Assembly (NCBI GenBank): GCA_021513695.1 | Contig: CP084166.1 | Coordinates: forward strand, 512,001 to 576,000 | From: Candidatus Heimdallarchaeum aukensis | GTDB lineage: Archaea > Asgardarchaeota > Heimdallarchaeia > Heimdallarchaeales > Heimdallarchaeaceae | Reading direction: 5' to 3' | DNA length: 64,000 nt | Shown: one piece after another, positions 1-64,000 of the stretch | How the letters are laid out: each line of letters starts with the position of its first letter | How positions within the stretch are numbered: position 1 is the stretch's first letter | Translations under genes and position numbers: made by a program | The notes under the pieces: generated by a model | Told to the model about the DNA's origin: nothing | The model's input: the letters and a program-made list of their open reading frames with translations, nothing else | The model's database searches: none

Positions 1-1541
1 ATCCCCTTGCTCTTAGATTCATAAGTAATTGCAATACGTTAAAGAAAGGAGAAAAAAACATCCTGAATTATGCATTCAATGAAATATATGACAATCTCTC
101 ACCAAAAGAGAAAGAATTGTTATTTTTTCTCTATACATGTCGATATCCAGTGACAACTCAAATGCTTTTAGATAATAACTTTTCTTATGAAACTTTCCAA
201 AGACTCTATAACAAAAGCTTTTGTTTTAAAACAGTTTTAGGTAATGTGCAACTACATTATATCCTTCGCAGCTTCCTTCACAAGCTTTTCTCACATAGTA
301 TATCAGAAAACACGCAAATAGTAACTAACATAAAGATTGCAGAATATTATAGAAAAAATAAAACACCCTTGAACATTATTGCTGCTATATATCATTATTT
401 TCATGCAAAAGAACACGAACAAGCTATAAAGCTAGCGATTCAATATGAGGATCTAATTATCGAAAATGGTTATTCTCAAGAGTTGATAGATATTTTAGAA
501 ACGTTTGAAAAAGATATTATTTTAAAAGAAGATTGGAAGAGTATACTACAACTCAAAGGTAACGCGTATAATGCAATAGGAAAAATAAATTATGCGTTAA
601 ATTTATACTTACAAGTCTTGGAATTATGCAAGAATACAGAAAAACCAGAAATAGAGCTTTTATTGGAAATAGGAAAATTGTATTTGAAAAAAAACGCATT
701 TGATATTGCTTTAGATAAATATATCGAATGTTTAAGAAATGCAAAAGAAAGTGATAATAAAGAGAACATTGCTTATAGTTACTATTATATAGGAAAAACC
801 TACTGGAAAAAAGGAAATCTTAAAAAATCGATTAGATGTTTGAAGAAAGCTCTTAGGTTCAGTAATCAAACCAACAATCTACACCTTAAAGGAAAAATCT
901 ACATGGATTTTGCGATGGTATATTCTCTCAGAGCAATGTGGCAACAAGCAATAAATAGTTCTCTTCTAAGTCTTGAATTATTAGAAAGAACAGGCAATTA
1001 CTATGAGATAAGTAAGGCGTATAATAATATTGGAGTAATCTATTCCTCTAGGGGAGATTATGAGAAAGCAATTTATTACTACGAAAAACAATTAAGATGT
1101 GCAGAGAAATACGACTTTATACGAACAAAAGTTTATGCTTTTTGTAATATTGCATGGGCAATTGCTAATAAAAATAATGTATCTAAACAAGAGTTAGAGA
1201 AAGCAATAGGTTTATGCTCACAAGCTTTTGATATCTCACGACATCTTAAGGATGATAGGATAACAGCAGGTCTCTACACAGCTTATGGTTGCTTATTTGC
1301 AAAAATGCAAAAGTGGGCAAAAGCTATCCATTACTTTAATCATGCAATCAACTACTTAGAAAAAGAGAAGGATATCCTTCTCCTTCCTCGAATATTTTTT
1401 TGGTTTGGAAAAATCTATAAAGAGAAAGGCGATATAGCCAATGCTAAGAAATATTTTAACAGAGCTTATAAATATTATAAAAGAAGAAAAAACCGAATAA
1501 GAATTAAAGAGATTGAAGTTGAATTAGAAACATGTGTTTAG
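1..1541 (+). CDS. TPR-repeat protein, 5'-partial (reading frame open to the window start)
   Basis: Frame 3 is open from nt 3 with no stop before the annotated ORF at 117. Tandem ~34-aa TPR-like units are seen (e.g. AYNAIGKINYALNLYLQVLEL, AYSYYYIGKTYWKKGNLKKSIRCLKKAL, AYNNIGVIYSSRGDYEKAIYYYEKQL). Confidence 0.5.
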   Translation, partial: PLALRFISNCNTLKKGEKNILNYAFNEIYDNLSPKEKELLFFLYTCRYPVTTQMLLDNNFSYETFQRLYNKSFCFKTVLGNVQLHYILRSFLHKLFSHSISENTQIVTNIKIAEYYRKNKTPLNIIAAIYHYFHAKEHEQAIKLAIQYEDLIIENGYSQELIDILETFEKDIILKEDWKSILQLKGNAYNAIGKINYALNLYLQVLELCKNTEKPEIELLLEIGKLYLKKNAFDIALDKYIECLRNAKESDNKENIAYSYYYIGKTYWKKGNLKKSIRCLKKALRFSNQTNNLHLKGKIYMDFAMVYSLRAMWQQAINSSLLSLELLERTGNYYEISKAYNNIGVIYSSRGDYEKAIYYYEKQLRCAEKYDFIRTKVYAFCNIAWAIANKNNVSKQELEKAIGLCSQAFDISRHLKDDRITAGLYTAYGCLFAKMQKWAKAIHYFNHAINYLEKEKDILLLPRIFFWFGKIYKEKGDIANAKKYFNRAYKYYKRRKNRIRIKEIEVELETCV

Positions 1542-1932
1542 TTTAACTTTTGTAAGTTATTTATGCAATTTTCATTGTTTACTTACACAAACAAGTTGAT
1601 ATTAACAAAAGATAAGCAATTATATTCTCTGTTAAAGAGGACTGGAATACGTAGCGAATATATGGAGCTACCTAAATCAAGAGAAATAGCCAATAAAATT
1701 AAAATAACATACAATCAGTTTTCATATCTTGCTCGAGAATTGTTAGTATTATCTCCTTATTTAATAATAGAAGTAGATAATAAATCAATAGTACTAACAA
1801 TGAATTGGTTTGGACATGAAAAAGAAAAAATGGTATAGAGGAGTAAAACGCTACAACAAAAATTGATGGTAAAGTTAGACATTTGTGTATTAAATGAAAT
1901 AAATATACTTATACAATATGAGCTATTGCGAT

Positions 1933-2301
1933 TTATAATTCTTCTAATTCATATTCTGTAACTTCTTTTTTAAATTCTTCTTCAGTTAATAGTACAACAT
2001 CAAAATCTAAATCTTCTATTTTCATATTAATAACATTGTATGAACTACCAATTTCAATATGAGCTTTAGGAAACCCATACTTGAGATTGGATGCAATCAT
2101 AGGATAAATATTCTTTTTAGGAGGATCTCCTGCAACAGTAAATATGATGTCTAAATCACTCTTATTACGATGATTCCCTCTTCTTCTTGAACCAGCTCTT
2201 GCTATTCCACTAACTCTAAGTCCAGTATTGTTTTTTATGAAATTTCCAATACTTCTCCACAACTTTGCATATCTCTGTTCAAATTCAGGTCTTTCAGCCA
2301 C
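1933..2301 (-). CDS. Minimal nucleotidyltransferase (MNT-like) domain protein
   Basis: The motif GSRRRGNHRNKSDLDIIF fits the GS-x9-13-DxD nucleotidyltransferase signature. Confidence 0.5.
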   Translation of the reverse strand: MAERPEFEQRYAKLWRSIGNFIKNNTGLRVSGIARAGSRRRGNHRNKSDLDIIFTVAGDPPKKNIYPMIASNLKYGFPKAHIEIGSSYNVINMKIEDLDFDVVLLTEEEFKKEVTEYELEEL

Positions 2302-2404
2302 AAGCTAAATTATTACTTAAAATATAAAAACATTTTTTCTTTTTTTCTTTAATTATTCTTAAAAATTTTTATTTTGAATTTCAAATTATTTTTTCAATTT
2401 GAAT

Positions 2405-3415
2405 AAGAGCGTTCAAAAATTAATTTTTATTAATGTGAGGGTTTATGTTGGAATTATGACTTACTTTCAGATCAAGATCCCCACAAAGTAAGAGAATTCA
2501 TAATCATTATGAACCTTTCCTTAAGAAACTGGTGGATGAGAAAACGAGAGAAAGCAAAAAAGGAAGAAAAAGAATAGCAAAAAGATGGGTGATTCTGGCT
2601 TTAGCGATTATTGCTAGAATAGACGGGATAGCTTGGAGGAAGTTAGAAGAAAAGTTGTCTCTATGTGATTTTTTGATAGAAGAGGGGTGGATGAGGAAGA
2701 TTCCTTCTAAATCTACTTTTCATGCTGTATGGAGAGCAACAGAAAGTAAAATCTTAGAGCAGTGGATAATAGATTTAGGGGGAGAAATAGTGAGAAAAAA
2801 AGGGTTGAAAGCTATGGCGGTGGACAGTTCAGGGTTTAAAATCCATCAAGCTTCTGTTTGGCGTTTTCTCAAATGGTCAAGAGGGACACTAAAGAAAACC
2901 TCTAAACTAAACTTCTCTTGAAGATACACCTTATAGCTGGTTTACCCTCCAGAGCTATAGTCTCTCTAGCACATTCTGCTAGTAACACTCACGATAGTAA
3001 AGTCTTCGGTTTGTTATGGCAAAAACTTCCTTCTGCACTCTTAAGACCGCTCTTGAGATTCTATGGTGACTGCGCCCACTGGACAGAAAATATCGTCGGT
3101 CTTCTTAGCCAACATTCCTTTTTTCCTGTTATTCCCCCAAAAAGTAATGCTCGTTATCCCTCTCCTCCTCCCCTTGGACCAATAGTTCAAGCTCATCGTC
3201 TCTACCCTGTTCTCTATCGTTTATCATAATCACCACCCCGAGTATCGTAGTAGTATTGAACACGTCTTTGGTCTCCTCAAACTCTCTCTTCCCCCAATCC
3301 TTGATCGCTTACCCTCTACCATTCTCTCTACTCTTTATAGTTCTCTCCTCTGTTACAACTACCTTTTATTCCTTCGGACCGTTTAGCAGGTGAAAAAGAA
3401 TTTTTGGACATGCTT
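2405..3415 (+). mobile_element. IS5-family-like insertion sequence, copy 1 (decayed)
   Basis: About 1 kb is near-identical to 50695..51700 on the opposite strand. The right TIR AATTTTTGGACATGCTT is intact. The left TIR is mutated (AAGAGCGTTCAAAAATT versus AAGCATGTCCAAAAATT). A possible 7-bp direct repeat TTTGAAT flanks the copy. Confidence 0.6.
2532..3385 (+). pseudogene. IS5-family (DDE_Tnp_1-like) transposase, orfA/orfB with extra frameshift
   Basis: OrfA (2532..2921) contains AVDSSGF (first D region). OrfB (2918..3229) is in the -1 frame and contains YGDCAHW. Compared with copy 2 there is an additional indel near 3200-3230 (CGTTTATCATAATCACCACCCC versus CGCCATAATCATCACCCC) that breaks orfB. 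Confidence 0.55.
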
Positions 3416-3861
3416 TTTGAATTAAATTTATCAATTCCTTATTGTCAAGAAAATCATTCTTAATGGAAAAAAATCTAAACAATTTTCATAGTTTGTTTCT
3501 CCAGCAATTATATCCTCTTTTAAAGGTTAGTAAAATAAAAAAAGCAATATCGCTTTCTGCACTTTAAAAAGTTTTATTCCACTCCTTATTTTCGAAGAAT
3601 TCAGTCATAATATTCTTAATTTATTCAGTTCTTGTTAAATAAAAAAAACAATAAAAATAGAATCACATCATTTCTTGAAGTTACAACTAACTTTTGGCGC
3701 ATAATAATTATAGATTAAAATACAAAAAGTTTGCTCAGAATTTGGGACTTTGAATGTTAAAATCATTATTCACTCTAGTTCGATTAGACTTTTGTAAAAA
3801 AAACATACAATAATAAAAAAAAATTTATTTTGATTTGAGAAAAATCCAATTCTCGTCTCAA

Positions 3862-5361
3862 TTATATATTTCTCGTTTGCTCAAGTTTACTTCTTTGTTT
3901 CCACAAATTAAGTATTCTTCGCTGTTTTTCTGATATTGTTTCAGTTTTTACTCTTTTTATTGCTCCTATCTTTTCATAAAAAGCATATAGTGCTGCCACT
4001 TTTATTTCCTCATTTTCTTCTATTTTTTCTTTGATTGAAGCTTTTTCTATAAAGTCTGTTGAAACTATTCTTTCTTGGAATTCTTTTGTTTCAAGTATAG
4101 TTTTATGGAAATCTATGTTGGTTGTAATCCCACTAATTGTTAATTCTTTAAAAGCTAACCTTGCTCTTTCTATTGCGTCGTTTCTTGTTTTTCCCCATAC
4201 AATTAGTTTTCCTAAAAGAGAGTCATATTCATTTGACACATTGTAAGATGAAAAAACAAAAGTATCAAATCTTACATGATATATACTTGGAGCTATTAAT
4301 TGTTCAATTTTTCCTGATTTAGGTAAGAAGGTTTTTGGGTCTTCAGCATTTATTCTAAATTCAATTGCACTTCCATTTATTTTTATTTCATCTTGAACAT
4401 AACTTAATTTTAATCCTCCTGCTACTCTGATTTGTTCAACTACAAGATCTATTCCAGTAACCATTTCTGTTACAGGGTGTTCTACTTGAATCCTTGGATT
4501 AACTTCATTGAAATAAATTTGTCCATCTTTGTAAAGAAATTCAGCTGTTCCAGCATTAACATATCCTAGCTCTTTAGCCATCTTACAGACTTTTTCTCCA
4601 AGTTCATTTCTTTCTTGTTCTGTCAAAAATGAAGGCGCTTCTTCTATTAGTTTCTGATGAGAACGCTGAATGCTACATTCTCTATCTCCTAAGTGGATTA
4701 CATTACCATAACTATCTCCAATGAACTGTATCTCTATGTGTCTTGGAGATTCGATGTATTTCTCTATGAAAACAGACTTATTACCAAAAAAGTTCTCTGC
4801 TACAGATTGTGCTCCTAAAAGAGAGATTTCTAAAGTTTCGGGAGAGTTGACTATTTCCATTCCTTTTCCTCCCCCTCCAAAAGCAGCTTTAATAATTATA
4901 GGATAACCTATTTTTTCTGCTACTGTCTTTGCTTCTTCCAGTGTTTCTACATATCCTTTTGAACCTGGAACAACAGGTATTCCTACTTTACTTGCTATGC
5001 TTCTTGCTTTAACTTTGTCTCCTAGAAGGTCTATTACCTCTGGAGAAGGACCAATGAAAACAATCTTGCTTTTTATTACTTTTCTTGCAAATTCTGAGTT
5101 TTCAGAGAGAAAACCATAACCTGGATGTATAGCATCACATTTAGCTTTTTTGGCTATTTTTATTATTTTATCAATGTTAAGATAAGTTTCATTAACTGAA
5201 CCAGAACCAATACAATAAGCTTCATCTGCTAGTTTAACGTGTAATGACTGAGAATCGACTACGGTAAAGATAGCTACAGTTTTGATATTCATAAGTTTAC
5301 AAGCACGAATGATTCTAACAGCTATCTCTCCTCTATTTGCAATAAGTATCTTCTTAAGCAT
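3862..5361 (-). CDS. accC: Biotin carboxylase / pyruvate carboxylase subunit A (ATP-grasp)
   Basis: MLKKILIANRGEIAVRIIRAC, HPGYGFLSEN and the glycine-rich AAFGGGGKGM loop are seen. The likely start is the Met of MLKKIL (5361), not the upstream ORF-track Met. Confidence 0.85.
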   Translation of the reverse strand: MLKKILIANRGEIAVRIIRACKLMNIKTVAIFTVVDSQSLHVKLADEAYCIGSGSVNETYLNIDKIIKIAKKAKCDAIHPGYGFLSENSEFARKVIKSKIVFIGPSPEVIDLLGDKVKARSIASKVGIPVVPGSKGYVETLEEAKTVAEKIGYPIIIKAAFGGGGKGMEIVNSPETLEISLLGAQSVAENFFGNKSVFIEKYIESPRHIEIQFIGDSYGNVIHLGDRECSIQRSHQKLIEEAPSFLTEQERNELGEKVCKMAKELGYVNAGTAEFLYKDGQIYFNEVNPRIQVEHPVTEMVTGIDLVVEQIRVAGGLKLSYVQDEIKINGSAIEFRINAEDPKTFLPKSGKIEQLIAPSIYHVRFDTFVFSSYNVSNEYDSLLGKLIVWGKTRNDAIERARLAFKELTISGITTNIDFHKTILETKEFQERIVSTDFIEKASIKEKIEENEEIKVAALYAFYEKIGAIKRVKTETISEKQRRILNLWKQRSKLEQTRNI

Positions 5362-5625
5362 GAAAAGTGAATATGCTACACCTTTATTTAAATGAGTTGT
5401 TGTTTTATGAGTAAAAAATATTATAAAAAAATACAATTTCAATTTATTTGAAATTAATTCAACAGAGAAATTCTTACTTGTTACATAGGTTTCTAAATGA
5501 TCTTTAATCTTAATTATAATAACAATAGAAACAATCTAAAGAGAACACTTCCTAAATTAGTAAAGTCAGTAGACAAAAATATTAATAATTAGCAACTAAT
5601 TATCCAATTTAGTTATATTTCCCAA

Positions 5626-6590
5626 GTGTTTGACTTGAATAAAGAGGTTCTATACAATTTTTTTCATTCTCGAATCTTCAGTATCATTCAAGCTTTCTTT
5701 ATTACAATTCTGTGGTCATCTTCTTGGATACTAATAAAAGAAGGACTAGAAGATATTCCACCTATATTCTTTGCGGGAATTAGATATACTATTTCTTCAT
5801 TTATTTTAATCATTTTAGTATTTATTTTCTATAATAAAGAACAAACAAATGTAAAGATTTCCAAAAAATTATGAGGAAAACTAATTATTTATGGATTTAC
5901 TTTTTATACCATCACTCAAGGAGCTCAATTTATTGGAATATATTTTCTTCCAACTATTACAGTAAGCATGGTTTATAGTTTCACTCCTATAATTGTAGTT
6001 CTATTTTCTTACTTGATTTTAAAAGAGAAATCAAGTTTAATTCAGTTACTAATAGTTTTAGCTTCTATTGTTGGAGTAGTTCTCTACTTTAATCCCTTTT
6101 ACCAACAAGAAAGAACAGACTTTTTTACAATTGGTATTATTATAGTTATTTTTGGTGTAATAGCAAACGCCTTAGCAACAATAATTGGTCGAGACATTAA
6201 TAGTTCAAAGCAAATTCCTCCTCTTCTTGTGACATCAATTAGTAAGACTATAGGTTCGATTATTTTACTTATAGTAGCATTAATAATTGAGAATTTGCCC
6301 AAAATATCACTTAAATCTCTATTAATTATTCTTTGGTTAAGTATTGTAAACACAGCATTTGCTTTTACATTATGGAACAAAGTGATGCAAAAGCTAAAAG
6401 CAGTTGAGTTAATAATGATTAACAACTCTATGCTTGCTCAATTGCAATTTTAGCAGTAATATTTCTAGGAGAACGTCATCTAATTATAGAATGGATTGGA
6501 TTAACAATAGTTGGTTTATGCTCTATTTTTATCCAAATATTTAGAAATAATGGGACAAAAGAAGTAATTACAAATAAAAATGAAAATTAA
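5626..6590 (+). pseudogene. EamA/DMT-family transporter with in-frame TGA and frameshift
   Basis: Two EamA-like halves sit in one frame and are interrupted by a single in-frame TGA at 5872..5874 (KKL*GKLIIYGF). A -1 frameshift near 6430-6440 is followed by CSIAILAVIFLGERHLIIEWIGLTIVG in frame 3, ending at TAA 6588..6590. Confidence 0.5.
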
Positions 6591-6611
6591 AAAAGAAAAA
6601 CTAGAGCTTTT

Positions 6612-7997
6612 TTAATTCTGTGAAGAGATGTTTATACCCTTTGTTTTAATATAAGGAGTTTCTAGATAGCCATTAACTTTTTTGGTTGTTTTACTTAAAG
6701 ACACAATATTTTTCAGTACATCGAAAACATTACCTGCGATAGTCACATTAGTTAAGGGGGTTGTGATCTCACCATTTTTTATAAGTTGAGCACCTTTAGC
6801 TACTCCAGAGAATATACCATTCTCAGATCTTTGAGAGCCAGCAAAGTATTCAAAGACTATACCTTCTTTTATATCTTCTATCATTTCATCGTATTTTGTG
6901 TCTCCTGGTTTAATTACTGGTACATTTGGAAAGATATTATTTGGAGGATTCATAAAACTGCTATTTATAAATCCACGATAAGAATTTCCTGTTGATTGTG
7001 TGTTTGCTTTGTTTGCTGTCTTTATATCAAACAAATGTGTCATCAATACTCCATCTTTAATTATTTCTAGTTCTTTAACTGGTGTTCCTTCGTCATCAAA
7101 AGGTCTAGCGGTAGAGGATTTTCCATCTAATGAATTATCTATAAACGAGAAGCCATCTATCGCTACTTTTTCTCCTATACTATCTTTCCAAAGTGATTGA
7201 TTATGTTGTGTTCTTTCTGCTGATATAGCCATTGCAATAACAATGAATATTGGGCTAAGGACAGCATCAGGTTTGAAAACAACTATGTCTGAATCTATAC
7301 CTTTTAATTTTTCAACATTGACATTTCTAATGGCTCTTTCTACTAATTCTTTACCAAATTGGTAGAAATCAACTTCTTTTGGATCTTTCACACTAAATGA
7401 ATCCGATACAAAAGAACCTACTTTCTCTCCTTCTCTTGCAATTGCAAGAAATGATCCATCAAGGCTATTTCTGATATAGTTTCCTTCTACACCAAGAGAG
7501 TTTGCTATTCCCACATATTCTTCAGAAAGGATGATTCGACTAAGGTCTGTTTTAACGCTTATTGGTGCTTCTTCAAAGGGTAATAGTATCTGTTTAGCAC
7601 TGTCTATTAGTTCTTCAACCGTAAAAGTAGATAATTGTTTTGAAAAAAGTCCTTCGATTGTTGAATAGGAACTGGGAGGAGCAAGAGCTATTCCTTCTTT
7701 TTTAGGTTTGACTTTTAACATCACAATTGCTTGTTCAACTGTTTGCTCTATTGCTTTTTTATCTGCTTTATTAGTATAACTAAATCCTTCTACAGAATCT
7801 AGTAAAACTCTTATTCCAAAACCTAATTCTTGCACTTCTTTCTCATTAGCTATTTCTTTTCCAGAACAAGTAACTTCTAGTTTCTTGTTATCAGAGAAAA
7901 ATACTTCAGCGTCTTTAACTCCTTTCTTTTCAGCATACTCAATAGCATATTGAGCAAGATAATAAGCTTCATCTCTATTGATATTTGATTCACTCAT
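6612..7997 (-). CDS. pmbA: PmbA/TldE-family protein (peptidase U62 modulator)
   Basis: TldD/PmbA-family similarity with no HExxxH motif. It is adjacent to tldD in tandem with a 0-nt gap. Confidence 0.7.
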   Translation of the reverse strand: MSESNINRDEAYYLAQYAIEYAEKKGVKDAEVFFSDNKKLEVTCSGKEIANEKEVQELGFGIRVLLDSVEGFSYTNKADKKAIEQTVEQAIVMLKVKPKKEGIALAPPSSYSTIEGLFSKQLSTFTVEELIDSAKQILLPFEEAPISVKTDLSRIILSEEYVGIANSLGVEGNYIRNSLDGSFLAIAREGEKVGSFVSDSFSVKDPKEVDFYQFGKELVERAIRNVNVEKLKGIDSDIVVFKPDAVLSPIFIVIAMAISAERTQHNQSLWKDSIGEKVAIDGFSFIDNSLDGKSSTARPFDDEGTPVKELEIIKDGVLMTHLFDIKTANKANTQSTGNSYRGFINSSFMNPPNNIFPNVPVIKPGDTKYDEMIEDIKEGIVFEYFAGSQRSENGIFSGVAKGAQLIKNGEITTPLTNVTIAGNVFDVLKNIVSLSKTTKKVNGYLETPYIKTKGINISSQN

Positions 7998-9398
7998 TTA
8001 ATTTCCTCCTGCAAGCATTGCTTTAACTGCTATATGTGGACCTCCAGCATCCACTTTGGCCGGTTGAATCTTTCCACAAGAACCTGAACCTAAAGAAATA
8101 ACAAAATCTTTGCCTACGCCTATAATATTGGATAAAACTTCAAAAGCGTTTCCAGTTAAAACAGGTCCCTGGTAAATTTTCTCTGTTATCTCCCCTTTAG
8201 TAATTCTAAAAGCTTCTAATGCTCCAAACATGAATTCTCCACTTGAATCTGCCTGTCCATTTTGTAGAGATTTAAGGTAGTAACCGTCACCTATAGCTTC
8301 TAATAATTCTTCAAAACTCATATCTCCAGATTCGATGTAGGTGTTCCTCATTCTAACAATTGGTTCATCAGCAAATGTGTAAGCTCTTGCGTTTCCTGTA
8401 GGTTCAACACCTAACTTTGTTGCTAGTTCTCTATTAGTCATATACCCTGTCATAACTCCATTGGTAATGATTTTCACTTCTTTTCCTTTTACTCCTTCAT
8501 CATCGAAAGGTAACCATCCTACACCCATCCAGTTAGTGCTTTCTTTAAAAGGAGAATCTACTATAGTTATTCGTTCATCACAAACTTTTTTACCCAACTT
8601 ACCTTGAGTAAAAGAGCCAGCAAGAACTAAGTCAGCTTCAGCAGTGTGTCCTATAGCTTCATGTGCAAGAACACCTACCATCTGATGATCTAATAACAAA
8701 TTATGTGTCCCTGCAGGGGGTAATGTTGCATCTGTTAATTGTGTAGATTTTTCACATGACGATTTAACTAGTTCATCTAGTGGATGTAAATCAAAAAACT
8801 CTGCTCCACAAGTATGAGACCATGATTTATATCCTCCAGCTATTTTCCCTTCTTTTGAAGCAACAGCATAACTAATAACCGTTGGTTTCATGTCTTCCCA
8901 TTCTACTCTTGTTCCTTCGTTAGTGAAAATAATTCTTTTATCAATGACCTCATTATAGCTAATTTGAAGACTTTTGACCGCTGAATAATCATTTTTTAAT
9001 TTTGAAGCTTCTTGTATCATCTTTATTTTTTCTTCAAGTGAAATGTCTAACAAGCTAATTTTCCTCGGTGATACAGCTTTTTCATCGATTATTTCTACTT
9101 CAGCTAATTGTATTTTTTCACTTTTTGAACTTGCAGAGTTTTTAGCTAAAGAAACCGCGTTAGAAACAATTTTTTCTGCATTTTCTTTGCTCAACTTATT
9201 CGTACTAGCAAAAGCCCAACTTCCATCAACTAGAACCCTAATTCCTATTCCATTTCTAGATCCTATGTTAGTGTTAATTTCTCCATTCTTATATACTAAA
9301 TCTGCAGAATATTTGTCTTGAAACCGAGCTTCTACAAATTCTGCTCCTTTTTTTTCTGCATACTCTAGAATATAGTTTAATAGATCTCTTATTTCCAA
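7998..9398 (-). CDS. tldD: TldD-family metallopeptidase (U62)
   Basis: The HEAIGH zinc-binding motif and overall TldD-like composition are seen. It is paired with pmbA. Confidence 0.8.
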   Translation of the reverse strand: MEIRDLLNYILEYAEKKGAEFVEARFQDKYSADLVYKNGEINTNIGSRNGIGIRVLVDGSWAFASTNKLSKENAEKIVSNAVSLAKNSASSKSEKIQLAEVEIIDEKAVSPRKISLLDISLEEKIKMIQEASKLKNDYSAVKSLQISYNEVIDKRIIFTNEGTRVEWEDMKPTVISYAVASKEGKIAGGYKSWSHTCGAEFFDLHPLDELVKSSCEKSTQLTDATLPPAGTHNLLLDHQMVGVLAHEAIGHTAEADLVLAGSFTQGKLGKKVCDERITIVDSPFKESTNWMGVGWLPFDDEGVKGKEVKIITNGVMTGYMTNRELATKLGVEPTGNARAYTFADEPIVRMRNTYIESGDMSFEELLEAIGDGYYLKSLQNGQADSSGEFMFGALEAFRITKGEITEKIYQGPVLTGNAFEVLSNIIGVGKDFVISLGSGSCGKIQPAKVDAGGPHIAVKAMLAGGN

Positions 9399-9536
9399 TT
9401 AATCACCTTTATTAAATGAACTCTAAATTTAGTACTCTAAACTATTATTAAAACGTATACAAAAAATTAACAGTAGTAATATTTATATTATTTAAACCAA
9501 TAAAGTTCTACTTAGAACATCTTTTAGGGGTTCAAA

Positions 9537-12500
9537 ATGAAAAAGAAAGTATTTTTTATTATTAACATTCTAGTAATTATGTTATTGTTTTCTTCTTCAA
9601 CTTTTACTTTTGCTACAAAGCAAATAGACAAAAATACAGAGATCACTATTACAAGTATTGAAGAGTTTAACTTGAAGGAGAAACAAGTAATTGTAGGAGG
9701 TTACAGAGAGTTCTGCTATGGATGGGTAGGAACTGATGGTTGGGTAAATAGCTACGTCGGATTTGAAGGAATTGGATTAGTAGTGGGAAACTTGGATTTT
9801 TCAACCATTCCACAAATTTACATCGAGAATCTAGATTGGATTTCTCTCTCTACTCATTATTCTGAAGATCCATACGAGTGGAATACTAATCTTGATATTG
9901 ACTTTAGTGAATTAAGTTTTGAAGACGCTCAAAATGCAGCAGATTTAGTAAAAGAAATAATTCAACAATTCCTAATCGTAGAACTTGAGTTTGAAGGTTC
10001 GTACAGTTATGATGAGTGGAGAGGAGAATGGGTAGAAATAATATCATTTAGATATTCAGGACATGCGGACTGGTCAAACATCAAAGAATTGTATGAAGGA
10101 AGTATTCCTAGAGAAAAAGGAGGTATAGCTGAGACAATAGATATTGCAGAAGCTAAAGAATTGAGATTTGAAGGTTGGTATAATAGCTACGAACAAGCAG
10201 TGGTGGGAAGAATCGGTTTTTCATTCGGTTTCCAAAAAACAACTTTAGTCGGTGGACATTCAATAAGTTTGAAAGAGATTTTCCATATCGCAGATTTTGA
10301 AGCTTCATCAGAAGCGAGCAACCCACTAAACATATATGTAGAGTTGCCAGATGTTGAAAATTTAGATATAAGCCCTTGGTATAATGATACCCAACTAATG
10401 ATGTACTTGGAATATCACCCAAATATAGAAGAACCTTGGATCAAAGATTCAGCTTATTCAATCATAATAGATTTAAGTTCTGGAAAATATATAAGCGATT
10501 TTATTGTTTCATTTGACTACACATTTATTCCTTGGGACTTAAGAATACTTGAAGAAGCAGAATATTACATAGATCCAAGAGGATACGATAGCCGATATAT
10601 TGGTTACCAAGGTAGTCTTGCTTCTCTCTCAACAGATGCTTTTGACGAGTCAGTTCTTGAAAACATCTTCAACATTGATTTATGGTACTATGTAAATGCT
10701 TATTCTGTTGCAGAATATGCAAATATAGTTATCGATTTAAGATATACTGGGCCAGGTCCACACAACAATGACACTATAATTAGCTATTTTGAATCAATTC
10801 TTGGTTATACCTTTACTTTTGACGAAGTTACCACAGAATATGTATGGGACTATTATCAACAGCAAGATGTAGAAATAACTAGATATACCTCACATATACA
10901 AAACTTCCCTAAAGCAGATTTTGATAACTTAGTAGCTAATAGTATAGCCTATAAACATTCATCTATGATTAACAGCTCAAATATTCTTCCTGATATTACT
11001 AGATTTCATTGGAAAATAGACTACTTATCTATTTTTGATGATTATAGACACGAAATAGGCTTTTATGATTATAGTTTAGATGAATTTGAAGAATCACCAA
11101 CAAAAGCTTATACTGAAACCAGCGTCCCAAATACATATACCATAGATCTACTAAACAAATTCGGATGGACAACCTTTCCATACTCTTCTGAATCTTCGCA
11201 AATGAAAATAAGATTTGAGTCAACAATCACTGATTTAGATTCAGTGGTTTTTGACCCAGATAAAGGAAATGGATGGGGATATGATTCCTGGTTCTGGTTT
11301 TACTCGTGGAGTAATTATCAATATATCTATTATGATTTCAACTGGTTTACTGAAACTCCATATACAACAGACGATAATGGGAACAAAGTTGATCCTCTAA
11401 CAGGATTGACTATATCATTTGATAATCAATTTGAACCAGATACAATAGATATTGAACCTCCAAACATTAATGGACTACGTTATTATCCTTACCCAGACTT
11501 TTGGGACTGGGATATTTGGAGTTATTCCTATTCTGGATTAAACTTGTTTGGGGTAGATGTTGATGACAATGGATGGTTGTATTATTACGATACAAGTGTA
11601 GGGTATATGGTTCCGAGATTTCCAGGAAGTGGAGTAGATTCTGTAGAAGGAAAATTATTTTACACTGCATTACCTACAGAATTAAGCGGTGTAACTCAAA
11701 ACGTCTCCTTTATTTGGAATACCACTGCTAATCTTTACACAACTTATGTTGATTTCTCAAGTGGAGATTTTGCAGACGGTGAATGGGGTTTTGAAGTGTA
11801 TGCTAATGATTCTTATGGAAACGAGGCATGGATGTATGAGACTATAACTGTTGATAACTATGACGATGCAGAGTATGTAAATCCTGCTTCAGTAGTCTGG
11901 ACATCTACAACTCCAGAAGATGGAGCTACAGTTACTGGTGAGATAACTATAGAAGCAGAAATAACAGATGATGTAGGTGTATTCTTGGCAGTAATTTGGG
12001 CAAACTTTGGAGGATGGTTGTTTGAAGATCCAGACGAAGACGGAATTTATTCTAAAACAATCGATACAACTTACTACGTTGATGGGCCTTTAGAAATAAT
12101 TATAGAAGTATGGGACATGGAAGGACATCATACAGTTGTTTCAAGGACTTTTACAATAGACAATGTTCCTTCTGGAAACCCACCAACAATAACGTTCATT
12201 TATCCAACTGATGGAGAAACAGTAACAGGAACAATTTTGATTCAAGCAGAAGTAATCGATGATATTGGATTAAGATCTGTTACTTTCAGTGTAGATGACA
12301 GAACACCAATGGCTATGAGTTATAACGATGAAACAGGATACTACGAAGTAAGTTATAACACAAATCAGTTAACTAATGGAATGCATACATTCTACATTAC
12401 AGCAGTAGATCAAGACGAAAACGTACATACTGTTACAGCATCGATAGAAATAGAAGTAACAGGAAGCACAGGGACAGGAGAAGGCAATCCTCCAGAATAT

Positions 12501-12947
12501 AAGCTGATAAATGTACCAGTTAATCAAACAGAAGAGGAATTAGCAACACAAATAACTGCTGCAGTAGATGAATCAAAAGCAGTTGTTGATGTGTTTGTAT
12601 GGGAAATTGAAGCAAAAGACGATTATGGTCTTAATCAAATCTCTATTTCTATAGATGACAATCTGTCTGCAATGGAAGGAGCTGATGCAGGACCAGACAC
12701 ATGGAGTACATGGACCTACGAATGGGATAGCACAGAAGTAAAAGACGGAGCTCATTATGCGGTAATAACAATTTCTGATATTGATACAAATCAACATACA
12801 GTAAAAATTGTTATTGGTTTTACAACAAATAACGGAAATGTCGGAGAAAAGAAAACATTCGGAATTGATGGTTTCACCTACTTCTGGACTATTTTAGCAA
12901 TAATACCAATTTCAGTCATTAAAATTTTAAGAAGAAGAAAGCAATAA
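9537..12947 (+). CDS. Large secreted cell-surface protein with repeated Ig-like domains and C-terminal TM anchor
   Basis: There is an N-terminal signal peptide (MKKKVFFIINILVIMLLFSSSTFTFA) with a GGGGT SD-like site upstream. Ig-like modules repeat (PEDGATVTGEITIEAEITDD, PTDGETVTGTILIQAEVIDD). A C-terminal hydrophobic helix is followed by a basic tail (WTILAIIPISVIKILRRRKQ). Confidence 0.6.
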   Translation: MKKKVFFIINILVIMLLFSSSTFTFATKQIDKNTEITITSIEEFNLKEKQVIVGGYREFCYGWVGTDGWVNSYVGFEGIGLVVGNLDFSTIPQIYIENLDWISLSTHYSEDPYEWNTNLDIDFSELSFEDAQNAADLVKEIIQQFLIVELEFEGSYSYDEWRGEWVEIISFRYSGHADWSNIKELYEGSIPREKGGIAETIDIAEAKELRFEGWYNSYEQAVVGRIGFSFGFQKTTLVGGHSISLKEIFHIADFEASSEASNPLNIYVELPDVENLDISPWYNDTQLMMYLEYHPNIEEPWIKDSAYSIIIDLSSGKYISDFIVSFDYTFIPWDLRILEEAEYYIDPRGYDSRYIGYQGSLASLSTDAFDESVLENIFNIDLWYYVNAYSVAEYANIVIDLRYTGPGPHNNDTIISYFESILGYTFTFDEVTTEYVWDYYQQQDVEITRYTSHIQNFPKADFDNLVANSIAYKHSSMINSSNILPDITRFHWKIDYLSIFDDYRHEIGFYDYSLDEFEESPTKAYTETSVPNTYTIDLLNKFGWTTFPYSSESSQMKIRFESTITDLDSVVFDPDKGNGWGYDSWFWFYSWSNYQYIYYDFNWFTETPYTTDDNGNKVDPLTGLTISFDNQFEPDTIDIEPPNINGLRYYPYPDFWDWDIWSYSYSGLNLFGVDVDDNGWLYYYDTSVGYMVPRFPGSGVDSVEGKLFYTALPTELSGVTQNVSFIWNTTANLYTTYVDFSSGDFADGEWGFEVYANDSYGNEAWMYETITVDNYDDAEYVNPASVVWTSTTPEDGATVTGEITIEAEITDDVGVFLAVIWANFGGWLFEDPDEDGIYSKTIDTTYYVDGPLEIIIEVWDMEGHHTVVSRTFTIDNVPSGNPPTITFIYPTDGETVTGTILIQAEVIDDIGLRSVTFSVDDRTPMAMSYNDETGYYEVSYNTNQLTNGMHTFYITAVDQDENVHTVTASIEIEVTGSTGTGEGNPPEYKLINVPVNQTEEELATQITAAVDESKAVVDVFVWEIEAKDDYGLNQISISIDDNLSAMEGADAGPDTWSTWTYEWDSTEVKDGAHYAVITISDIDTNQHTVKIVIGFTTNNGNVGEKKTFGIDGFTYFWTILAIIPISVIKILRRRKQ

Positions 12948-12994
12948 TTTTTTCTTTTTTTTTCTTCTTTTTTCTCTTTTTTAAAAGATCTAAC

Positions 12995-14233
12995 CTACAA
13001 AAAATCTTCTAATTTCTTTTGTTTCTTTTTCAATTCATAAATTTTGGATTTGTTCTTATAATAATCGATTGAGTATGCTAGGAATTTTGGAATATAAGAA
13101 AATGCAGAATCTAGGGTGTCTGTGCTAACTATCTGATTTTGCATTGCTTGTCTTGCTCCTTGCCTTACAACCCAGACACCCAAAGGTAATTTATAATTCT
13201 GGTCAATTTCTCTAAAGGTTATCACTTGTGCTTGTCTTCTTATTTTTCGGAGATACTCCGTAACTGCTAATCTTGTAGCATAATATCCTCCAGATACATT
13301 TTTTGCATAAGTTTTTCGACCATTGTATAGTTCATAATCTGAAATACCAATATCCTTTGCACTTGGATTTAAGTAAGCACCCTTATACCAAACTTCAATT
13401 GCTTCAAAACCCCAAAAATCAGGTATTAATATGATATAAAAACGATTTCCAAAAAAGTAACTTGTAAAAACTTGAAATTCGTTGATTGTTGGAAACTTTT
13501 TGATTTCTTCAATATGTGATTTACTCAAAGTGTCATCAACAGCAGTGATACTCCAACGAGTAGGAACAAGTTTCCTATTTTTGCCCAAACCCAACATTCC
13601 TGCAGACATCACTCTAATTAAATTAGAAACAGAAATATTTTCTTTTCCTAAAATTGTAATCGCTTCTGAAGCTTTTAAATCTGTATCGTAATAAGCTTTC
13701 TCTATAGGTTTTAATGGGGTTTGATTCTCTGTAACATCTAGTTTTCTAATAGGAGCTACAGGTCCATGAGGAGCTAAACGAGGATCAATAGTTAGTCGAG
13801 GAATAATACTCCGTTCAAGTTCAACTTCAACATTGATGGGTTTTATACCTAATAACATTTCATGACTTTTCTGAATAATTCTAGATTCAAGAGGTTTCTT
13901 TGCATCAATTTGTGCCTTAGTCCTAATCATAGATAACCTCATCATAATAATTTCTTCTTGTGTTTTATTATTCCACAAATCACTATCATCAACCACAATA
14001 GACGGTTCTTTCGACGGAGTTAAAACTGGACCAGCATTGATTTCAGGATAGTTAAACCTTCCAACAAAAAAAGCAGGAGGAGCATATGCATCTTCAATTC
14101 TATCGATCTTCTTTACTTGAATACTCATCTCATCCATCCATTTTTTCAATAATGGACAAGGAGAAATACCACACAGATTCCTTGAAGTTTTGCATATTAC
14201 ACATAGCTCAAAATCGATATCCTGCTTTTTCAT
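12995..14233 (-). CDS. Nre-family archaeal DNA-repair-associated protein (DUF650/DUF651-like)
   Basis: The N-terminal Cys4 finger (CVICKTSRNLCGISPCP), the ~410-aa size and the overall architecture resemble archaeal NreA/NreB. The call is by recollection of the family only. Confidence 0.45.
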   Translation of the reverse strand: MKKQDIDFELCVICKTSRNLCGISPCPLLKKWMDEMSIQVKKIDRIEDAYAPPAFFVGRFNYPEINAGPVLTPSKEPSIVVDDSDLWNNKTQEEIIMMRLSMIRTKAQIDAKKPLESRIIQKSHEMLLGIKPINVEVELERSIIPRLTIDPRLAPHGPVAPIRKLDVTENQTPLKPIEKAYYDTDLKASEAITILGKENISVSNLIRVMSAGMLGLGKNRKLVPTRWSITAVDDTLSKSHIEEIKKFPTINEFQVFTSYFFGNRFYIILIPDFWGFEAIEVWYKGAYLNPSAKDIGISDYELYNGRKTYAKNVSGGYYATRLAVTEYLRKIRRQAQVITFREIDQNYKLPLGVWVVRQGARQAMQNQIVSTDTLDSAFSYIPKFLAYSIDYYKNKSKIYELKKKQKKLEDFL

Positions 14234-14378
14234 TATATTTATATCTTTTTTTCAATTTTTAAATATTAATAACATTAATTTAATCTTTTTTTTATATAAT
14301 AAACAAATTATCGAAACATATATGTTAGAATTTTTCATAAAATTAATAAATATGAAAAATAATAACATTTCGATAACA

Positions 14379-14840
14379 ATGAAAATTAATTTAATTTCTA
14401 GGAAAAAAAGCTTGATATTTGGGGTTCTATTGGTTTTAGTGATATCTCTTTCATGGGGAGTGAGAGCAGATAGCAACATGAAACTTTCAATTACCACAGC
14501 ATATTACTGTGACATTGATGGAGATGGATTTGAAGATGATATTTATGCAGAAGCAATAGTATTAGCAGATGAAGGATTCAAATTTTACTACATGGAATAC
14601 TCTTTAATTTACCCATCAGGAAATGTTTATTCTGATGATCATACATATTACACCTTTGATAGTGAAACAACTTTTGTTTTCAGATTAACAAATGCTGCTA
14701 CAGAATCAGGATGGTATACATTAGAAATAACTCTATACGTATTAACTGGTGGTGGAATAACAGTTCTTTACGATAGCTTAGAGTTCGATCCCCCTGGTGG
14801 AAGTGGAGATGAACCAATAGGTGGAGGAGTTTCTCCCTAA
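14379..14840 (+). CDS. Small secreted protein with DxDxDG-like motif
   Basis: A signal peptide MKINLISRKKSLIFGVLLVLVISLSWGVRA and the motif CDIDGDGFEDD are seen. The upstream part of ORF 14190.. overlaps the promoter of the divergent gene and is judged spurious. Confidence 0.4.
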   Translation: MKINLISRKKSLIFGVLLVLVISLSWGVRADSNMKLSITTAYYCDIDGDGFEDDIYAEAIVLADEGFKFYYMEYSLIYPSGNVYSDDHTYYTFDSETTFVFRLTNAATESGWYTLEITLYVLTGGGITVLYDSLEFDPPGGSGDEPIGGGVSP

Positions 14841-14864
14841 ATCTTGCTGAAAAAATAGAAGAAA

Positions 14865-14916
14865 AAAGAAATTAAAACTCCTTAGGTTTTAATTTTTATT
14901 TCCGTCGCTCGCCCCC
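14865..14916. repeat. Intergenic inverted repeat (12-bp stem AAACTCCTTAGG / CCTAAGGAGTTT, 28-nt loop)
   Basis: Perfect 12-bp inverted repeat located between the convergent or adjacent genes ending at 14840 and starting at 15025. Confidence 0.3.
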
Positions 14917-15024
14917 TAAGGAGTTTCTTTCTTTTATTTCTTTCTGATTTAAACTCTACTAGTTACCTATTGTAAAAAATACTTTAATATTTAGTCAGAA
15001 AGAAATAAGGGGCAAAAATAGGAG

Positions 15025-16260
15025 GTGAAAAAAATATATAGAATTCCTTTATTACAAGTAAAAATAATTCATGCATTACAAGATAACCCTTTGGCTTCTT
15101 ATGAAGAGATAGCAAAAAAGGTTAAAATTCCTCTTACCACACTATACAGGAAAATAAGATCACTAGAAGAAAAGAAGATCATTAGAAACACTCTTTCATC
15201 CAAAATAGCTGAAAAAATAGGTTTAACCCGCTATACATTTGAATTTAAGATAAAGTCACTTGAACAGTTTCAACTAATGCAGCTTGCTTTTCATGAGCAT
15301 CCTTTTACTTATCATTATAACAGATTTTACGGAAACCAATTTGGTTTTTATGCTAAATTTGACATTCCTGAAGGAGGAATAAAGTATTTTGAATTATTCT
15401 TAAAAGAATTAATAAATAGAGAAATGTGTGAAAGTTACAACCTATATGCATCTACAGGCCATTGGGTGGATATTCAAGAGCCTATACCAAACACAAAGCT
15501 AAATCCAAAAAGTTTCAACCTTGTTGAATTCTGGGGAAAAAGACAAGAGATGAAAGAAACAAATGGAGAGAAAATTGAGAAAATTGATATAAAAAAATTA
15601 CATCCTATTCAACTTTTAATACTTCGAGATATAAACAGGAATGCTAAGCAGAAACAGAAAGACCTTTTAGAACTTTACAAAAAAGCTTTAGAGAATGAAA
15701 AAGTGAATTCAGAAGAAACAAAAATCATTCCAGAGGCATACAAATCATTCATTGAAGAATTTTTTGAAGGTAGAAGTCATGAAGCAATAATGATGGACTT
15801 TAATCGTAAATATAAATTCGTTTTTGAAAATTTAGTCACTAATTTCAGAATTAACTTTTCTCGTAACTATTTTGAGATATATCCTATGCAAGCTTATGTT
15901 ATTAAAGATATAAGCTCTGAAGAAAGTTTCCAAACTTTAAACTTATTCAAAAAATATAGACCACCTTTCAGAGCAGGTATTGATATATTAAACAGAGGAT
16001 TGTTCATTGCTGTTACTCTCCCACCGTTCTATGCTTCAAGATTCTCATACTTAATATATAGTTCCTATTCTGATTTTAAATTTTATAACATGGACTTCTT
16101 TGGAGAGCATGGTGTGGCTTATCCTTTCTATGTAAATAACTTTGATCCAATAAAAAATGAATGGAAAACAGATAAAAAATGGATAGTAGATGATGTATTT
16201 TCAAGAATTGATGGAAAACTAAACAATGGTAATTATGGTGAAAACAACAATCACCATTAA
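15025..16260 (+). CDS. Protein with N-terminal Lrp/AsnC-type winged HTH and uncharacterised C-terminal domain
   Basis: IIHALQDNPLASYEEIAKKVKIPLTTLYRKIRSLEEKKII matches the AsnC-type HTH pattern. The start codon is uncertain (GTG abutting the SD). Confidence 0.45.
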   Translation: MKKIYRIPLLQVKIIHALQDNPLASYEEIAKKVKIPLTTLYRKIRSLEEKKIIRNTLSSKIAEKIGLTRYTFEFKIKSLEQFQLMQLAFHEHPFTYHYNRFYGNQFGFYAKFDIPEGGIKYFELFLKELINREMCESYNLYASTGHWVDIQEPIPNTKLNPKSFNLVEFWGKRQEMKETNGEKIEKIDIKKLHPIQLLILRDINRNAKQKQKDLLELYKKALENEKVNSEETKIIPEAYKSFIEEFFEGRSHEAIMMDFNRKYKFVFENLVTNFRINFSRNYFEIYPMQAYVIKDISSEESFQTLNLFKKYRPPFRAGIDILNRGLFIAVTLPPFYASRFSYLIYSSYSDFKFYNMDFFGEHGVAYPFYVNNFDPIKNEWKTDKKWIVDDVFSRIDGKLNNGNYGENNNHH

Positions 16261-16399
16261 TTTTTTTATTTTGCACCAAAAGTGTATAATAATTGACTAG
16301 ATATCAACAGTAATTCTTCTTAAATACTCAATTGTTTTTTGCAATTTTTTTGTCTTCAAAAATAGAATAGTTTTTGTATTTGAAGAAAAATAATTACTT

Positions 16400-17512
16400 A
16401 TGGTATCGAGTGAGTTAGAATTATACATAAAAATAGCGCAAATAACTCTTATAACATTTATTCTTGCATACTTTATCTACAGAAGAATAAAAGATAAGAT
16501 TACTGGATTTAACTGGTTTATTTTCTTATTCATTTCAGCCTTAACTCAAGGTATTGTTGAAATGATTTTATATGGATTAACATCAAATGGTTCTATTTCA
16601 GAAAATTCTACTCTACAAGAAGTACATATCATTCCTTATGCAGTTGGGTTATTCACCTTATTCTTATATTGCGAACTAATAATGAGAGAAAGACCAAATG
16701 AGATATTATTGAGCTTTATGACTTTACTGATTGGAGCTTATTTAGCAACTTTTTCTCTAGAACTAGCTTTTAACTTAAATACAGATATCCTTCCTAAATA
16801 TCGTTTAAATAGATTAATTTTCAACATTTTCCAATTTTTTGTTCTATTGGAAGCAACACTAATGTTTGCACTGGATGCGAAGAGAGTTGAATATAAGAAA
16901 CTTAGAAGAATTTCTCTTGTTATAGCAATTGCAATAGGTACATCTGCAGTTTTTGCTTTCTTCAAAATATTGGAATACTGGGTTCTTCCTTTTTCCTTTT
17001 ATGGAGCGATACCTTATGGAATTTTATTTGGAGTTTTAGCAATTGAATTTATTGCCAATCCATTCTTTGTTTATTTGCTACCGTCAAGAATAAACAAAGT
17101 TGTAGTCATAGACGATTCTGGAGTTTTACTATTTGCTGTTAGAGTTGGAAAAGAAGAACCTGACATAATCGAAGACACATTACTTTCTGGAACACTTTCT
17201 GCTATGAAATCAGTAATAAAAGAAACAACAGGAACACAAACAGAACTTCAAAAAATAGAGTTCAGAGATAAATATATGATAGTTGCAGAGAATGAAGAAA
17301 AAACAATTTCTACGATTATTATATGCGACAGAGATTCATTTATGCTACAAACAGCAGCAAGACAATTTATCAACGCCTTTGCTAAAGAGTTTAAAGAACA
17401 TTTAGAAAAGTTTGATGGATCAATTGGTAGGTTTGGTGCTGCTACACATCTAGTGCGACGTATCTTTCCTTTTGTTCCACCTAAGGAAATAGTAGAAGTA
17501 AAAGAAAAGTAA
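16400..17512 (+). CDS. Polytopic membrane protein with C-terminal roadblock/LC7-like domain (paralog 1 of 4)
   Basis: About 6 TM helices are followed by a ~120-aa cytoplasmic domain (VVVIDDSGVLLFAVRVG...TLLSGTLSAMKSVIKETTG...YMIVAE...) with roadblock-like alternation. It is paralogous to 19373.., 25404.. and 52633... Confidence 0.5.
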   Translation: MVSSELELYIKIAQITLITFILAYFIYRRIKDKITGFNWFIFLFISALTQGIVEMILYGLTSNGSISENSTLQEVHIIPYAVGLFTLFLYCELIMRERPNEILLSFMTLLIGAYLATFSLELAFNLNTDILPKYRLNRLIFNIFQFFVLLEATLMFALDAKRVEYKKLRRISLVIAIAIGTSAVFAFFKILEYWVLPFSFYGAIPYGILFGVLAIEFIANPFFVYLLPSRINKVVVIDDSGVLLFAVRVGKEEPDIIEDTLLSGTLSAMKSVIKETTGTQTELQKIEFRDKYMIVAENEEKTISTIIICDRDSFMLQTAARQFINAFAKEFKEHLEKFDGSIGRFGAATHLVRRIFPFVPPKEIVEVKEK

Positions 17513-17651
17513 TAAGTTAGGGTTCAATTCTCTTTTTTTTAGTTTCTCTTTTATTTGAATATTAATCAAAAAGTTGGAAGAAAAAAATAAATAGTTGTTT
17601 AAGAAGCTAGAGAATTAGCAAAACTTAATCATTAAAAAATTGTAGATAAAA

Positions 17652-18545
17652 ATGGAGATTGAAGAAAAAGATAAAGTAAAACATGCTAATAAGGATAAAG
17701 AGAATACGATATACGGAGATTTTAGATCTTTAGGTTTCCTATTTCTTTTTACAGTCTTAACGGCAACAATTCTTTCTCTCGTTGATTTTTCTGTCTTAAG
17801 TAATGCAAAATGGCTTTTATCCTTATTGTTTGTTGCAGATCTAATTTTGTTAATATTTATACTACTTGTTCATAGGAATTTTATAACTATAACAGGTTTC
17901 ATAATTACAGAACAATTAAAAGAGATGTTTATTCCAAAGAAAAGAAACAAAGAAAGATTTCTAAAAAAGATTAACAAGTGGAACAGAAAACAAAAATCAT
18001 ATATAAAAGATGCAAAAGAACTTAAAGAATTGATTCCAAAGCTTATTGGATTAACTCTAATTTATTATTTGCTTATTTTCACTATCTTGTTTGATCCCTC
18101 AGCACTAACAGGTTATGGAGCATATTTCACTGTTATGTATTGGGCTTTTATTCTCTTATATGCCTTTGTTTTTCTCTTCATTATGAGATTATTTAATAAA
18201 CATCCCTTAATTTCTGGAGGAATATTTTGGGGTCTAAATGGACTATCTGTTTTTGGTTTAAAAGTACTTAATCCTATTCCTTTGTCTTTATTACTTTATA
18301 TAGCTGGTAAGAAATCATCTGAAATGAATGATGCAATCATTAGCATTATGCAAAAAACATTAATTGCTAAATTTATTTTTGCAGTTTTAAATGTTGTTAG
18401 TGTAATTGGTATAATTGTTTATTCTTTTAGAAACGCAATGAACTTTAACTTTAGTCCAGACTTAATTGTTTTTAAAGAACAATCTGCAGAAGACAACAAG
18501 AAAGAATTTCGTGGAACTGATAACCAAATTAACAAAGAAGAATAG
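17652..18545 (+). CDS. Hypothetical polytopic membrane protein
   Basis: Multiple hydrophobic helices and no recognised motif. Confidence 0.35.
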   Translation: MEIEEKDKVKHANKDKENTIYGDFRSLGFLFLFTVLTATILSLVDFSVLSNAKWLLSLLFVADLILLIFILLVHRNFITITGFIITEQLKEMFIPKKRNKERFLKKINKWNRKQKSYIKDAKELKELIPKLIGLTLIYYLLIFTILFDPSALTGYGAYFTVMYWAFILLYAFVFLFIMRLFNKHPLISGGIFWGLNGLSVFGLKVLNPIPLSLLLYIAGKKSSEMNDAIISIMQKTLIAKFIFAVLNVVSVIGIIVYSFRNAMNFNFSPDLIVFKEQSAEDNKKEFRGTDNQINKEE

Positions 18546-18557
18546 ATATTCGCTAGA

Positions 18558-19320
18558 GGTAGTGTCTAGTTTTCTTCCGACAAAAATATTTGTGGGGACT
18601 CTAATAGTAAGATATGAAAACACAAAAACTATCTACTCTTTTTAAGAGATGCAGAGTCCCCAAAAAGATAATAATAAAAGCGATTTATGAATATATTGGT
18701 TCAAAGAATGGTTTGAGGACAGTAGCATGGAAGAATGGTTTAACGCATCAAACATTATGGTATTGGGTAAAGAAGTTCAGGCTCTTTAGGGAAAGTTTAC
18801 ATAGAGTTGTAGCAGAAAGAGGGGGAATACCAGAGATTATAGTAGTTGATGAAACAGAGATTAAGACCTCTCAAGGCTCAATATATCTGTGGTTCGCGTT
18901 AGATCCTTACAACAAGACTTTACTGGGTTTTAGTATTACTAAAGGACGGAGTAATCTTGAATGTTTACTAACTTTCCGTTATTGGTTCAAATGTTGGGGT
19001 TTTAAGCCCCGTATTGTCGTTACAGATGCAGGGGTATGGTATCCTGTCTTACTTCGTCTCGGTATCAAAATCTCTGTTATCAAAGGTGGTTTACGCTCCT
19101 ATATTGAACGTTTTAATGCCACCCTTAAGAGTTATCATTGGTTTCATTCTATTCTTCACTGTACTTGTCCTATCCGTGCCGTCTATGGCTCTACTCATCT
19201 TTCTGGTTTCCTTACTCTCTTTATGCTCCATTTTAATTTCGTTCGTCCTCATCAGAGCTTGGGACATCCTCCCCTTAGTTCTTTTTTACCTAGGAGGTGG
19301 TATAAAAACTAGACACTACC
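18558..19320 (+). mobile_element. IS6-family-like insertion sequence, intact copy
   Basis: There are 16-bp perfect terminal inverted repeats GGTAGTGTCTAGTTTT (18558..18573) and AAAACTAGACACTACC (19305..19320). A 10-bp direct repeat ATTCGCTAGA flanks the element. It is 763 bp with a single transposase ORF. Confidence 0.7.
18614..19312 (+). CDS. IS6-family DDE transposase
   Basis: IVVDETEIKTSQGSIYLWFALD (compare IS6 vDEtyvkv..YLyrAiD), VVTDAGVWYP and FVRPHQSLG are seen. The ~230-aa size is typical of IS6. Confidence 0.7.
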   Translation: MKTQKLSTLFKRCRVPKKIIIKAIYEYIGSKNGLRTVAWKNGLTHQTLWYWVKKFRLFRESLHRVVAERGGIPEIIVVDETEIKTSQGSIYLWFALDPYNKTLLGFSITKGRSNLECLLTFRYWFKCWGFKPRIVVTDAGVWYPVLLRLGIKISVIKGGLRSYIERFNATLKSYHWFHSILHCTCPIRAVYGSTHLSGFLTLFMLHFNFVRPHQSLGHPPLSSFLPRRWYKN

Positions 19321-19372
19321 ATTCGCTAGAACTATCAAAGTTTTTAAATAAGTACTTCTTCCTTTTTCTAAT

Positions 19373-20479
19373 ATGGATTTAAATTTTGTAGTTTCACTTA
19401 CTATCGCAATTTTCATGTTTATTTTAGGAATTATTTTCATAGTTCAATCAATAATTAAGAAAAGAACAGCGTACGTTTTTACTTCTTCAATGTTTATAGG
19501 GATGATTGCTTCTCTTATAGAAGTCTTTAGAGTAAGTAAATTACCTAATTTGGATTTTAATTCAAGCGTTTTACTTGTAATTCATTTATCATTTTGGTGC
19601 TTGATGTATCTACTTTCTTTGATTTTCTTCATTCAGCTTGAAAAAGAAAAAATCTTATCCTATATACTTCCAGTCGTCATGATTATTTATGTTCTACACA
19701 TAACTTTCGGGATTTTTTGGATTTACTCTGGTTCTTTTCCTGATCAAGCTCAGTCAACAATAACTATGTTATGGGACTTAACTTACGCTCTCATGGGAAT
19801 ACTCACTTTCTCTTACGGTGCTTATGTCCATTTTAAAACTGGAATAAAAGCACATGAAAAAGAAGGTTATTTGTTAGGAGGAGCACTCATTTTAATAAGT
19901 ATTGGCTTCCTTTTGGGTTTCATTAAAGATTTAGGTGTAAAAGTTGATATTCAAAGTATTCCTGTTGGAGAAGTACTTAAATTAATAGGTATTTTCACCT
20001 TTATTATATTCTACATTGCAAAACCAGATTACATCTTCAGATTACCTTTCCAAATTACTTCAGTTCTTGTATTTAACAGACTTGGAATGTTAATCTATTC
20101 AGCACAATATTTGACTGAAGATGGTGATGAGGAAATAGATCCTGATGATACATCGATGGAGCTAATTACTGCAGCAGTAAATGCATTTTCAACCTTTATG
20201 AAAGAAACAACTGGAAGCGAAGAACCTCTAAAAAGAGTAAAAACAGGAGATAAACTTCTGATAGTAGAACAAGGAGATAAATGTTCTATAGCAATAATCT
20301 CTACCTCTTCTAGTTATTTCATGATACAAAGCATGAGGAAAGTAATTAAGGAACTAGAAAAGAGATATGAAAAAGAACTAGAACTTGATTATACTGACTC
20401 TACCTTTTTCAATGAAGTACCGAAACTTATTTCCTACTCTTTTCCATTCTTGGGAATACCAAAAAAAGAATTGTATTAA
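19373..20479 (+). CDS. Polytopic membrane protein with C-terminal roadblock/LC7-like domain (paralog 2)
   Basis: Same architecture as 16400... The C-terminal domain reads VLVFNRLGMLIYSAQ...MELITAAVNAFSTFMKETTG...LLIVEQGDKCSIAIIS. Confidence 0.5.
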   Translation: MDLNFVVSLTIAIFMFILGIIFIVQSIIKKRTAYVFTSSMFIGMIASLIEVFRVSKLPNLDFNSSVLLVIHLSFWCLMYLLSLIFFIQLEKEKILSYILPVVMIIYVLHITFGIFWIYSGSFPDQAQSTITMLWDLTYALMGILTFSYGAYVHFKTGIKAHEKEGYLLGGALILISIGFLLGFIKDLGVKVDIQSIPVGEVLKLIGIFTFIIFYIAKPDYIFRLPFQITSVLVFNRLGMLIYSAQYLTEDGDEEIDPDDTSMELITAAVNAFSTFMKETTGSEEPLKRVKTGDKLLIVEQGDKCSIAIISTSSSYFMIQSMRKVIKELEKRYEKELELDYTDSTFFNEVPKLISYSFPFLGIPKKELY

Positions 20480-20495
20480 AAAAAATCTTTTTTTT

Positions 20496-21617
20496 CTATT
20501 CTTCTTCTTTTTCAAAAGGAAAGACATAATTTAGTTTAAGATCATCGCGTAAAAAGATTAGGTCTCGAGCAATACTATCATTAATTGGTACACCATGCTC
20601 TCTTACTCTCTTTTCTGCTTCGTATTCTTTTTCTCCAGCAGTATAAATTCTTGATTCACCAGGAGCTTTTTTAGAGTTCCTGAGCTCTCTACATATCGAA
20701 CCAGAAATCTTTTTGAAAATATTTACATCAATAAAATGTTCTACGTTTATCGCAATAAAGAAATGACCAATCATAAAGTGCCTAAAAGAACCATCTTCGT
20801 TCAACCCACTTAAATCCTTTAGGAATTTTCCGTTCTGTAAAGCTGAAGATAATATCTCTACAACAGTAGAATAACCATACCCTTTATGTCCAGATAATTC
20901 TTCTCCCTTTCCTCCAAGAGGTAAAAGTGCAGCCTTTCCATTCACAAAATCAGAGATGAGCTGCTCAGCATCAGTTCTATACTCTCCAGTTTCAGTGTCT
21001 ATTACACAACCTAAAGGAAGATCTTTATTTTCCCGAGCATAAACTTCAACTTTTCCTCTTTGAATAATAGATGTAGCACAATCCAAAACAAAAGGAAAAG
21101 CTTCATCAGTAGGTATACCAAAAGTCAAAGGATTAGTGCCTAACATAGGCTCAACACCAAAAGTAGGTGCAACAGCAGGACGAGCATTTGTACCAGTAAT
21201 CCCTATACAGTTCTCTTTTACAGCCATAAGAGCATAATAACCAGCAATACCATAATGAGTACCATTACGAACAACAACCATACCTATACCAAACTTCTTA
21301 GCCTTAGAAATAGCAAGCTCCATAGCTTTATAGGAAATATAATGACCATTACCATGATGGGCATCAATAACAGCAATAGCATCTTTATCTTTAACAATTT
21401 CATATTTGCTAATAAGATGTTGCTTTCTCTTAATACGGTCATAATAATATTTTAATCGCTGAACACCATGACTTGTTATCCCGCGAAGATCTGACTCAAT
21501 TAAAACATCAGCACTAACTTGAGCTTCCTCAACAGGATAACCCAAAGAAACAAAAACATCTCGAATAAAATCATGCAATAAATCAACTGAAACATATTTC
21601 TGATTGGAATCTGTCAT
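20496..21617 (-). CDS. Ldh_2-family oxidoreductase (malate / L-sulfolactate dehydrogenase type)
   Basis: RGITSHGVQRLKYYYDRI, ARPAVAPTFG and GGKGEELSGHKGYGYS are typical of the Ldh_2 family. Confidence 0.7.
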   Translation of the reverse strand: MTDSNQKYVSVDLLHDFIRDVFVSLGYPVEEAQVSADVLIESDLRGITSHGVQRLKYYYDRIKRKQHLISKYEIVKDKDAIAVIDAHHGNGHYISYKAMELAISKAKKFGIGMVVVRNGTHYGIAGYYALMAVKENCIGITGTNARPAVAPTFGVEPMLGTNPLTFGIPTDEAFPFVLDCATSIIQRGKVEVYARENKDLPLGCVIDTETGEYRTDAEQLISDFVNGKAALLPLGGKGEELSGHKGYGYSTVVEILSSALQNGKFLKDLSGLNEDGSFRHFMIGHFFIAINVEHFIDVNIFKKISGSICRELRNSKKAPGESRIYTAGEKEYEAEKRVREHGVPINDSIARDLIFLRDDLKLNYVFPFEKEEE

Positions 21618-21959
21618 CTCATTCTTAACTTAAAATTAGTCAATATAAATATTGTTTAAAATAGAAAAAAAATAAAAGAAATTCAAAAAATAAATTTCCA
21701 AAAAAAATTATCTGTATTATCTTTACATTGCTAAATTAAATATAAAATATCCATACAAATAGTTTTTTAGATACTACAACAGAATATCGCATTTATTATC
21801 ATTTATAAAGAAGTAGCATTTTTAAAGAAATTTTTTTTTTGTTTTTTTTTGAAGCATACTGTTTTGCAAAAAAATGTAGAAAATGATAAATAAATCTTTG
21901 AAACAACTAAATAAAAAACTTGAAACATAACAATTAACATTTACTTTTTTGAGAAAAAG

Positions 21960-22523
21960 TTATGATTTTTTCATTTCAAGCTGATTTACCAACCATGTAA
22001 ATGCTTCGTTTACTCCTGTTCCGTTTATTGCACTGCAGTCAAACACTGCAAAAGTTCTATCTTTCATTTCTAAATGTAGTCCTAGCAATTGTATTAGCAT
22101 TGGTGCTTGTATTGATTCTGGTAGATCTTGTTTATTTGCTATTATCAGGCAAGGTATTTTTTCTAAATACGGATTGTTAAATACATGAACTTTTAATATA
22201 TCTCTCGCTTCTGGCAATCTTTCTATATCTGCTGCATCTATTACAAATATTACTGCTGAACTTCCTGGGTAATGCACTTCCCATAGAAATCTGAACTGTT
22301 TTTGTCCTGCTACATCTACTATAGTAATATTCCAATCTGCAAAGTTTACTGTATCTATGTTTTGTCCTATTGTTGGTACTGTATCTTGAAAGTCTCCTGT
22401 GTTTACATATTTCATTAATGTAGTCTTACCTGCTGAATCTAAGCCTAAAACGATAATTTTAGCCTTTTTTTCTGATTTAAGTTTTTTCCTTAACCAAGAA
22501 GAAAACGATAGTTTAGAGCTCAT
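21960..22523 (-). CDS. Arf/Arl-family small GTPase
   Basis: An N-terminal amphipathic helix is followed by the P-loop GLDSAGKTT, then DVAGQ (the WDxGGQ equivalent) and NKQD. The protein is 187 aa. Confidence 0.8.
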   Translation of the reverse strand: MSSKLSFSSWLRKKLKSEKKAKIIVLGLDSAGKTTLMKYVNTGDFQDTVPTIGQNIDTVNFADWNITIVDVAGQKQFRFLWEVHYPGSSAVIFVIDAADIERLPEARDILKVHVFNNPYLEKIPCLIIANKQDLPESIQAPMLIQLLGLHLEMKDRTFAVFDCSAINGTGVNEAFTWLVNQLEMKKS

Positions 22524-22615
22524 TGTGTATTATTTCTTTATTCTAATTACCCATTAATAAAAATTGTCTAAGTCTTCAACAATAAAAAAAGAAAGTGATA
22601 AATCTTAAAAAAAAA

Positions 22616-24808
22616 TTATTGGTGTTTCTTTGCTAATTCTATTAGTTCAGGAAAGTCCATTCCTAGTTCTTTTAATTTTTCTATAGTAGGTACACCGTTT
22701 TCTGTCCATCCTCTTCTTTCATATACAGCTTTTTTCAACTTTTCATACCTTTCTTCTCTGTATTTTCTTATTGCGGCCATCTTTTCTTCTACTGTCATGT
22801 TTGTTGGATCTACACCTACTTTTTCTTTTAGTTCTTTAAGGTAGTATTTGTCTTCTCTGGACAGGTATTCTTCTTTTGTTACTGGACCCATAGCTCTAAA
22901 GGGTATAGTGTCTAATTCTTTGTAAGTTACACCTTCTGGAATGAAAAGTAAATTCATTACTCTTTGGAAGTTATAGACTCTTTCACTCATTTTAATATAT
23001 TCTCTAGAATCTATATTATTACCTGTTACACTATTGAAGTATTGGACATAATTTAGAACGTGTTCTGGCACTTTTGCAGGGTCGGCTAGATCTTCAGGAA
23101 CAGTCATTCCATGCTTTTCTATCTTTCCTTCTGCAAATTCTTTATTATCTTCTGGAACAATATCGTTCCAAGGTAACTTACATAGACCTAATAGTCCAAA
23201 GGAAGTTCTCCACATTGGGAACCACCATAGAGCTTCTGCTTTTTGTTCGAAAGTGGGCATAAAGTTATGCACCATGTCTAGAAAGATTAACCATGCTTCA
23301 TCGTGCTGTGGTCCCTTGAGTGTAAGACCATATCCTCCTTGTTGTGCAAGTGACTCTTTTGTCATATATTCGCTAAATTCTAGACCTTTAGATTCCATTC
23401 CTATATCGTCCAAAAGTTTGGCTTCTTCCTCACTCAAGTTAAACTCTTTCTTGAAGTACTCTTTCATGTATCTAATTCCTTTACCGAATATTTTACCGAA
23501 CCCATCTCCTTTTGCTACTTGGTGAATAACTTCCATTGCTCCTTCAAAATTGCCCCAAGAGAGATCTATTCCTCCAGTTCTTTCTTTGTTTAATATTCCG
23601 TATTCGTAGCACTCCATACAGAAGGCCATACCTGTTCCTACACTAATAGTATCTAAACCATAGTTATCACAATAGAAATTAACTTCAATAACATGGTCTG
23701 GGTCCCACATGTACCAGTTAGAACCTACTCCAGCAGCTGTTTCATATTCTGGACCGTCGACAGTTACTTTTTGACCTTTGTATGGTCCAGTTTTACATTC
23801 AAAACTACTCACACCATGAGTACATCCTACTGTACATCCTTTCCAACATGGGTCTGGTCCTTTTTCAAATCTCTTATAATAAGCTTCTTTACCTATTTTT
23901 TCTGCTTGTGGGTCAGAACCAAATTTGAAGTTCTTTGTTGGTAAAAGGTCAAAATCATTCATTATTGGAATCAAATGTATAGTTCCAATATTTCTCATAT
24001 CGTTTTGCTTTGGATCGAGTTCAGTTATTTCTTTACTGTGTCTCTTGGCTACTTCTTTCTCTGCTTCAGGATTAGCAGGATTGTTAGATTTGACGTTAAC
24101 ATTGCTTTTTCTTACAACTAGAGCTTTTATTTTCTTATTTCTAAATACAGTTCCTGTTCCTCCTCTTCCGGCTTGTTTATATCTTACATATCCTCTTTTA
24201 CCGTCAAACCAACTGAAATTTAAGCAACCCATATAAGCATTTTCTGCTCCAGGACCTGCAGATACAACAGAAATATTTCTTTTATCTTTTTCATCTACTG
24301 CATATCTCTCAGTAAGTATTTTTCCTATCTGAAAAGTTTCTGAAGGTAAATCTTCTGCTTCTTCGATGATTATTTTTCCATTATCTCCATCAATAAAAAT
24401 GACTAATTCTTTTTCTGCTTTACCTTGAATGGCCATAGCATCGAAACCTGCAAATTTGAGAAAAGGACCAAAATATCCTCCAACGTTTGAATCAACCAAA
24501 ATACCAGTTAATGGAGAAATGGCTGTTACAATACTTTTACCTGAACCAGGATAGTTGGTTGTTCCACCTAATGGTCCAGAAGCTATACAAAGAACATTAT
24601 CTGGGTCATCCCATTTTACTTTTTTGTCTTTAGGAATATATTTCCAAGTTAGCCAAAGATCAAATCCCCTTCCACCTATGAATTTTTCTTTCATTTCTTC
24701 TGTAACATCTTCTATTTTTGCTTCTAACGTTTCTAAATTAATGTACAATGTTTTGTTAGCATATCCTTTATCTATTACTGGAACTTCATAATTTATCTCT
24801 TTAATCAT
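22616..24808 (-). CDS. Aldehyde:ferredoxin oxidoreductase (AOR) family tungsten enzyme
   Basis: The N-terminal section reads ANKTLYINLETLEAKIEDV..EKFIGGRGF. The size is ~730 aa. The Cys cluster is DPCWKGCTVGC. Confidence 0.75.
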   Translation of the reverse strand: MIKEINYEVPVIDKGYANKTLYINLETLEAKIEDVTEEMKEKFIGGRGFDLWLTWKYIPKDKKVKWDDPDNVLCIASGPLGGTTNYPGSGKSIVTAISPLTGILVDSNVGGYFGPFLKFAGFDAMAIQGKAEKELVIFIDGDNGKIIIEEAEDLPSETFQIGKILTERYAVDEKDKRNISVVSAGPGAENAYMGCLNFSWFDGKRGYVRYKQAGRGGTGTVFRNKKIKALVVRKSNVNVKSNNPANPEAEKEVAKRHSKEITELDPKQNDMRNIGTIHLIPIMNDFDLLPTKNFKFGSDPQAEKIGKEAYYKRFEKGPDPCWKGCTVGCTHGVSSFECKTGPYKGQKVTVDGPEYETAAGVGSNWYMWDPDHVIEVNFYCDNYGLDTISVGTGMAFCMECYEYGILNKERTGGIDLSWGNFEGAMEVIHQVAKGDGFGKIFGKGIRYMKEYFKKEFNLSEEEAKLLDDIGMESKGLEFSEYMTKESLAQQGGYGLTLKGPQHDEAWLIFLDMVHNFMPTFEQKAEALWWFPMWRTSFGLLGLCKLPWNDIVPEDNKEFAEGKIEKHGMTVPEDLADPAKVPEHVLNYVQYFNSVTGNNIDSREYIKMSERVYNFQRVMNLLFIPEGVTYKELDTIPFRAMGPVTKEEYLSREDKYYLKELKEKVGVDPTNMTVEEKMAAIRKYREERYEKLKKAVYERRGWTENGVPTIEKLKELGMDFPELIELAKKHQ

Positions 24809-24928
24809 ATTAATACACCCGAGAATATCGTTATAAATACGAAAAAAATCAACTATATAATTTTAACTCTATCTCGTCAAGTATTAAAGAAAACTAACTT
24901 TTTCTTTTAACTAAAAAGAAAGTTAACT

Positions 24929-25348
24929 TTACGAAGAATTATCAATCTTAAATTTATTAGCATTTTTGGGTTCGTGTCCAGCTTCAAAAGATTGTATCTC
25001 AAGAGTATATCTGTCAGGATCATTAAAGAAGATGTTATAAATTTGATATTTTTCGTACATACTAGGCTCTTTAGTTAGATTGACACCTTTCTCTTTAAGG
25101 TATTTCGCCCAAAGATTCACTTCATCTGGTGTTTCAACAACTAATGTTAAACATGTTTTCTCAGGATTTGAAATTTCTTCACTTGTTTCACAGAATCCCC
25201 AGTAACCATTTGAACCTATGTTATAAATTATACAGTTTGTCTGCTCTAAGGCAACTTCAAGTTCTAATAGACCAGAATAGAACTTTTTATTTTCTTCTAA
25301 ATTTTTTGTTTTCAAAAAGGTAATAGGATAAATAATTTTTGGAAGCAT
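24929..25348 (-). CDS. VOC/glyoxalase-family protein
   Basis: Size and pattern (FYSGLLELEV..., C-terminal DPDRYTLEI) resemble the vicinal-oxygen-chelate fold. The match is weak. Confidence 0.4.
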   Translation of the reverse strand: MLPKIIYPITFLKTKNLEENKKFYSGLLELEVALEQTNCIIYNIGSNGYWGFCETSEEISNPEKTCLTLVVETPDEVNLWAKYLKEKGVNLTKEPSMYEKYQIYNIFFNDPDRYTLEIQSFEAGHEPKNANKFKIDNSS

Positions 25349-25403
25349 ATATTAAATAAGTTATTCTTCTTTTAAAAATTTCTTGAGAATGTATGGATTT
25401 TTT

Positions 25404-26516
25404 TCAAACTCCAACTGTTAGTTTTGATTCATCTACAAATGGGAAGTACAATGGAATGTATTTCACTGCATCATCGAAAACAGAGGCATCTCCGCTAAAA
25501 CATACAATCTGCTCTCTAAACATTGAATTAAACTTGTTTACAAAATGTTCAAGTGAAGTGTCAAATATCCTTACCCTTCTATCAACTATTAACACTCCGA
25601 TAATATCATCTTTCTCTTTGGTTATCATGACTCTATCTTTTAGTTCAACACATTTTAATAACTGATAGGATGAATTGGTTACTTCAGAAATAAAATGAGC
25701 AAAAGCGTTAATCATTCCCCCAATTAACAAACCCTCTGATTCTTTTTTAGAATAGTTTGAAGCAGAGAAAAGAGTTGTTCCATTTTTATTAATTATTAAG
25801 AAGTTAAAAATCTCTGCAGAAGTGAATAAGACAAATTTAGGGTCAATTAAATAAATGACCAAAGTTACACCGAGAGCTAACCCAAAACCTATAGCACCAT
25901 ATGTTTCTAAAGGAACTACATGTTCCAAAAATTCCAAAATAGCCACTATAAAAGCTATAAAGAAGCTTATCCATAATAGTAATGTATGATATTGAGCTTT
26001 TTTACCTACACTCTTAACAAAGGTAAAAGTTATTCCTACTAAACATACTGTAACAACATATAGTTGAAAAAAATCTAAAAACCAAATATATAAACAGTCA
26101 TTCTTTGTTGGAACCTTCAAATTCGTAGAGATCGGGGGTAAATCAAAGAAAATATTTATCAAATAAGTAACAAATAAAGAAAAAATAATAATGTAACCTG
26201 CTTGAACTACTCTACGATCCCAAGCGTTGAAGTTACTAAAATGTATTAAAATATATAGAAATACAAGAGCATAAGGAATAATCTCTAAAGAAGGTAAATA
26301 ACTATTTTCTAAATATGCCCACTGATAACCTGCTACACGGGCAAAATAGAAAAAGAATTCTACTACACTTTGTATAATCGCCAGAATTAATGCAGCAATT
26401 AAATTTTTATAACCTTGAACTTTGTTTACTGTGCTCCGATAAGAAAAAACACCTAACATAATCAAAATAATAACAACTTGAAATAGTTTGAATATCGCTT
26501 GGCTTAGAGTTTCCAA
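25404..26516 (-). CDS. Polytopic membrane protein with C-terminal roadblock/LC7-like domain (paralog 3)
   Basis: Same architecture. The C-terminal domain reads NFLIINKNGTTLFSAS...GGMINAFAHFISEVT...RVMITKEKDDIIGVLIV. Confidence 0.5.
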   Translation of the reverse strand: METLSQAIFKLFQVVIILIMLGVFSYRSTVNKVQGYKNLIAALILAIIQSVVEFFFYFARVAGYQWAYLENSYLPSLEIIPYALVFLYILIHFSNFNAWDRRVVQAGYIIIFSLFVTYLINIFFDLPPISTNLKVPTKNDCLYIWFLDFFQLYVVTVCLVGITFTFVKSVGKKAQYHTLLLWISFFIAFIVAILEFLEHVVPLETYGAIGFGLALGVTLVIYLIDPKFVLFTSAEIFNFLIINKNGTTLFSASNYSKKESEGLLIGGMINAFAHFISEVTNSSYQLLKCVELKDRVMITKEKDDIIGVLIVDRRVRIFDTSLEHFVNKFNSMFREQIVCFSGDASVFDDAVKYIPLYFPFVDESKLTVGV

Positions 26517-26647
26517 AGTAAATCAATTAATTGATTATATTTCTATTATATTAAATTTATGTAAAAATGCCAAAGTTACATTTTAGAAAAGATATTGAAA
26601 AAATATACTAAAACTTCTTGAATTACATATTTTTCTTTAATGAGATA

Positions 26648-26935
26648 TCATCCCCCTGCAACAAAAGGAAGTATCGATATTTCAGTTTTATCTTCAGTTA
26701 CTAGATAAGTTGACAGCTCTTCATGATGAATAGTTTTGCTATTTATCATTATATTATAAAAAGAATGTAGCTTTTTATTTGTAAATAGGAGTCCATCAAG
26801 CTCTGGATACGTCTTAGTTAAAAATTCTATTGCTTCTAAAACAGTTATTTCCTTATCTTCTAATTCAATTTCGACTTCTGCTTTATTTCCTAAAGTAGAC
26901 CTTAACTGACCAAACAAGCGAAAAATAACTCTCAT
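26648..26935 (-). CDS. MoaD/ThiS-family ubiquitin-like small protein (SAMP-like), C-terminal Gly-Gly
   Basis: MRVIFRLFGQLRSTLG...TVLEAIEFLTKTYPEL...ISILPFVAGG* is a beta-grasp pattern ending with a diglycine. Confidence 0.7.
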   Translation of the reverse strand: MRVIFRLFGQLRSTLGNKAEVEIELEDKEITVLEAIEFLTKTYPELDGLLFTNKKLHSFYNIMINSKTIHHEELSTYLVTEDKTEISILPFVAGG

Positions 26936-27000
26936 TCTTTTTCCTCTGATAAGATAAAGTAGATTAAAAGAATAAAATTGTTATGTTTTGTCAATTCTTT

Positions 27001-27561
27001 TTATATAGAATTTACCTCAAAGAATTTGACTATATTTTCTATAAGAGTAATAAAAGCTCTTTCTACATTTTCTCCTGTTTTAGCTGAAGTTTCTATATAA
27101 GGTACTTCGAATCCACTCCAATTACTTAGGCTTTTGGCATAATCTGCAGCATATTCATATGGTACTGCATTAGGAGTTGAATCACGAAGATCAGATTTGT
27201 TTCCAATTAAAAGCATAGGAACAATCTTATTTTTGTTATTCTTGATTAACTCATGAATCCAATTAGGTAATAATTCATATGTTTCAGGTCTTGAAATGTC
27301 AAAAACTAGCAAAGCACCTGAAGTTCCTCGATAATATACTTCTCTCACTGCAGAAAAACGTTGTTGTCCTGCTAAATCCCATATCTGTAGAGTATACTCA
27401 ATATTATTTAGTAGCATTTTCTTTACTGCAAAGTCTGCACCTACTGTCATGGCATATCCTGATTCAAAAGTTTCTCCTAAATATCGACGTCTTAACGATG
27501 TTTTACCTACTGCTCCTTCACCAAGCAATGAAACTTTAAAGATTCTCTGCACTTTTTTCAT
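27001..27561 (-). CDS. Rab/Ras-family small GTPase
   Basis: G1 is GEGAVGKTSL. The switch II motif is WDLAGQQRF. GNKSDL and ETSAK are also seen. The protein is 186 aa. Confidence 0.8.
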   Translation of the reverse strand: MKKVQRIFKVSLLGEGAVGKTSLRRRYLGETFESGYAMTVGADFAVKKMLLNNIEYTLQIWDLAGQQRFSAVREVYYRGTSGALLVFDISRPETYELLPNWIHELIKNNKNKIVPMLLIGNKSDLRDSTPNAVPYEYAADYAKSLSNWSGFEVPYIETSAKTGENVERAFITLIENIVKFFEVNSI

Positions 27562-27717
27562 CTCTCTCTATTTCTAAAGAACTCATGCACAACATATTAT
27601 TAAATTATTTGTTTACTTGCAATGTCTACTATTTAAGAAAATTATTTTTTAGAAAAACTCTTAGTGCATTTTACCTTTTAATTAGCTTTTTATAGTTCTT
27701 TAACTACTAATAACAAG

Positions 27718-29088
27718 ATGAGTGAAGAAACAGTTGTTATTCAAAATCCTTTACTAGTGTGTAAGTACATTAAAAAATTTACTCATTATCCAGAATTTGA
27801 TAGAATTTTAATAGATAATTTAGATTGGAAAAGAGAAGATATTATTGGAATCTCCATTATTCCTATTGTAGATACTGTTCCATCAGGCAAAAATGCAATC
27901 TTTAGAATATTTATTTCAAACATGGGAGAAACAACACAAAAGGTAAAAGTTCATGTTCGTACTTTTGGTTATTTAAGCAAAAAAGAAAAGTTAAATAGAA
28001 GCCAAATAGCATTTAAAAAATTAATTATCAACAACAATGAAGTATGGTATAGAGATGTTATCATACCAAGTGATATAAAATTAGGTAAAAACTTTTTCCA
28101 GCTTGTCGTTAAATATAAAGTAAACAAAAAGAAAAGAATAATCTATGAAATTAAAGAATATACAGAGATTATGCCTTTAGATCATATAAAACAGATTGCC
28201 AGACAAAACTTTTTAGGACTTGCCCAAAAGCCCTACATTGATCCTTCTTCAATAAGTTATTGGATATATTGCTCTCTTTTTGGTTCTAGAAATTATTCAA
28301 AAGAACCAACTTTCATTTATATAACTAAATGGATTGTTTTTCTTCTAAGTATTTCTACTATTGGTGCTTACTTCACTTTACCTTTACCTGAAATAGTTCT
28401 TTATATCAGTTCAGGAGGAGCTTTGCTTTCTTTCCTAACCTTTTTTACTGATTTAGATAGACATACAGTCCGTGAGATACATGATTTAGGTTTAACTGAA
28501 TTAAAAAGAAAAGCCTTCATAGATAACATCCCGAAAAAAACCGAATGGCTTAAGTTATTCACTCTGAAAAGTGATTATTTCTATTTCATTGAAGAAGAAT
28601 CAACTTTTGCATGGAAAACTAGTACAGATAATTCATTTAAACCAGTTATTTATTCTTTAAATCAAGTTTTAGATACACAATTAAGTATAAAAGAAGGAAC
28701 AAAAGAAGAGGAAGAAAGAATAATTGAAGAAATAATAACTAATAGGAAAATAGAAAAAATTAAAACAAAAACAAAAACGAAAGAAGAAGTAGAAGAACAC
28801 GAAGGTATTGTTTTTGAAGAAGATTTGTCCATAAGTTTTGATGCAAAGATGCAAATACTTGATAGTATAACTTCATATACTGTACCTAGCAAAGCAATTG
28901 AATTAGAAGATAGTTTTGAACTTCCTGTAGAAATAATAAAAACAGAAACATTCATAGAACCTGATTCTGTAGCTTTTGATGTTTTAGATAAACCTTTTAC
29001 AACTGATTTAGAACCAATAATTACAGACAGTGAAAGTATAGACTCTAAAGGTTCACTGAAATTCAAGAAAACAAACATAGATGTATAA
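27718..29088 (+). CDS. Hypothetical protein with central TM helices and acidic C-terminal region
   Basis: ORF only; no motif recognised. Confidence 0.3.
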   Translation: MSEETVVIQNPLLVCKYIKKFTHYPEFDRILIDNLDWKREDIIGISIIPIVDTVPSGKNAIFRIFISNMGETTQKVKVHVRTFGYLSKKEKLNRSQIAFKKLIINNNEVWYRDVIIPSDIKLGKNFFQLVVKYKVNKKKRIIYEIKEYTEIMPLDHIKQIARQNFLGLAQKPYIDPSSISYWIYCSLFGSRNYSKEPTFIYITKWIVFLLSISTIGAYFTLPLPEIVLYISSGGALLSFLTFFTDLDRHTVREIHDLGLTELKRKAFIDNIPKKTEWLKLFTLKSDYFYFIEEESTFAWKTSTDNSFKPVIYSLNQVLDTQLSIKEGTKEEEERIIEEIITNRKIEKIKTKTKTKEEVEEHEGIVFEEDLSISFDAKMQILDSITSYTVPSKAIELEDSFELPVEIIKTETFIEPDSVAFDVLDKPFTTDLEPIITDSESIDSKGSLKFKKTNIDV

Positions 29089-29181
29089 ATAAAGTGAATA
29101 AAATAGATATGAAAAAATTAAACTGTAATAACTAAATTTGTTTTAAACAATAAATAGAAAAACTTTATCAATATACGTAAT

Positions 29182-29943
29182 TTGGTCGATTCAATGATTA
29201 CTGGAACACATCCTTCAACTATTGCCGAAGAAGATTATTTTTCATTTATTGGTATTTTTCTTTCAGTTCCGTTTTTTATTGCTTATTTTGTAAATGAGAT
29301 GATTCTAGCTTTATTCAGACTCACAAAATACGAAAGAGAGATTGGAACACCTGTTACTGCCCCTTATCCTACTTGGAGAATGATTAATGCTGTTATTTAT
29401 GCAGTAGCAATTATTATTTTAGCTCTTCAAGTTTTAAGTTGGAGTGTAACCTATCGAAGATATGAATTCAGAAAACTTGCAAAAAGAACTGTTTTTGCTT
29501 TTCTTATTACAGCTATTTTTGTAATTATTTTTGAGTACTTACAGATTTCAATGCCTGTTCAACCTAGAGATCAATCAGATATTACTGTGCCATTTTTCAC
29601 TTTAGTAGGCTTTCATTTGTGGTCTTTTGTTAGTTTTAAACAAGTTATAGAGCATTTAGGAAAACATTACAAAACTAGAGTAGGTGATTCTATATTTTAC
29701 ATTCTCTTTGCAAGCTATCCATTCATTAAATTTGGATTACCCATAATATTATTGATATTTGTCAGTTTGGCAATGTCTCCTTATGCTTTTATTCTCTATT
29801 CTGAAATAACAATGGCATACCTAGTCGGTTTCATTTCAATTGCTCTTGGTGTTGTTCTTATAAATGATGTTGTTAAAATTGGAAGAGCGCAAGATCATTA
29901 TTTTTTCACAAAAGAGAGCACCGAAAACAAAAAAGAGGATTAA
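29182..29943 (+). CDS. Hypothetical polytopic membrane protein
   Basis: ORF with several hydrophobic helices. Confidence 0.3.
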   Translation: MVDSMITGTHPSTIAEEDYFSFIGIFLSVPFFIAYFVNEMILALFRLTKYEREIGTPVTAPYPTWRMINAVIYAVAIIILALQVLSWSVTYRRYEFRKLAKRTVFAFLITAIFVIIFEYLQISMPVQPRDQSDITVPFFTLVGFHLWSFVSFKQVIEHLGKHYKTRVGDSIFYILFASYPFIKFGLPIILLIFVSLAMSPYAFILYSEITMAYLVGFISIALGVVLINDVVKIGRAQDHYFFTKESTENKKED

Positions 29944-30584
29944 CTTTTTTTCTCTTTTTTATCTTTAATTTTGTAGTATAAGATTTCTAGTCCAGGTTTG
30001 ACTATAAATACAATTACAAGAACACTAACTCCAATCCCAATGATTATAAAAAGTATTTTTAACAAATCGCTATTATCTTGCAGAGGATCAGAAATATATT
30101 GTTCAGTTTCGTGATTTATTGCAATTTTTATTTTTTCTTCAAGAGTTGAAGCGTAGGTAAATCCTTCAAATATGGCTACTATATAATTATAATCATCTAA
30201 AATTATTATAAATGGAACAATTCTTATCTTGTAATCTACGACTGTTTTATTAGTTACATACCCCATTATCCAGTTTTCAGAAAGATTATTTTCTTTTTTA
30301 TAATCTAAAAGTTGTTCATTTGTTTTGTTGAATTTTGCAGATAGACCGAAGATTGTAATGTTATACCTCTCTTCTACTTCTTTTATTTCATCTATTTCAA
30401 GATGACAATTTGGGCAAGTAGGAAGATAGACAAAAACTATTTTTATACCTGAATAATAAGTAACATCATCATTTTCTCCTTCTGTGTTTATAAAAGATAT
30501 ACTAACATTACTAGCATTGGCAAATAAAGAACTTAATGAAATTACTATTATGAACACTGATAGGAAATGAATTATTTTTCTCAT
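29940..30584 (-). CDS. Membrane-anchored thioredoxin-fold protein (CPNC motif)
   Basis: A signal peptide, a CxxC motif (YLPTCPNCHLE) and a C-terminal TM helix are seen. Confidence 0.45.
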   Translation of the reverse strand: MRKIIHFLSVFIIVISLSSLFANASNVSISFINTEGENDDVTYYSGIKIVFVYLPTCPNCHLEIDEIKEVEERYNITIFGLSAKFNKTNEQLLDYKKENNLSENWIMGYVTNKTVVDYKIRIVPFIIILDDYNYIVAIFEGFTYASTLEEKIKIAINHETEQYISDPLQDNSDLLKILFIIIGIGVSVLVIVFIVKPGLEILYYKIKDKKEKKS

Positions 30585-30708
30585 TACACTTAATCACAAT
30601 AGAGCACTTTTAAATCTCATTATTGATTAATATTAAGTGAAATTCTTTTTTCATTTTATTAAAAAAAAGTTTTTAATTCAGAACAAACAATAACAATTTG
30701 AAGAGAGA

Positions 30709-32706
30709 TTGACACTACAAGATTCTGACTTTGATATTCCAGAAGAATTTTCTTCTTATAACAAGTTTTTAATGGAAAACAAGAAAATCATTTTACCTAA
30801 AATAAAAGAATGGATGAAAAAAGGAAAAACTTTTTTCCAATCATTGGTCTATGCATGTGATGAGATAGGTTCAGAGCTACCTACTCCAGATGTGTTAAAA
30901 CCCACTTTCTTAGAAATAGCTATAATTGGATATTTCCTTTTAGATGAATATGAAAAAGTATTGAAAATAGAGACTATAAGCGATAATTTTCTTTCAAACT
31001 ACTTTAAATATAAATCTGCTTGGTTATTAGGTCACAAGAAAGCACAAGCTTACCTAGCTGATCTTGTACCGTCATTAATGGAGTTAAAAAAGCAAAATAA
31101 AGAGATTTACGAAATCTGTAACAATATAATCTCTCTTGAGGTAAGTTTCATCTCTTCTAACAAAGAAAATATATTAAAACATGCTGCACAGTTCAAGCAA
31201 GATCTTTTTGATAAATCACTTATCACTACTTTTCCTCTTTTGGCTATCGAAATTGCAGGAGATTTAGCTTACAGAGAATACAGAACTGGAGATCCTGCTT
31301 TCTCTGGTTGGCTTGAAATCTATAAAGAATTAGTAGAAGCTTTTAACATGGATTCTAGGAGATTAGACTGCTACACCATTTTAGGTGGTCTTTACAGGTA
31401 CAAGGGATATTTAGAAGATGCAGAAGAATATTACAAAAGAGCTATGGAATTATCAGAAAAAATAGGAAACGAAAAAGCATACAACGAAATAATAGCAAAG
31501 ATAGCGGATTTTGAACACACTAGAGGAAACTTTGACGTTGCTTTAAAACTCTGTCTGGATGTCATTCAAAAAACTGAAGGAAAAGGAGAGATTAACAAGT
31601 CAATTTACATAAATTTAGGCGAAATCTTAATTAAACAACAAAAGTACGAAGAAGCAGTAAAATATCTGAAAAAATTAGAGAACGATGAGTCTCAAGAAAC
31701 AGCTATAATTAACATTCTCCACGGTTATGCCTTAACTAAATTAGATGAAAAAGAATTATATAATAGTGGAATCAAATTACTGGAAAAGGGAGGAGCTTTA
31801 AGCGAGAAAACAGGAAATAGAAGATTTTTGACAATTTATTACTATTACAGAGGAAGAGCTCATTTAGACAGTTATGACTTGTCTTCAGCTATAAAGAACT
31901 TTGAAATGTGTTATAATACAGCAATAAATACAGAGTTTCAATATGTTCTTTTTTCTCAAATCTACTTGGCAGTAGCTTATCTTCACCGTTTCAAAGTTTC
32001 TCAACAAGATGCAGATCTTACTCAATCAAAACATTATGTTGCAAATGTAATCACGATATGTAAAGAGCAAAACTTACCTATTTTGGCTAACATTCTACTT
32101 CTACAAGGTCAAATTCTAATGGTTTTAGAGGAGTATATTGATGCAAAGCATATTTTAGAACAAGCAGTGATTGAAGCAGAAAAAGTTGAACTTGACTGGA
32201 CAAAAGAAAAAGCTGAACAGTATCTAGAACTATTGTACTCTAATGAACGAATTAAAAACCAAATTCTGATAAATGAAATAACTGAACTAATTGATAATAT
32301 TGCCAAGTTTTCTTTCCAGAAAAATATTGAGTATTTACCTCATTTTTACTTCTTAATGCTTATGTATAAAGGAAATGAATTAATTACTAAAAGTTTTGAC
32401 AAAGAATTTGAAGAGAAAAGTCACTTAGTTAAAGATTTGGTTCATGCAGTAGCTAGCTTCGATGAATATGAGGGTATAAGAAGCATAAATTTTGAAGGAA
32501 TAACGTTAATAATAGAAAAAGTAAGAAATATTACAGCAATACTTGCTAGTGATTCAGATAGTTTTAATGCTAGAATAAAAATAATTGAAATATTAAAAAA
32601 CTTGCAAAAATACCTCCAATCAATTGTAACAGAAGAAGATGAGATATTCATTACTATATTAAAAGATAAAGCACTGAGAATAATAGAAAAAACTTTTGAA
32701 ACCTAA
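30709..32706 (+). CDS. TPR-like repeat protein
   Basis: TPR-like helical repeats (YTILGGLYRYKGYLEDAEEYYKRAMEL, IYINLGEILIKQQKYEEAVKYLKKL) are seen. The start codon is uncertain. Confidence 0.4.
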   Translation: MTLQDSDFDIPEEFSSYNKFLMENKKIILPKIKEWMKKGKTFFQSLVYACDEIGSELPTPDVLKPTFLEIAIIGYFLLDEYEKVLKIETISDNFLSNYFKYKSAWLLGHKKAQAYLADLVPSLMELKKQNKEIYEICNNIISLEVSFISSNKENILKHAAQFKQDLFDKSLITTFPLLAIEIAGDLAYREYRTGDPAFSGWLEIYKELVEAFNMDSRRLDCYTILGGLYRYKGYLEDAEEYYKRAMELSEKIGNEKAYNEIIAKIADFEHTRGNFDVALKLCLDVIQKTEGKGEINKSIYINLGEILIKQQKYEEAVKYLKKLENDESQETAIINILHGYALTKLDEKELYNSGIKLLEKGGALSEKTGNRRFLTIYYYYRGRAHLDSYDLSSAIKNFEMCYNTAINTEFQYVLFSQIYLAVAYLHRFKVSQQDADLTQSKHYVANVITICKEQNLPILANILLLQGQILMVLEEYIDAKHILEQAVIEAEKVELDWTKEKAEQYLELLYSNERIKNQILINEITELIDNIAKFSFQKNIEYLPHFYFLMLMYKGNELITKSFDKEFEEKSHLVKDLVHAVASFDEYEGIRSINFEGITLIIEKVRNITAILASDSDSFNARIKIIEILKNLQKYLQSIVTEEDEIFITILKDKALRIIEKTFET

Positions 32707-32725
32707 AAAAAGAAAGAAAAAGAAT

Positions 32726-33670
32726 CTATAATTTAGGTAAGATCTCTTTTGAGAAAAGTTTCATTTGTTCAATTTCTTGGTTTCCTGGAAACATAAAAAT
32801 AAAATGACTAACACCTAATTTTTTGTAATCTTTGATTTTTGTAGTTATTTCTTCAATTGTTCCGTGCATTGCTCCTTCATATCTCTTCTCAAGTTCTTCT
32901 AAAGTAAATCCTCTTTTTTCAGCTATTTCTCTCCAAGCTTTAATCTTTTCTTCTTCGCTTTCATAAATCCTGGTCCAGATACCATAACTTCTTAGTAGAG
33001 AATCTGGTTTTCTATCATTTTTTTCACAAAGTTCATCTAACAAATTCATTTTCTCTTCAAAAACTTCAAGAGGATAAGCCCAAGCTAAATTTATTCCATC
33101 AGCATATTTAGAAGCAAGTGTAAGCATCTTGATTTTGGCATACATTGTACCTACCCAAATTTTCATTGGATTTTGAACAGGTTTGGGAAAAGAAATAGCA
33201 TCTTTTAACTGATAATACTTACCTTCAAAAGTAGCCTTGTCTTCAGCCCATAACTTTCTAATTACTTGAATCGCTTCTTCAAGCATTCCTAATCTATCTT
33301 TTACACTGGGAAAAGGAATACCATAGGCTGAATACTCTAACTCTTTCCACCCTGCACCATATCCGAAGTCTATTCTACCATTAGAATAATTATCTAATGA
33401 AGCAATTTGTTTAGCAAGAACTGAAGGATAACGATAATTGTTACACAATACTAATGAACCAATTCTTAACTTTGTTGTATATGAAACTGCAGCCATCATT
33501 GCAACTATACACTCTTGACTTTCCAGATTTGTTGCATCTGCATTTAACATAAAATGATCAGAAAACCAAGCGTGAGTGAAACCCAATTTTTCTGCATTTT
33601 GTACTATATATTTTATTTGATCAAAAGAATAGCCAAATTGTGGTTCAATTTGTATTCCATAGTATGACAT
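32726..33670 (-). CDS. Luciferase-like monooxygenase (LLM) family, F420-dependent oxidoreductase type
   Basis: FTHAWFSDHF and the TIM-barrel LLM pattern are seen. The protein is ~314 aa. Confidence 0.7.
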   Translation of the reverse strand: MSYYGIQIEPQFGYSFDQIKYIVQNAEKLGFTHAWFSDHFMLNADATNLESQECIVAMMAAVSYTTKLRIGSLVLCNNYRYPSVLAKQIASLDNYSNGRIDFGYGAGWKELEYSAYGIPFPSVKDRLGMLEEAIQVIRKLWAEDKATFEGKYYQLKDAISFPKPVQNPMKIWVGTMYAKIKMLTLASKYADGINLAWAYPLEVFEEKMNLLDELCEKNDRKPDSLLRSYGIWTRIYESEEEKIKAWREIAEKRGFTLEELEKRYEGAMHGTIEEITTKIKDYKKLGVSHFIFMFPGNQEIEQMKLFSKEILPKL

Positions 33671-33729
33671 AACTGTATTTGTTTTTTTAATTAAATAAAG
33701 GTTATTGTTCCCAAATTTTCAATTTTGGC

Positions 33730-34242
33730 TTGATTCAATTTTGTATAGGAACAATATTGATAGAACAGTTTATCTTTTCTTCAAATAATAAGGAAGCATT
33801 AAAATATAAGTTCAGAAAAAAAGTAATTATGCAAGAGTCTGCACTTTTTCGATATTTTGACCAATTTGAAAGAACGGACTTGCTATTCATCAATTTCGCA
33901 TTTCTGATTATAATTATCCCAGGACTAATTTTCGGATTGTTAAGTAAAATCATTTGGATGTTTTATGTAGCTTTAGTTGTACTTTTTTTCTTTGTTTGTT
34001 GGAATTGTCTTTACTTCTACATAAAATTCAAACTAAACAAACAAGAAAAAGAACTGCTTAAGACTATTCCAAGTTTTCCTCAACTCGACTTCTGTGATTA
34101 TTGTGGTAAATCATTAGAAAATTCAGCTCCTGCAGTGATTGATAATAATCTAATCATTATTTGCCCTCATTGTGGAAAAGAAAATATTGTTAAATCAGAG
34201 GAAGAAATTGAACAAATAAACAATGAACAAGCAGATTCATAA
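33730..34242 (+). CDS. Small membrane protein with C-terminal zinc-ribbon (CxxC..CxxC)
   Basis: Two TM helices are followed by CDYCGKS...CPHCGKEN. It is the first gene of a tight three-gene co-directional block. Confidence 0.4.
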   Translation: MIQFCIGTILIEQFIFSSNNKEALKYKFRKKVIMQESALFRYFDQFERTDLLFINFAFLIIIIPGLIFGLLSKIIWMFYVALVVLFFFVCWNCLYFYIKFKLNKQEKELLKTIPSFPQLDFCDYCGKSLENSAPAVIDNNLIIICPHCGKENIVKSEEEIEQINNEQADS

Positions 34243-34259
34243 TTTAAGGAGATAAAAAA

Positions 34260-35960
34260 ATGAAAAAAAAAGCGAAAATACTTTTTTTACTAATTGTTTT
34301 CTCAAACTTAGTTTTTGTTTTGGTAACAAATACAAAAAACATTAATGCATTAAAAGAGCCTATTACTAGTGATTCTAATGAATTTCGAGCGTATAGTTTT
34401 GCTGTTCCTTACATGTACACTGATGTTACGATAAAGAAAGATGGCTCGATAGATATTTCTTATACCATTAACTTTACAAATTTTATTTTTGGAAATACTA
34501 TTGACATTATAGATATTGGTTTTCCTAATAAACATTACAATCTTAAAAGTGTTCAAGCTTGGATAGATGGTTATGAGATTACTGATATAAGGGAGAGTGA
34601 ATACATTAGTATAGGAGTAGAGATACATTTAGGTAGTCATTCTATTTTACCTGGTGAGAGCGCTGTATTGGTAGTTAAAGGGAATAATCCTAAAATGGTT
34701 TTTAAAGACGATACCAAAAAAAATTTTGCTAGTTGTGTTTTCAGGCAAACTTGGTTTAGTTCACAATTTGCTTTTGGAGAAACTGAAAGAAGAGTGAGAT
34801 TTTATTTTCCTGAAGATTTAACTGATATGAATGAAGTAGAAAAAAGAGTTTCGGACACTAGTGTAAATTTCACTAGGGAAGCAGATTACGTCGAGTTTAG
34901 CAAAACCAGTACTCCCTATGATAATGATTTTTATGTGGGTGTAGGAATACCTTCTAACTATGTTGATAAAATGTATAGGGAGTTTTGGGTTTATAGATTT
35001 GATGAACTTGTTGCTCAAGCATTGTTTTTCCTTTTCTTCTTTGGATTCTTTGGGATATTTTTCTATGTTTTTTGTATTTATCCCCTAAAAGAAAGAAAAA
35101 GATATCTCCCTCCAACTATAAAGTCGACAGGAGGAGCTGTAAGAATGGGTTTGAAACCTTCCGAAGCAGCTATTATCTTAGAAAAACCTCTTACTCTTGT
35201 AGCTTCTTTAGTTATTTACGAAATGATGTCAGAAGGATTGATTACTGTTAAACAAAAAGAACCCTTAAGATTTAAAGTTGAGATATCTACTAAAGAGAAA
35301 TCCAAATTACCTACTTACCAGAAGCATATTATTAATGGAATTAAGAAAAGAGAAAAATCAGACTTAAAATGGGAAAAGGGAAGTGTTTCTGGTGCTCGAC
35401 CACACGATCCTTTTGACCAAGATTACATAAGAAAAGCGCTTTTATCCTTAATTAGAGAAACAACTATGAAAATGAAAGGGTATAACCTGAAGAAAACAAA
35501 GAAGTACTATAATGAATTAATAGAAAGAGCTTGGCAAGACATGAAAAAAGAAAGACCAGAACTAGAAAATGCTTTCCTATGGATAATGATAGATGAAGAT
35601 TATGACGACAGAATGAAAGATCATTATCATGACTATTATTACCCTTCATGGTATGTTTATCATTATCATACCCATTATTATGGTAGAAATAGAGGAAGAG
35701 GAAGAGATAGGATAACTGGTAGAGAATTAAGAAAATCTGGTTTTAGAAGAACAAAGATAACAGATAGGGGACAGATAATCCCTGGAACAGATTTCAAGCG
35801 AATACAAAAAAATATTGTTAGAAGCCCAAGAAAATTACTTTCGTCAGTAAAATCAAAGACCAGACCTGTTTCTAGCAGCTCGGGAAGAAGTGGAGGGGGA
35901 GGAGGAGGTTGTGCTTGTGCTTGTGCTTGCGCTTGCGCTTGTGCCGGAGGAGGACGATAA
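34260..35960 (+). CDS. Bitopic membrane protein (DUF2207-like layout) with Gly6-(Cys-Ala)6 C-terminal tail
   Basis: A signal peptide and a ~230-aa ectodomain are followed by the TM helix LFFLFFFGFFGIFFYVFCIYPL. The ~300-aa cytoplasmic region contains DHYHDYYYPSWYVYHYHTHYYG, an RG-rich stretch, and ends ...SGRSGGGGGGCACACACACACAGGGR*. Confidence 0.5.
   Translation: MKKKAKILFLLIVFSNLVFVLVTNTKNINALKEPITSDSNEFRAYSFAVPYMYTDVTIKKDGSIDISYTINFTNFIFGNTIDIIDIGFPNKHYNLKSVQAWIDGYEITDIRESEYISIGVEIHLGSHSILPGESAVLVVKGNNPKMVFKDDTKKNFASCVFRQTWFSSQFAFGETERRVRFYFPEDLTDMNEVEKRVSDTSVNFTREADYVEFSKTSTPYDNDFYVGVGIPSNYVDKMYREFWVYRFDELVAQALFFLFFFGFFGIFFYVFCIYPLKERKRYLPPTIKSTGGAVRMGLKPSEAAIILEKPLTLVASLVIYEMMSEGLITVKQKEPLRFKVEISTKEKSKLPTYQKHIINGIKKREKSDLKWEKGSVSGARPHDPFDQDYIRKALLSLIRETTMKMKGYNLKKTKKYYNELIERAWQDMKKERPELENAFLWIMIDEDYDDRMKDHYHDYYYPSWYVYHYHTHYYGRNRGRGRDRITGRELRKSGFRRTKITDRGQIIPGTDFKRIQKNIVRSPRKLLSSVKSKTRPVSSSSGRSGGGGGGCACACACACACAGGGR
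35910..35945 (+). repeat. Imperfect hexanucleotide microsatellite (TGTGCT)3(TGCGCT)2(TGTGCC) encoding (Cys-Ala)6
   Basis: Read directly. It is in frame with the 34260..35960 CDS and is flanked by GGAGGAGG purine runs on both sides. Confidence 0.9.
35946..35954 (+). promoter_or_regulatory. Shine-Dalgarno-like site (GGAGGAGGA) 7 nt upstream of the rSAM gene ATG at 35962
   Basis: Sequence and spacing. The upstream gene's stop codon lies between the SD and the ATG, which suggests translational coupling. Confidence 0.5.
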
Positions 35961-35961
35961 A

Positions 35962-37284
35962 ATGCCAAAAGAAGAAAAAGAAGAACAGAAAAAGATGTTT
36001 CACCTAAGAAACGAAGAAACCTTTACTAGAATGCATTTAAGGAAAGAAAAGAAAGGACAAGGAATACTAATAGTTAACGCCAACAGAATCTTTCACCTAA
36101 ATAAAACAGCAACTCAATTCGTTGAATACATAATAGAAGGAAAAAAAGATGAAGAAATAATAAGAAAAATGGTTAACAAATACAATGTTCACGAATCACA
36201 AATAAGAACAGATCTAATGAATCTGAAGATCGCAATAGAAGATATAGTAAATAAACCAGATATTGACCCGGTACAAGAACTGTTTGACGAAGATATGGAA
36301 ATGGAGAGAATGATTTTTTCAGCTCCATTGAGAATGGACTTGGCTATAACTTACAAATGCAATAACAAATGTGTCAAATGCTACGTTGAAGAAAAAAGAG
36401 AAATAAAAGAATTAACAACAGAAGAATGGAAAAAAGTCTTAGATAAACTGTGGGATATAGGTATTCCCCACGTAACATTTACTGGAGGAGAACCCACAAC
36501 AAGAAAAGATTTAGTGAAACTAGTAGAATACGCAGAAGATATAGGCATAGTAACGGGACTAATAACCAACGGAAGAAACCTGAAAGACAAAAAGTTAGTA
36601 GAAGAACTAGTAGCAGCAGGAATAGATCATTTCCAAATAACAATAGAAAGCCATATACCAGAAGTACATGATAAATTAACAGGAGTAAAAGGATCGTGGG
36701 AAGAAACAGTAGAAGGAATAAAAAACGTTGTACCTACACCAGTGTTTATTATGACAAACACAACTCTAGTTCCAGAAAACATAAAAGAAATAGATAAAAC
36801 AATAGAATTTTTAGCTAAGTTGGGAATAGACCACTTCGCAGCAAACGGAATAATAAAAGCTGGAGGAGGAAAAGATGACTCACTAGACTTAACAGTAGAA
36901 GAACTAAACAAAACACTAGATACAATAATGAAGAAAGCTGAAGAAATGAAAATGAGATTTCTATGGTACTCACCAACAAGATATTGTGAATTTAACCCAG
37001 TAAAGAAAGGACTAGGAGTAAAACAATGTACAGCAGGAAATATAGCAATGGCAATAGAACCAGATGGACAAGTAATACCATGCCAAAGCTACTTTGAACC
37101 ACTAGGAAACATATTAACTACTCCATGGAAAAAAATATGGAACCATAAAACAACAAAAAGAATAAGAAAAAGAAAATACTTGCCCCAAGAATGCAAAGGC
37201 TGCCCAGAAAAAGAAATATGCGGAGGAGGATGCCCTCTAAATTATCAAGCGCCAATAACTGTTTGCAGAGACGCTCTTTCGTAA
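35962..37284 (+). CDS. Radical SAM / SPASM-domain enzyme with N-terminal PqqD-like RRE (RiPP-type maturase)
   Basis: An N-terminal ~90-aa PqqD-like segment (ILIVNANRIFHLNKTATQFVEYIIEGKKDEEIIRKMVNKYNVHESQIRTDLMNLKIAIEDIV) is present. The rSAM motif is CNNKCVKCY (Cx3Cx2C). The SPASM motif is CTAGN...PCQSY...CKGCPEKEICGGGCP (Cx2Cx5Cx3C). Confidence 0.8.
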   Translation: MPKEEKEEQKKMFHLRNEETFTRMHLRKEKKGQGILIVNANRIFHLNKTATQFVEYIIEGKKDEEIIRKMVNKYNVHESQIRTDLMNLKIAIEDIVNKPDIDPVQELFDEDMEMERMIFSAPLRMDLAITYKCNNKCVKCYVEEKREIKELTTEEWKKVLDKLWDIGIPHVTFTGGEPTTRKDLVKLVEYAEDIGIVTGLITNGRNLKDKKLVEELVAAGIDHFQITIESHIPEVHDKLTGVKGSWEETVEGIKNVVPTPVFIMTNTTLVPENIKEIDKTIEFLAKLGIDHFAANGIIKAGGGKDDSLDLTVEELNKTLDTIMKKAEEMKMRFLWYSPTRYCEFNPVKKGLGVKQCTAGNIAMAIEPDGQVIPCQSYFEPLGNILTTPWKKIWNHKTTKRIRKRKYLPQECKGCPEKEICGGGCPLNYQAPITVCRDALS

Positions 37285-37321
37285 TCTTAACAATATCAAA
37301 AAAAATAAAAAAGTATTTTTT

Positions 37322-37639
37322 ACCATTTTTAATAGGATAAGTAAAATTACATCTTTTTTCCTTTTCCTGTTTTTTCCCATTCACTAAACTTATCTATTAG
37401 TTCGTCAATAGCATGTGTTATCTCTTCAGTGATTTTTTCAACAATAATTAATTTGTCATCTTCAATTCGAATAGACAAAATAGAACCGAGTTCAACCAAC
37501 CATAATTCAAGTTCATTAAGATCTTCAAAACCTAATTTTTCCTGTAAAGTAATTAAAGGTATTTTAGAATTATTAGATAGGACTTTGAATAATTTTTAGC
37601 TCTTTCTATTTCAATATCGCGAGAATCAAAATAGTTCAT
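37322..37639 (-). pseudogene. Duplicated 3' tail fragment of the 40618..43875 paralog (frameshifted)
   Basis: About 290 bp is near-identical to 40618..40906. It reads [22 protein letters not shown] and then, in another frame, ...GFEDLNELELWLVELGS.LSIRIEDDKLIIVEKITEEITHAIDELIDKFSEWEKTGKGKK. Its ATG overlaps the TGA of the upstream gene (ATGA). Confidence 0.5.
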
Positions 37640-40335
37640 TTTTTCTTCCCCTTTCCTTTACGTTCCCACTCACTGAACTGTTTGAGTAAATCATCAATAG
37701 CTGTAGTCATATCTTCAGAAACAAATTCGCCCTCAAATTGTAAGTCAAAGATTACTTCGTCTCTTTCGATTCTATTCGGTACATCCTTTGAATAGATGTA
37801 TAACCATAATTTCATAATCTCTATATCTTCAAAATCTAATAATGGAGAAAGCTTATTTAGACTTATTTTGTCGTAAACTAAACTAATTTTCTTAAGACGG
37901 TCAAGTATTTTATTATTAGTTTTTTTATCATTAATTATTTTTGTTAATTCAGACAATGTTCTATTATCTTCATCCAGTATATCTTTAACTATCGTTACTT
38001 TCTTTGTTGCAAAATCAAAAACTTCTGACCAATTATGTGCAAAAGATGGAAATAGTTTCTTAATTGTAGAAAAAGTATCACCTTTAAAAGAGATTATATA
38101 ATTTAAGAATGATAGCAATTTTTTATAACTAGCTATTATAGGCTTAAACTCTTGATCAGACCACTTTTCAATGAGTTTAGTTAACATTTCTTTTTTGAAA
38201 CTTTGTAAATTTGTAAAATTAATAAGATCAACTAAATAATTTATTTTACTGAGAACGGTATTATTTACGAAATAATCTAATTGATCATATGTTTTGTTTA
38301 ATTGTTCTCTTTCTATTTTTCTTAATTTTCTCTTATTTGAGCTGATAAAAAGGTAATCTTTAAGAAATAGTTTCAATTTTTCAAGATATTTTATAATCTC
38401 CTCAATTGAACTAATAAATAATAGTAAGGAAGAAGTGTTTATGAAAATCTTATCAAATTCTTCATTTAATTTAGTTTGCATATTTATTATCCCTGAGAAA
38501 TTTTCTCTTATCCTTAACCTTATTTTGTGTTCATAAACAAAAAAAAGAGGTAGGATAACAGATATAAGAAGTATAAGAGAAAAACATATTTTTTCAATTG
38601 GTTTAAGATAAATACTCTTTTTTAAAGGATTTTTACCATTTTCTATTTCCCAACCATCGAACAAACCGTCATCATCAGTATCAGAATCTAAAGGGTCAGT
38701 TCCAGCTAGATACTCTTCCAAATTAGTTAAACCATCTCCGTCCAGATCTTCTGATGAATCATATAACAAAGGGTTTAATGAATTACATAGTTCCCATCCA
38801 TCAGGTATGCCATCATCATCAGTATCGGGATCATTAGGGTCAGTTCCAGCTTGATATTCTTCTAAATTAGTTAAACTGTCTTTATCTTTGTCAACATAAG
38901 TGTCATTACTCAAAGGATTCAATAAAAATTCTACTTCCCAACTATCAGGTATGCCATCATCATCAGTATCAGAATCTAAAGGGTCAGTAGAATGCAAGGT
39001 CACTTCTTGAAAATCAGATAAGCCATCATCGTCAGTGTCTGAATCTAAAGGGTCAGTACTGTAAATAGTCACTTCTTGAAAATCAGAAAAGCCATCATCG
39101 TCAGTGTCTGAATCTAAAGGGTCAGTACTGTAAATAGTCACTTCATCTCCATCGTTCAAGCTATCATCGTCAGTGTCTGAATCTAAAGGGTCAGTACTGT
39201 AAATAGTCACTTCATCTCCATCGTTCAAGCTATCATCGTCAGTGTCAGAATCCAAAGGGTCAGTAGAATTCTGATACTCTTCTAAATTAGTTAATCCATC
39301 GCTATCTGGGTCTTCTGCAGAATCATCGATAGTAGTGTTTAAACCATTATTTTCTTCCCATTTGTCAAGCATATTATCTTGGTCTAAGTCTACATGCATG
39401 GGATAAGGATCAAAATTGTTAGCTGAACCATCTATAGGATATGGTCCTGTTCCACTCCAGTCATACCAATAGTTACCTGTTGTACCAGAATAAAATTTAT
39501 TGTATGTCCCATAATCACATGCTTGAGAAGAACCACCTAGATTATTTTTTATTAAGAAGTTTTTTACAAATATTTCATTTTTAGAGCTCTCATTTAGATA
39601 TATACCATAAGAATAACTATTTATTATAATATTGGAAGTAAAAGTATTTTTGTTAGAAACATCAAAGAGAATACCATAATTACTACTATTTACAACAGTA
39701 TTTGAAATAAAAGAATTGTTAGAACTACAAGAAAAAAATATGCCATCATAATAACTATTTGTTATAGTATTGGAAGTAAAAGTATTATTAAAACTAGAAT
39801 GAAGAGACATACCATAATTACTACATATCACAGAGTTGAAGGTAAAAGTATTATTGTTACTACAATAGAGGAAAATACCTACATTATAGCTATTTATAGT
39901 ATTATTAAATACAGTTATTGTTCCATCTGCAACAGAATAAATATAAATACCATAAAATGAACTTGAACCGCCCCCTTCAAGATAACAATCTCGAATAAGA
40001 ATATACTTTGTTGTCCCAGATATCTTTATACCATGAGATGTAGAGTCAGTTATACTATAGTTTTCAATGACATAAGGGTTATCTTTTGTCCCAGAACCAG
40101 GAAAAACAGTAAGATCATCATCAGACTCAATAAGAATAGGCGAATGAACTGTATAAACTTTTTTTACAGCTCTAGTTTCATTTGAATTTACACTAGACAT
40201 TGAATCTATTGTTATTTGATTAGATTGTAGAACCATATTTTCCTCTATTTGAGTCGAAAGGTAAACAAAGAAAACTGTAGTTGTTATTAATATTAGTACT
40301 AAACTTAATTGTATATAAGTTGCTATTCTTTTCAT
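37636..40335 (-). CDS. Receptor-like type-I membrane protein: right-handed beta-helix, thrombospondin-type-3-like Ca-binding repeats, TM, conserved cytoplasmic C-terminal module
   Basis: A signal anchor is followed by PbH1-like repeats (NNTFTSNTI..., NNSFISNTV...), ~10 DxDxDG/TSP3-like units ([15 protein letters not shown]) and a TM helix ([19 protein letters not shown]). The cytoplasmic helical region ends ...[21 protein letters not shown]. Confidence 0.65.
38974..39249 (-). repeat. In-frame 69-bp tandem repeat, 4 units (2 identical, plus diverged flanking units), encoding 23-aa TSP3-like repeats
   Basis: Units lie at 38974, 39043, 39112 and 39181. Units 3 and 4 differ by 1 nt. Each encodes [12 protein letters not shown][SG]L[NS]D[GF][DQ]EVTIY. 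Confidence 0.85.
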
Positions 40336-40617
40336 TTTTCAACCCTAGATACTCTAACTCTAAAGTAAATGCTTATTGAACATTTTCAAGATTTTAAATT
40401 TGAGTCACTTAATATTAAACAAAATACTAATTAACTTTTTCTACTAAACTTTGATTAATGTATAATCTGCACACATTAGGATGAAAGAAACTAAACTGTT
40501 TTTAGAGAAAAAATTCAAAATAAATGAACCACATTCAGTTATAACTAAAAAAATTCAGTGATTTTAATTAATATGTATGCTTCACAAAAACAACATGAGA
40601 TTTTCAACATTCTTTTT

Positions 40618-43600
40618 TCATTCTTTTTTACCTTTTCCTGTTTTTTCCCATTCACTAAATTTATCTATTAGTTCGTCAATAGCATGTGTTATCTCTTCAG
40701 TGATTTTTTCAACAATAATTAATTTGTCATCTTCAATTCGAATAGACAAAAAAGAGCCAAGCTCAACCAACCATAATTCAAGTTCATTAAGATCTTCAAA
40801 ACCTAATTTTTCTTGTAAAGTGAATAAAGGTATTTCAGAAGTAGTGGATAAAACCTTGAAGAATTCTTTAGCTCTTTCTATTTCAACATCTCGAGAATCA
40901 AAATAGTTTATTTTTTCTTCTATTTTTTCTTTTAATTCATTGTATTGTTCTATTCCATTGCTGGATAGCTCTCCTACTGTCTCTGTGTTCATAACCCTAC
41001 TATAATTTTCTTTCCAGTTAGCTAATTTTTCGTCAAACTCTTTAAAATATAACTCACTTTCTGTTATTTTTCCTTTTAGAGAATACACAAACAGATTATC
41101 TATTTCTTTTCTTAGCTCTTCTCCTTTTTTATCTAACAATATTAAAGGATAAAGATAAATAAGATCTCGAACTTCTTGTCTCTTATTTTCTATTTCTTGT
41201 AATTCCTCTAACAAGTCTTTTCTTTCTTCATTGGTTATTTGTTTAGAAAGAATTTCAAGTTTAGATTGAAAAAAATCACGAAAACCATCTGTTATCTCTA
41301 ATAACTTTTTTACTTTCTCGTAGTTAATATTAATGTTTAAGTCTTGTTGATTAATTATTTCTTTCTCTATTTCTAAAAATTCATCAAAGGTTTGTTTTTT
41401 GTGTATCTTAATTTGATTAATGTACGCATTTAATTCTTCTTTTGAAATTTGCTCATCAATATTTTTGATTTCATAGATCTTGGAAGAAAGCAAAGCATTT
41501 CGTATATCTATTTTTTCTATCTCTTTGGCATAGATTAAGTACTCATTACTTAATTCTTTGAATTCAAAAAAGACTTTAGCTATCCTTTTATTATAGTTAT
41601 CAAGATCAATTTTTTTATAATCGTTCTTTTGCACATAGCTATTGATCTGTTGCAAATCAGAGAGCAGTTGTTGCTTCTTTTCTAATATTTTATTCAACAA
41701 TAAGATATATTCATCTGTAATTTTTCTTTCTAATTCAGTCTTAATTTGTGATAACTTTTCTATAAAATCATTAATCTCCCTTTTCACTTTTTCAAATTCA
41801 ATAATATTTTTCTTTCCAATTATAACCTTAAATAAATTAAACTTTGAGCGATAAGAACCAATAATATTATCTAATTGTTTAGCACTATTAACCCATTCTT
41901 TAAAATTATCAGGTGAATATGATTGAAGAAGATATTCATCTATTTTTTCCTTAAATTTATTAAATTCCAAAAATTGTTTATTATATTCGTTCTTCAGTTG
42001 GATGATTTTTTCTCTCTGTTTTTTCTTAATTAATAAAATAGTTGTTGTTACGCTTCCTATTACCAAAAAACTCAATAGACAGGAAAGCACAATTTTAATT
42101 TTTTTTGCTCGAGGATTGCTTAATTTATTTAATGGATCACTTCCATAAATGATTATTTCATCATAATCATTAAATTTGTCATCATCTGTGTCATTTTTTG
42201 TTGGATCTGTGTGGTAAGCATATATTTCTTCATAATCAGATAAACCATCTCCATCAGTGTCAGAATCTATGGGATCAGTTAAGAAAACTATAACTTCTTG
42301 ATAATCAGTTAAACCGTCGCTATCTGAGTCTTTCTTATAAGGAAAAGAATGAAATATTTTAACTTCTTCATAATCACTTAATTTATCATCATCAAAATCC
42401 CCATCTCTTATACATCCTCCAAAAATAACTTCATCATAATCATTAAGACCATCACCATCAGTGTCATTGAAATTAGGATTAGCCATCCACTGATATTCTT
42501 CTAAATTTGATAAGCCATCTCCATCAGAATCGGCCTTGGAGTCATCTAAATTATAGACAATTTCCCAAGCATCTTCCATTCCATCAGAATCAGAATCATT
42601 CTCGACAGATGCAACTCGCCTAGGAAAGATATCTCCAATTTTATTTCCATAAATAGAATAAAAATTGGTAGTACCATCCCAATCTTCCCATAAATTGCCA
42701 ACTAGTAAAGTAGGAGAATACCAGTAAGTGTTAGTGCCATAATCTTCATTATTATCTTGAATCTTCAAAAAAGAATTATTGAAGACTATGTTATAATCTC
42801 CTCTTTCACCAATCCTTACTCCCCCTAAACCTGTTCCACAAAAAAGGTTATTATAAATCAAACTGTTACTTACTTCGAAACCATAACTAATAGCAAAATT
42901 AGTTGAATTATAGATATTGTTATTACTAATAACAACGTTATTACATCTTTCTAAATATAATCCATCTGATGTTGCTCCATTTATCAAATTATCAGAGATT
43001 ACAATTTCACTATTACCACTTGACCATAGGCATGAAGCCCAATCATTAGTTGTTTTTTCTAAATTATTGTAAAAGATTTTTATTTTTTTATTATCTCTAA
43101 CTCCAATGCTTCCTGCTCCATTAGTTATACATGTGTTTTTTATAATTGTAACATTTGAAGATTCAGAAACTAAAATACCAAAACCAGAGTTATTGGCAGA
43201 ATAATTATTTTTTATCAAGCTATCTCCAGATTGATGTACCAACACGCCATATTGATTATAAAGAAGAGTACAATTCTCAACTATTACACCACCTGCTCTA
43301 GTTTCAGAAGAAATCCCAACTTCATAACCTTGAATAAAACAATTCCTAATTATTACGAAAGAACTAACATAACGAATAACAATACCACAAGAATTTTCTA
43401 AATACTCAGTATCACCAGTTGAAACTTCATAGTTCTCAATTATATAAGGGTCTGCTTCAGTTCCTGAACCAGGAAACCCAAACTTTACAAAGTCTTCTTC
43501 ACTATTGATTTCTATCGGTGAATGAACAATATAACGTGTTTCTTTAGCATTGTTTCTTTCGGCAATTGCTTTTTGACAAGAACTACCATGGTTTATTTGT

Positions 43601-43875
43601 CTGTAGCTTGAAGTTAAATTATGCTTATCAATTGAGCGATAATTATCATATTCTTTTCCATTCTCTGTTTTATTGTTATTAAATTTAGAAGCCTTTTCAT
43701 CTACATAATTATCTATTAGGTGAAAAGTTGGAGTAAGAAAAAGAAAAATAACTAAAGAAACAATAATTCTTTTATAGTTTGGAAATATATTGTTTAATAT
43801 TTTCATTTCTAGAACAAGTATATACATTACAATAAAAAAATAAAAGTTTTTCTTCACTATTTCTTTTCTTTTCAT
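40618..43875 (-). CDS. Receptor-like type-I membrane protein paralog (beta-helix + TSP3-like repeats + TM + long coiled-coil cytoplasmic region + conserved C-terminal module)
   Basis: Same domain order as 37636..40335. The TM helix is IVLSCLLSFLVIGSVTTTILLI. The C-terminus is ...AIDELIDKFSEWEKTGKGKKE. The true start may be the internal Met of MKILNNIF (signal-like). Confidence 0.65.
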   Translation of the reverse strand: MKRKEIVKKNFYFFIVMYILVLEMKILNNIFPNYKRIIVSLVIFLFLTPTFHLIDNYVDEKASKFNNNKTENGKEYDNYRSIDKHNLTSSYRQINHGSSCQKAIAERNNAKETRYIVHSPIEINSEEDFVKFGFPGSGTEADPYIIENYEVSTGDTEYLENSCGIVIRYVSSFVIIRNCFIQGYEVGISSETRAGGVIVENCTLLYNQYGVLVHQSGDSLIKNNYSANNSGFGILVSESSNVTIIKNTCITNGAGSIGVRDNKKIKIFYNNLEKTTNDWASCLWSSGNSEIVISDNLINGATSDGLYLERCNNVVISNNNIYNSTNFAISYGFEVSNSLIYNNLFCGTGLGGVRIGERGDYNIVFNNSFLKIQDNNEDYGTNTYWYSPTLLVGNLWEDWDGTTNFYSIYGNKIGDIFPRRVASVENDSDSDGMEDAWEIVYNLDDSKADSDGDGLSNLEEYQWMANPNFNDTDGDGLNDYDEVIFGGCIRDGDFDDDKLSDYEEVKIFHSFPYKKDSDSDGLTDYQEVIVFLTDPIDSDTDGDGLSDYEEIYAYHTDPTKNDTDDDKFNDYDEIIIYGSDPLNKLSNPRAKKIKIVLSCLLSFLVIGSVTTTILLIKKKQREKIIQLKNEYNKQFLEFNKFKEKIDEYLLQSYSPDNFKEWVNSAKQLDNIIGSYRSKFNLFKVIIGKKNIIEFEKVKREINDFIEKLSQIKTELERKITDEYILLLNKILEKKQQLLSDLQQINSYVQKNDYKKIDLDNYNKRIAKVFFEFKELSNEYLIYAKEIEKIDIRNALLSSKIYEIKNIDEQISKEELNAYINQIKIHKKQTFDEFLEIEKEIINQQDLNININYEKVKKLLEITDGFRDFFQSKLEILSKQITNEERKDLLEELQEIENKRQEVRDLIYLYPLILLDKKGEELRKEIDNLFVYSLKGKITESELYFKEFDEKLANWKENYSRVMNTETVGELSSNGIEQYNELKEKIEEKINYFDSRDVEIERAKEFFKVLSTTSEIPLFTLQEKLGFEDLNELELWLVELGSFLSIRIEDDKLIIVEKITEEITHAIDELIDKFSEWEKTGKGKKE

Positions 43876-44044
43876 TATTTCATTTTAAAGTAGTTTATTT
43901 ATCAAGTTCAACTTGCATAAAAGAATACAAATAAAACTAATACGAAAAATCGATGAAAAACATAAGATTCACAGAATGGATAAAATAAGACAGAAAAAAA
44001 ATATAATATTTCATATTTTTTTCTAAAAACTAAAATTAGTGAAA

Positions 44045-46010
44045 TTACTTCTTTTTCCCCTTTCCTGTACGCTCCCACTCACTAAACTGTTTAAGCAGAT
44101 CATCTATAGCTTCAGTCATATCTTCTGCCACGAACTCACCCTCAAGTTGTATATCGAACATTACTTCTTCTCCTTCTATCTGATTTGGTAAATCTTTAGA
44201 ATAAGCATATAACCATAGTTTCAAGACCTCTTTGTCTTCAAAGTCTAACAAAGGAGAAAGCTTGGTTAAACTTATTTTATTATAAACAGAACTAACTTTC
44301 TTAAGTCTTTCAAGTCTCATATTATTATTCTCACTATCATTAAATATTTTAGCTAACTCACCTAATAATTGTTCATTTTGTTCTAATAGTTCTTGGACAA
44401 TAACCAATTTTTCAGTAGCTAAATCTTTAATATCAGACCAGAAAGAGTCAGAAGAAGCAAATTTAGTAAAAGCTTTATGATCAATAAAAGCTACAATGTA
44501 ATTTAGGGTTGATAATATCTCTTCATAGCTGATAATTAGAGGTTTGAACTCCTTATCAGACCAATTATAGACAATGTTAGTTAACATTTCTTTAGTGTAA
44601 TCAAACAAATTTTTATAATCAATAAATTCAATTAATGAAACTACTTTATCATGAAGAGAGGAGCTGATAAAAGAGGTTATTTTTTCAAAAATCTTGTTAA
44701 ATTGTTCTTGTTTATTAGTTTTTAATCTTTTGCTGTTAGAATGAACAAAAATTAACTTTTCAAGAAGATTACCTAACTTTTCAAAATAGTCTTTTATCTC
44801 CTCTGCAGAAGAAACGAAAGAAATTAATGAAGAAATTTCTGTAAAAGTTTCCTTATACTTTCCATCTAATTCAGATTGTAAATGAATTACTTTTTCAAAT
44901 TTTTCCTTTACTTTTATTCGCATTATTAATACATGAATGGAGAATGTTACAAGAATAACAAATATAGGAAGTATAGCAAAATAACCTATTTTTTCTACTT
45001 GAGACAAATAAATATTCTTTTTTACAGGATTTTTTCCATTTTCTACTTCCCAACCGTCAAGCATACCATCTCCATCAGTGTCATTGTCCAAGGGGTCAGT
45101 AGAATAGATATGAACTTCTTGACCATCAGTCAGTCCATCTCCGTCACTGTCACTGTCCAAGGGGTCGGTATTGTAAGTATTTATCTCTTCATAGTCATCA
45201 AGTCCATCGTCGTCTGTGTCATTATCTATGGGGTTAGTACCTATTTGATACTCTTCTAAATTGGTCAAACCATCATTATCAAAATCCTCTGTAGAGTCAT
45301 CAATATTTGTGTCCAAGCCATTATCTTCTTCCCATTTGACGGGTATATTATCCTGGTCTAGATCCACATACATAGGATAAGGATCAAAGTTATTAGCGGA
45401 ACCATCTATTGGATATACTCCTGTTCCATTCCAGTCATACCAATAGTTCCCTGTTGACCCAGAATAAAACTTATTGTTTGTTCCCTCATCATACGCTTGT
45501 GAAGAACCACCTAAATTATTTTTAATTATGATGTTTTCCATAAAACTATTATTAGAGTATAACGGAGTCTTATACCATAAGAATTACTATTAGCTATAGT
45601 TTTAGAGCTAAAAATATTGTAAGAACTATTAAGAATATATACACCAATATAGCTACTGTTTGCTATGGTGTTAGAGGTAAAAATGTTATAAAAACTATAG
45701 CCTAGTTATATATTGTAGATACCACCATTTGTTATAATATTATTTATAAAAATATTATTAGAACTAGAACCGAGACTAATACAACACCAATCATTATTTA
45801 TAATTGTATTAAAAATAAAGTTGTTATTAGAACTATAACCTATTCGTATACCGTAATAACTAACAGTAATATTATTGAAAAAGAATGTGTTATTAGAGCT
45901 ATATTGAAGATTTATACCACTGGTAATTATATTTGTTATTTTATTAGAAATAAATGTATTATTAAAACTAGTTTCAATCCAAATACCATAATTCTTATTA
46001 TTTCTTTAGT
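44045..46010 (-). pseudogene. Third receptor-like paralog, 5' beta-helix region decayed
   Basis: The ORF 44045..45541 encodes only the TSP3 + TM + cytoplasmic part (..[21 protein letters not shown]). The stretch 45541..~46010 is recognisably homologous at the DNA level to the beta-helix region of 37636..40335 but is riddled with stops. Confidence 0.5.
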
Positions 46011-46272
46011 ACCAACAATAAGTTGACCGATTTCTATAGGTTAAAATTATAGAAGTCCATACTATCATTGTCGTGTTTCCAACACAAAGTTTTTACGATA
46101 ATTCGGAAGTACTATATTTCTTATAAAAAAATATAAAGTTGCAAAAAAACAAATTTACAAATTTTCCAACTACAACCATTATTCAATGTTAATGTTTTGA
46201 ATTCAATAATTATTCTCCTCTGTTGCCTTTTTTGGTTTATTGCAATCTTCTTTGTTGTTCTTTATTTCCTCT

Positions 46273-47061
46273 TCAAAGGTTGTTTAATAATTTGTTTAGA
46301 GTTAATCTAATTTCTGAACGAGTTTTATTATCAGGAATAAGAAAAGAGACTTTTACTCCATTACTTTTATTATAAAACATATCTGCTACTTCACGTAAAT
46401 TATTCTTAATTTCAATTAATTCCTCAGGAATTGGACTACTTTTAGGCAATTGTTCTACTTTTGCTTGATAAATGTCAAATAATACCGAATACAATATTTC
46501 GGTAGTAAAATAATATTTTTCATAATGAGAGTTTTTCCAATCCTCTTCTTTTAGATTTTTTTCTTTTATATGTTTGATTCCTTTATATTTTTTCCCACTC
46601 GCTAGCTCTTCAAGATAATAATGAGATTTTGCATGTTTTAAATACTTACCCTTGATAGGTGATTCTTTTTTAAATTCAGTAACATCAAGATGAAACGAGT
46701 ACGTAACTTTTTTCTCTGTATCATACTTTATAGGCCTTTCTAATAAAGAATAAAATATTACAAAAATTAATTTCGCTAATAATTTTGTATCACAGTCATT
46801 CTCATTTATTTCCTGTTCTATTCGCTCAAAAACTCCAAATCTTTCTAGTAGATAGATTTTATCTTCATTATTGAACAAAAATGTAACTAATTCTAAAATT
46901 ATATACTCTTTGTCATCACTATCAGAAGAAAAAGTGAAAAGATCTTTAAACTCATCAAAAACCTTTAGACGAAAGAGATAATCAAGATCACTGTTCTTAG
47001 CTGCGTATTTAACTGTTTCAAAGTAAAACATATTTATTATCACAAAACCAACAATGTTCAC
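46273..47061 (-). pseudogene. 3' (C-terminal) half of a ~514-aa gene split by IS481-like insertion
   Basis: Translation continues in frame from the upstream fragment across the 16-bp duplicated target (..FVGFVI|INMFYFETVKY..). Confidence 0.6.
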
Positions 47062-48065
47062 TCAATAGACCTGGGTTACACTTTTGGGTACTAGAGAAAC
47101 ATAGGGGTGATTCATAAATTTTTCTCCAGGAGTAAGGAGGTTAAGAGACTGGTGAGGACGGCTAAAATTGTAGTATGAGCGGTAGAAGGAGAGGTCGGAG
47201 TTACAGTAGGTTAGTCCTAGTCTTTTCATCTCACGGATAATGGTTCCATGTAGTCTTTCTACTTTTCCACATGTTTCGGGGTGAAAAACTCTAGATCTTA
47301 TGTGCTTTATTCCCTCTGTTTGACACCAACGGGAGAAGGTACTTGTTCCCCCTCTAACGGAGTAGAATAGTGCTCCATTGTCTGTGAGAATAGACTCGGG
47401 GTATCCATATTTTTCTACTGCTTCTTCTAACAGACTTATTATCTGCTCTTTTTTCGGTGCGAAAGGGTGGAGTTTAGCTCCCAGGCAGAATCGTGAGTGG
47501 TCGTCTATTAGAGTTATGAGATAAAGGTGTTGTCCTTGTTCTTCTACCCAGAAAGGTCCTTTCACATCTATCTGCCAGAGTTCGTTAGGGGATGAGCGCT
47601 CAAAACTCTTGTATTGAGTAATGTTTCTCTTTTTTCTATTACTCCACAGAGGAAGACCTAACTCCCCTATTACTTTAACTACTGTGTTTCGCGATAGTGC
47701 TCTTCCTTCTTTCTTCAACAGATAAACTATCTTCTCCACGTTCATTCCTTGCTTTACTCTTAACTCCCTTATCCTCTCTCTTAACTCCTCATTCACTTTC
47801 CTGTGTATAGTTTTAGGTCTAGATGATCTATCCTTCCACCATTCTCCTTCAGGGTTCTCCTTAAACCTTTTCAACCACTTATATACAAACTTCCTACTCA
47901 CCATATACCTGTGAGCTACCTCTTTTATCTTCTCTCCTTCCAAAGCTTTTTTAACCACAATCTTTCTTAGTCTCTCTAGGTTACGTTTGGGTTTGTTCAT
48001 AATTCGTCACTTACCCTCGTAACCCACTTTCTATTTATTTGTTACCAACGTGGGTAGAGTAAACA
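47055..48065 (-). mobile_element. IS481-family-like insertion sequence flanked by 16-bp direct repeat ATCACAAAACCAACAA
   Basis: The direct repeat lies at 47039..47054 and 48066..48081. The ends begin TGTTCACTC / TGTTTACTC (inverted). A single rve-type transposase lies inside. Confidence 0.65.
47062..48000 (-). CDS. IS481-family DDE (rve integrase-core) transposase
   Basis: N-terminal HTH; WQIDVKGPF, LITLIDDHSRF, ILTDNGALF, HPETCGKVERLH and YNFSRPHQSL are seen. The protein is 312 aa. Confidence 0.75.
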   Translation of the reverse strand: MNKPKRNLERLRKIVVKKALEGEKIKEVAHRYMVSRKFVYKWLKRFKENPEGEWWKDRSSRPKTIHRKVNEELRERIRELRVKQGMNVEKIVYLLKKEGRALSRNTVVKVIGELGLPLWSNRKKRNITQYKSFERSSPNELWQIDVKGPFWVEEQGQHLYLITLIDDHSRFCLGAKLHPFAPKKEQIISLLEEAVEKYGYPESILTDNGALFYSVRGGTSTFSRWCQTEGIKHIRSRVFHPETCGKVERLHGTIIREMKRLGLTYCNSDLSFYRSYYNFSRPHQSLNLLTPGEKFMNHPYVSLVPKSVTQVY

Positions 48066-48826
48066 ATCACAAAACCAACAAAGAAAGAAATAATAAATAT
48101 TAAAAAAATTGTTTCACCATCTGCAAAATTGGTGATAAAAGCATAACTGATACAAAATATCAAACTAAGAATATTTATTCCAATTTTGTAGTCATCTCCT
48201 AAAATCTGTAAATCTAAAGGTTTGTTTGCTACTTCCAAGTCTGAAACCTTGAAAAAACTTTGTAACAAAATAATGAAATATAACACATATACACCATTAT
48301 AAAACCAAGCAAACTTTGTTATTTTACTGGAACTTGCTCCTATTACAGCAGTAATATATTTTGGATCAAGAAATGATAAGAAAAAAGGAATTGCTATAAA
48401 AAATAACGAAAGGGGAAAATAATAGATTAAGATTAAAGCTCTATTATAAAGCGATATTTTTGATTTAACAATGCTATACGAAAGAAGATAGTTTTTTATT
48501 TTCTTTAGATATTCTCCGTCAATATTATTTTCTCTTTGCTCTCTTGTTTCAATATCCTTCTTAATCTCATTAATAGTTTTTTTAGTTGATACCAAGTATT
48601 TTACAATTCTTATTAAGAAAACAATTAAAAGTAAGGTCACAACCAAATTGATAATAAAAAATGTAGTAATTAAAAATGTAGAAAAACTCTTTTGAGACGC
48701 GAAAATGGAATACTTTATGCTGAAGAAAGAATTGACTAAAAAAGCAGTAAAAAGAATAACTACGATATTAGTGACTATATATGGTTTTATCTTTAAATAG
48801 TACCTTTCTAACAAGGTACTATACAT
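48035..48826 (-). pseudogene. 5' (N-terminal, polytopic membrane) half of the gene split by the IS481-like element
   Basis: The last 9 codons (VYSTHVGNK*) are encoded by the IS end. The codons before them match the target duplication. Confidence 0.6.
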
Positions 48827-48875
48827 AAATAATTTTCTCGCTTAATTATTTTTAAACTTTTAGTGATTAAAAATC

Positions 48876-49651
48876 GGTAGTGTCTAGTTTTCTTCCGACA
48901 AAAATATTTGTGGGGACTCTAATAGTACGATATGAACATTCAAAAACTATCTACTCTTTTTAAGAGATGCAGAGTCCCCAAAAAGATAATAATAAAAGCT
49001 ATTTATGAATATATTGGTTCAAAGAATGGTTTGAGGACATAGCATTGAAGAATGGTTTAACACACCAAACATTATGGTATTGGGTAAAGAAGTTCAGGCT
49101 CTTTAGGGAAAGTTTACATAGAATTGTAGCAGAGAGAGGGGAATACCTGAGATTATAGTAGTAGATGAAACAGAGATTAAGACCTCTCAAGGCTCAATGT
49201 ATCTGTGGTTCGCATTAGATCCTTCCTTACAACAAGACTTTACTGGGTTTTAGTATTACTAAGGGACGGAGTAATCTTGAATGTTTACTAACTTTCCGTT
49301 ATTGGTTCTGGTTCAAATGTTGGTATGGGGTTTTAAGCCTCGTATTGTCGTTACAGATGCAGGGGTATGGTATCCTGTCTTACTTCGTCTCGGTATCAAA
49401 ATCTCCGTTATCAAAGGTGGTTTACGCTCCTATATTGAACTTTTTAATGCCACCCTTAAGAGTTATCGTTGGTTTCATTCTATTCTCCACTGCACTTGTC
49501 CTATCCGTGCTGTCTATGGCTCTACTCATCTTTCTGGTTTCCTTACTCTCTTTATGTTCTATTATAATTTTATTCGTCCTCATCAGAGTTTAGGACATCC
49601 TCCCCTTAGTTCCTTTTTACCTAGGAGGCGGTATAAAAACTAGACACTACC
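48876..49651 (+). mobile_element. IS6-family-like insertion sequence, decayed copy 2
   Basis: The same 16-bp TIRs lie at 48876..48891 and 49636..49651. A 9-bp direct repeat TTAAAAATC flanks the copy. The transposase is broken by several indels (only a 120-aa ORF remains at 49281..49643). Confidence 0.65.
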
Positions 49652-49712
49652 TTAAAAATCAACATTAATGCTTGTAAATAGAGAAAAAAAGAAAAAATAT
49701 GTAAGTCGTCAT

Positions 49713-50723
49713 TTATTGTTTCTTTCTTGCCATTAATTGTGTAGAAATACAAATAAAGAAAATAAGTAATATGTATATGTTTAGAAAAGAAGTTTTCGCA
49801 GTATCATCTCCATAATTGTTTATTCCTAAATAGTTTTCATTCTTCCATCCAGCTAAAGTCGCCCAAAACCACCAAGCAGAATAAGCTTTAAGATTAGCAT
49901 TTAAAGGTTGGGAATGAGCTGAAGCACAATTATACCATTCTATTCCTTCTTCATGTTTATTTTGCCATTCAATAGCCCAATTACCTGAATGTGTTCCATT
50001 ATTCCAACTACAATCATCACTTACATTTTTGTCTCCATAATAGTTTCCATCGGGATCATAAGATTCTATATCTGCAAAGTCATATAGTACTTTATTATTC
50101 TCTTTGCAGAATTCTCTTATTTGCTCGTTCCTTTGATGTAAGTTTCCTTCTAAACCTGTTCCATCAGTGTGACCAGTCATATAGACAAAAATCACGTCAG
50201 GAAACTCTTGTTCGAGAATACTCATAGGTGTTAGATAGTGGTTAACTAGTTCTTCTTCCGACATCCAGCTCAGTTGACCACACCAACTCCACATTATGAC
50301 ATTCACATCTTTATTGTTCATATCTTGTAAAAAGGCTCTTGTAGCATTAGACCATTGAGAATAACCTGCATCAGCTGCTTGACTTGGATCAGGAGCATAG
50401 CTTGCTATAGTATTATCTTCTAGAAAAGAGGAATTGTAAGAAAAGAGTCCTTGAGTTCCTCCATTTGCTTCCTTAAAGGAAGGCAAATCAGACATACCTG
50501 TAATAATTTGCGAACCGTGACTGGTGTGCTGATAAGCTATGTGCAATTTATTCTTTGCTTCAATAATTGCTTCATCTGGAATTTGGTTCAATCTAACTAG
50601 ATTAGCTATTGAATGATCAGCTATTATTTGTGCAGTGTTTGTACTGCCAGAAACAAAATTTCCAGTTCTAACAATAAATGGAAGCAAATTAATAAAGCAT
50701 GTCCAAAAATTCTTTTTCACCAA
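49713..50723 (-). CDS. Secreted hypothetical protein with C-terminal TM anchor; 5' end overlapped by IS5-like copy 2
   Basis: The C-terminus reads ILLIFFICISTQLMARKKQ. The first ~9 codons (MVKKNFWTC) are supplied by the IS terminal repeat. Confidence 0.4.
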   Translation of the reverse strand: MVKKNFWTCFINLLPFIVRTGNFVSGSTNTAQIIADHSIANLVRLNQIPDEAIIEAKNKLHIAYQHTSHGSQIITGMSDLPSFKEANGGTQGLFSYNSSFLEDNTIASYAPDPSQAADAGYSQWSNATRAFLQDMNNKDVNVIMWSWCGQLSWMSEEELVNHYLTPMSILEQEFPDVIFVYMTGHTDGTGLEGNLHQRNEQIREFCKENNKVLYDFADIESYDPDGNYYGDKNVSDDCSWNNGTHSGNWAIEWQNKHEEGIEWYNCASAHSQPLNANLKAYSAWWFWATLAGWKNENYLGINNYGDDTAKTSFLNIYILLIFFICISTQLMARKKQ

Positions 50724-51700
50724 CTATACAGTCCGAAGGAGTAAAAGGTAGTTGTAACAGAGGAGAGAACTATAAAGAGTAGAAAGAATGGTGGAGGGTA
50801 AGTGATCAAGGATTGGGGGAAGAGAGAGTTTGAGGAGACCAAAGACGTGTTCAATACTACTACGATACTCGGGGTGATGATTATGGCGATAGAGACCAGG
50901 GTAGAGACGATGAGCTTGAACTATTGATCCGAGAGGAGGAGAGGGATAACGAGCATTACTTTTTGGGGGAATAACAGGGAAAAAGGAATGTTGTCTAAGA
51001 AGACCGACGATATTTTCTGTCCAGTTGGCACAGTCTCCATAAAATCTCAAGAGCGGTCTCAAGAGTGCAGAAGGAAGTTTCTGCCATAGTAAACCGAAGA
51101 CTTTACTATCGTGAGTGTTACTAGCAGAATGAGCTAAAGAGATTATAGCTCTGGAGGGTAAACCAACTATAAGGTGTATCTTCCAGAAAAGTTTAGTTTG
51201 GAGGTTTTCTTTAGTCCTCCTCTTGCCCACTTGAGAAAACGCCAAACAGAAGCTTGACGGATTTTAAACCCTGAACTATCCACCGCCATAGCTTTCAACC
51301 CTTTTTTTTTCACTATTTCCCCACCTAAGTTTATTATCCACCGCTCTAAAATTTTACTTTCTGTCGCTCTCCACACTGCATGAAAAGTAGATTTGGAAGG
51401 AATCTTCTTCATCCACCCCTCTTCTATCAAAAAATCGCATAGAGACAACTTTTCCTCTAACTTCCTCCAAGCAATTCCTTCTATTCTAGCAATGATCGCT
51501 AAAGCCAGTATCACCCACCTTTCTGCTATTCTTTTTCTCCCTCTCTTACTTTCTCTCGGTTCCTCTTTCACCAGTTTCTTAAGGAAAGGTTCATTAATGA
51601 TTATGAATTCTCTTGCTTTGTGGAGGTCTATGATCTGAAAGAAACTCATACTTCCGACATAAACCCCCACATTAATAAAAATTAATTTTTGGACATGCTT
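50695..51700 (-). mobile_element. IS5-family-like insertion sequence, copy 2 (apparently intact, orfA/orfB)
   Basis: There are 17-bp terminal inverted repeats AAGCATGTCCAAAAATT (50695..50711) and AATTTTTGGACATGCTT (51684..51700). OrfA is 51167..51670 (-). OrfB is 50724..51245 (-) in the -1 frame, overlapping by 79 nt. Confidence 0.65.
50724..51670 (-). CDS. IS5-family transposase OrfA + OrfB (requires -1 frameshift for fusion)
   Basis: AVDSSGF lies in OrfA. YGDCANW and ..EHVFGLLK.. lie in OrfB. The frameshift position is conserved in copy 1. Confidence 0.6.
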
Positions 51701-51866
51701 GAATAATTAAAATAAAATTCAAGAAAAAATAAAATTTTTTTGAAAACATCCATTTCACTCCTAAATTAAATAATATTAACCAAGAAACTATTTTAGTATT
51801 TCTAGTAAAAATCTAGCTGATTGATAAGTATTTTTAGCAGAAATACTAAGCTTATCGGTGACTTAT

Positions 51867-52603
51867 TTGGTAAAAGTAACAGTTATTAACGGTAGCCCTC
51901 GAAAACAGAAGGGTTATACTGGTTTTTTTTATTCTCAAACCTTTTATTAACGGAATGAAAAAGGCAGGAGGAACAGTAAATGTTTATTATCCTTCAGAGA
52001 TGAAAATCAAACCTTGTATTGGCAATTTAGACTGTTGGGAAAGTGGAAATAAAGAATGTATTATAAACGATGAAATGCAAAAGATGTATACAATCTTAAG
52101 AGAAACAGATATTCTAGCATTAGCTTCACCAGTTTATATTCCTTTACCATCCAAGATGCAGATATTTTAACCGTTTATGCGCTCTTCTTAACCATGAAAC
52201 ATAATTCATAGAAGGTTGTACTAGAGTATCTTTTCGTGAAAATGTAAAAATTTCTAAAATATTGGGTCTAATAACTGGTGGTTGGTGGGAAATAGAAAAC
52301 CTTGATACGGTACTAACTATTTTTAAGGAATTTGCAAATATAGCAAGCGTTAAATTTGTTGGTGCAATCCTTCGTCCTCATACTTGGTTATTAAAAGAAA
52401 ATATACAGAAAAACAAAGAGATTTTGAATAAGATTGAATCTTTAGGTAAACAAGTGATTAAAAGTGGACAGATGGATAAAAGAGATTTAGATTTTGTTAG
52501 CCAACCTCTAACAACAGAGCCTGAATTAAGAAAAATGTTGAATAAAATACATTCTCAAATTTCTTCATTATTATTGAGAGAAAAAAGCAAAAGCAAAGAA
52601 TAG
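51867..52603 (+). pseudogene. Iron-sulfur flavoprotein-like / NADPH-dependent FMN reductase family gene, disrupted
   Basis: The N-terminus VKVTVINGSPRKQKGYTG (frame 3) breaks at a T8 run (51923..51930) into frame 1 (..FFILKPFINGMKKAGGTVNVYYPSEMKIKPCIGNLDCWESGNKECIINDEM..ASPVY). A second shift lies near 52168. An in-frame TAA lies at 52202..52204 before ..KILGLITGGWWEIENLD... Confidence 0.5.
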
Positions 52604-52632
52604 CAAAAAAAGAGGATTATAGAAGAGAGAAA

Positions 52633-53757
52633 CTAAATTATCAATACTCGTTTAAGATTTTGCTCAACTATTTTTTTGAGTAATTTTTCTGAAGTTTCAT
52701 CGAAATTTACAAATCCAGGGTCAATTTTTGAAGCCAGAACAGGATTTTCTTGTAATTCTCTTAAAAGCACATTTAATACAGTCTCTAAAGTTTTATCAAA
52801 TCTTTCTCCAAAAACATATGCTTGGAGAAATCCTGTGGCTGTCGTTCCTATAACTTTGTCTTTGTAAACGACAGTATTGAGTTCAGATTTTCTTTCCATT
52901 ATTTCTTCTAAAGCTTTGGTTACACCAGAGATTAAACCAGAGGTTAAATCTATAGAAACTTCTTTATTAATTTCTTCTTTATCAGAAGTAAAATCATTAT
53001 AATAAACAGGTAATCCACTATCAGTGGTAATCAACAATTGATTTATCTTAGCATTAGATATCATTATATTAAAAGGATCTATTAACAGGGTTATAGACCA
53101 AATAAACCATCCTGCAGCCATTAGAAAAGGTCGTATCGCTCTGAGTATATAACTACTAGAAAAAACTGCAAAAATAACCCAGATAATTATGATGATAAAT
53201 CCAACCACTTGCACAAATAACTGCTTTTTAATGTCTGGATCTTCTGTTCTAAAAAGCTTTGTTGAAATAGGAAGAATAAAAGAAACAATGAAAAAAAGTA
53301 ACATAGGAGCTGTAAGAGCAGGTATCCATATACTATACTTCGCAGTCCAAGCGCCAAGAGTTTCAGAATAACTCAATTCAGTAAAATCAGGTAAAATAAA
53401 AGCTAAAAATAATGCTCCGCCCAAAAAACTAACGATGTTAACAACGGGATGTAGACGATTTGTTTTGAAGTAGATAAAGGAGTAAAAAACGAGAATCATA
53501 CCAAGAATTAATAGACAGTTAAAAAATGACCAAATGGATGAAATTAAGTAAAAGTTATCAAAAATCACCAAGTTTTTAGTAAAAAAGGATGTTATGAACC
53601 GACCTACAGAATCAAATGCCCAAAAAACATAACTCATTCCCAGTAGAAAATGAGAAAGAAAATGTGTTTGTTTGTATGTCTTAAATAAAATAAAACTGCT
53701 TGTAATGAAAGTCAGTTGTTCAAACAAAAATAATCCTATCGAGTAATAAGAAATCAT
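52633..53757 (-). CDS. Polytopic membrane protein with C-terminal roadblock/LC7-like domain (paralog 4)
   Basis: Same architecture. The C-terminal domain reads LLITTDSGLPVYYNDF...TSGLISGVTKALEEIMERK...DKVIGTTATGFLQAYVFGE. Confidence 0.5.
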   Translation of the reverse strand: MISYYSIGLFLFEQLTFITSSFILFKTYKQTHFLSHFLLGMSYVFWAFDSVGRFITSFFTKNLVIFDNFYLISSIWSFFNCLLILGMILVFYSFIYFKTNRLHPVVNIVSFLGGALFLAFILPDFTELSYSETLGAWTAKYSIWIPALTAPMLLFFIVSFILPISTKLFRTEDPDIKKQLFVQVVGFIIIIIWVIFAVFSSSYILRAIRPFLMAAGWFIWSITLLIDPFNIMISNAKINQLLITTDSGLPVYYNDFTSDKEEINKEVSIDLTSGLISGVTKALEEIMERKSELNTVVYKDKVIGTTATGFLQAYVFGERFDKTLETVLNVLLRELQENPVLASKIDPGFVNFDETSEKLLKKIVEQNLKRVLII

Positions 53758-53948
53758 GTTTAAAAAAACGAGAACTAAAATTTAAATATGTCGAAGAACT
53801 TTTGAGTAATTCTGATAGAAAAGAAAGTTTTGCTTATTGAAATTATCTTGTTCTCTATCGTGTAAACATCAGCTTGAATAGCGTAGTAATTTTAACATGT
53901 TTTTGGTTTGGTCTCTTCAATCTCTTTCTTCTCCCATTATTATTTGTC

Positions 53949-54272
53949 TTACTTCCACTGTTTCTTGGGTCGGATTTTAAGAAGATTGAACCCCATCTGG
54001 TCTTCCTTTTGTTTATGAATACTTATCCAACTCTTATTTCTAGATGTAAGTTTCTTGATGTCTTCTTTCGTTTGTTCATTGATTACAGAAAAAAAGGAAA
54101 GAACAGCTTGGGTAAGATCTTGCTCCTTCTCATGAATTTTCAAATTAATAGTCATTATTTTTTTGCTAAGTTCAAATAACAAAACCTTCCCTTTTTTTAT
54201 GTCATAATAGTCATATACAATTGTTTTAATAGTTTTCAGATTATCAAAAGATGATTGAAGTGTTTGATACAT
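53949..54272 (-). CDS. Small protein immediately downstream of an MNT gene (possible HEPN-like partner, unverified)
   Basis: It lies 11 nt downstream of the nucleotidyltransferase gene on the same strand. Only a loose R-x7-H (SRNKSWISIH) is present. Confidence 0.2.
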   Translation of the reverse strand: MYQTLQSSFDNLKTIKTIVYDYYDIKKGKVLLFELSKKIMTINLKIHEKEQDLTQAVLSFFSVINEQTKEDIKKLTSRNKSWISIHKQKEDQMGFNLLKIRPKKQWK

Positions 54273-54283
54273 CCATGTTTTGC

Positions 54284-54640
54284 TTAGAGAAAAATTCGAT
54301 CGTAGATCTTCTCCGTACAGTAGTTTATTATGTTGGAAAAAATGATAAAAAAAGGTGCTGAAGTACTGTTAGAGAGAGTATGTATTTGTTCCATACTAAT
54401 AATTTTAATATCCAATTTATGCTGTAGAGAGAGATTACGAAACGAATCTTTAATATCAGTGTATATACGATCCTGAGAAGCTTTTTTCGAAATAACTAAC
54501 AGGTCAATATCGCTGGTTTCAGAAAAAGTTCCACTAGCATAGGATCCTCCCAGCAAAACGGAAACGATTTTTGAGCGAGAAGGAAGTTTTTCAATTTGAT
54601 TAGTAATTATTTTGATAAGTTCATCTTGTAGCTTTGCCAT
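54284..54640 (-). CDS. Minimal nucleotidyltransferase (MNT) domain protein
   Basis: LLGGSYASGTFSETSDIDLLV is a classic GS-x9-DxD nucleotidyltransferase motif. Confidence 0.55.
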   Translation of the reverse strand: MAKLQDELIKIITNQIEKLPSRSKIVSVLLGGSYASGTFSETSDIDLLVISKKASQDRIYTDIKDSFRNLSLQHKLDIKIISMEQIHTLSNSTSAPFFIIFSNIINYCTEKIYDRIFL

Positions 54641-54646
54641 AATCTT

Positions 54647-56077
54647 TCATCCTTTTTTGGAAAAAAGAAGATAATGTAGACACATCAGTTGTTCAACTAA
54701 TGATAGCGATCTAGTTAGAGAAGAGCAAAAAAGAACACTATATTGAAATTTAATATATGAACAATCCTTGTCTGGATTTATATATAGGGAGAATTTAGTG
54801 TTTGCTGTTTCATTTTCAAAGAGATCAGTTAAAAGTGTTCGATTGTAGTAAATCTTTGTATTTTGTCTATCAACAATCTCATTCTCATCCCACGGAGTAG
54901 CCATCCAACAGTAATGAAGGTATTCATCACCCAGTTTAATTACTGGAATATATTCATCAATATCTGGGGAGGAAGTTAGTTGACGTTCCACATAGCTCTT
55001 ACCATCATATAAACCCATGAAGAGATCATAATCATCAGAAGAGGTTAATTCTTTCTTTGTGTAAATAAAAATATACGAATTATCTTTGCAAGCAATCATA
55101 GATCTATCATAAAATCTTAATCTTTGGTCAAATTCTTTTATTACTTTTGTTTCAAAATAAGAAGCGTTGAATAATCGTGTTCTGAGTATTTTACCACTAT
55201 TAGAAAACAGACCAGGATCGTAGGAAAAAATATCACAATATTCATCTGTGAGGAACAAAGCAATTGGTAGATAATTATTTTCTGCTGTACCCAAAGAATA
55301 TAATTTCCAGCCTTCCACCTTCCATTTTACGGCAAGCAAGGGATAAGAAGAGTCGTAATCTAAATGATTTTCCCACAAAATAAAGACATTTTCACCTCTT
55401 TCCTTAAAATCGCCAGGATCATAGGTGGAATACGACCTTACTTCAGGGAATGTATTATTAAGAAAGAACCATGAATGATTTTTTTCTCGATAAATAGCGG
55501 GTATAGTGCCTTTTTCTTCAATATAACGATATAAATAGGCCATGGATAAGTTTCCTTCATCATTGTAGTACCAATTAAGTAATGATAACATAGTATCCAT
55601 ACGTAAATGAACGGGAAGTTCACGAAATGGCTCATATATTTCCCAAGCTCTTGTTCCTCTCAATTCCATAACTGAACTTCTGTAATCAAAAAATGAGTCA
55701 CGATAATAAAGATAGGTTATTGGTTTGTTTTGTACATTTAAAATAATGTTAACCTCAAGAAAGTCTAGAAATGTAGTTTTTATAATTGGAAAATAATCAA
55801 AATAAGATTCTTTTAGATTTAATTGGCCATAAACCGCACCAGGACAACTATTATTTGCACTTGTAATAACAAAGTGAATGTAACTATCATTTTCAACAAC
55901 AAAATCAGTGTAAGTTCCATTTGCAAATAAGTAATTAGGATACAGATAGGAATGTGTCTTTTTACCATCTGAATTATTGTTCGGTGGTTTAGGATAAAGA
56001 ATAACAATAAAAGAAATAGTTAGTCCTATAATGATTAAACTGGTTATAGCTATTCCAATTATTATTTTTTTCTTCAT
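54647..56077 (-). CDS. Secreted / membrane-anchored hypothetical protein
   Basis: An N-terminal signal anchor KIIIGIAITSLIIIGLTISFIVIL is seen. No catalytic motif was recognised. Confidence 0.35.
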   Translation of the reverse strand: MKKKIIIGIAITSLIIIGLTISFIVILYPKPPNNNSDGKKTHSYLYPNYLFANGTYTDFVVENDSYIHFVITSANNSCPGAVYGQLNLKESYFDYFPIIKTTFLDFLEVNIILNVQNKPITYLYYRDSFFDYRSSVMELRGTRAWEIYEPFRELPVHLRMDTMLSLLNWYYNDEGNLSMAYLYRYIEEKGTIPAIYREKNHSWFFLNNTFPEVRSYSTYDPGDFKERGENVFILWENHLDYDSSYPLLAVKWKVEGWKLYSLGTAENNYLPIALFLTDEYCDIFSYDPGLFSNSGKILRTRLFNASYFETKVIKEFDQRLRFYDRSMIACKDNSYIFIYTKKELTSSDDYDLFMGLYDGKSYVERQLTSSPDIDEYIPVIKLGDEYLHYCWMATPWDENEIVDRQNTKIYYNRTLLTDLFENETANTKFSLYINPDKDCSYIKFQYSVLFCSSLTRSLSLVEQLMCLHYLLFSKKG

Positions 56078-56221
56078 CCTTTTTCACCTTTTTTACGATA
56101 AATTACATAAGTACTCTATTAAGTCTTCGACATCTATACATCCGTACCCTACTCTATAGGAATAATAAGTAGAATAAGTGCCTAGGTTATTTATTGGTTC
56201 TCCAACTTTATCCCAGTGTAG

Positions 56222-56557
56222 TTAATAATAGGAACCGATATTTCTACCACTAGGATCATTCTCGCATGAATAATCAAGACATGCTCCGAAATCTTGATAC
56301 GTTAAAGGATGAGCAGGATCAAGATGATAGTGCATACGTGAAGCTAAATAAGCAGTTACAGCTACTTGAGGTGCAGACATGCTGGTTCCAGTAGCAATAA
56401 TATTTTCCACCACTCCATCATTATCCAAATCGCTCTTCATTTCCACTTTAAATGATGGAGATACACAATCAACAGTCGCTTCACTCAACCCATGATCTTG
56501 CCAAAACAGACTACCAACATACGCACCATCAGTGTTTGGAGAATAGGTGAAAGACAT
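56222..56557 (-). pseudogene. Subtilisin-like (peptidase S8) C-terminal fragment
   Basis: GTSMSAPQVAVTAYL is the S8 catalytic-Ser motif. No upstream Asp/His regions are present. The reading frame is cut at 56557. Confidence 0.55.
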
Positions 56558-56562
56558 TCTAC

Positions 56563-57276
56563 ATGTTTCATGACTTTCAAGTTCAAGATGGTATTAACCT
56601 TTACAATTCCAATGGTTTTATTATAAAAAATAATACCATTTCCTATGGCGGGTATGGACTATTTGTATCTGAATCTTCACACGGGGTATATACTAATAAT
56701 ACTTGTATAGAAAATAGCAAATATGGTGTTTATATAAAATATGGATACAACATTTCTATCAATGAAAACAACTGCAGCGCTAATGATCAAGGTATAAATC
56801 TTTACAACTCTTCTACAATTTATATCCACAATAATAGCATAAGTAAAAACACTATTGGACTGACTTTTGATCTCTCTAATCATTCAATCATCACTTTTAA
56901 TTCATTTGAGAAGAATGAACAATATGCAATAATTATGGATTCTTCATCTTCTTCTAATCTCATCCATCATAATACGTTTATTGACAACAACTTGCAAGGA
57001 ACATCTCAAGCTTGTGATAATGGTCATAATAATACTTGGTATGACCAATCAACAAAAACTGGTAATTATTGGTCTGATAGAAAAGGGATAGGAAAATATT
57101 ACATAGATGGTAATAGTAAATCGTATGATAAATACCCCCTAAAAAATCTCCCTCAACAATGTGCTGAAAAAACTTCTATTGATTTTCTCATCATTCTGAT
57201 CTCTTTTCTCTCTACAGTTATTTTGTCTTATGTCATAAGAAACAAGTATGCATTCAGACAATTACGATTTAGATAG
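56563..57276 (+). CDS. Truncated beta-helix paralog (PbH1 repeats + TM, no signal peptide)
   Basis: NNTISYGGYGLFVSESSHGVYTNNTCIENSKYGVYI..., TGNYWSDRKGIGKYYIDGNSKSYDKYPL and a C-terminal TM helix are seen. It is homologous to the ectodomains of the 37636/40618 family but starts abruptly at 56563. Confidence 0.4.
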   Translation: MFHDFQVQDGINLYNSNGFIIKNNTISYGGYGLFVSESSHGVYTNNTCIENSKYGVYIKYGYNISINENNCSANDQGINLYNSSTIYIHNNSISKNTIGLTFDLSNHSIITFNSFEKNEQYAIIMDSSSSSNLIHHNTFIDNNLQGTSQACDNGHNNTWYDQSTKTGNYWSDRKGIGKYYIDGNSKSYDKYPLKNLPQQCAEKTSIDFLIILISFLSTVILSYVIRNKYAFRQLRFR

Positions 57277-57279
57277 GTT

Positions 57280-57560
57280 TTATCCATCAGCTAATCCAAT
57301 CACTTCTCCTCTCTTAGTGAGATAAACATCAATTTCCGCTGCTTTTTTTGCTATAACATAGTCAATAGGTAGTATATCAAATCTAGATAAGTCCTGCTCA
57401 GCTTCCTCAAGTTTATTTGAAAATATAGCTGGCTTGTTACTATAAAGATAGTATATACCGCGTAAATATTCTTGGGCAGTAATCACAGATATGGCTTTAT
57501 AGCTTGGCCCCCTATCAATTTGCTTTGCTTTTTCTAAAGCATTTGGAACAGAGTTTGATA
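57280..57560 (-). pseudogene. PIN-domain (VapC-like) remnant
   Basis: The PIN C-terminal pattern ..DILPIDYVIAKKAAEIDVYLTKRGEVIGLADG* is seen. There is no start codon until MITAQ, and no N-terminal acidic motif. The 3' end is cut by the gene ending at 57276. Confidence 0.3.
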
Positions 57561-57567
57561 CATATAT

Positions 57568-57840
57568 ATGATTAAGAATATGATTAAGATGGCGAAGAAT
57601 ATAGCAGTCTCTGATGAACTCTACAAATTGCTGAAACGGTTAAAACGTCCTGGTGAAAGTTTTACTGATGTGATTTTAAGATCAATAAAACATTCAACCT
57701 CTATAATGGATATTGCAGGTAAAAAAACAATACCCCTAGAAGAGTGGGAAAAACTCAAAAAATTATTTGAAGCGAAAGAAATAGAGGATTACAAGTGTAA
57801 AAGAGATTTGCTTGAGAAGGCTAATAATGTATCTTATTGA
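57568..57840 (+). CDS. Small antitoxin-like protein (VapB-type pattern), orphan
   Basis: MAKNIAVSDELYKLLKRLKRPGESFTDVILRSI resembles archaeal ribbon/antitoxin N-termini. It is divergent from the PIN remnant. Confidence 0.3.
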   Translation: MIKNMIKMAKNIAVSDELYKLLKRLKRPGESFTDVILRSIKHSTSIMDIAGKKTIPLEEWEKLKKLFEAKEIEDYKCKRDLLEKANNVSY

Positions 57841-57916
57841 CACAGATTTTATAATATATATTCATATGTATTATTAAAAATTTCCTAATCACATGCTCCA
57901 AAAAAAATAAAGAATG

Positions 57917-58981
57917 TTAATTATCATAGAATCGTAAATAGAAATAACTGCTAGGATCACCATCTTCAAGTACAGGAACAGAAGTGTAGGCATCAACATA
58001 ATCTTTTATTGTGTCAAAAACATTTTCTAAGTCAAGGTCAAAATTTATCCATTCACAACTGGAGCTATCCCAGTATTGTTTTATAAAATAACCTGTAAGA
58101 GCTCCATGGTAGTTGCTTCCATCCGGCATATAATTAAAGAATTTAGCTTGAGTAGTTTCATTGTATCTACACGCTGCAATCATAAGTACATTCTCTGAGG
58201 CTTGAATAGACATTATTTCATTCATTCCTCCAGAAAAGCATGAATCAATAAAAACAAGTAATTTTGATTCATAAGTCGTAGTTGAATCAGAACAAGCAAA
58301 TTTATCAAAAAGTATCTTTAAATTATAGTCATAAAGAAATTCATCTATTCCATAAGCTTGAACACTATGCTCTTCTTCATTATAACTATATCCATGCCCC
58401 GAGTAAATAAAGAATATTAAGTCATTTGGATCAGAATTTTCAACAACATTAGCTGTAACATCGTAAATATTTTGTAGTGTTGCTTGATGATAATCAAAGT
58501 TAAAGATACCACCTCCAGGACCTGATGTGTCAGGTAAATCAAAAAGACTTTCTCGATTTACAGATTCTTCGTGGCCAAGTAGGTGAACATTCATAGAAAA
58601 AGAAACAATATCATAAGTTTCTGGTTGTTGATCAAATAATTCAAAAAGAGCTGAAGCCCACATACACCATAAAATTGCATCTTCCCACGCACCAGCACAA
58701 TATTGTCCAGTTTGATCTTGACCAATACCGATAATAATAAACTCTGCCTTAATTTTATTGTCAGTGCCACTAGGATAGTCTATTACTGGAATAGTTGGTC
58801 CATTAACTCCTCCCCCATCACCGGTACCAGGATCAAGTTCAAAACCTTTTGTCAATAAGACTTCTTGAAAGAGTGTATTATTTATACTAGAACATAGTAA
58901 TGTCGATAAAATAAATAACGTAATAAAAATATTTTTATTAATTTTATTCACAGACCTATTAAAAAAATAACAACATCCCAT
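57917..58981 (-). CDS. Caspase-like cysteine peptidase (clan CD, His-Gly...Cys dyad), secreted
   Basis: IFFIYSGHGYSY (catalytic His context) and VFIDSCFSGGM (catalytic Cys context; compare legumain/metacaspase D[AS]C.SG) are seen, with an N-terminal signal anchor. Confidence 0.55.
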   Translation of the reverse strand: MGCCYFFNRSVNKINKNIFITLFILSTLLCSSINNTLFQEVLLTKGFELDPGTGDGGGVNGPTIPVIDYPSGTDNKIKAEFIIIGIGQDQTGQYCAGAWEDAILWCMWASALFELFDQQPETYDIVSFSMNVHLLGHEESVNRESLFDLPDTSGPGGGIFNFDYHQATLQNIYDVTANVVENSDPNDLIFFIYSGHGYSYNEEEHSVQAYGIDEFLYDYNLKILFDKFACSDSTTTYESKLLVFIDSCFSGGMNEIMSIQASENVLMIAACRYNETTQAKFFNYMPDGSNYHGALTGYFIKQYWDSSSCEWINFDLDLENVFDTIKDYVDAYTSVPVLEDGDPSSYFYLRFYDN

Positions 58982-59042
58982 ATTTAAATATTTCGGATAA
59001 TAGGAAACAATATTTATTAATGTCTATAAAGCACATACCATA

Positions 59043-61805
59043 ATGTTGATAGTAAAACAGTATAGAACCAAAATAGTTTTTATTATTGTAGTCTATTCTT
59101 TATTTATTAGTTCAAGCGTTAATTTATCTCAAGAAAAGATATATGCCTATGAAGTTCAAAAAGATCATAATAATCTAAAAAAAATTGAACAGAATAGCAG
59201 TTTTTCTATTTATAATAGTTCTAAATACAGAGTATTATGGAAATTAACCATTCCATCACCATATTATGGAGATATTTCATTTATTGATTTAACAGATGAT
59301 AATAAACTAGATTTACTAATTGGAAAGCCTGATGAAGGATTATATGCTATAAATGGATTTAATGGTTCTATTATTTGGACAAAAAATTACTCTTCCAATA
59401 GTTGGTGGTTTCCTTATGTCAAGTGTTATGGAGCAAATTTTTTGGACATTGACTCTGATAATGAACTTGAGATCATTTTTAGTGTTGCTAATAATCGTAC
59501 TATTAATGCTTTAGAAAAAAATTCTACAGATATTTGGTCATATTATTGTAATGATGGTAATGGTAATACTGTTTTGGTTGATACAAACAATGATGGTTAT
59601 AAAGAACTTCTTTTTGGTTTTTCTGGAGGAATAAAAACTCTTTCTCCTTTTAACAGAACTGTTCTGTGGAGCTATGAAAACGATCTTCTTTCTTCTGGAG
59701 AATCATATCTGACTATAGCAGATTTAAACAACGATGGATTTGATGATGTAATTGATGCTTCATCTTTTGGTAATCTGATTGCAATTAATGGAAAAACACA
59801 TACACTTCTATGGGAAAGAACTTTACCTAAAAAAAATAAAGATAAAGAATTAAGACATCTTTCTAGGCCTGTTGCTGGAGATATGGACGGAGATGGTCAA
59901 TTAGAAGTGTTTGTAAGTGCAGGAAAAGAATATAAGAATATTTTTTTCACACTTGATGGAAAAACAGGAAAAACAATTTGGAAGGTTGAAGGAGAAAAAT
60001 TTAGTCGTGACACAGTTCTTGGAGATTTAAATGGAGATAATATTTTAGATATCGTTTCAACAACTACTGATGGTAAAATAATTGTGCTTGATGGTTTAAA
60101 AGGAAAAACTTTATGGACATTTCAATTTGGCAAATCATTGAACAATCCAGATAGCTATGGATTACCTCTTTCTTGCCCTGTTTTAGGTGACCTTAATAAT
60201 GATAACAGATTAGATGTTTTAATAGGCTCATGTGATGGTAAATATTATATCCTTGACGGATTAACAGGTAACCCTTTGTTTATTTTTGACAATCCTTCAA
60301 TATCTGAAGGACATAGAAAAACAGTAGATATTATTGATACAGGTGCTATCGTAGATTTAGACGGAGACGGAGAAAATGAAGTTGTTCTTGTCTGGACAGG
60401 TTTAGGTGTCTACGCTTACGATTTTGAGGAGGAATTAGCAGGAAAAAGAATTTTCTGGGGGACAAAGAGAGGAAATTCTTTGCAATGGGGAAATGCTTTA
60501 GCATTAGATCAAGATAATGACAGATTATCAGATTACAGTGAAAAATTATTTGGGACAGATAAAACGAATCCTGATACTGATGGAGATGGATTACCTGATG
60601 GTTATGAACTCAGTTACTTAAATACATCACCAACTCTATATGATACTGATAATAATGGAATTAGCGATGGTGAAGAAGACTTTGATGGTGACGGATTATT
60701 AAATGAACAAGAATTTAGACGCTTTACTGACCCATTTATATTTGATTCTGATTTTGATGGAATAAGAGATAAGCTTGACCTTTTTCCTTATTTAAATGAC
60801 TATATCGTTTATTCTAAAATTCTTGGAATTGTTTCTTTGTTTAGTTTTTCATTGTATAGTTACAAAAACTACAGGAAAAAAGGTTTAGTTTATCGAATTA
60901 TAAACTACGCTTACCTTAAAACAAAAAGGTTCCTTAAAAAATGTAAAAACTTTTTTAAAAAAACATCAGACGAAGTATTCTACTTTCTTCTCGTCAATAA
61001 AGGGTTAACAATAGCAAAAACCATTCTTGCCTTTATTCTTTCTAATATACTAATTATTCCTTTTTTCATTCCAGCTTGGAGAGAAAGAATGTATCTTAAG
61101 AATACTGAAGCACATATCACAATTTCTGATACAGGATTCCATAATATGGGATACATTGATCATTCGGGAGAATGTGTAGGAAAATACTGGCTTAGAACAG
61201 AAGATGGAGTATTCTATGCAATAAGTGGATATAAAGGAAACTTACCATACGGAGATTTCTATATTCGTGGTGAAGGATTTACTTATGATTCTGGAGATTT
61301 GGGGTTGAACTATCTTTTTGAAATGTCTCCTGAAGATGTGAAAGAAATAAAAGCAGCTCTTAGAAGACCTTGGTTATTGTTACTAGGATTAGTAGCTGTA
61401 AGCTTAGTGTTTTACTTAACATTCTACATTCTACAAAAGCTCATAAGCAAAATAACAGAACAGTCGTTTAAAGGAACACCATTTGAAGAGATGATTGCCA
61501 GTTTCCTCGAAGAAGTAAAGAAAATTACTTTTAGGAAACAGGAAAGTTTTGCAATGCAAGGATTATGGTTTGATCTAATAGAATACTACTGGGACAAAGG
61601 GTTAAGTAAATACGTCGACATTGATAAAAAACAATTAGTTCAGAGTAAAGGAGCACAAAAATATTTCATCAAAGACGATATTCAAGTTAAAGATGTTATT
61701 ATATACCTTGTTCTGTCTGATCCAGAAGCTCAAAAGACTAAGTTACCTATCATCATCAGGACCAATAGATTAAAAAAATCTAAACTGGAAAAAATAGATA
61801 ATTAA
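59043..61805 (+). CDS. Integrin-alpha-like membrane protein: FG-GAP beta-propeller repeats + TSP3-like Ca-binding repeats + TM helices + cytoplasmic domain
   Basis: At least 6 FG-GAP-like units are seen (DLNNDGFDDVID, GDMDGDGQLEVFV, GDLNGDNILDIV, GDLNNDNRLDVLIG, DLDGDGENEVVLV, DTNNDGYKELLFG). They are followed by DQDNDRLSDYSE, DTDGDGLPDGYE and DTDNNGISDGEEDFDGDGLLNEQE, then by three hydrophobic helices. Confidence 0.65.
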   Translation: MLIVKQYRTKIVFIIVVYSLFISSSVNLSQEKIYAYEVQKDHNNLKKIEQNSSFSIYNSSKYRVLWKLTIPSPYYGDISFIDLTDDNKLDLLIGKPDEGLYAINGFNGSIIWTKNYSSNSWWFPYVKCYGANFLDIDSDNELEIIFSVANNRTINALEKNSTDIWSYYCNDGNGNTVLVDTNNDGYKELLFGFSGGIKTLSPFNRTVLWSYENDLLSSGESYLTIADLNNDGFDDVIDASSFGNLIAINGKTHTLLWERTLPKKNKDKELRHLSRPVAGDMDGDGQLEVFVSAGKEYKNIFFTLDGKTGKTIWKVEGEKFSRDTVLGDLNGDNILDIVSTTTDGKIIVLDGLKGKTLWTFQFGKSLNNPDSYGLPLSCPVLGDLNNDNRLDVLIGSCDGKYYILDGLTGNPLFIFDNPSISEGHRKTVDIIDTGAIVDLDGDGENEVVLVWTGLGVYAYDFEEELAGKRIFWGTKRGNSLQWGNALALDQDNDRLSDYSEKLFGTDKTNPDTDGDGLPDGYELSYLNTSPTLYDTDNNGISDGEEDFDGDGLLNEQEFRRFTDPFIFDSDFDGIRDKLDLFPYLNDYIVYSKILGIVSLFSFSLYSYKNYRKKGLVYRIINYAYLKTKRFLKKCKNFFKKTSDEVFYFLLVNKGLTIAKTILAFILSNILIIPFFIPAWRERMYLKNTEAHITISDTGFHNMGYIDHSGECVGKYWLRTEDGVFYAISGYKGNLPYGDFYIRGEGFTYDSGDLGLNYLFEMSPEDVKEIKAALRRPWLLLLGLVAVSLVFYLTFYILQKLISKITEQSFKGTPFEEMIASFLEEVKKITFRKQESFAMQGLWFDLIEYYWDKGLSKYVDIDKKQLVQSKGAQKYFIKDDIQVKDVIIYLVLSDPEAQKTKLPIIIRTNRLKKSKLEKIDN

Positions 61806-61816
61806 TAAAGCATTTT

Positions 61817-62299
61817 TTATTTTGTTCGTAGTAATCTTGAAAGATGATAACCACAGCTTACAGGTAGTATTGGATGCTTTTTTCCGCTGATTGATATTGA
61901 AATATTTTTTATTATTTTTATTTCAGAATAATGACGCCAACCTTTACTTAAAACAAGAGGGTAGTATGATTTCTTAATATTTTTTGAACAATATTCTTCA
62001 ACTATAGTTTTTACTACTTTTGAACCATTTTCTAGTTTTTCAATGACTTCTTTAGCTTTTGCACTTTTGTTTTTCAATTCAGCAATTATAATATACAAAC
62101 AATGATTAGTCTCAACAATAATAATACAATCTGATGATTTTTCCTTAATTAACGAGTCCCCATCTAATATTATATATTCTTTATCAATATCAATTTTTAG
62201 TTCACAGTTTCTTTCATAACATTTCTTTCTTGAATAGTCCGAATAAAATTGGCTAACAGTTTGAAAAAAAGTCATAGAAAATCCCATTGAAATAATCAT
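61817..62299 (-). CDS. Hypothetical protein
   Basis: ORF only. Confidence 0.3.
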   Translation of the reverse strand: MIISMGFSMTFFQTVSQFYSDYSRKKCYERNCELKIDIDKEYIILDGDSLIKEKSSDCIIIVETNHCLYIIIAELKNKSAKAKEVIEKLENGSKVVKTIVEEYCSKNIKKSYYPLVLSKGWRHYSEIKIIKNISISISGKKHPILPVSCGYHLSRLLRTK

Positions 62300-62967
62300 T
62301 CTAGTTCTTTTTTTAGTTTAAAAATTTCTTCATGGTATCTCTTTTCCTTTTCTTACTGATATTAATAGAGTTATTATAAGCTATAAACAAAACTGTTATA
62401 ATAAAAGATTATTAGAAATTATAAAATTAATGTGAGTACAAAGTTGTTTTCATTATCAAAACATACTCGAAAAACGCTTAAATTTGACACCTATTACAAT
62501 TATTAAAACAATACCAAAAAATGAGATTGTCCCAATCACATACGAAGGATACATTTATTCCCATATAGAATGACTGCTTTCCCCATAGATCCAATTTTAA
62601 ACACTACTTTTATTATCGTTTAAACTTGGGATATTCTGATTCTAGTGCATATTCTTATGCAAGATATAAAGCATAGTACTAACATAAAGACCAAATTTCT
62701 CTGAAAAATGATTAATGCAAATATATTTGGTTGCTATATTAGTAAAATAACAATACCACAAAGATGTTTTTTAATTAAAGATTGAAGAAACAGGTAGAGT
62801 ACAATGAATCTTGTACTAAATAAGGTCAAATTAACACCTGTTATTCATCCTTTACAAAAAGGACAATCCTGTTCGTTAACAAATCTATAACTATATGTCA
62901 AAAATGATATATAGATGTTTAAAATAATGAATATTTGATAGAAAAGTATGTATTTTGTTGATAAAAA

Positions 62968-64000
62968 ATGAGCAATAATAAACATACTACAATCGCATTA
63001 ATAATAGTCATATTGTCATTAGCTCTTGTTTTTATTAAACCAACAGGAGCTGGTTGGGTAGAATGGGAAGGGAAAGTGTATAATGAATGGAATAATGGAG
63101 TAAGTGGAGCAATAGTAAAACTAAAACAGAATAATGTTGTTGTTAAAACAACAACCACAGATAGTAATGGGGAATATTCTCTCATATACTATACTTCTAG
63201 CTATGCTACATACAAAATTACAGTGACTAAGGAGGATTATAATAGTCAAACAAAGACTGTTCCCAAGACTTCCCTTGGAGAACCCTGGGTTGTAGATTTT
63301 AATATTCGCTATGTTATGAAATATGCTGTGATCGTGGGAATAGAAGATTATGCTTATCTTAATGATTTACAGTATACAGAAAATGATGCAGATGCTTGGT
63401 ACGACTTCTTATGTGATACATCTTTAGATTTCGATGAAGTGGATCTATATAAAGGTAGTAATGCATATGAATCCGCCATCAAAAACGCTTTAGAAAATAT
63501 GGTAAATATAGCTGATAAAGGTGACATTATTGCATTTATTTTCTCAGGGCATGGTTATAAAAAAAGTAGTACTGAACATGCCCTTTCTATGTGGGATGCT
63601 GATGGTAATGGTAACACAGGTTACTTATATGATTCAGAACTAGCAACTATTTTAACTAGTTCAGAAGCTGAAAGAATATTTCTATTTTTTGACTGTTGTT
63701 ACAGCTATGGAATGCAAGAGGAGTTGGCAGAGATAGGAAGCAAAGATCATATCCTTCTTACTAGTTCTTGTGATAAAAATGAAATTTCCTATTATGACAA
63801 AGCAAATGAAAAGAGTTGTTGGACGCAAAGTTTTTTAGTAGAATCATGGATTAATAATAATGAGCCAGAAGATCCTGTAATAGATGTTTTCAACGATGCA
63901 ATAATTTATTTCAGAGCCCATATAACTAATGGAGATGATTATTACTCAACGGATCAGAATCCGCAATTGTGGAACCCTTATGGAAACAATTTTCGATTAA
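62968..64000 (+). CDS. Caspase/metacaspase-like peptidase (clan CD) with N-terminal signal anchor and carboxypeptidase-regulatory-like beta domain; 3'-partial (runs off window)
   Basis: Translated manually from ATG 62968; no stop occurs before the window end. MSNNKHTTIALIIVILSLALVFI, then VKLKQNNVVVKTTTTDSNGEYSL, then IAFIFSGHGYKK and FLFFDCCYSYGM (His/Cys dyad contexts). Confidence 0.55.
   Translation, partial: MSNNKHTTIALIIVILSLALVFIKPTGAGWVEWEGKVYNEWNNGVSGAIVKLKQNNVVVKTTTTDSNGEYSLIYYTSSYATYKITVTKEDYNSQTKTVPKTSLGEPWVVDFNIRYVMKYAVIVGIEDYAYLNDLQYTENDADAWYDFLCDTSLDFDEVDLYKGSNAYESAIKNALENMVNIADKGDIIAFIFSGHGYKKSSTEHALSMWDADGNGNTGYLYDSELATILTSSEAERIFLFFDCCYSYGMQEELAEIGSKDHILLTSSCDKNEISYYDKANEKSCWTQSFLVESWINNNEPEDPVIDVFNDAIIYFRAHITNGDDYYSTDQNPQLWNPYGNNFRL

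Follow-up and report, generated by a model that had tools for sequence, protein, structure and literature searches.

Does this locus encode one surface module, in which an integrin-like receptor is processed by two proteases, or something else? A first-pass annotation of the window, by which we mean the whole stretch of 64,000 nucleotides that was analysed, had proposed the former: a membrane protein with FG-GAP blades, flanked by two secreted caspase-like peptidases. The three open reading frames and their domains are real and lie where they had been placed, as ORF calls and Pfam agree: the peptidase P1 (57917..58981, minus strand, 354 aa as read), the propeller protein P2 (59043..61805, plus strand, 920 aa) and the peptidase P3 (62968..>64000, plus strand), of whose 352 aa the last 8 lie beyond the window, the full-length protein being taken from locus L001. 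The two peptidase genes are on opposite strands, as described, but only P1 directly adjoins P2; between P2 and P3 there are a 160-aa ORF, P4 (61817..62299, minus strand), and a 668-nt spacer. The source is Ca. Heimdallarchaeum aukensis, of which one protein matches P2 with 100% identity, and not, as had been supposed, a member of the Lokiarchaeia. What we observe are domain identities, an eight-bladed fold, conserved catalytic residues and two conserved gene pairings, and on balance we think it probable that the locus holds two separate, analogous cassettes, each consisting of an exported Arg/Lys-type cysteine peptidase and a dedicated, anchored surface protein.

Both peptidases belong to clan CD, family C14. 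The Pfam family Peptidase_C14 matches P1 with 39.8 bits (5.2e-10) and P3 with 57.1 bits (cut-off for both 21.4), and the His and Cys residues align to the metacaspase dyad. The catalytic residues of P1, H196 and C248, align to SGHG and DSCHSGG of AtMC4 (6w8s), with a score that falls against the C139A mutant (6w8r), and are kept in four orthologues; H195 and C244 of P3 align to GSU0716. In an alignment of the P3 family (A2) positions D140, G194, G196, D242 and C244 are invariant and H195 is found in at least 90% of members, P0084 having SGKG in place of SGHG. The same SGKG is read at L016:520-1638, which is outside both A2 and a joint alignment of the P1 and P3 families (A3). In A3, from which P0084 was left out, the His is invariant together with the other P1 positions D101, D246 and C248; the Cys is invariant in both alignments. 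A PDB search with a profile made from the joint alignment had metacaspases and GSU0716 as its only matches (1.5e-14 to 7e-9). Of the earlier label, caspase/legumain-type, the caspase half (C14) holds and the legumain half (C13) falls, by profile and by Foldseek alike: P1 has an overlapping C13 match in Pfam, but it is weaker (30.9 bits), and no C13 chain appeared in the joint-profile search of the PDB (E <= 0.1) or among the top 50 Foldseek matches.

The N-terminus of P1 resembles a signal peptide; the protein also has a conserved GFELDPGTGDGGG linker, and its caspase-fold domain covers approximately aa 76-340. The AF2 model is of moderate confidence only (core pLDDT 60-82, mean 59.8), and its best 35 Foldseek matches in the PDB are all of family C14, so that model and structure search agree on a predicted caspase-haemoglobinase fold. 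Export had been predicted for both peptidases, and hydropathy and conservation support it: each has an N-terminal basic and hydrophobic segment that is kept in homologues. We thus classify P1, from its sequence, as a putatively exported family C14 peptidase of the metacaspase/orthocaspase type. P3 is likewise an exported C14 peptidase, whose gene comes first in a conserved cassette of two, and it is this enzyme that carries the carboxypeptidase-regulatory-like beta-sandwich noted before, at its N-terminus (CarboxypepD_reg, 35.7 bits, cut-off 32.3). In P1, D101 falls on the Asp of the 'NDA' motif of metacaspases and D246 precedes the catalytic Cys by two residues; in the TbMCA2 and Yca1 structures these positions line the S1 pocket. 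The alignment therefore predicts an acidic S1 pocket with Arg/Lys-type specificity for both P1 and P3.

The closest known systems for the two enzymes are the metacaspases and orthocaspases (C14B; Yca1, AtMC4, TbMCA2, GSU0716), with which they share the caspase-haemoglobinase fold, the dyad of SGHG His and D-x-C Cys, and the two acidic S1 residues. They differ from these in their export signals and apparently extracellular action, in the extra N-terminal sandwich of P3, and in that each is paired with the gene of a specific anchored surface protein; identity to the solved metacaspases is only 11-17%.

The protein between them is built in layers. At its N-terminus P2 has a hydrophobic segment, an anchor or a signal (aa 8-28), and then a linker (aa 31-60); both are encoded by 59043..59222 (plus strand), and hydropathy picks out the segment. 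In the model the N-terminus is a helix (aa 3-24) followed by a disordered stretch, and the linker is poorly conserved, with 17-23% identity to P0002. Next comes the ectodomain (59223..60482, plus strand), which by motif, model and Pfam is an eight-bladed FG-GAP/PQQ-like beta-propeller. Pfam finds FG-GAP_3 in four stretches (52.3 bits, cut-off 26.9, 8.8e-14), PQQ_2 (41.8 bits, cut-off 27.6), FG-GAP (9.1e-8) and, also above cut-off, the FAM234 propeller. A calcium-loop motif, D-x-[DN]-x-D-[GN]-x-x-[DE], occurs once in each of the eight blades, at aa 82, 135, 180, 227, 280, 328, 383 and 438. The model gives the propeller 32 strands and a closing strand, with pLDDT ~90 over aa 60-480. The FG-GAP units do therefore build a propeller, as had been suggested, and its calcium-binding blades, previously counted as at least six, number eight by motif and model. 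Foldseek matches the model to BamB and Bap1, with a TM-score on target of 0.73-0.77 for BamB, and the family profile matches YxaL (1.6e-49), 3hxj (6e-33) and Bap1 (7e-30) in the PDB. Pfam scores above gathering and the closed modelled fold thus place P2 in the supercluster of FG-GAP/VCBS and PQQ-like beta-propellers.

The propeller is followed by a putative stalk of calcium-binding repeats of the TSP3 type (60483..60797, plus strand). TSP3-like repeats had been noted in the first-pass annotation. Four copies of D-x-D-x-D-G-x-x-D are visible there by regular expression, but in Pfam they give a single TSP3_bac match below cut-off (18.1 against 25 bits). The TSP3 regions of the NCBIfam models CglD and MtsD also match below cut-off (3.9e-9 and 1e-4), and homologues of P2 carry PF18884.

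Beyond the stalk, hydropathy, charge and model helices define a membrane module (60798..61448, plus strand). Its three TM helices, placed by hydropathy and model at approximately 588-608 (TM1), 655-677 (TM2) and 776-798 (TM3), bear out the three that had been proposed and come after the N-terminal anchor. TM1 and TM2 are joined by a basic cytoplasmic helix of ~42 aa with a net charge of +11, TM2 and TM3 by an outside loop of ~95 aa with a small beta domain that resembles, in a weak phmmer match, a repeat of a T9SS-secreted bacterial protein. Because three spans place this loop outside, the single cytoplasmic region of ~250 aa described earlier does not exist; the cytoplasmic parts are the ~42 aa and ~118 aa. 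The latter is a helical tail (aa 803-920; 61449..61802, plus strand), an orphan with 76% identity that is one of the better conserved parts of P2. The whole C-terminal module is 71-88% identical to the orthologue of the H. endolithica group, compared with 56% for the propeller. No Pfam family matches the tail, and a phmmer search of 1.84 billion representatives with the C-terminal module returned no more than an 83-aa fragment and a single weak match to a repeat. This orphan, well-conserved membrane and cytoplasmic module on a propeller protein appears to be new. Since the propeller is held by three membrane helices and these continue into a conserved cytoplasmic tail, P2 may well be a surface receptor or adhesin.

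The link between P1 and P2 is supported by their recurrence as a divergent pair in three Heimdallarchaeaceae lineages and three different genomic contexts: H. aukensis itself, the H. endolithica group (L002, L005, L006, L021) and a JGI MAG (L003, L004). Only P1 and P2 are kept across the three; every flanking gene differs. The two genes share an intergenic region of 61 bp (58982..59042, strandless), in which an alignment of four loci reveals a conserved TATA-like box, TTTATTAA, some 25 nt before the ATG of P2, and this region is a likely shared promoter or control region. The lineages are few and closely related (L002 and L006 have 96% DNA identity, L003 ~75%), so recent common ancestry may explain part of the conservation. 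When further examples of the pair were sought, 5.8 billion proteins yielded two clusters and a scan of metagenome contigs a single contig, which belongs to the L002 population; beside the more distant P2 homologues P0007, P0008 and P0012 there is no C14 neighbour. Both genes look dispensable because some orthologues are damaged: that of P1 in L003/L004 has a single 1-nt deletion, with His and Cys retained, and that of P2 is frameshifted in a T-run of the closed H. endolithica genome.

P3 has a different partner. A gene for a NosD-like beta-helix protein starts 16 nt past its stop codon, just outside the window, and orthologues of this protein at other loci have a C-terminal TM anchor. A P3-type C14 gene is followed by a NosD-like gene in all ten pairs, from eight lineages and ~13 loci (L001, L008, L010/L011, L012/L013, L014, L015, L016 twice, L017, L018), and none of the ~13 loci has an FG-GAP gene. 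The pairs keep a gap of 16-90 nt at a protein identity of 36-45% and in unrelated contexts, and the pair has been tandemly duplicated once as a whole; the bacterial relative of P3 is without a NosD neighbour. P4, which lies between the cassettes, belongs to neither of them, and no counterpart was found at the orthologous loci L002, L003 and L006. Profilin was tried as an identity for it and rejected, the sole support being a sub-threshold Pfam match (E 0.033, 14.7 bits) and PDB and NCBIfam giving nothing; a weak PADLOC match to PDC-M47B (6.5e-5) was also seen.

In the two-cassette explanation that we prefer, cassette A would consist of P1 and P2, transcribed divergently from the shared 61-bp control region, P2 acting as a calcium-binding surface receptor or adhesin and P1 as an exported peptidase of the metacaspase/orthocaspase type. 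Cassette B would consist of P3 and the TM-anchored NosD-like beta-helix surface protein. Each peptidase could act extracellularly on its neighbour, cleaving after Arg/Lys for maturation, activation or shedding, or alternatively on whatever the neighbour binds; in cassette A such proteolysis could couple to the cytoplasmic tail of P2. Some form of this, in which the peptidase processes its partner or the partner's ligands, probably takes place. Relatives offer precedents: bacterial proteins that unite a C25 gingipain (clan CD), CarboxypepD_reg and an FG-GAP propeller in a single chain, and related propellers that are fused to FHA or protein kinase domains. If the partners are indeed processed, the cassettes would offer a simple, testable system of extracellular limited proteolysis by caspase-fold enzymes in the archaea closest to eukaryotes, with a bearing on how such proteases were used before the eukaryotic cell-death pathways. 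Each protein alone belongs to a known family, and NCBI annotates them as 'caspase family protein' and 'FG-GAP-like repeat-containing protein'. Two things appear to be new: the presence of the two peptidases in two different conserved cassettes, and the way in which, in each of these, a metacaspase-type enzyme that is exported is coupled to a single, specific surface protein anchored in the membrane.

The same genes could also serve nutrition, P1 and P3 being digestive enzymes and the propeller and beta-helix proteins tethers or substrate-binding adhesins, as in gingipains. No signalling or partner processing is needed for this, and single bacterial chains that join a C25 gingipain, CarboxypepD_reg and FG-GAP with T9SS export (P0034, P0063, P0070) resemble the locus in having a clan CD peptidase, the regulatory sandwich and the propeller at the cell surface. 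They differ from it in being C25 rather than C14, one polypeptide rather than separate genes, and bacterial, having a T9SS sorting domain where the locus relies on TM anchors. Further FG-GAP relatives carry a C1 or S8 peptidase as a fusion partner; the island around the locus also contains a subtilase fragment and many surface proteins. However, in P2 the orphan membrane and cytoplasmic module shows stronger conservation than the ectodomain, something that is not required of a passive tether, and C14 enzymes usually carry out limited proteolysis, not bulk digestion. The strict pairing of one peptidase family with one partner family also suggests dedicated rather than general substrates. We consider a digestive role fairly unlikely.

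A stronger form of the two-cassette explanation, which we think unlikely, would make partner-specific extracellular processing by metacaspase-like enzymes a general way of treating TM-anchored surface proteins in Heimdallarchaeaceae, one peptidase family serving propeller receptors and another beta-helix proteins. In its signalling version P1 would cleave P2 in the ectodomain or near the membrane, and the module of three TM helices and cytoplasmic tail would sense the cut, an archaeal form of regulated ectodomain proteolysis. Alternatively the enzymes could be transpeptidases like legumain/GPI8 and act at the partner's C-terminal TM anchor, either freeing the protein there or anchoring it anew. 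If either version were true, surface signalling or sorting by caspase-fold limited proteolysis would exist in the closest known archaeal relatives of eukaryotes. A C-terminal sorting signal recognised by the peptidase, one part of this proposal, has a low probability. The NosD-like partners do share a conserved motif, D-x-YPL followed by a TM segment and a basic tail, which is presumably the normal end of the beta-helix domain. A signal common to both partners was rejected: DLFPYL of P2 bears no more than a loose resemblance to the motif, which is missing altogether from the distant homologues of P2, where the TM anchor is a plain one.

Adjacency could also be a matter of place, genes for exported proteins accumulating in a flexible island while the genomes compared are a short distance apart. 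The cassettes do adjoin within a variable, surface-protein-rich island of the H. aukensis chromosome. From 37 to 64 kb the window contains IS elements, fragmentary genes, orphan parts of toxin-antitoxin systems and several genes for surface proteins, and scans of 54-64 kb with Rfam and for repeats gave no matches. The restriction of the P1-P2 pair to three related lineages and the frameshifts in both its genes also fit a mere neighbourhood. Such an explanation does not readily account for the survival of P1 and P2 alone among flanks that are all different, and still less for ten of ten P3 pairs at such identities and spacing, in unrelated contexts, with duplication of the pair as a unit. Chance adjacency therefore seems to us quite unlikely.

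This brings us back to the single integrin module. The three genes are real, as are their domains, P1 and P2 form a conserved pair, and in the family-profile search the FG-GAP blades show distant homology to integrin alpha-V (8e-15). Liu et al. 2021 (cited in PMC9258230 and PMC9197732) moreover reported 'integrin repeat' ESPs from Asgard archaea. However, integrin alpha is defined by a seven-bladed FG-GAP beta-propeller (Chouhan et al. 2011, PMC3192720), and P2 has eight blades, no thigh or calf domains, no GFFKR motif and no beta-subunit-like gene nearby. A Pfam scan of P2 at E <= 0.1 found no integrin leg families, the sequence after TM1 is KNYRKKG and not of the GFFKR type, and VWA and integrin-beta families are absent from the 29 window ORFs scanned and from the gene calls of the orthologous loci. 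Like integrin alpha, P2 does have blades of the FG-GAP type whose calcium loops read D-x-D-x-D-G, and a membrane-anchored ectodomain with a cytoplasmic tail, but it has the calcium motif in all eight blades, three TM spans and a putative TSP3-type stalk instead of legs; the homology to alpha-V is at the level of blades, over about two of them, and the top structural matches do not include integrin alpha. The closest structures, YxaL (7eq5, Bacillus), 3hxj (Methanococcus maripaludis), Bap1 (6mlt, a Vibrio cholerae biofilm adhesin) and BamB, are prokaryotic eight-bladed PQQ-like/FG-GAP propellers, as P2 is. Beyond these P2 has a calcium loop per blade, the putative TSP3-type stalk, three TM helices, the orphan tail and a dedicated C14 neighbour, which our data record for none of the four.

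The 'eukaryotic signature' had been claimed as well, but beyond the genus the relatives of P2 are ordinary prokaryotic and metagenomic FG-GAP proteins. Most of the 77 matches are metagenomic proteins without a source name, and those with one are bacterial (Planctomycetota, Zixibacteria, Acidobacteria, Eisenbacteria) or from Heimdallarchaeia. By sequence and model, then, the propeller shares a broad blade superfamily with integrin alpha and is classed as neither an integrin nor an ESP, which removes an unsupported claim of an integrin in Asgard archaea and leaves a propeller of the ordinary prokaryotic eight-bladed type. Two proteases serving one receptor fare no better, since the conserved partner of P3 is NosD-like in ten of ten pairs and never an FG-GAP protein. 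Given the eight blades, the prokaryotic relatives and this separate partner, a single module of this kind is very improbable.

An intracellular role of the caspase homologues in programmed cell death, toxin-antitoxin function or anti-virus defence is barely credible: P1 and a VapB-like antitoxin gene are neighbours in tail-to-tail orientation, the orthocaspase MaOC1 cleaves an antitoxin (PMC7935541) and the PADLOC 'caspase' model matches the peptidases (1.9e-9 and 2.8e-14), but both enzymes have conserved predicted export signals, the VapB gene is missing from the orthologous loci L002, L003 and L006, and PADLOC recognised a generic caspase domain only, with no system partner found, so that a link through this antitoxin gene was rejected.

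A last detail concerns the start of P1. The four-locus alignment of the intergenic region and a direct read both show the TATA-like box abutting the P1 ATG, and the true start of P1 is probably the GTG at 58951.

The genes that the first-pass annotation had read as one surface module, an integrin-like protein flanked by two secreted peptidases, belong to two conserved pairings, in each of which a metacaspase-type peptidase with an apparent export signal accompanies an anchored, beta-rich surface protein of one particular kind. ORF calls place all three genes where they had been reported: P1, a peptidase gene, at 57917..58981 on the minus strand (354 aa); P2, the propeller gene, at 59043..61805 on the plus strand (920 aa); and P3, the second peptidase gene, starting at 62968 on the plus strand and running off the window end. 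A Logan contig that matches the window exactly from position 57666 onward gives the full 352 aa of P3. In Pfam, P1 and P3 match Peptidase_C14 with 39.8 and 57.1 bits against a curated cut-off of 21.4, and P3 also carries a CarboxypepD_reg sandwich (35.7 bits, cut-off 32.3). P2 matches FG-GAP_3 (8.8e-14, four stretches) as well as the PQQ_2 and FAM234 propeller families, its TSP3_bac match staying under the cut-off; the NCBI product names are 'FG-GAP-like repeat-containing protein' for P2 and 'caspase family protein' for P3. All three thus belong to known families; what appears to be new is the paired organisation of the peptidases with surface proteins, and the orphan module of P2. The window is Heimdallarchaeial and not Lokiarchaeial as had been supposed, P2 being 100% identical to a Ca. 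Heimdallarchaeum aukensis protein.

The proposed link between P1 and P2 survives a synteny check: the divergent pair is kept in three lineages with different surroundings each time. In H. aukensis the setting is an IS-rich island, in the H. endolithica group (the closed genome CP084167.1, our L006, and contigs L002, L005, L007 and L021) the surrounding genes are glycine-cleavage genes and an RtcB-intein, and in a JGI MAG (contigs L003 and L004) they are MFS and EamA genes. A TTTATTAA box is conserved in the intergenic region, ∼25 nt 5' of the P2 start. The breadth is narrow: DNA identity at these loci is 96% for L002 against L006 and ∼75% for L003, which leaves three related lineages, and no further P1 relatives appeared in a 5.8-billion-protein collection or a metagenome contig scan. 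Such narrowness, together with signs of dispensability, counts against over-reading the pair. The P1 orthologue of the JGI MAG has a 1-nt deletion and its P2 orthologue stops directly past the first membrane span, while a T6-versus-T5 run within the third span shifts the reading frame of the P2 orthologue in the closed H. endolithica genome (L006:∼7528-7562 vs L002:∼10446). The same split is present in an Illumina-based Logan assembly, and the difference is either slipped-strand variation or decay. No second C14 gene is present at the orthologous P1-P2 loci, and no C14 gene adjoins the more remote P2 homologues at the loci examined.

P3 belongs to the other pairing. All its relatives with visible flanks are followed on the same strand, after a gap of 16-90 nt, by a gene for a 453-587-aa protein with a signal peptide, a NosD/beta-helix domain, a C-terminal TM anchor and a basic tail; in H. 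aukensis this gene starts 16 nt past P3, just outside the window end. The pairing holds in 10 of 10 cases (H. aukensis itself, L001, then L008, L010/L011, L012/L013, L014, L015, two tandem pairs in L016, L017 and L018), at identities of 36-45% and in unrelated contexts, and no FG-GAP gene lies near any of the ten. A single module with two proteases is therefore not what the comparison reveals. A bacterial relative of P3 occurs without a NosD-like partner. In the Heimdallarchaeial MAG L016 (520-7485) the whole C14 + NosD-like cassette is present in two tandem copies, the pair being duplicated as one unit. We found no description in the literature of cassettes of C14 peptidases and surface proteins in Asgard archaea.

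The stretch of the window from 37 to 64 kb is a flexible island, marked as rich in mobile elements by two minus-strand transposase genes (47062..48000, an rve integrase with HTH domains, and 50724..51245, DDE_Tnp_1). It also holds three large NosD/TSP3 surface-protein genes, an orphan VapB-like gene, an MNT-like nucleotidyltransferase gene and two 3' fragments without their 5' parts. Specifically, a subtilase (S8) fragment with the GTSMSAP serine motif (56222..56557, minus strand) and a NosD-like fragment with a C-terminal TM anchor (56563..57276, plus strand) join at one breakpoint (56557/56563), apparently the scar of a rearrangement or of a partial duplication, and over its first 75 nt the NosD fragment has 94.7% identity to the gene that follows P3. 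Given the fragments, the mobile elements and this identity, the adjacency of the P1-P2 and P3 cassettes is most simply a feature of the island.

Both peptidases are indeed of clan CD, since Peptidase_C14 scores above cut-off and their His and Cys fall on metacaspase motifs. Residues 166-265 of P1 align with Arabidopsis metacaspase-4, H196 on SGHG and C248 on DSCHSGG, with a lower score against the C139A mutant entry of that enzyme, and P3 aligns in a similar way with Geobacter GSU0716. D101, H196, D246 and C248 (P1 numbering) are invariant in the joint alignment of both families; C244 is invariant across the P3 family, so that it, and not C243, is the nucleophile of P3. In the PDB the joint profile retrieves only metacaspases (1.5e-14 to 1e-10) and GSU0716, with no match to caspases, legumains or gingipains. 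A moderately confident P1 model (mean pLDDT 59.8, core 60-82) has C14 enzymes as its best 35 Foldseek matches, GSU0716 and Yca1 leading. P1 and P3 share just 27.6% identity with each other. We take the two conserved Asp to be the acidic S1 pocket of metacaspases, as in the TbMCA2 and Yca1 structures, and specificity for Arg/Lys is on this basis a prediction. The N-termini of P1 and P3 are basic, then hydrophobic, a pattern kept in homologues and closing with ...NVSA|F in P3 relatives, and both proteins are therefore probably exported. The true start of P1 is probably the GTG at 58951, because a TATA-like box directly adjoins the annotated ATG and orthologues start nine codons downstream of it. 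Two members of the P3 family (L016:520-1638 and P0084, L010:7001-8110) have SGKG, with Lys for the catalytic His and the Cys retained; each still has its paired NosD-like gene, and they may be pseudo-peptidases.

P2 contains eight regularly spaced units, each with one D-x-[DN]-x-D-[GN]-x-x-[DE] loop (at aa 82, 135, 180, 227, 280, 328, 383 and 438). An AlphaFold2 model from 32 homologues, with pLDDT ∼90 across aa 60-480, folds them into eight groups of four strands, 32 in all, plus a closing strand, bearing out the propeller as an 8-bladed one. The reading of P2 as an integrin-like eukaryotic signature protein (ESP) is a different matter. 'Integrin repeat' ESPs are reported in Asgard archaea (Liu et al., 2021, as cited in PMC9258230 and PMC9197732), and FG-GAP-type propellers and integrins have a common blade superfamily (Pereira and Lupas, PMC8023676), in which a profile match to integrin alpha-V also places P2. 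However, integrin propellers are by definition 7-bladed (Chouhan et al., PMC3192720), a type to which P2 does not belong, and that match reaches just 8e-15 over about two blades, against 1.6e-49 for YxaL, 6e-33 for the Methanococcus 3hxj propeller and 7e-30 for Bap1; the family profile also finds the designed Bagel and Cake propellers. With the P2 sequence alone, BamB is the sole PDB match and no integrin chain appears at E ≤ 1, while the top Foldseek matches of the model are BamB, Bap1, YxaL and PQQ dehydrogenases. The integrin/ESP reading is thus unsupported. The H. aukensis genome paper mentions neither caspases, integrins nor FG-GAP proteins.

Past the 8-bladed propeller, P2 continues with four TSP3-type calcium motifs (aa 481-585), a first membrane span (aa ∼588-608), a basic helix of net charge +11, a second span (aa 655-677), a ∼95-aa loop with a small beta domain, a third span (aa 776-798) and a helical tail of ∼118 aa. 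Three spans predict the loop outside and the tail inside, in agreement with a weak likeness of the loop to a repeat of a T9SS-secreted bacterial protein. The C-terminal 335 aa are an orphan: no Pfam family was found, and among 1.84 billion representative proteins the sole match was an 83-aa fragment. The P2 orthologues of H. aukensis and the H. endolithica group nevertheless share 71-88% identity in this part, against 56% in the propeller (76% versus 58% by tblastn).

Two observations point to P2 having a receptor-like role: this module, which spans the membrane and reaches into the cytoplasm, is strongly conserved, and related propellers serve FHA or kinase proteins as their extracellular domains. 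Its distant relatives (24-30% identity) are plain single-pass metagenomic and bacterial proteins of propeller, TSP3 and TM anchor, some of which also carry an FHA or kinase domain, or a C25, C1 or S8 peptidase. One, with FHA and propeller (L026/L027:2289-13530), shares its operon with genes for a large VWA protein, a PEGA/TPR protein, a PP2C phosphatase and a Ser/Thr kinase, a transmembrane signalling cluster with a P2-type propeller. For the peptidases, the strict one-to-one pairing of families, the shared 61-bp control region of P1 and P2, the operon-like spacing of P3 and its partner, and bacterial single chains joining a clan CD peptidase, CarboxypepD_reg and an FG-GAP propeller argue for a dedicated relationship. 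We infer that P1 and P3 would each act extracellularly on the partner, or on material that the partner binds.

Several neighbours deserve brief comment. A VapB-type antitoxin gene (57568..57840, plus strand; PF02697, 7.7e-12) lies tail-to-tail with P1, with no toxin gene beside it, and is absent at orthologous P1-P2 loci. The 160-aa ORF at 61817..62299 (minus strand) has a D...E-x-K pattern (SDCIIIVE...AELK), suggesting a PD-(D/E)xK nuclease-like protein, and a weak PADLOC match (PDC-M47B, 6.5e-5); a sub-threshold Profilin match (E 0.033) appears spurious. The MNT-like nucleotidyltransferase (54284..54640, minus strand; PF01909, PADLOC PDC-S09) has no visible HEPN partner and adjoins a gene for a 476-aa membrane-anchored protein without a family match (54647..56077, minus strand). 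Three minus-strand genes encode TSP3-repeat proteins (37636..40335, 40618..43875 and 44045..45541), a paralogous family with a common C-terminal domain ending ...FSEWE[RK][KT]GKGKK[KE]; the first two (899 and 1085 aa) have NosD/beta-helix matches as well and are probably exported. Adjoining these surface-protein genes is a radical SAM/SPASM protein (35890..37284, plus strand) whose N-terminal PqqD-like domain gives it the architecture of a RiPP maturase.
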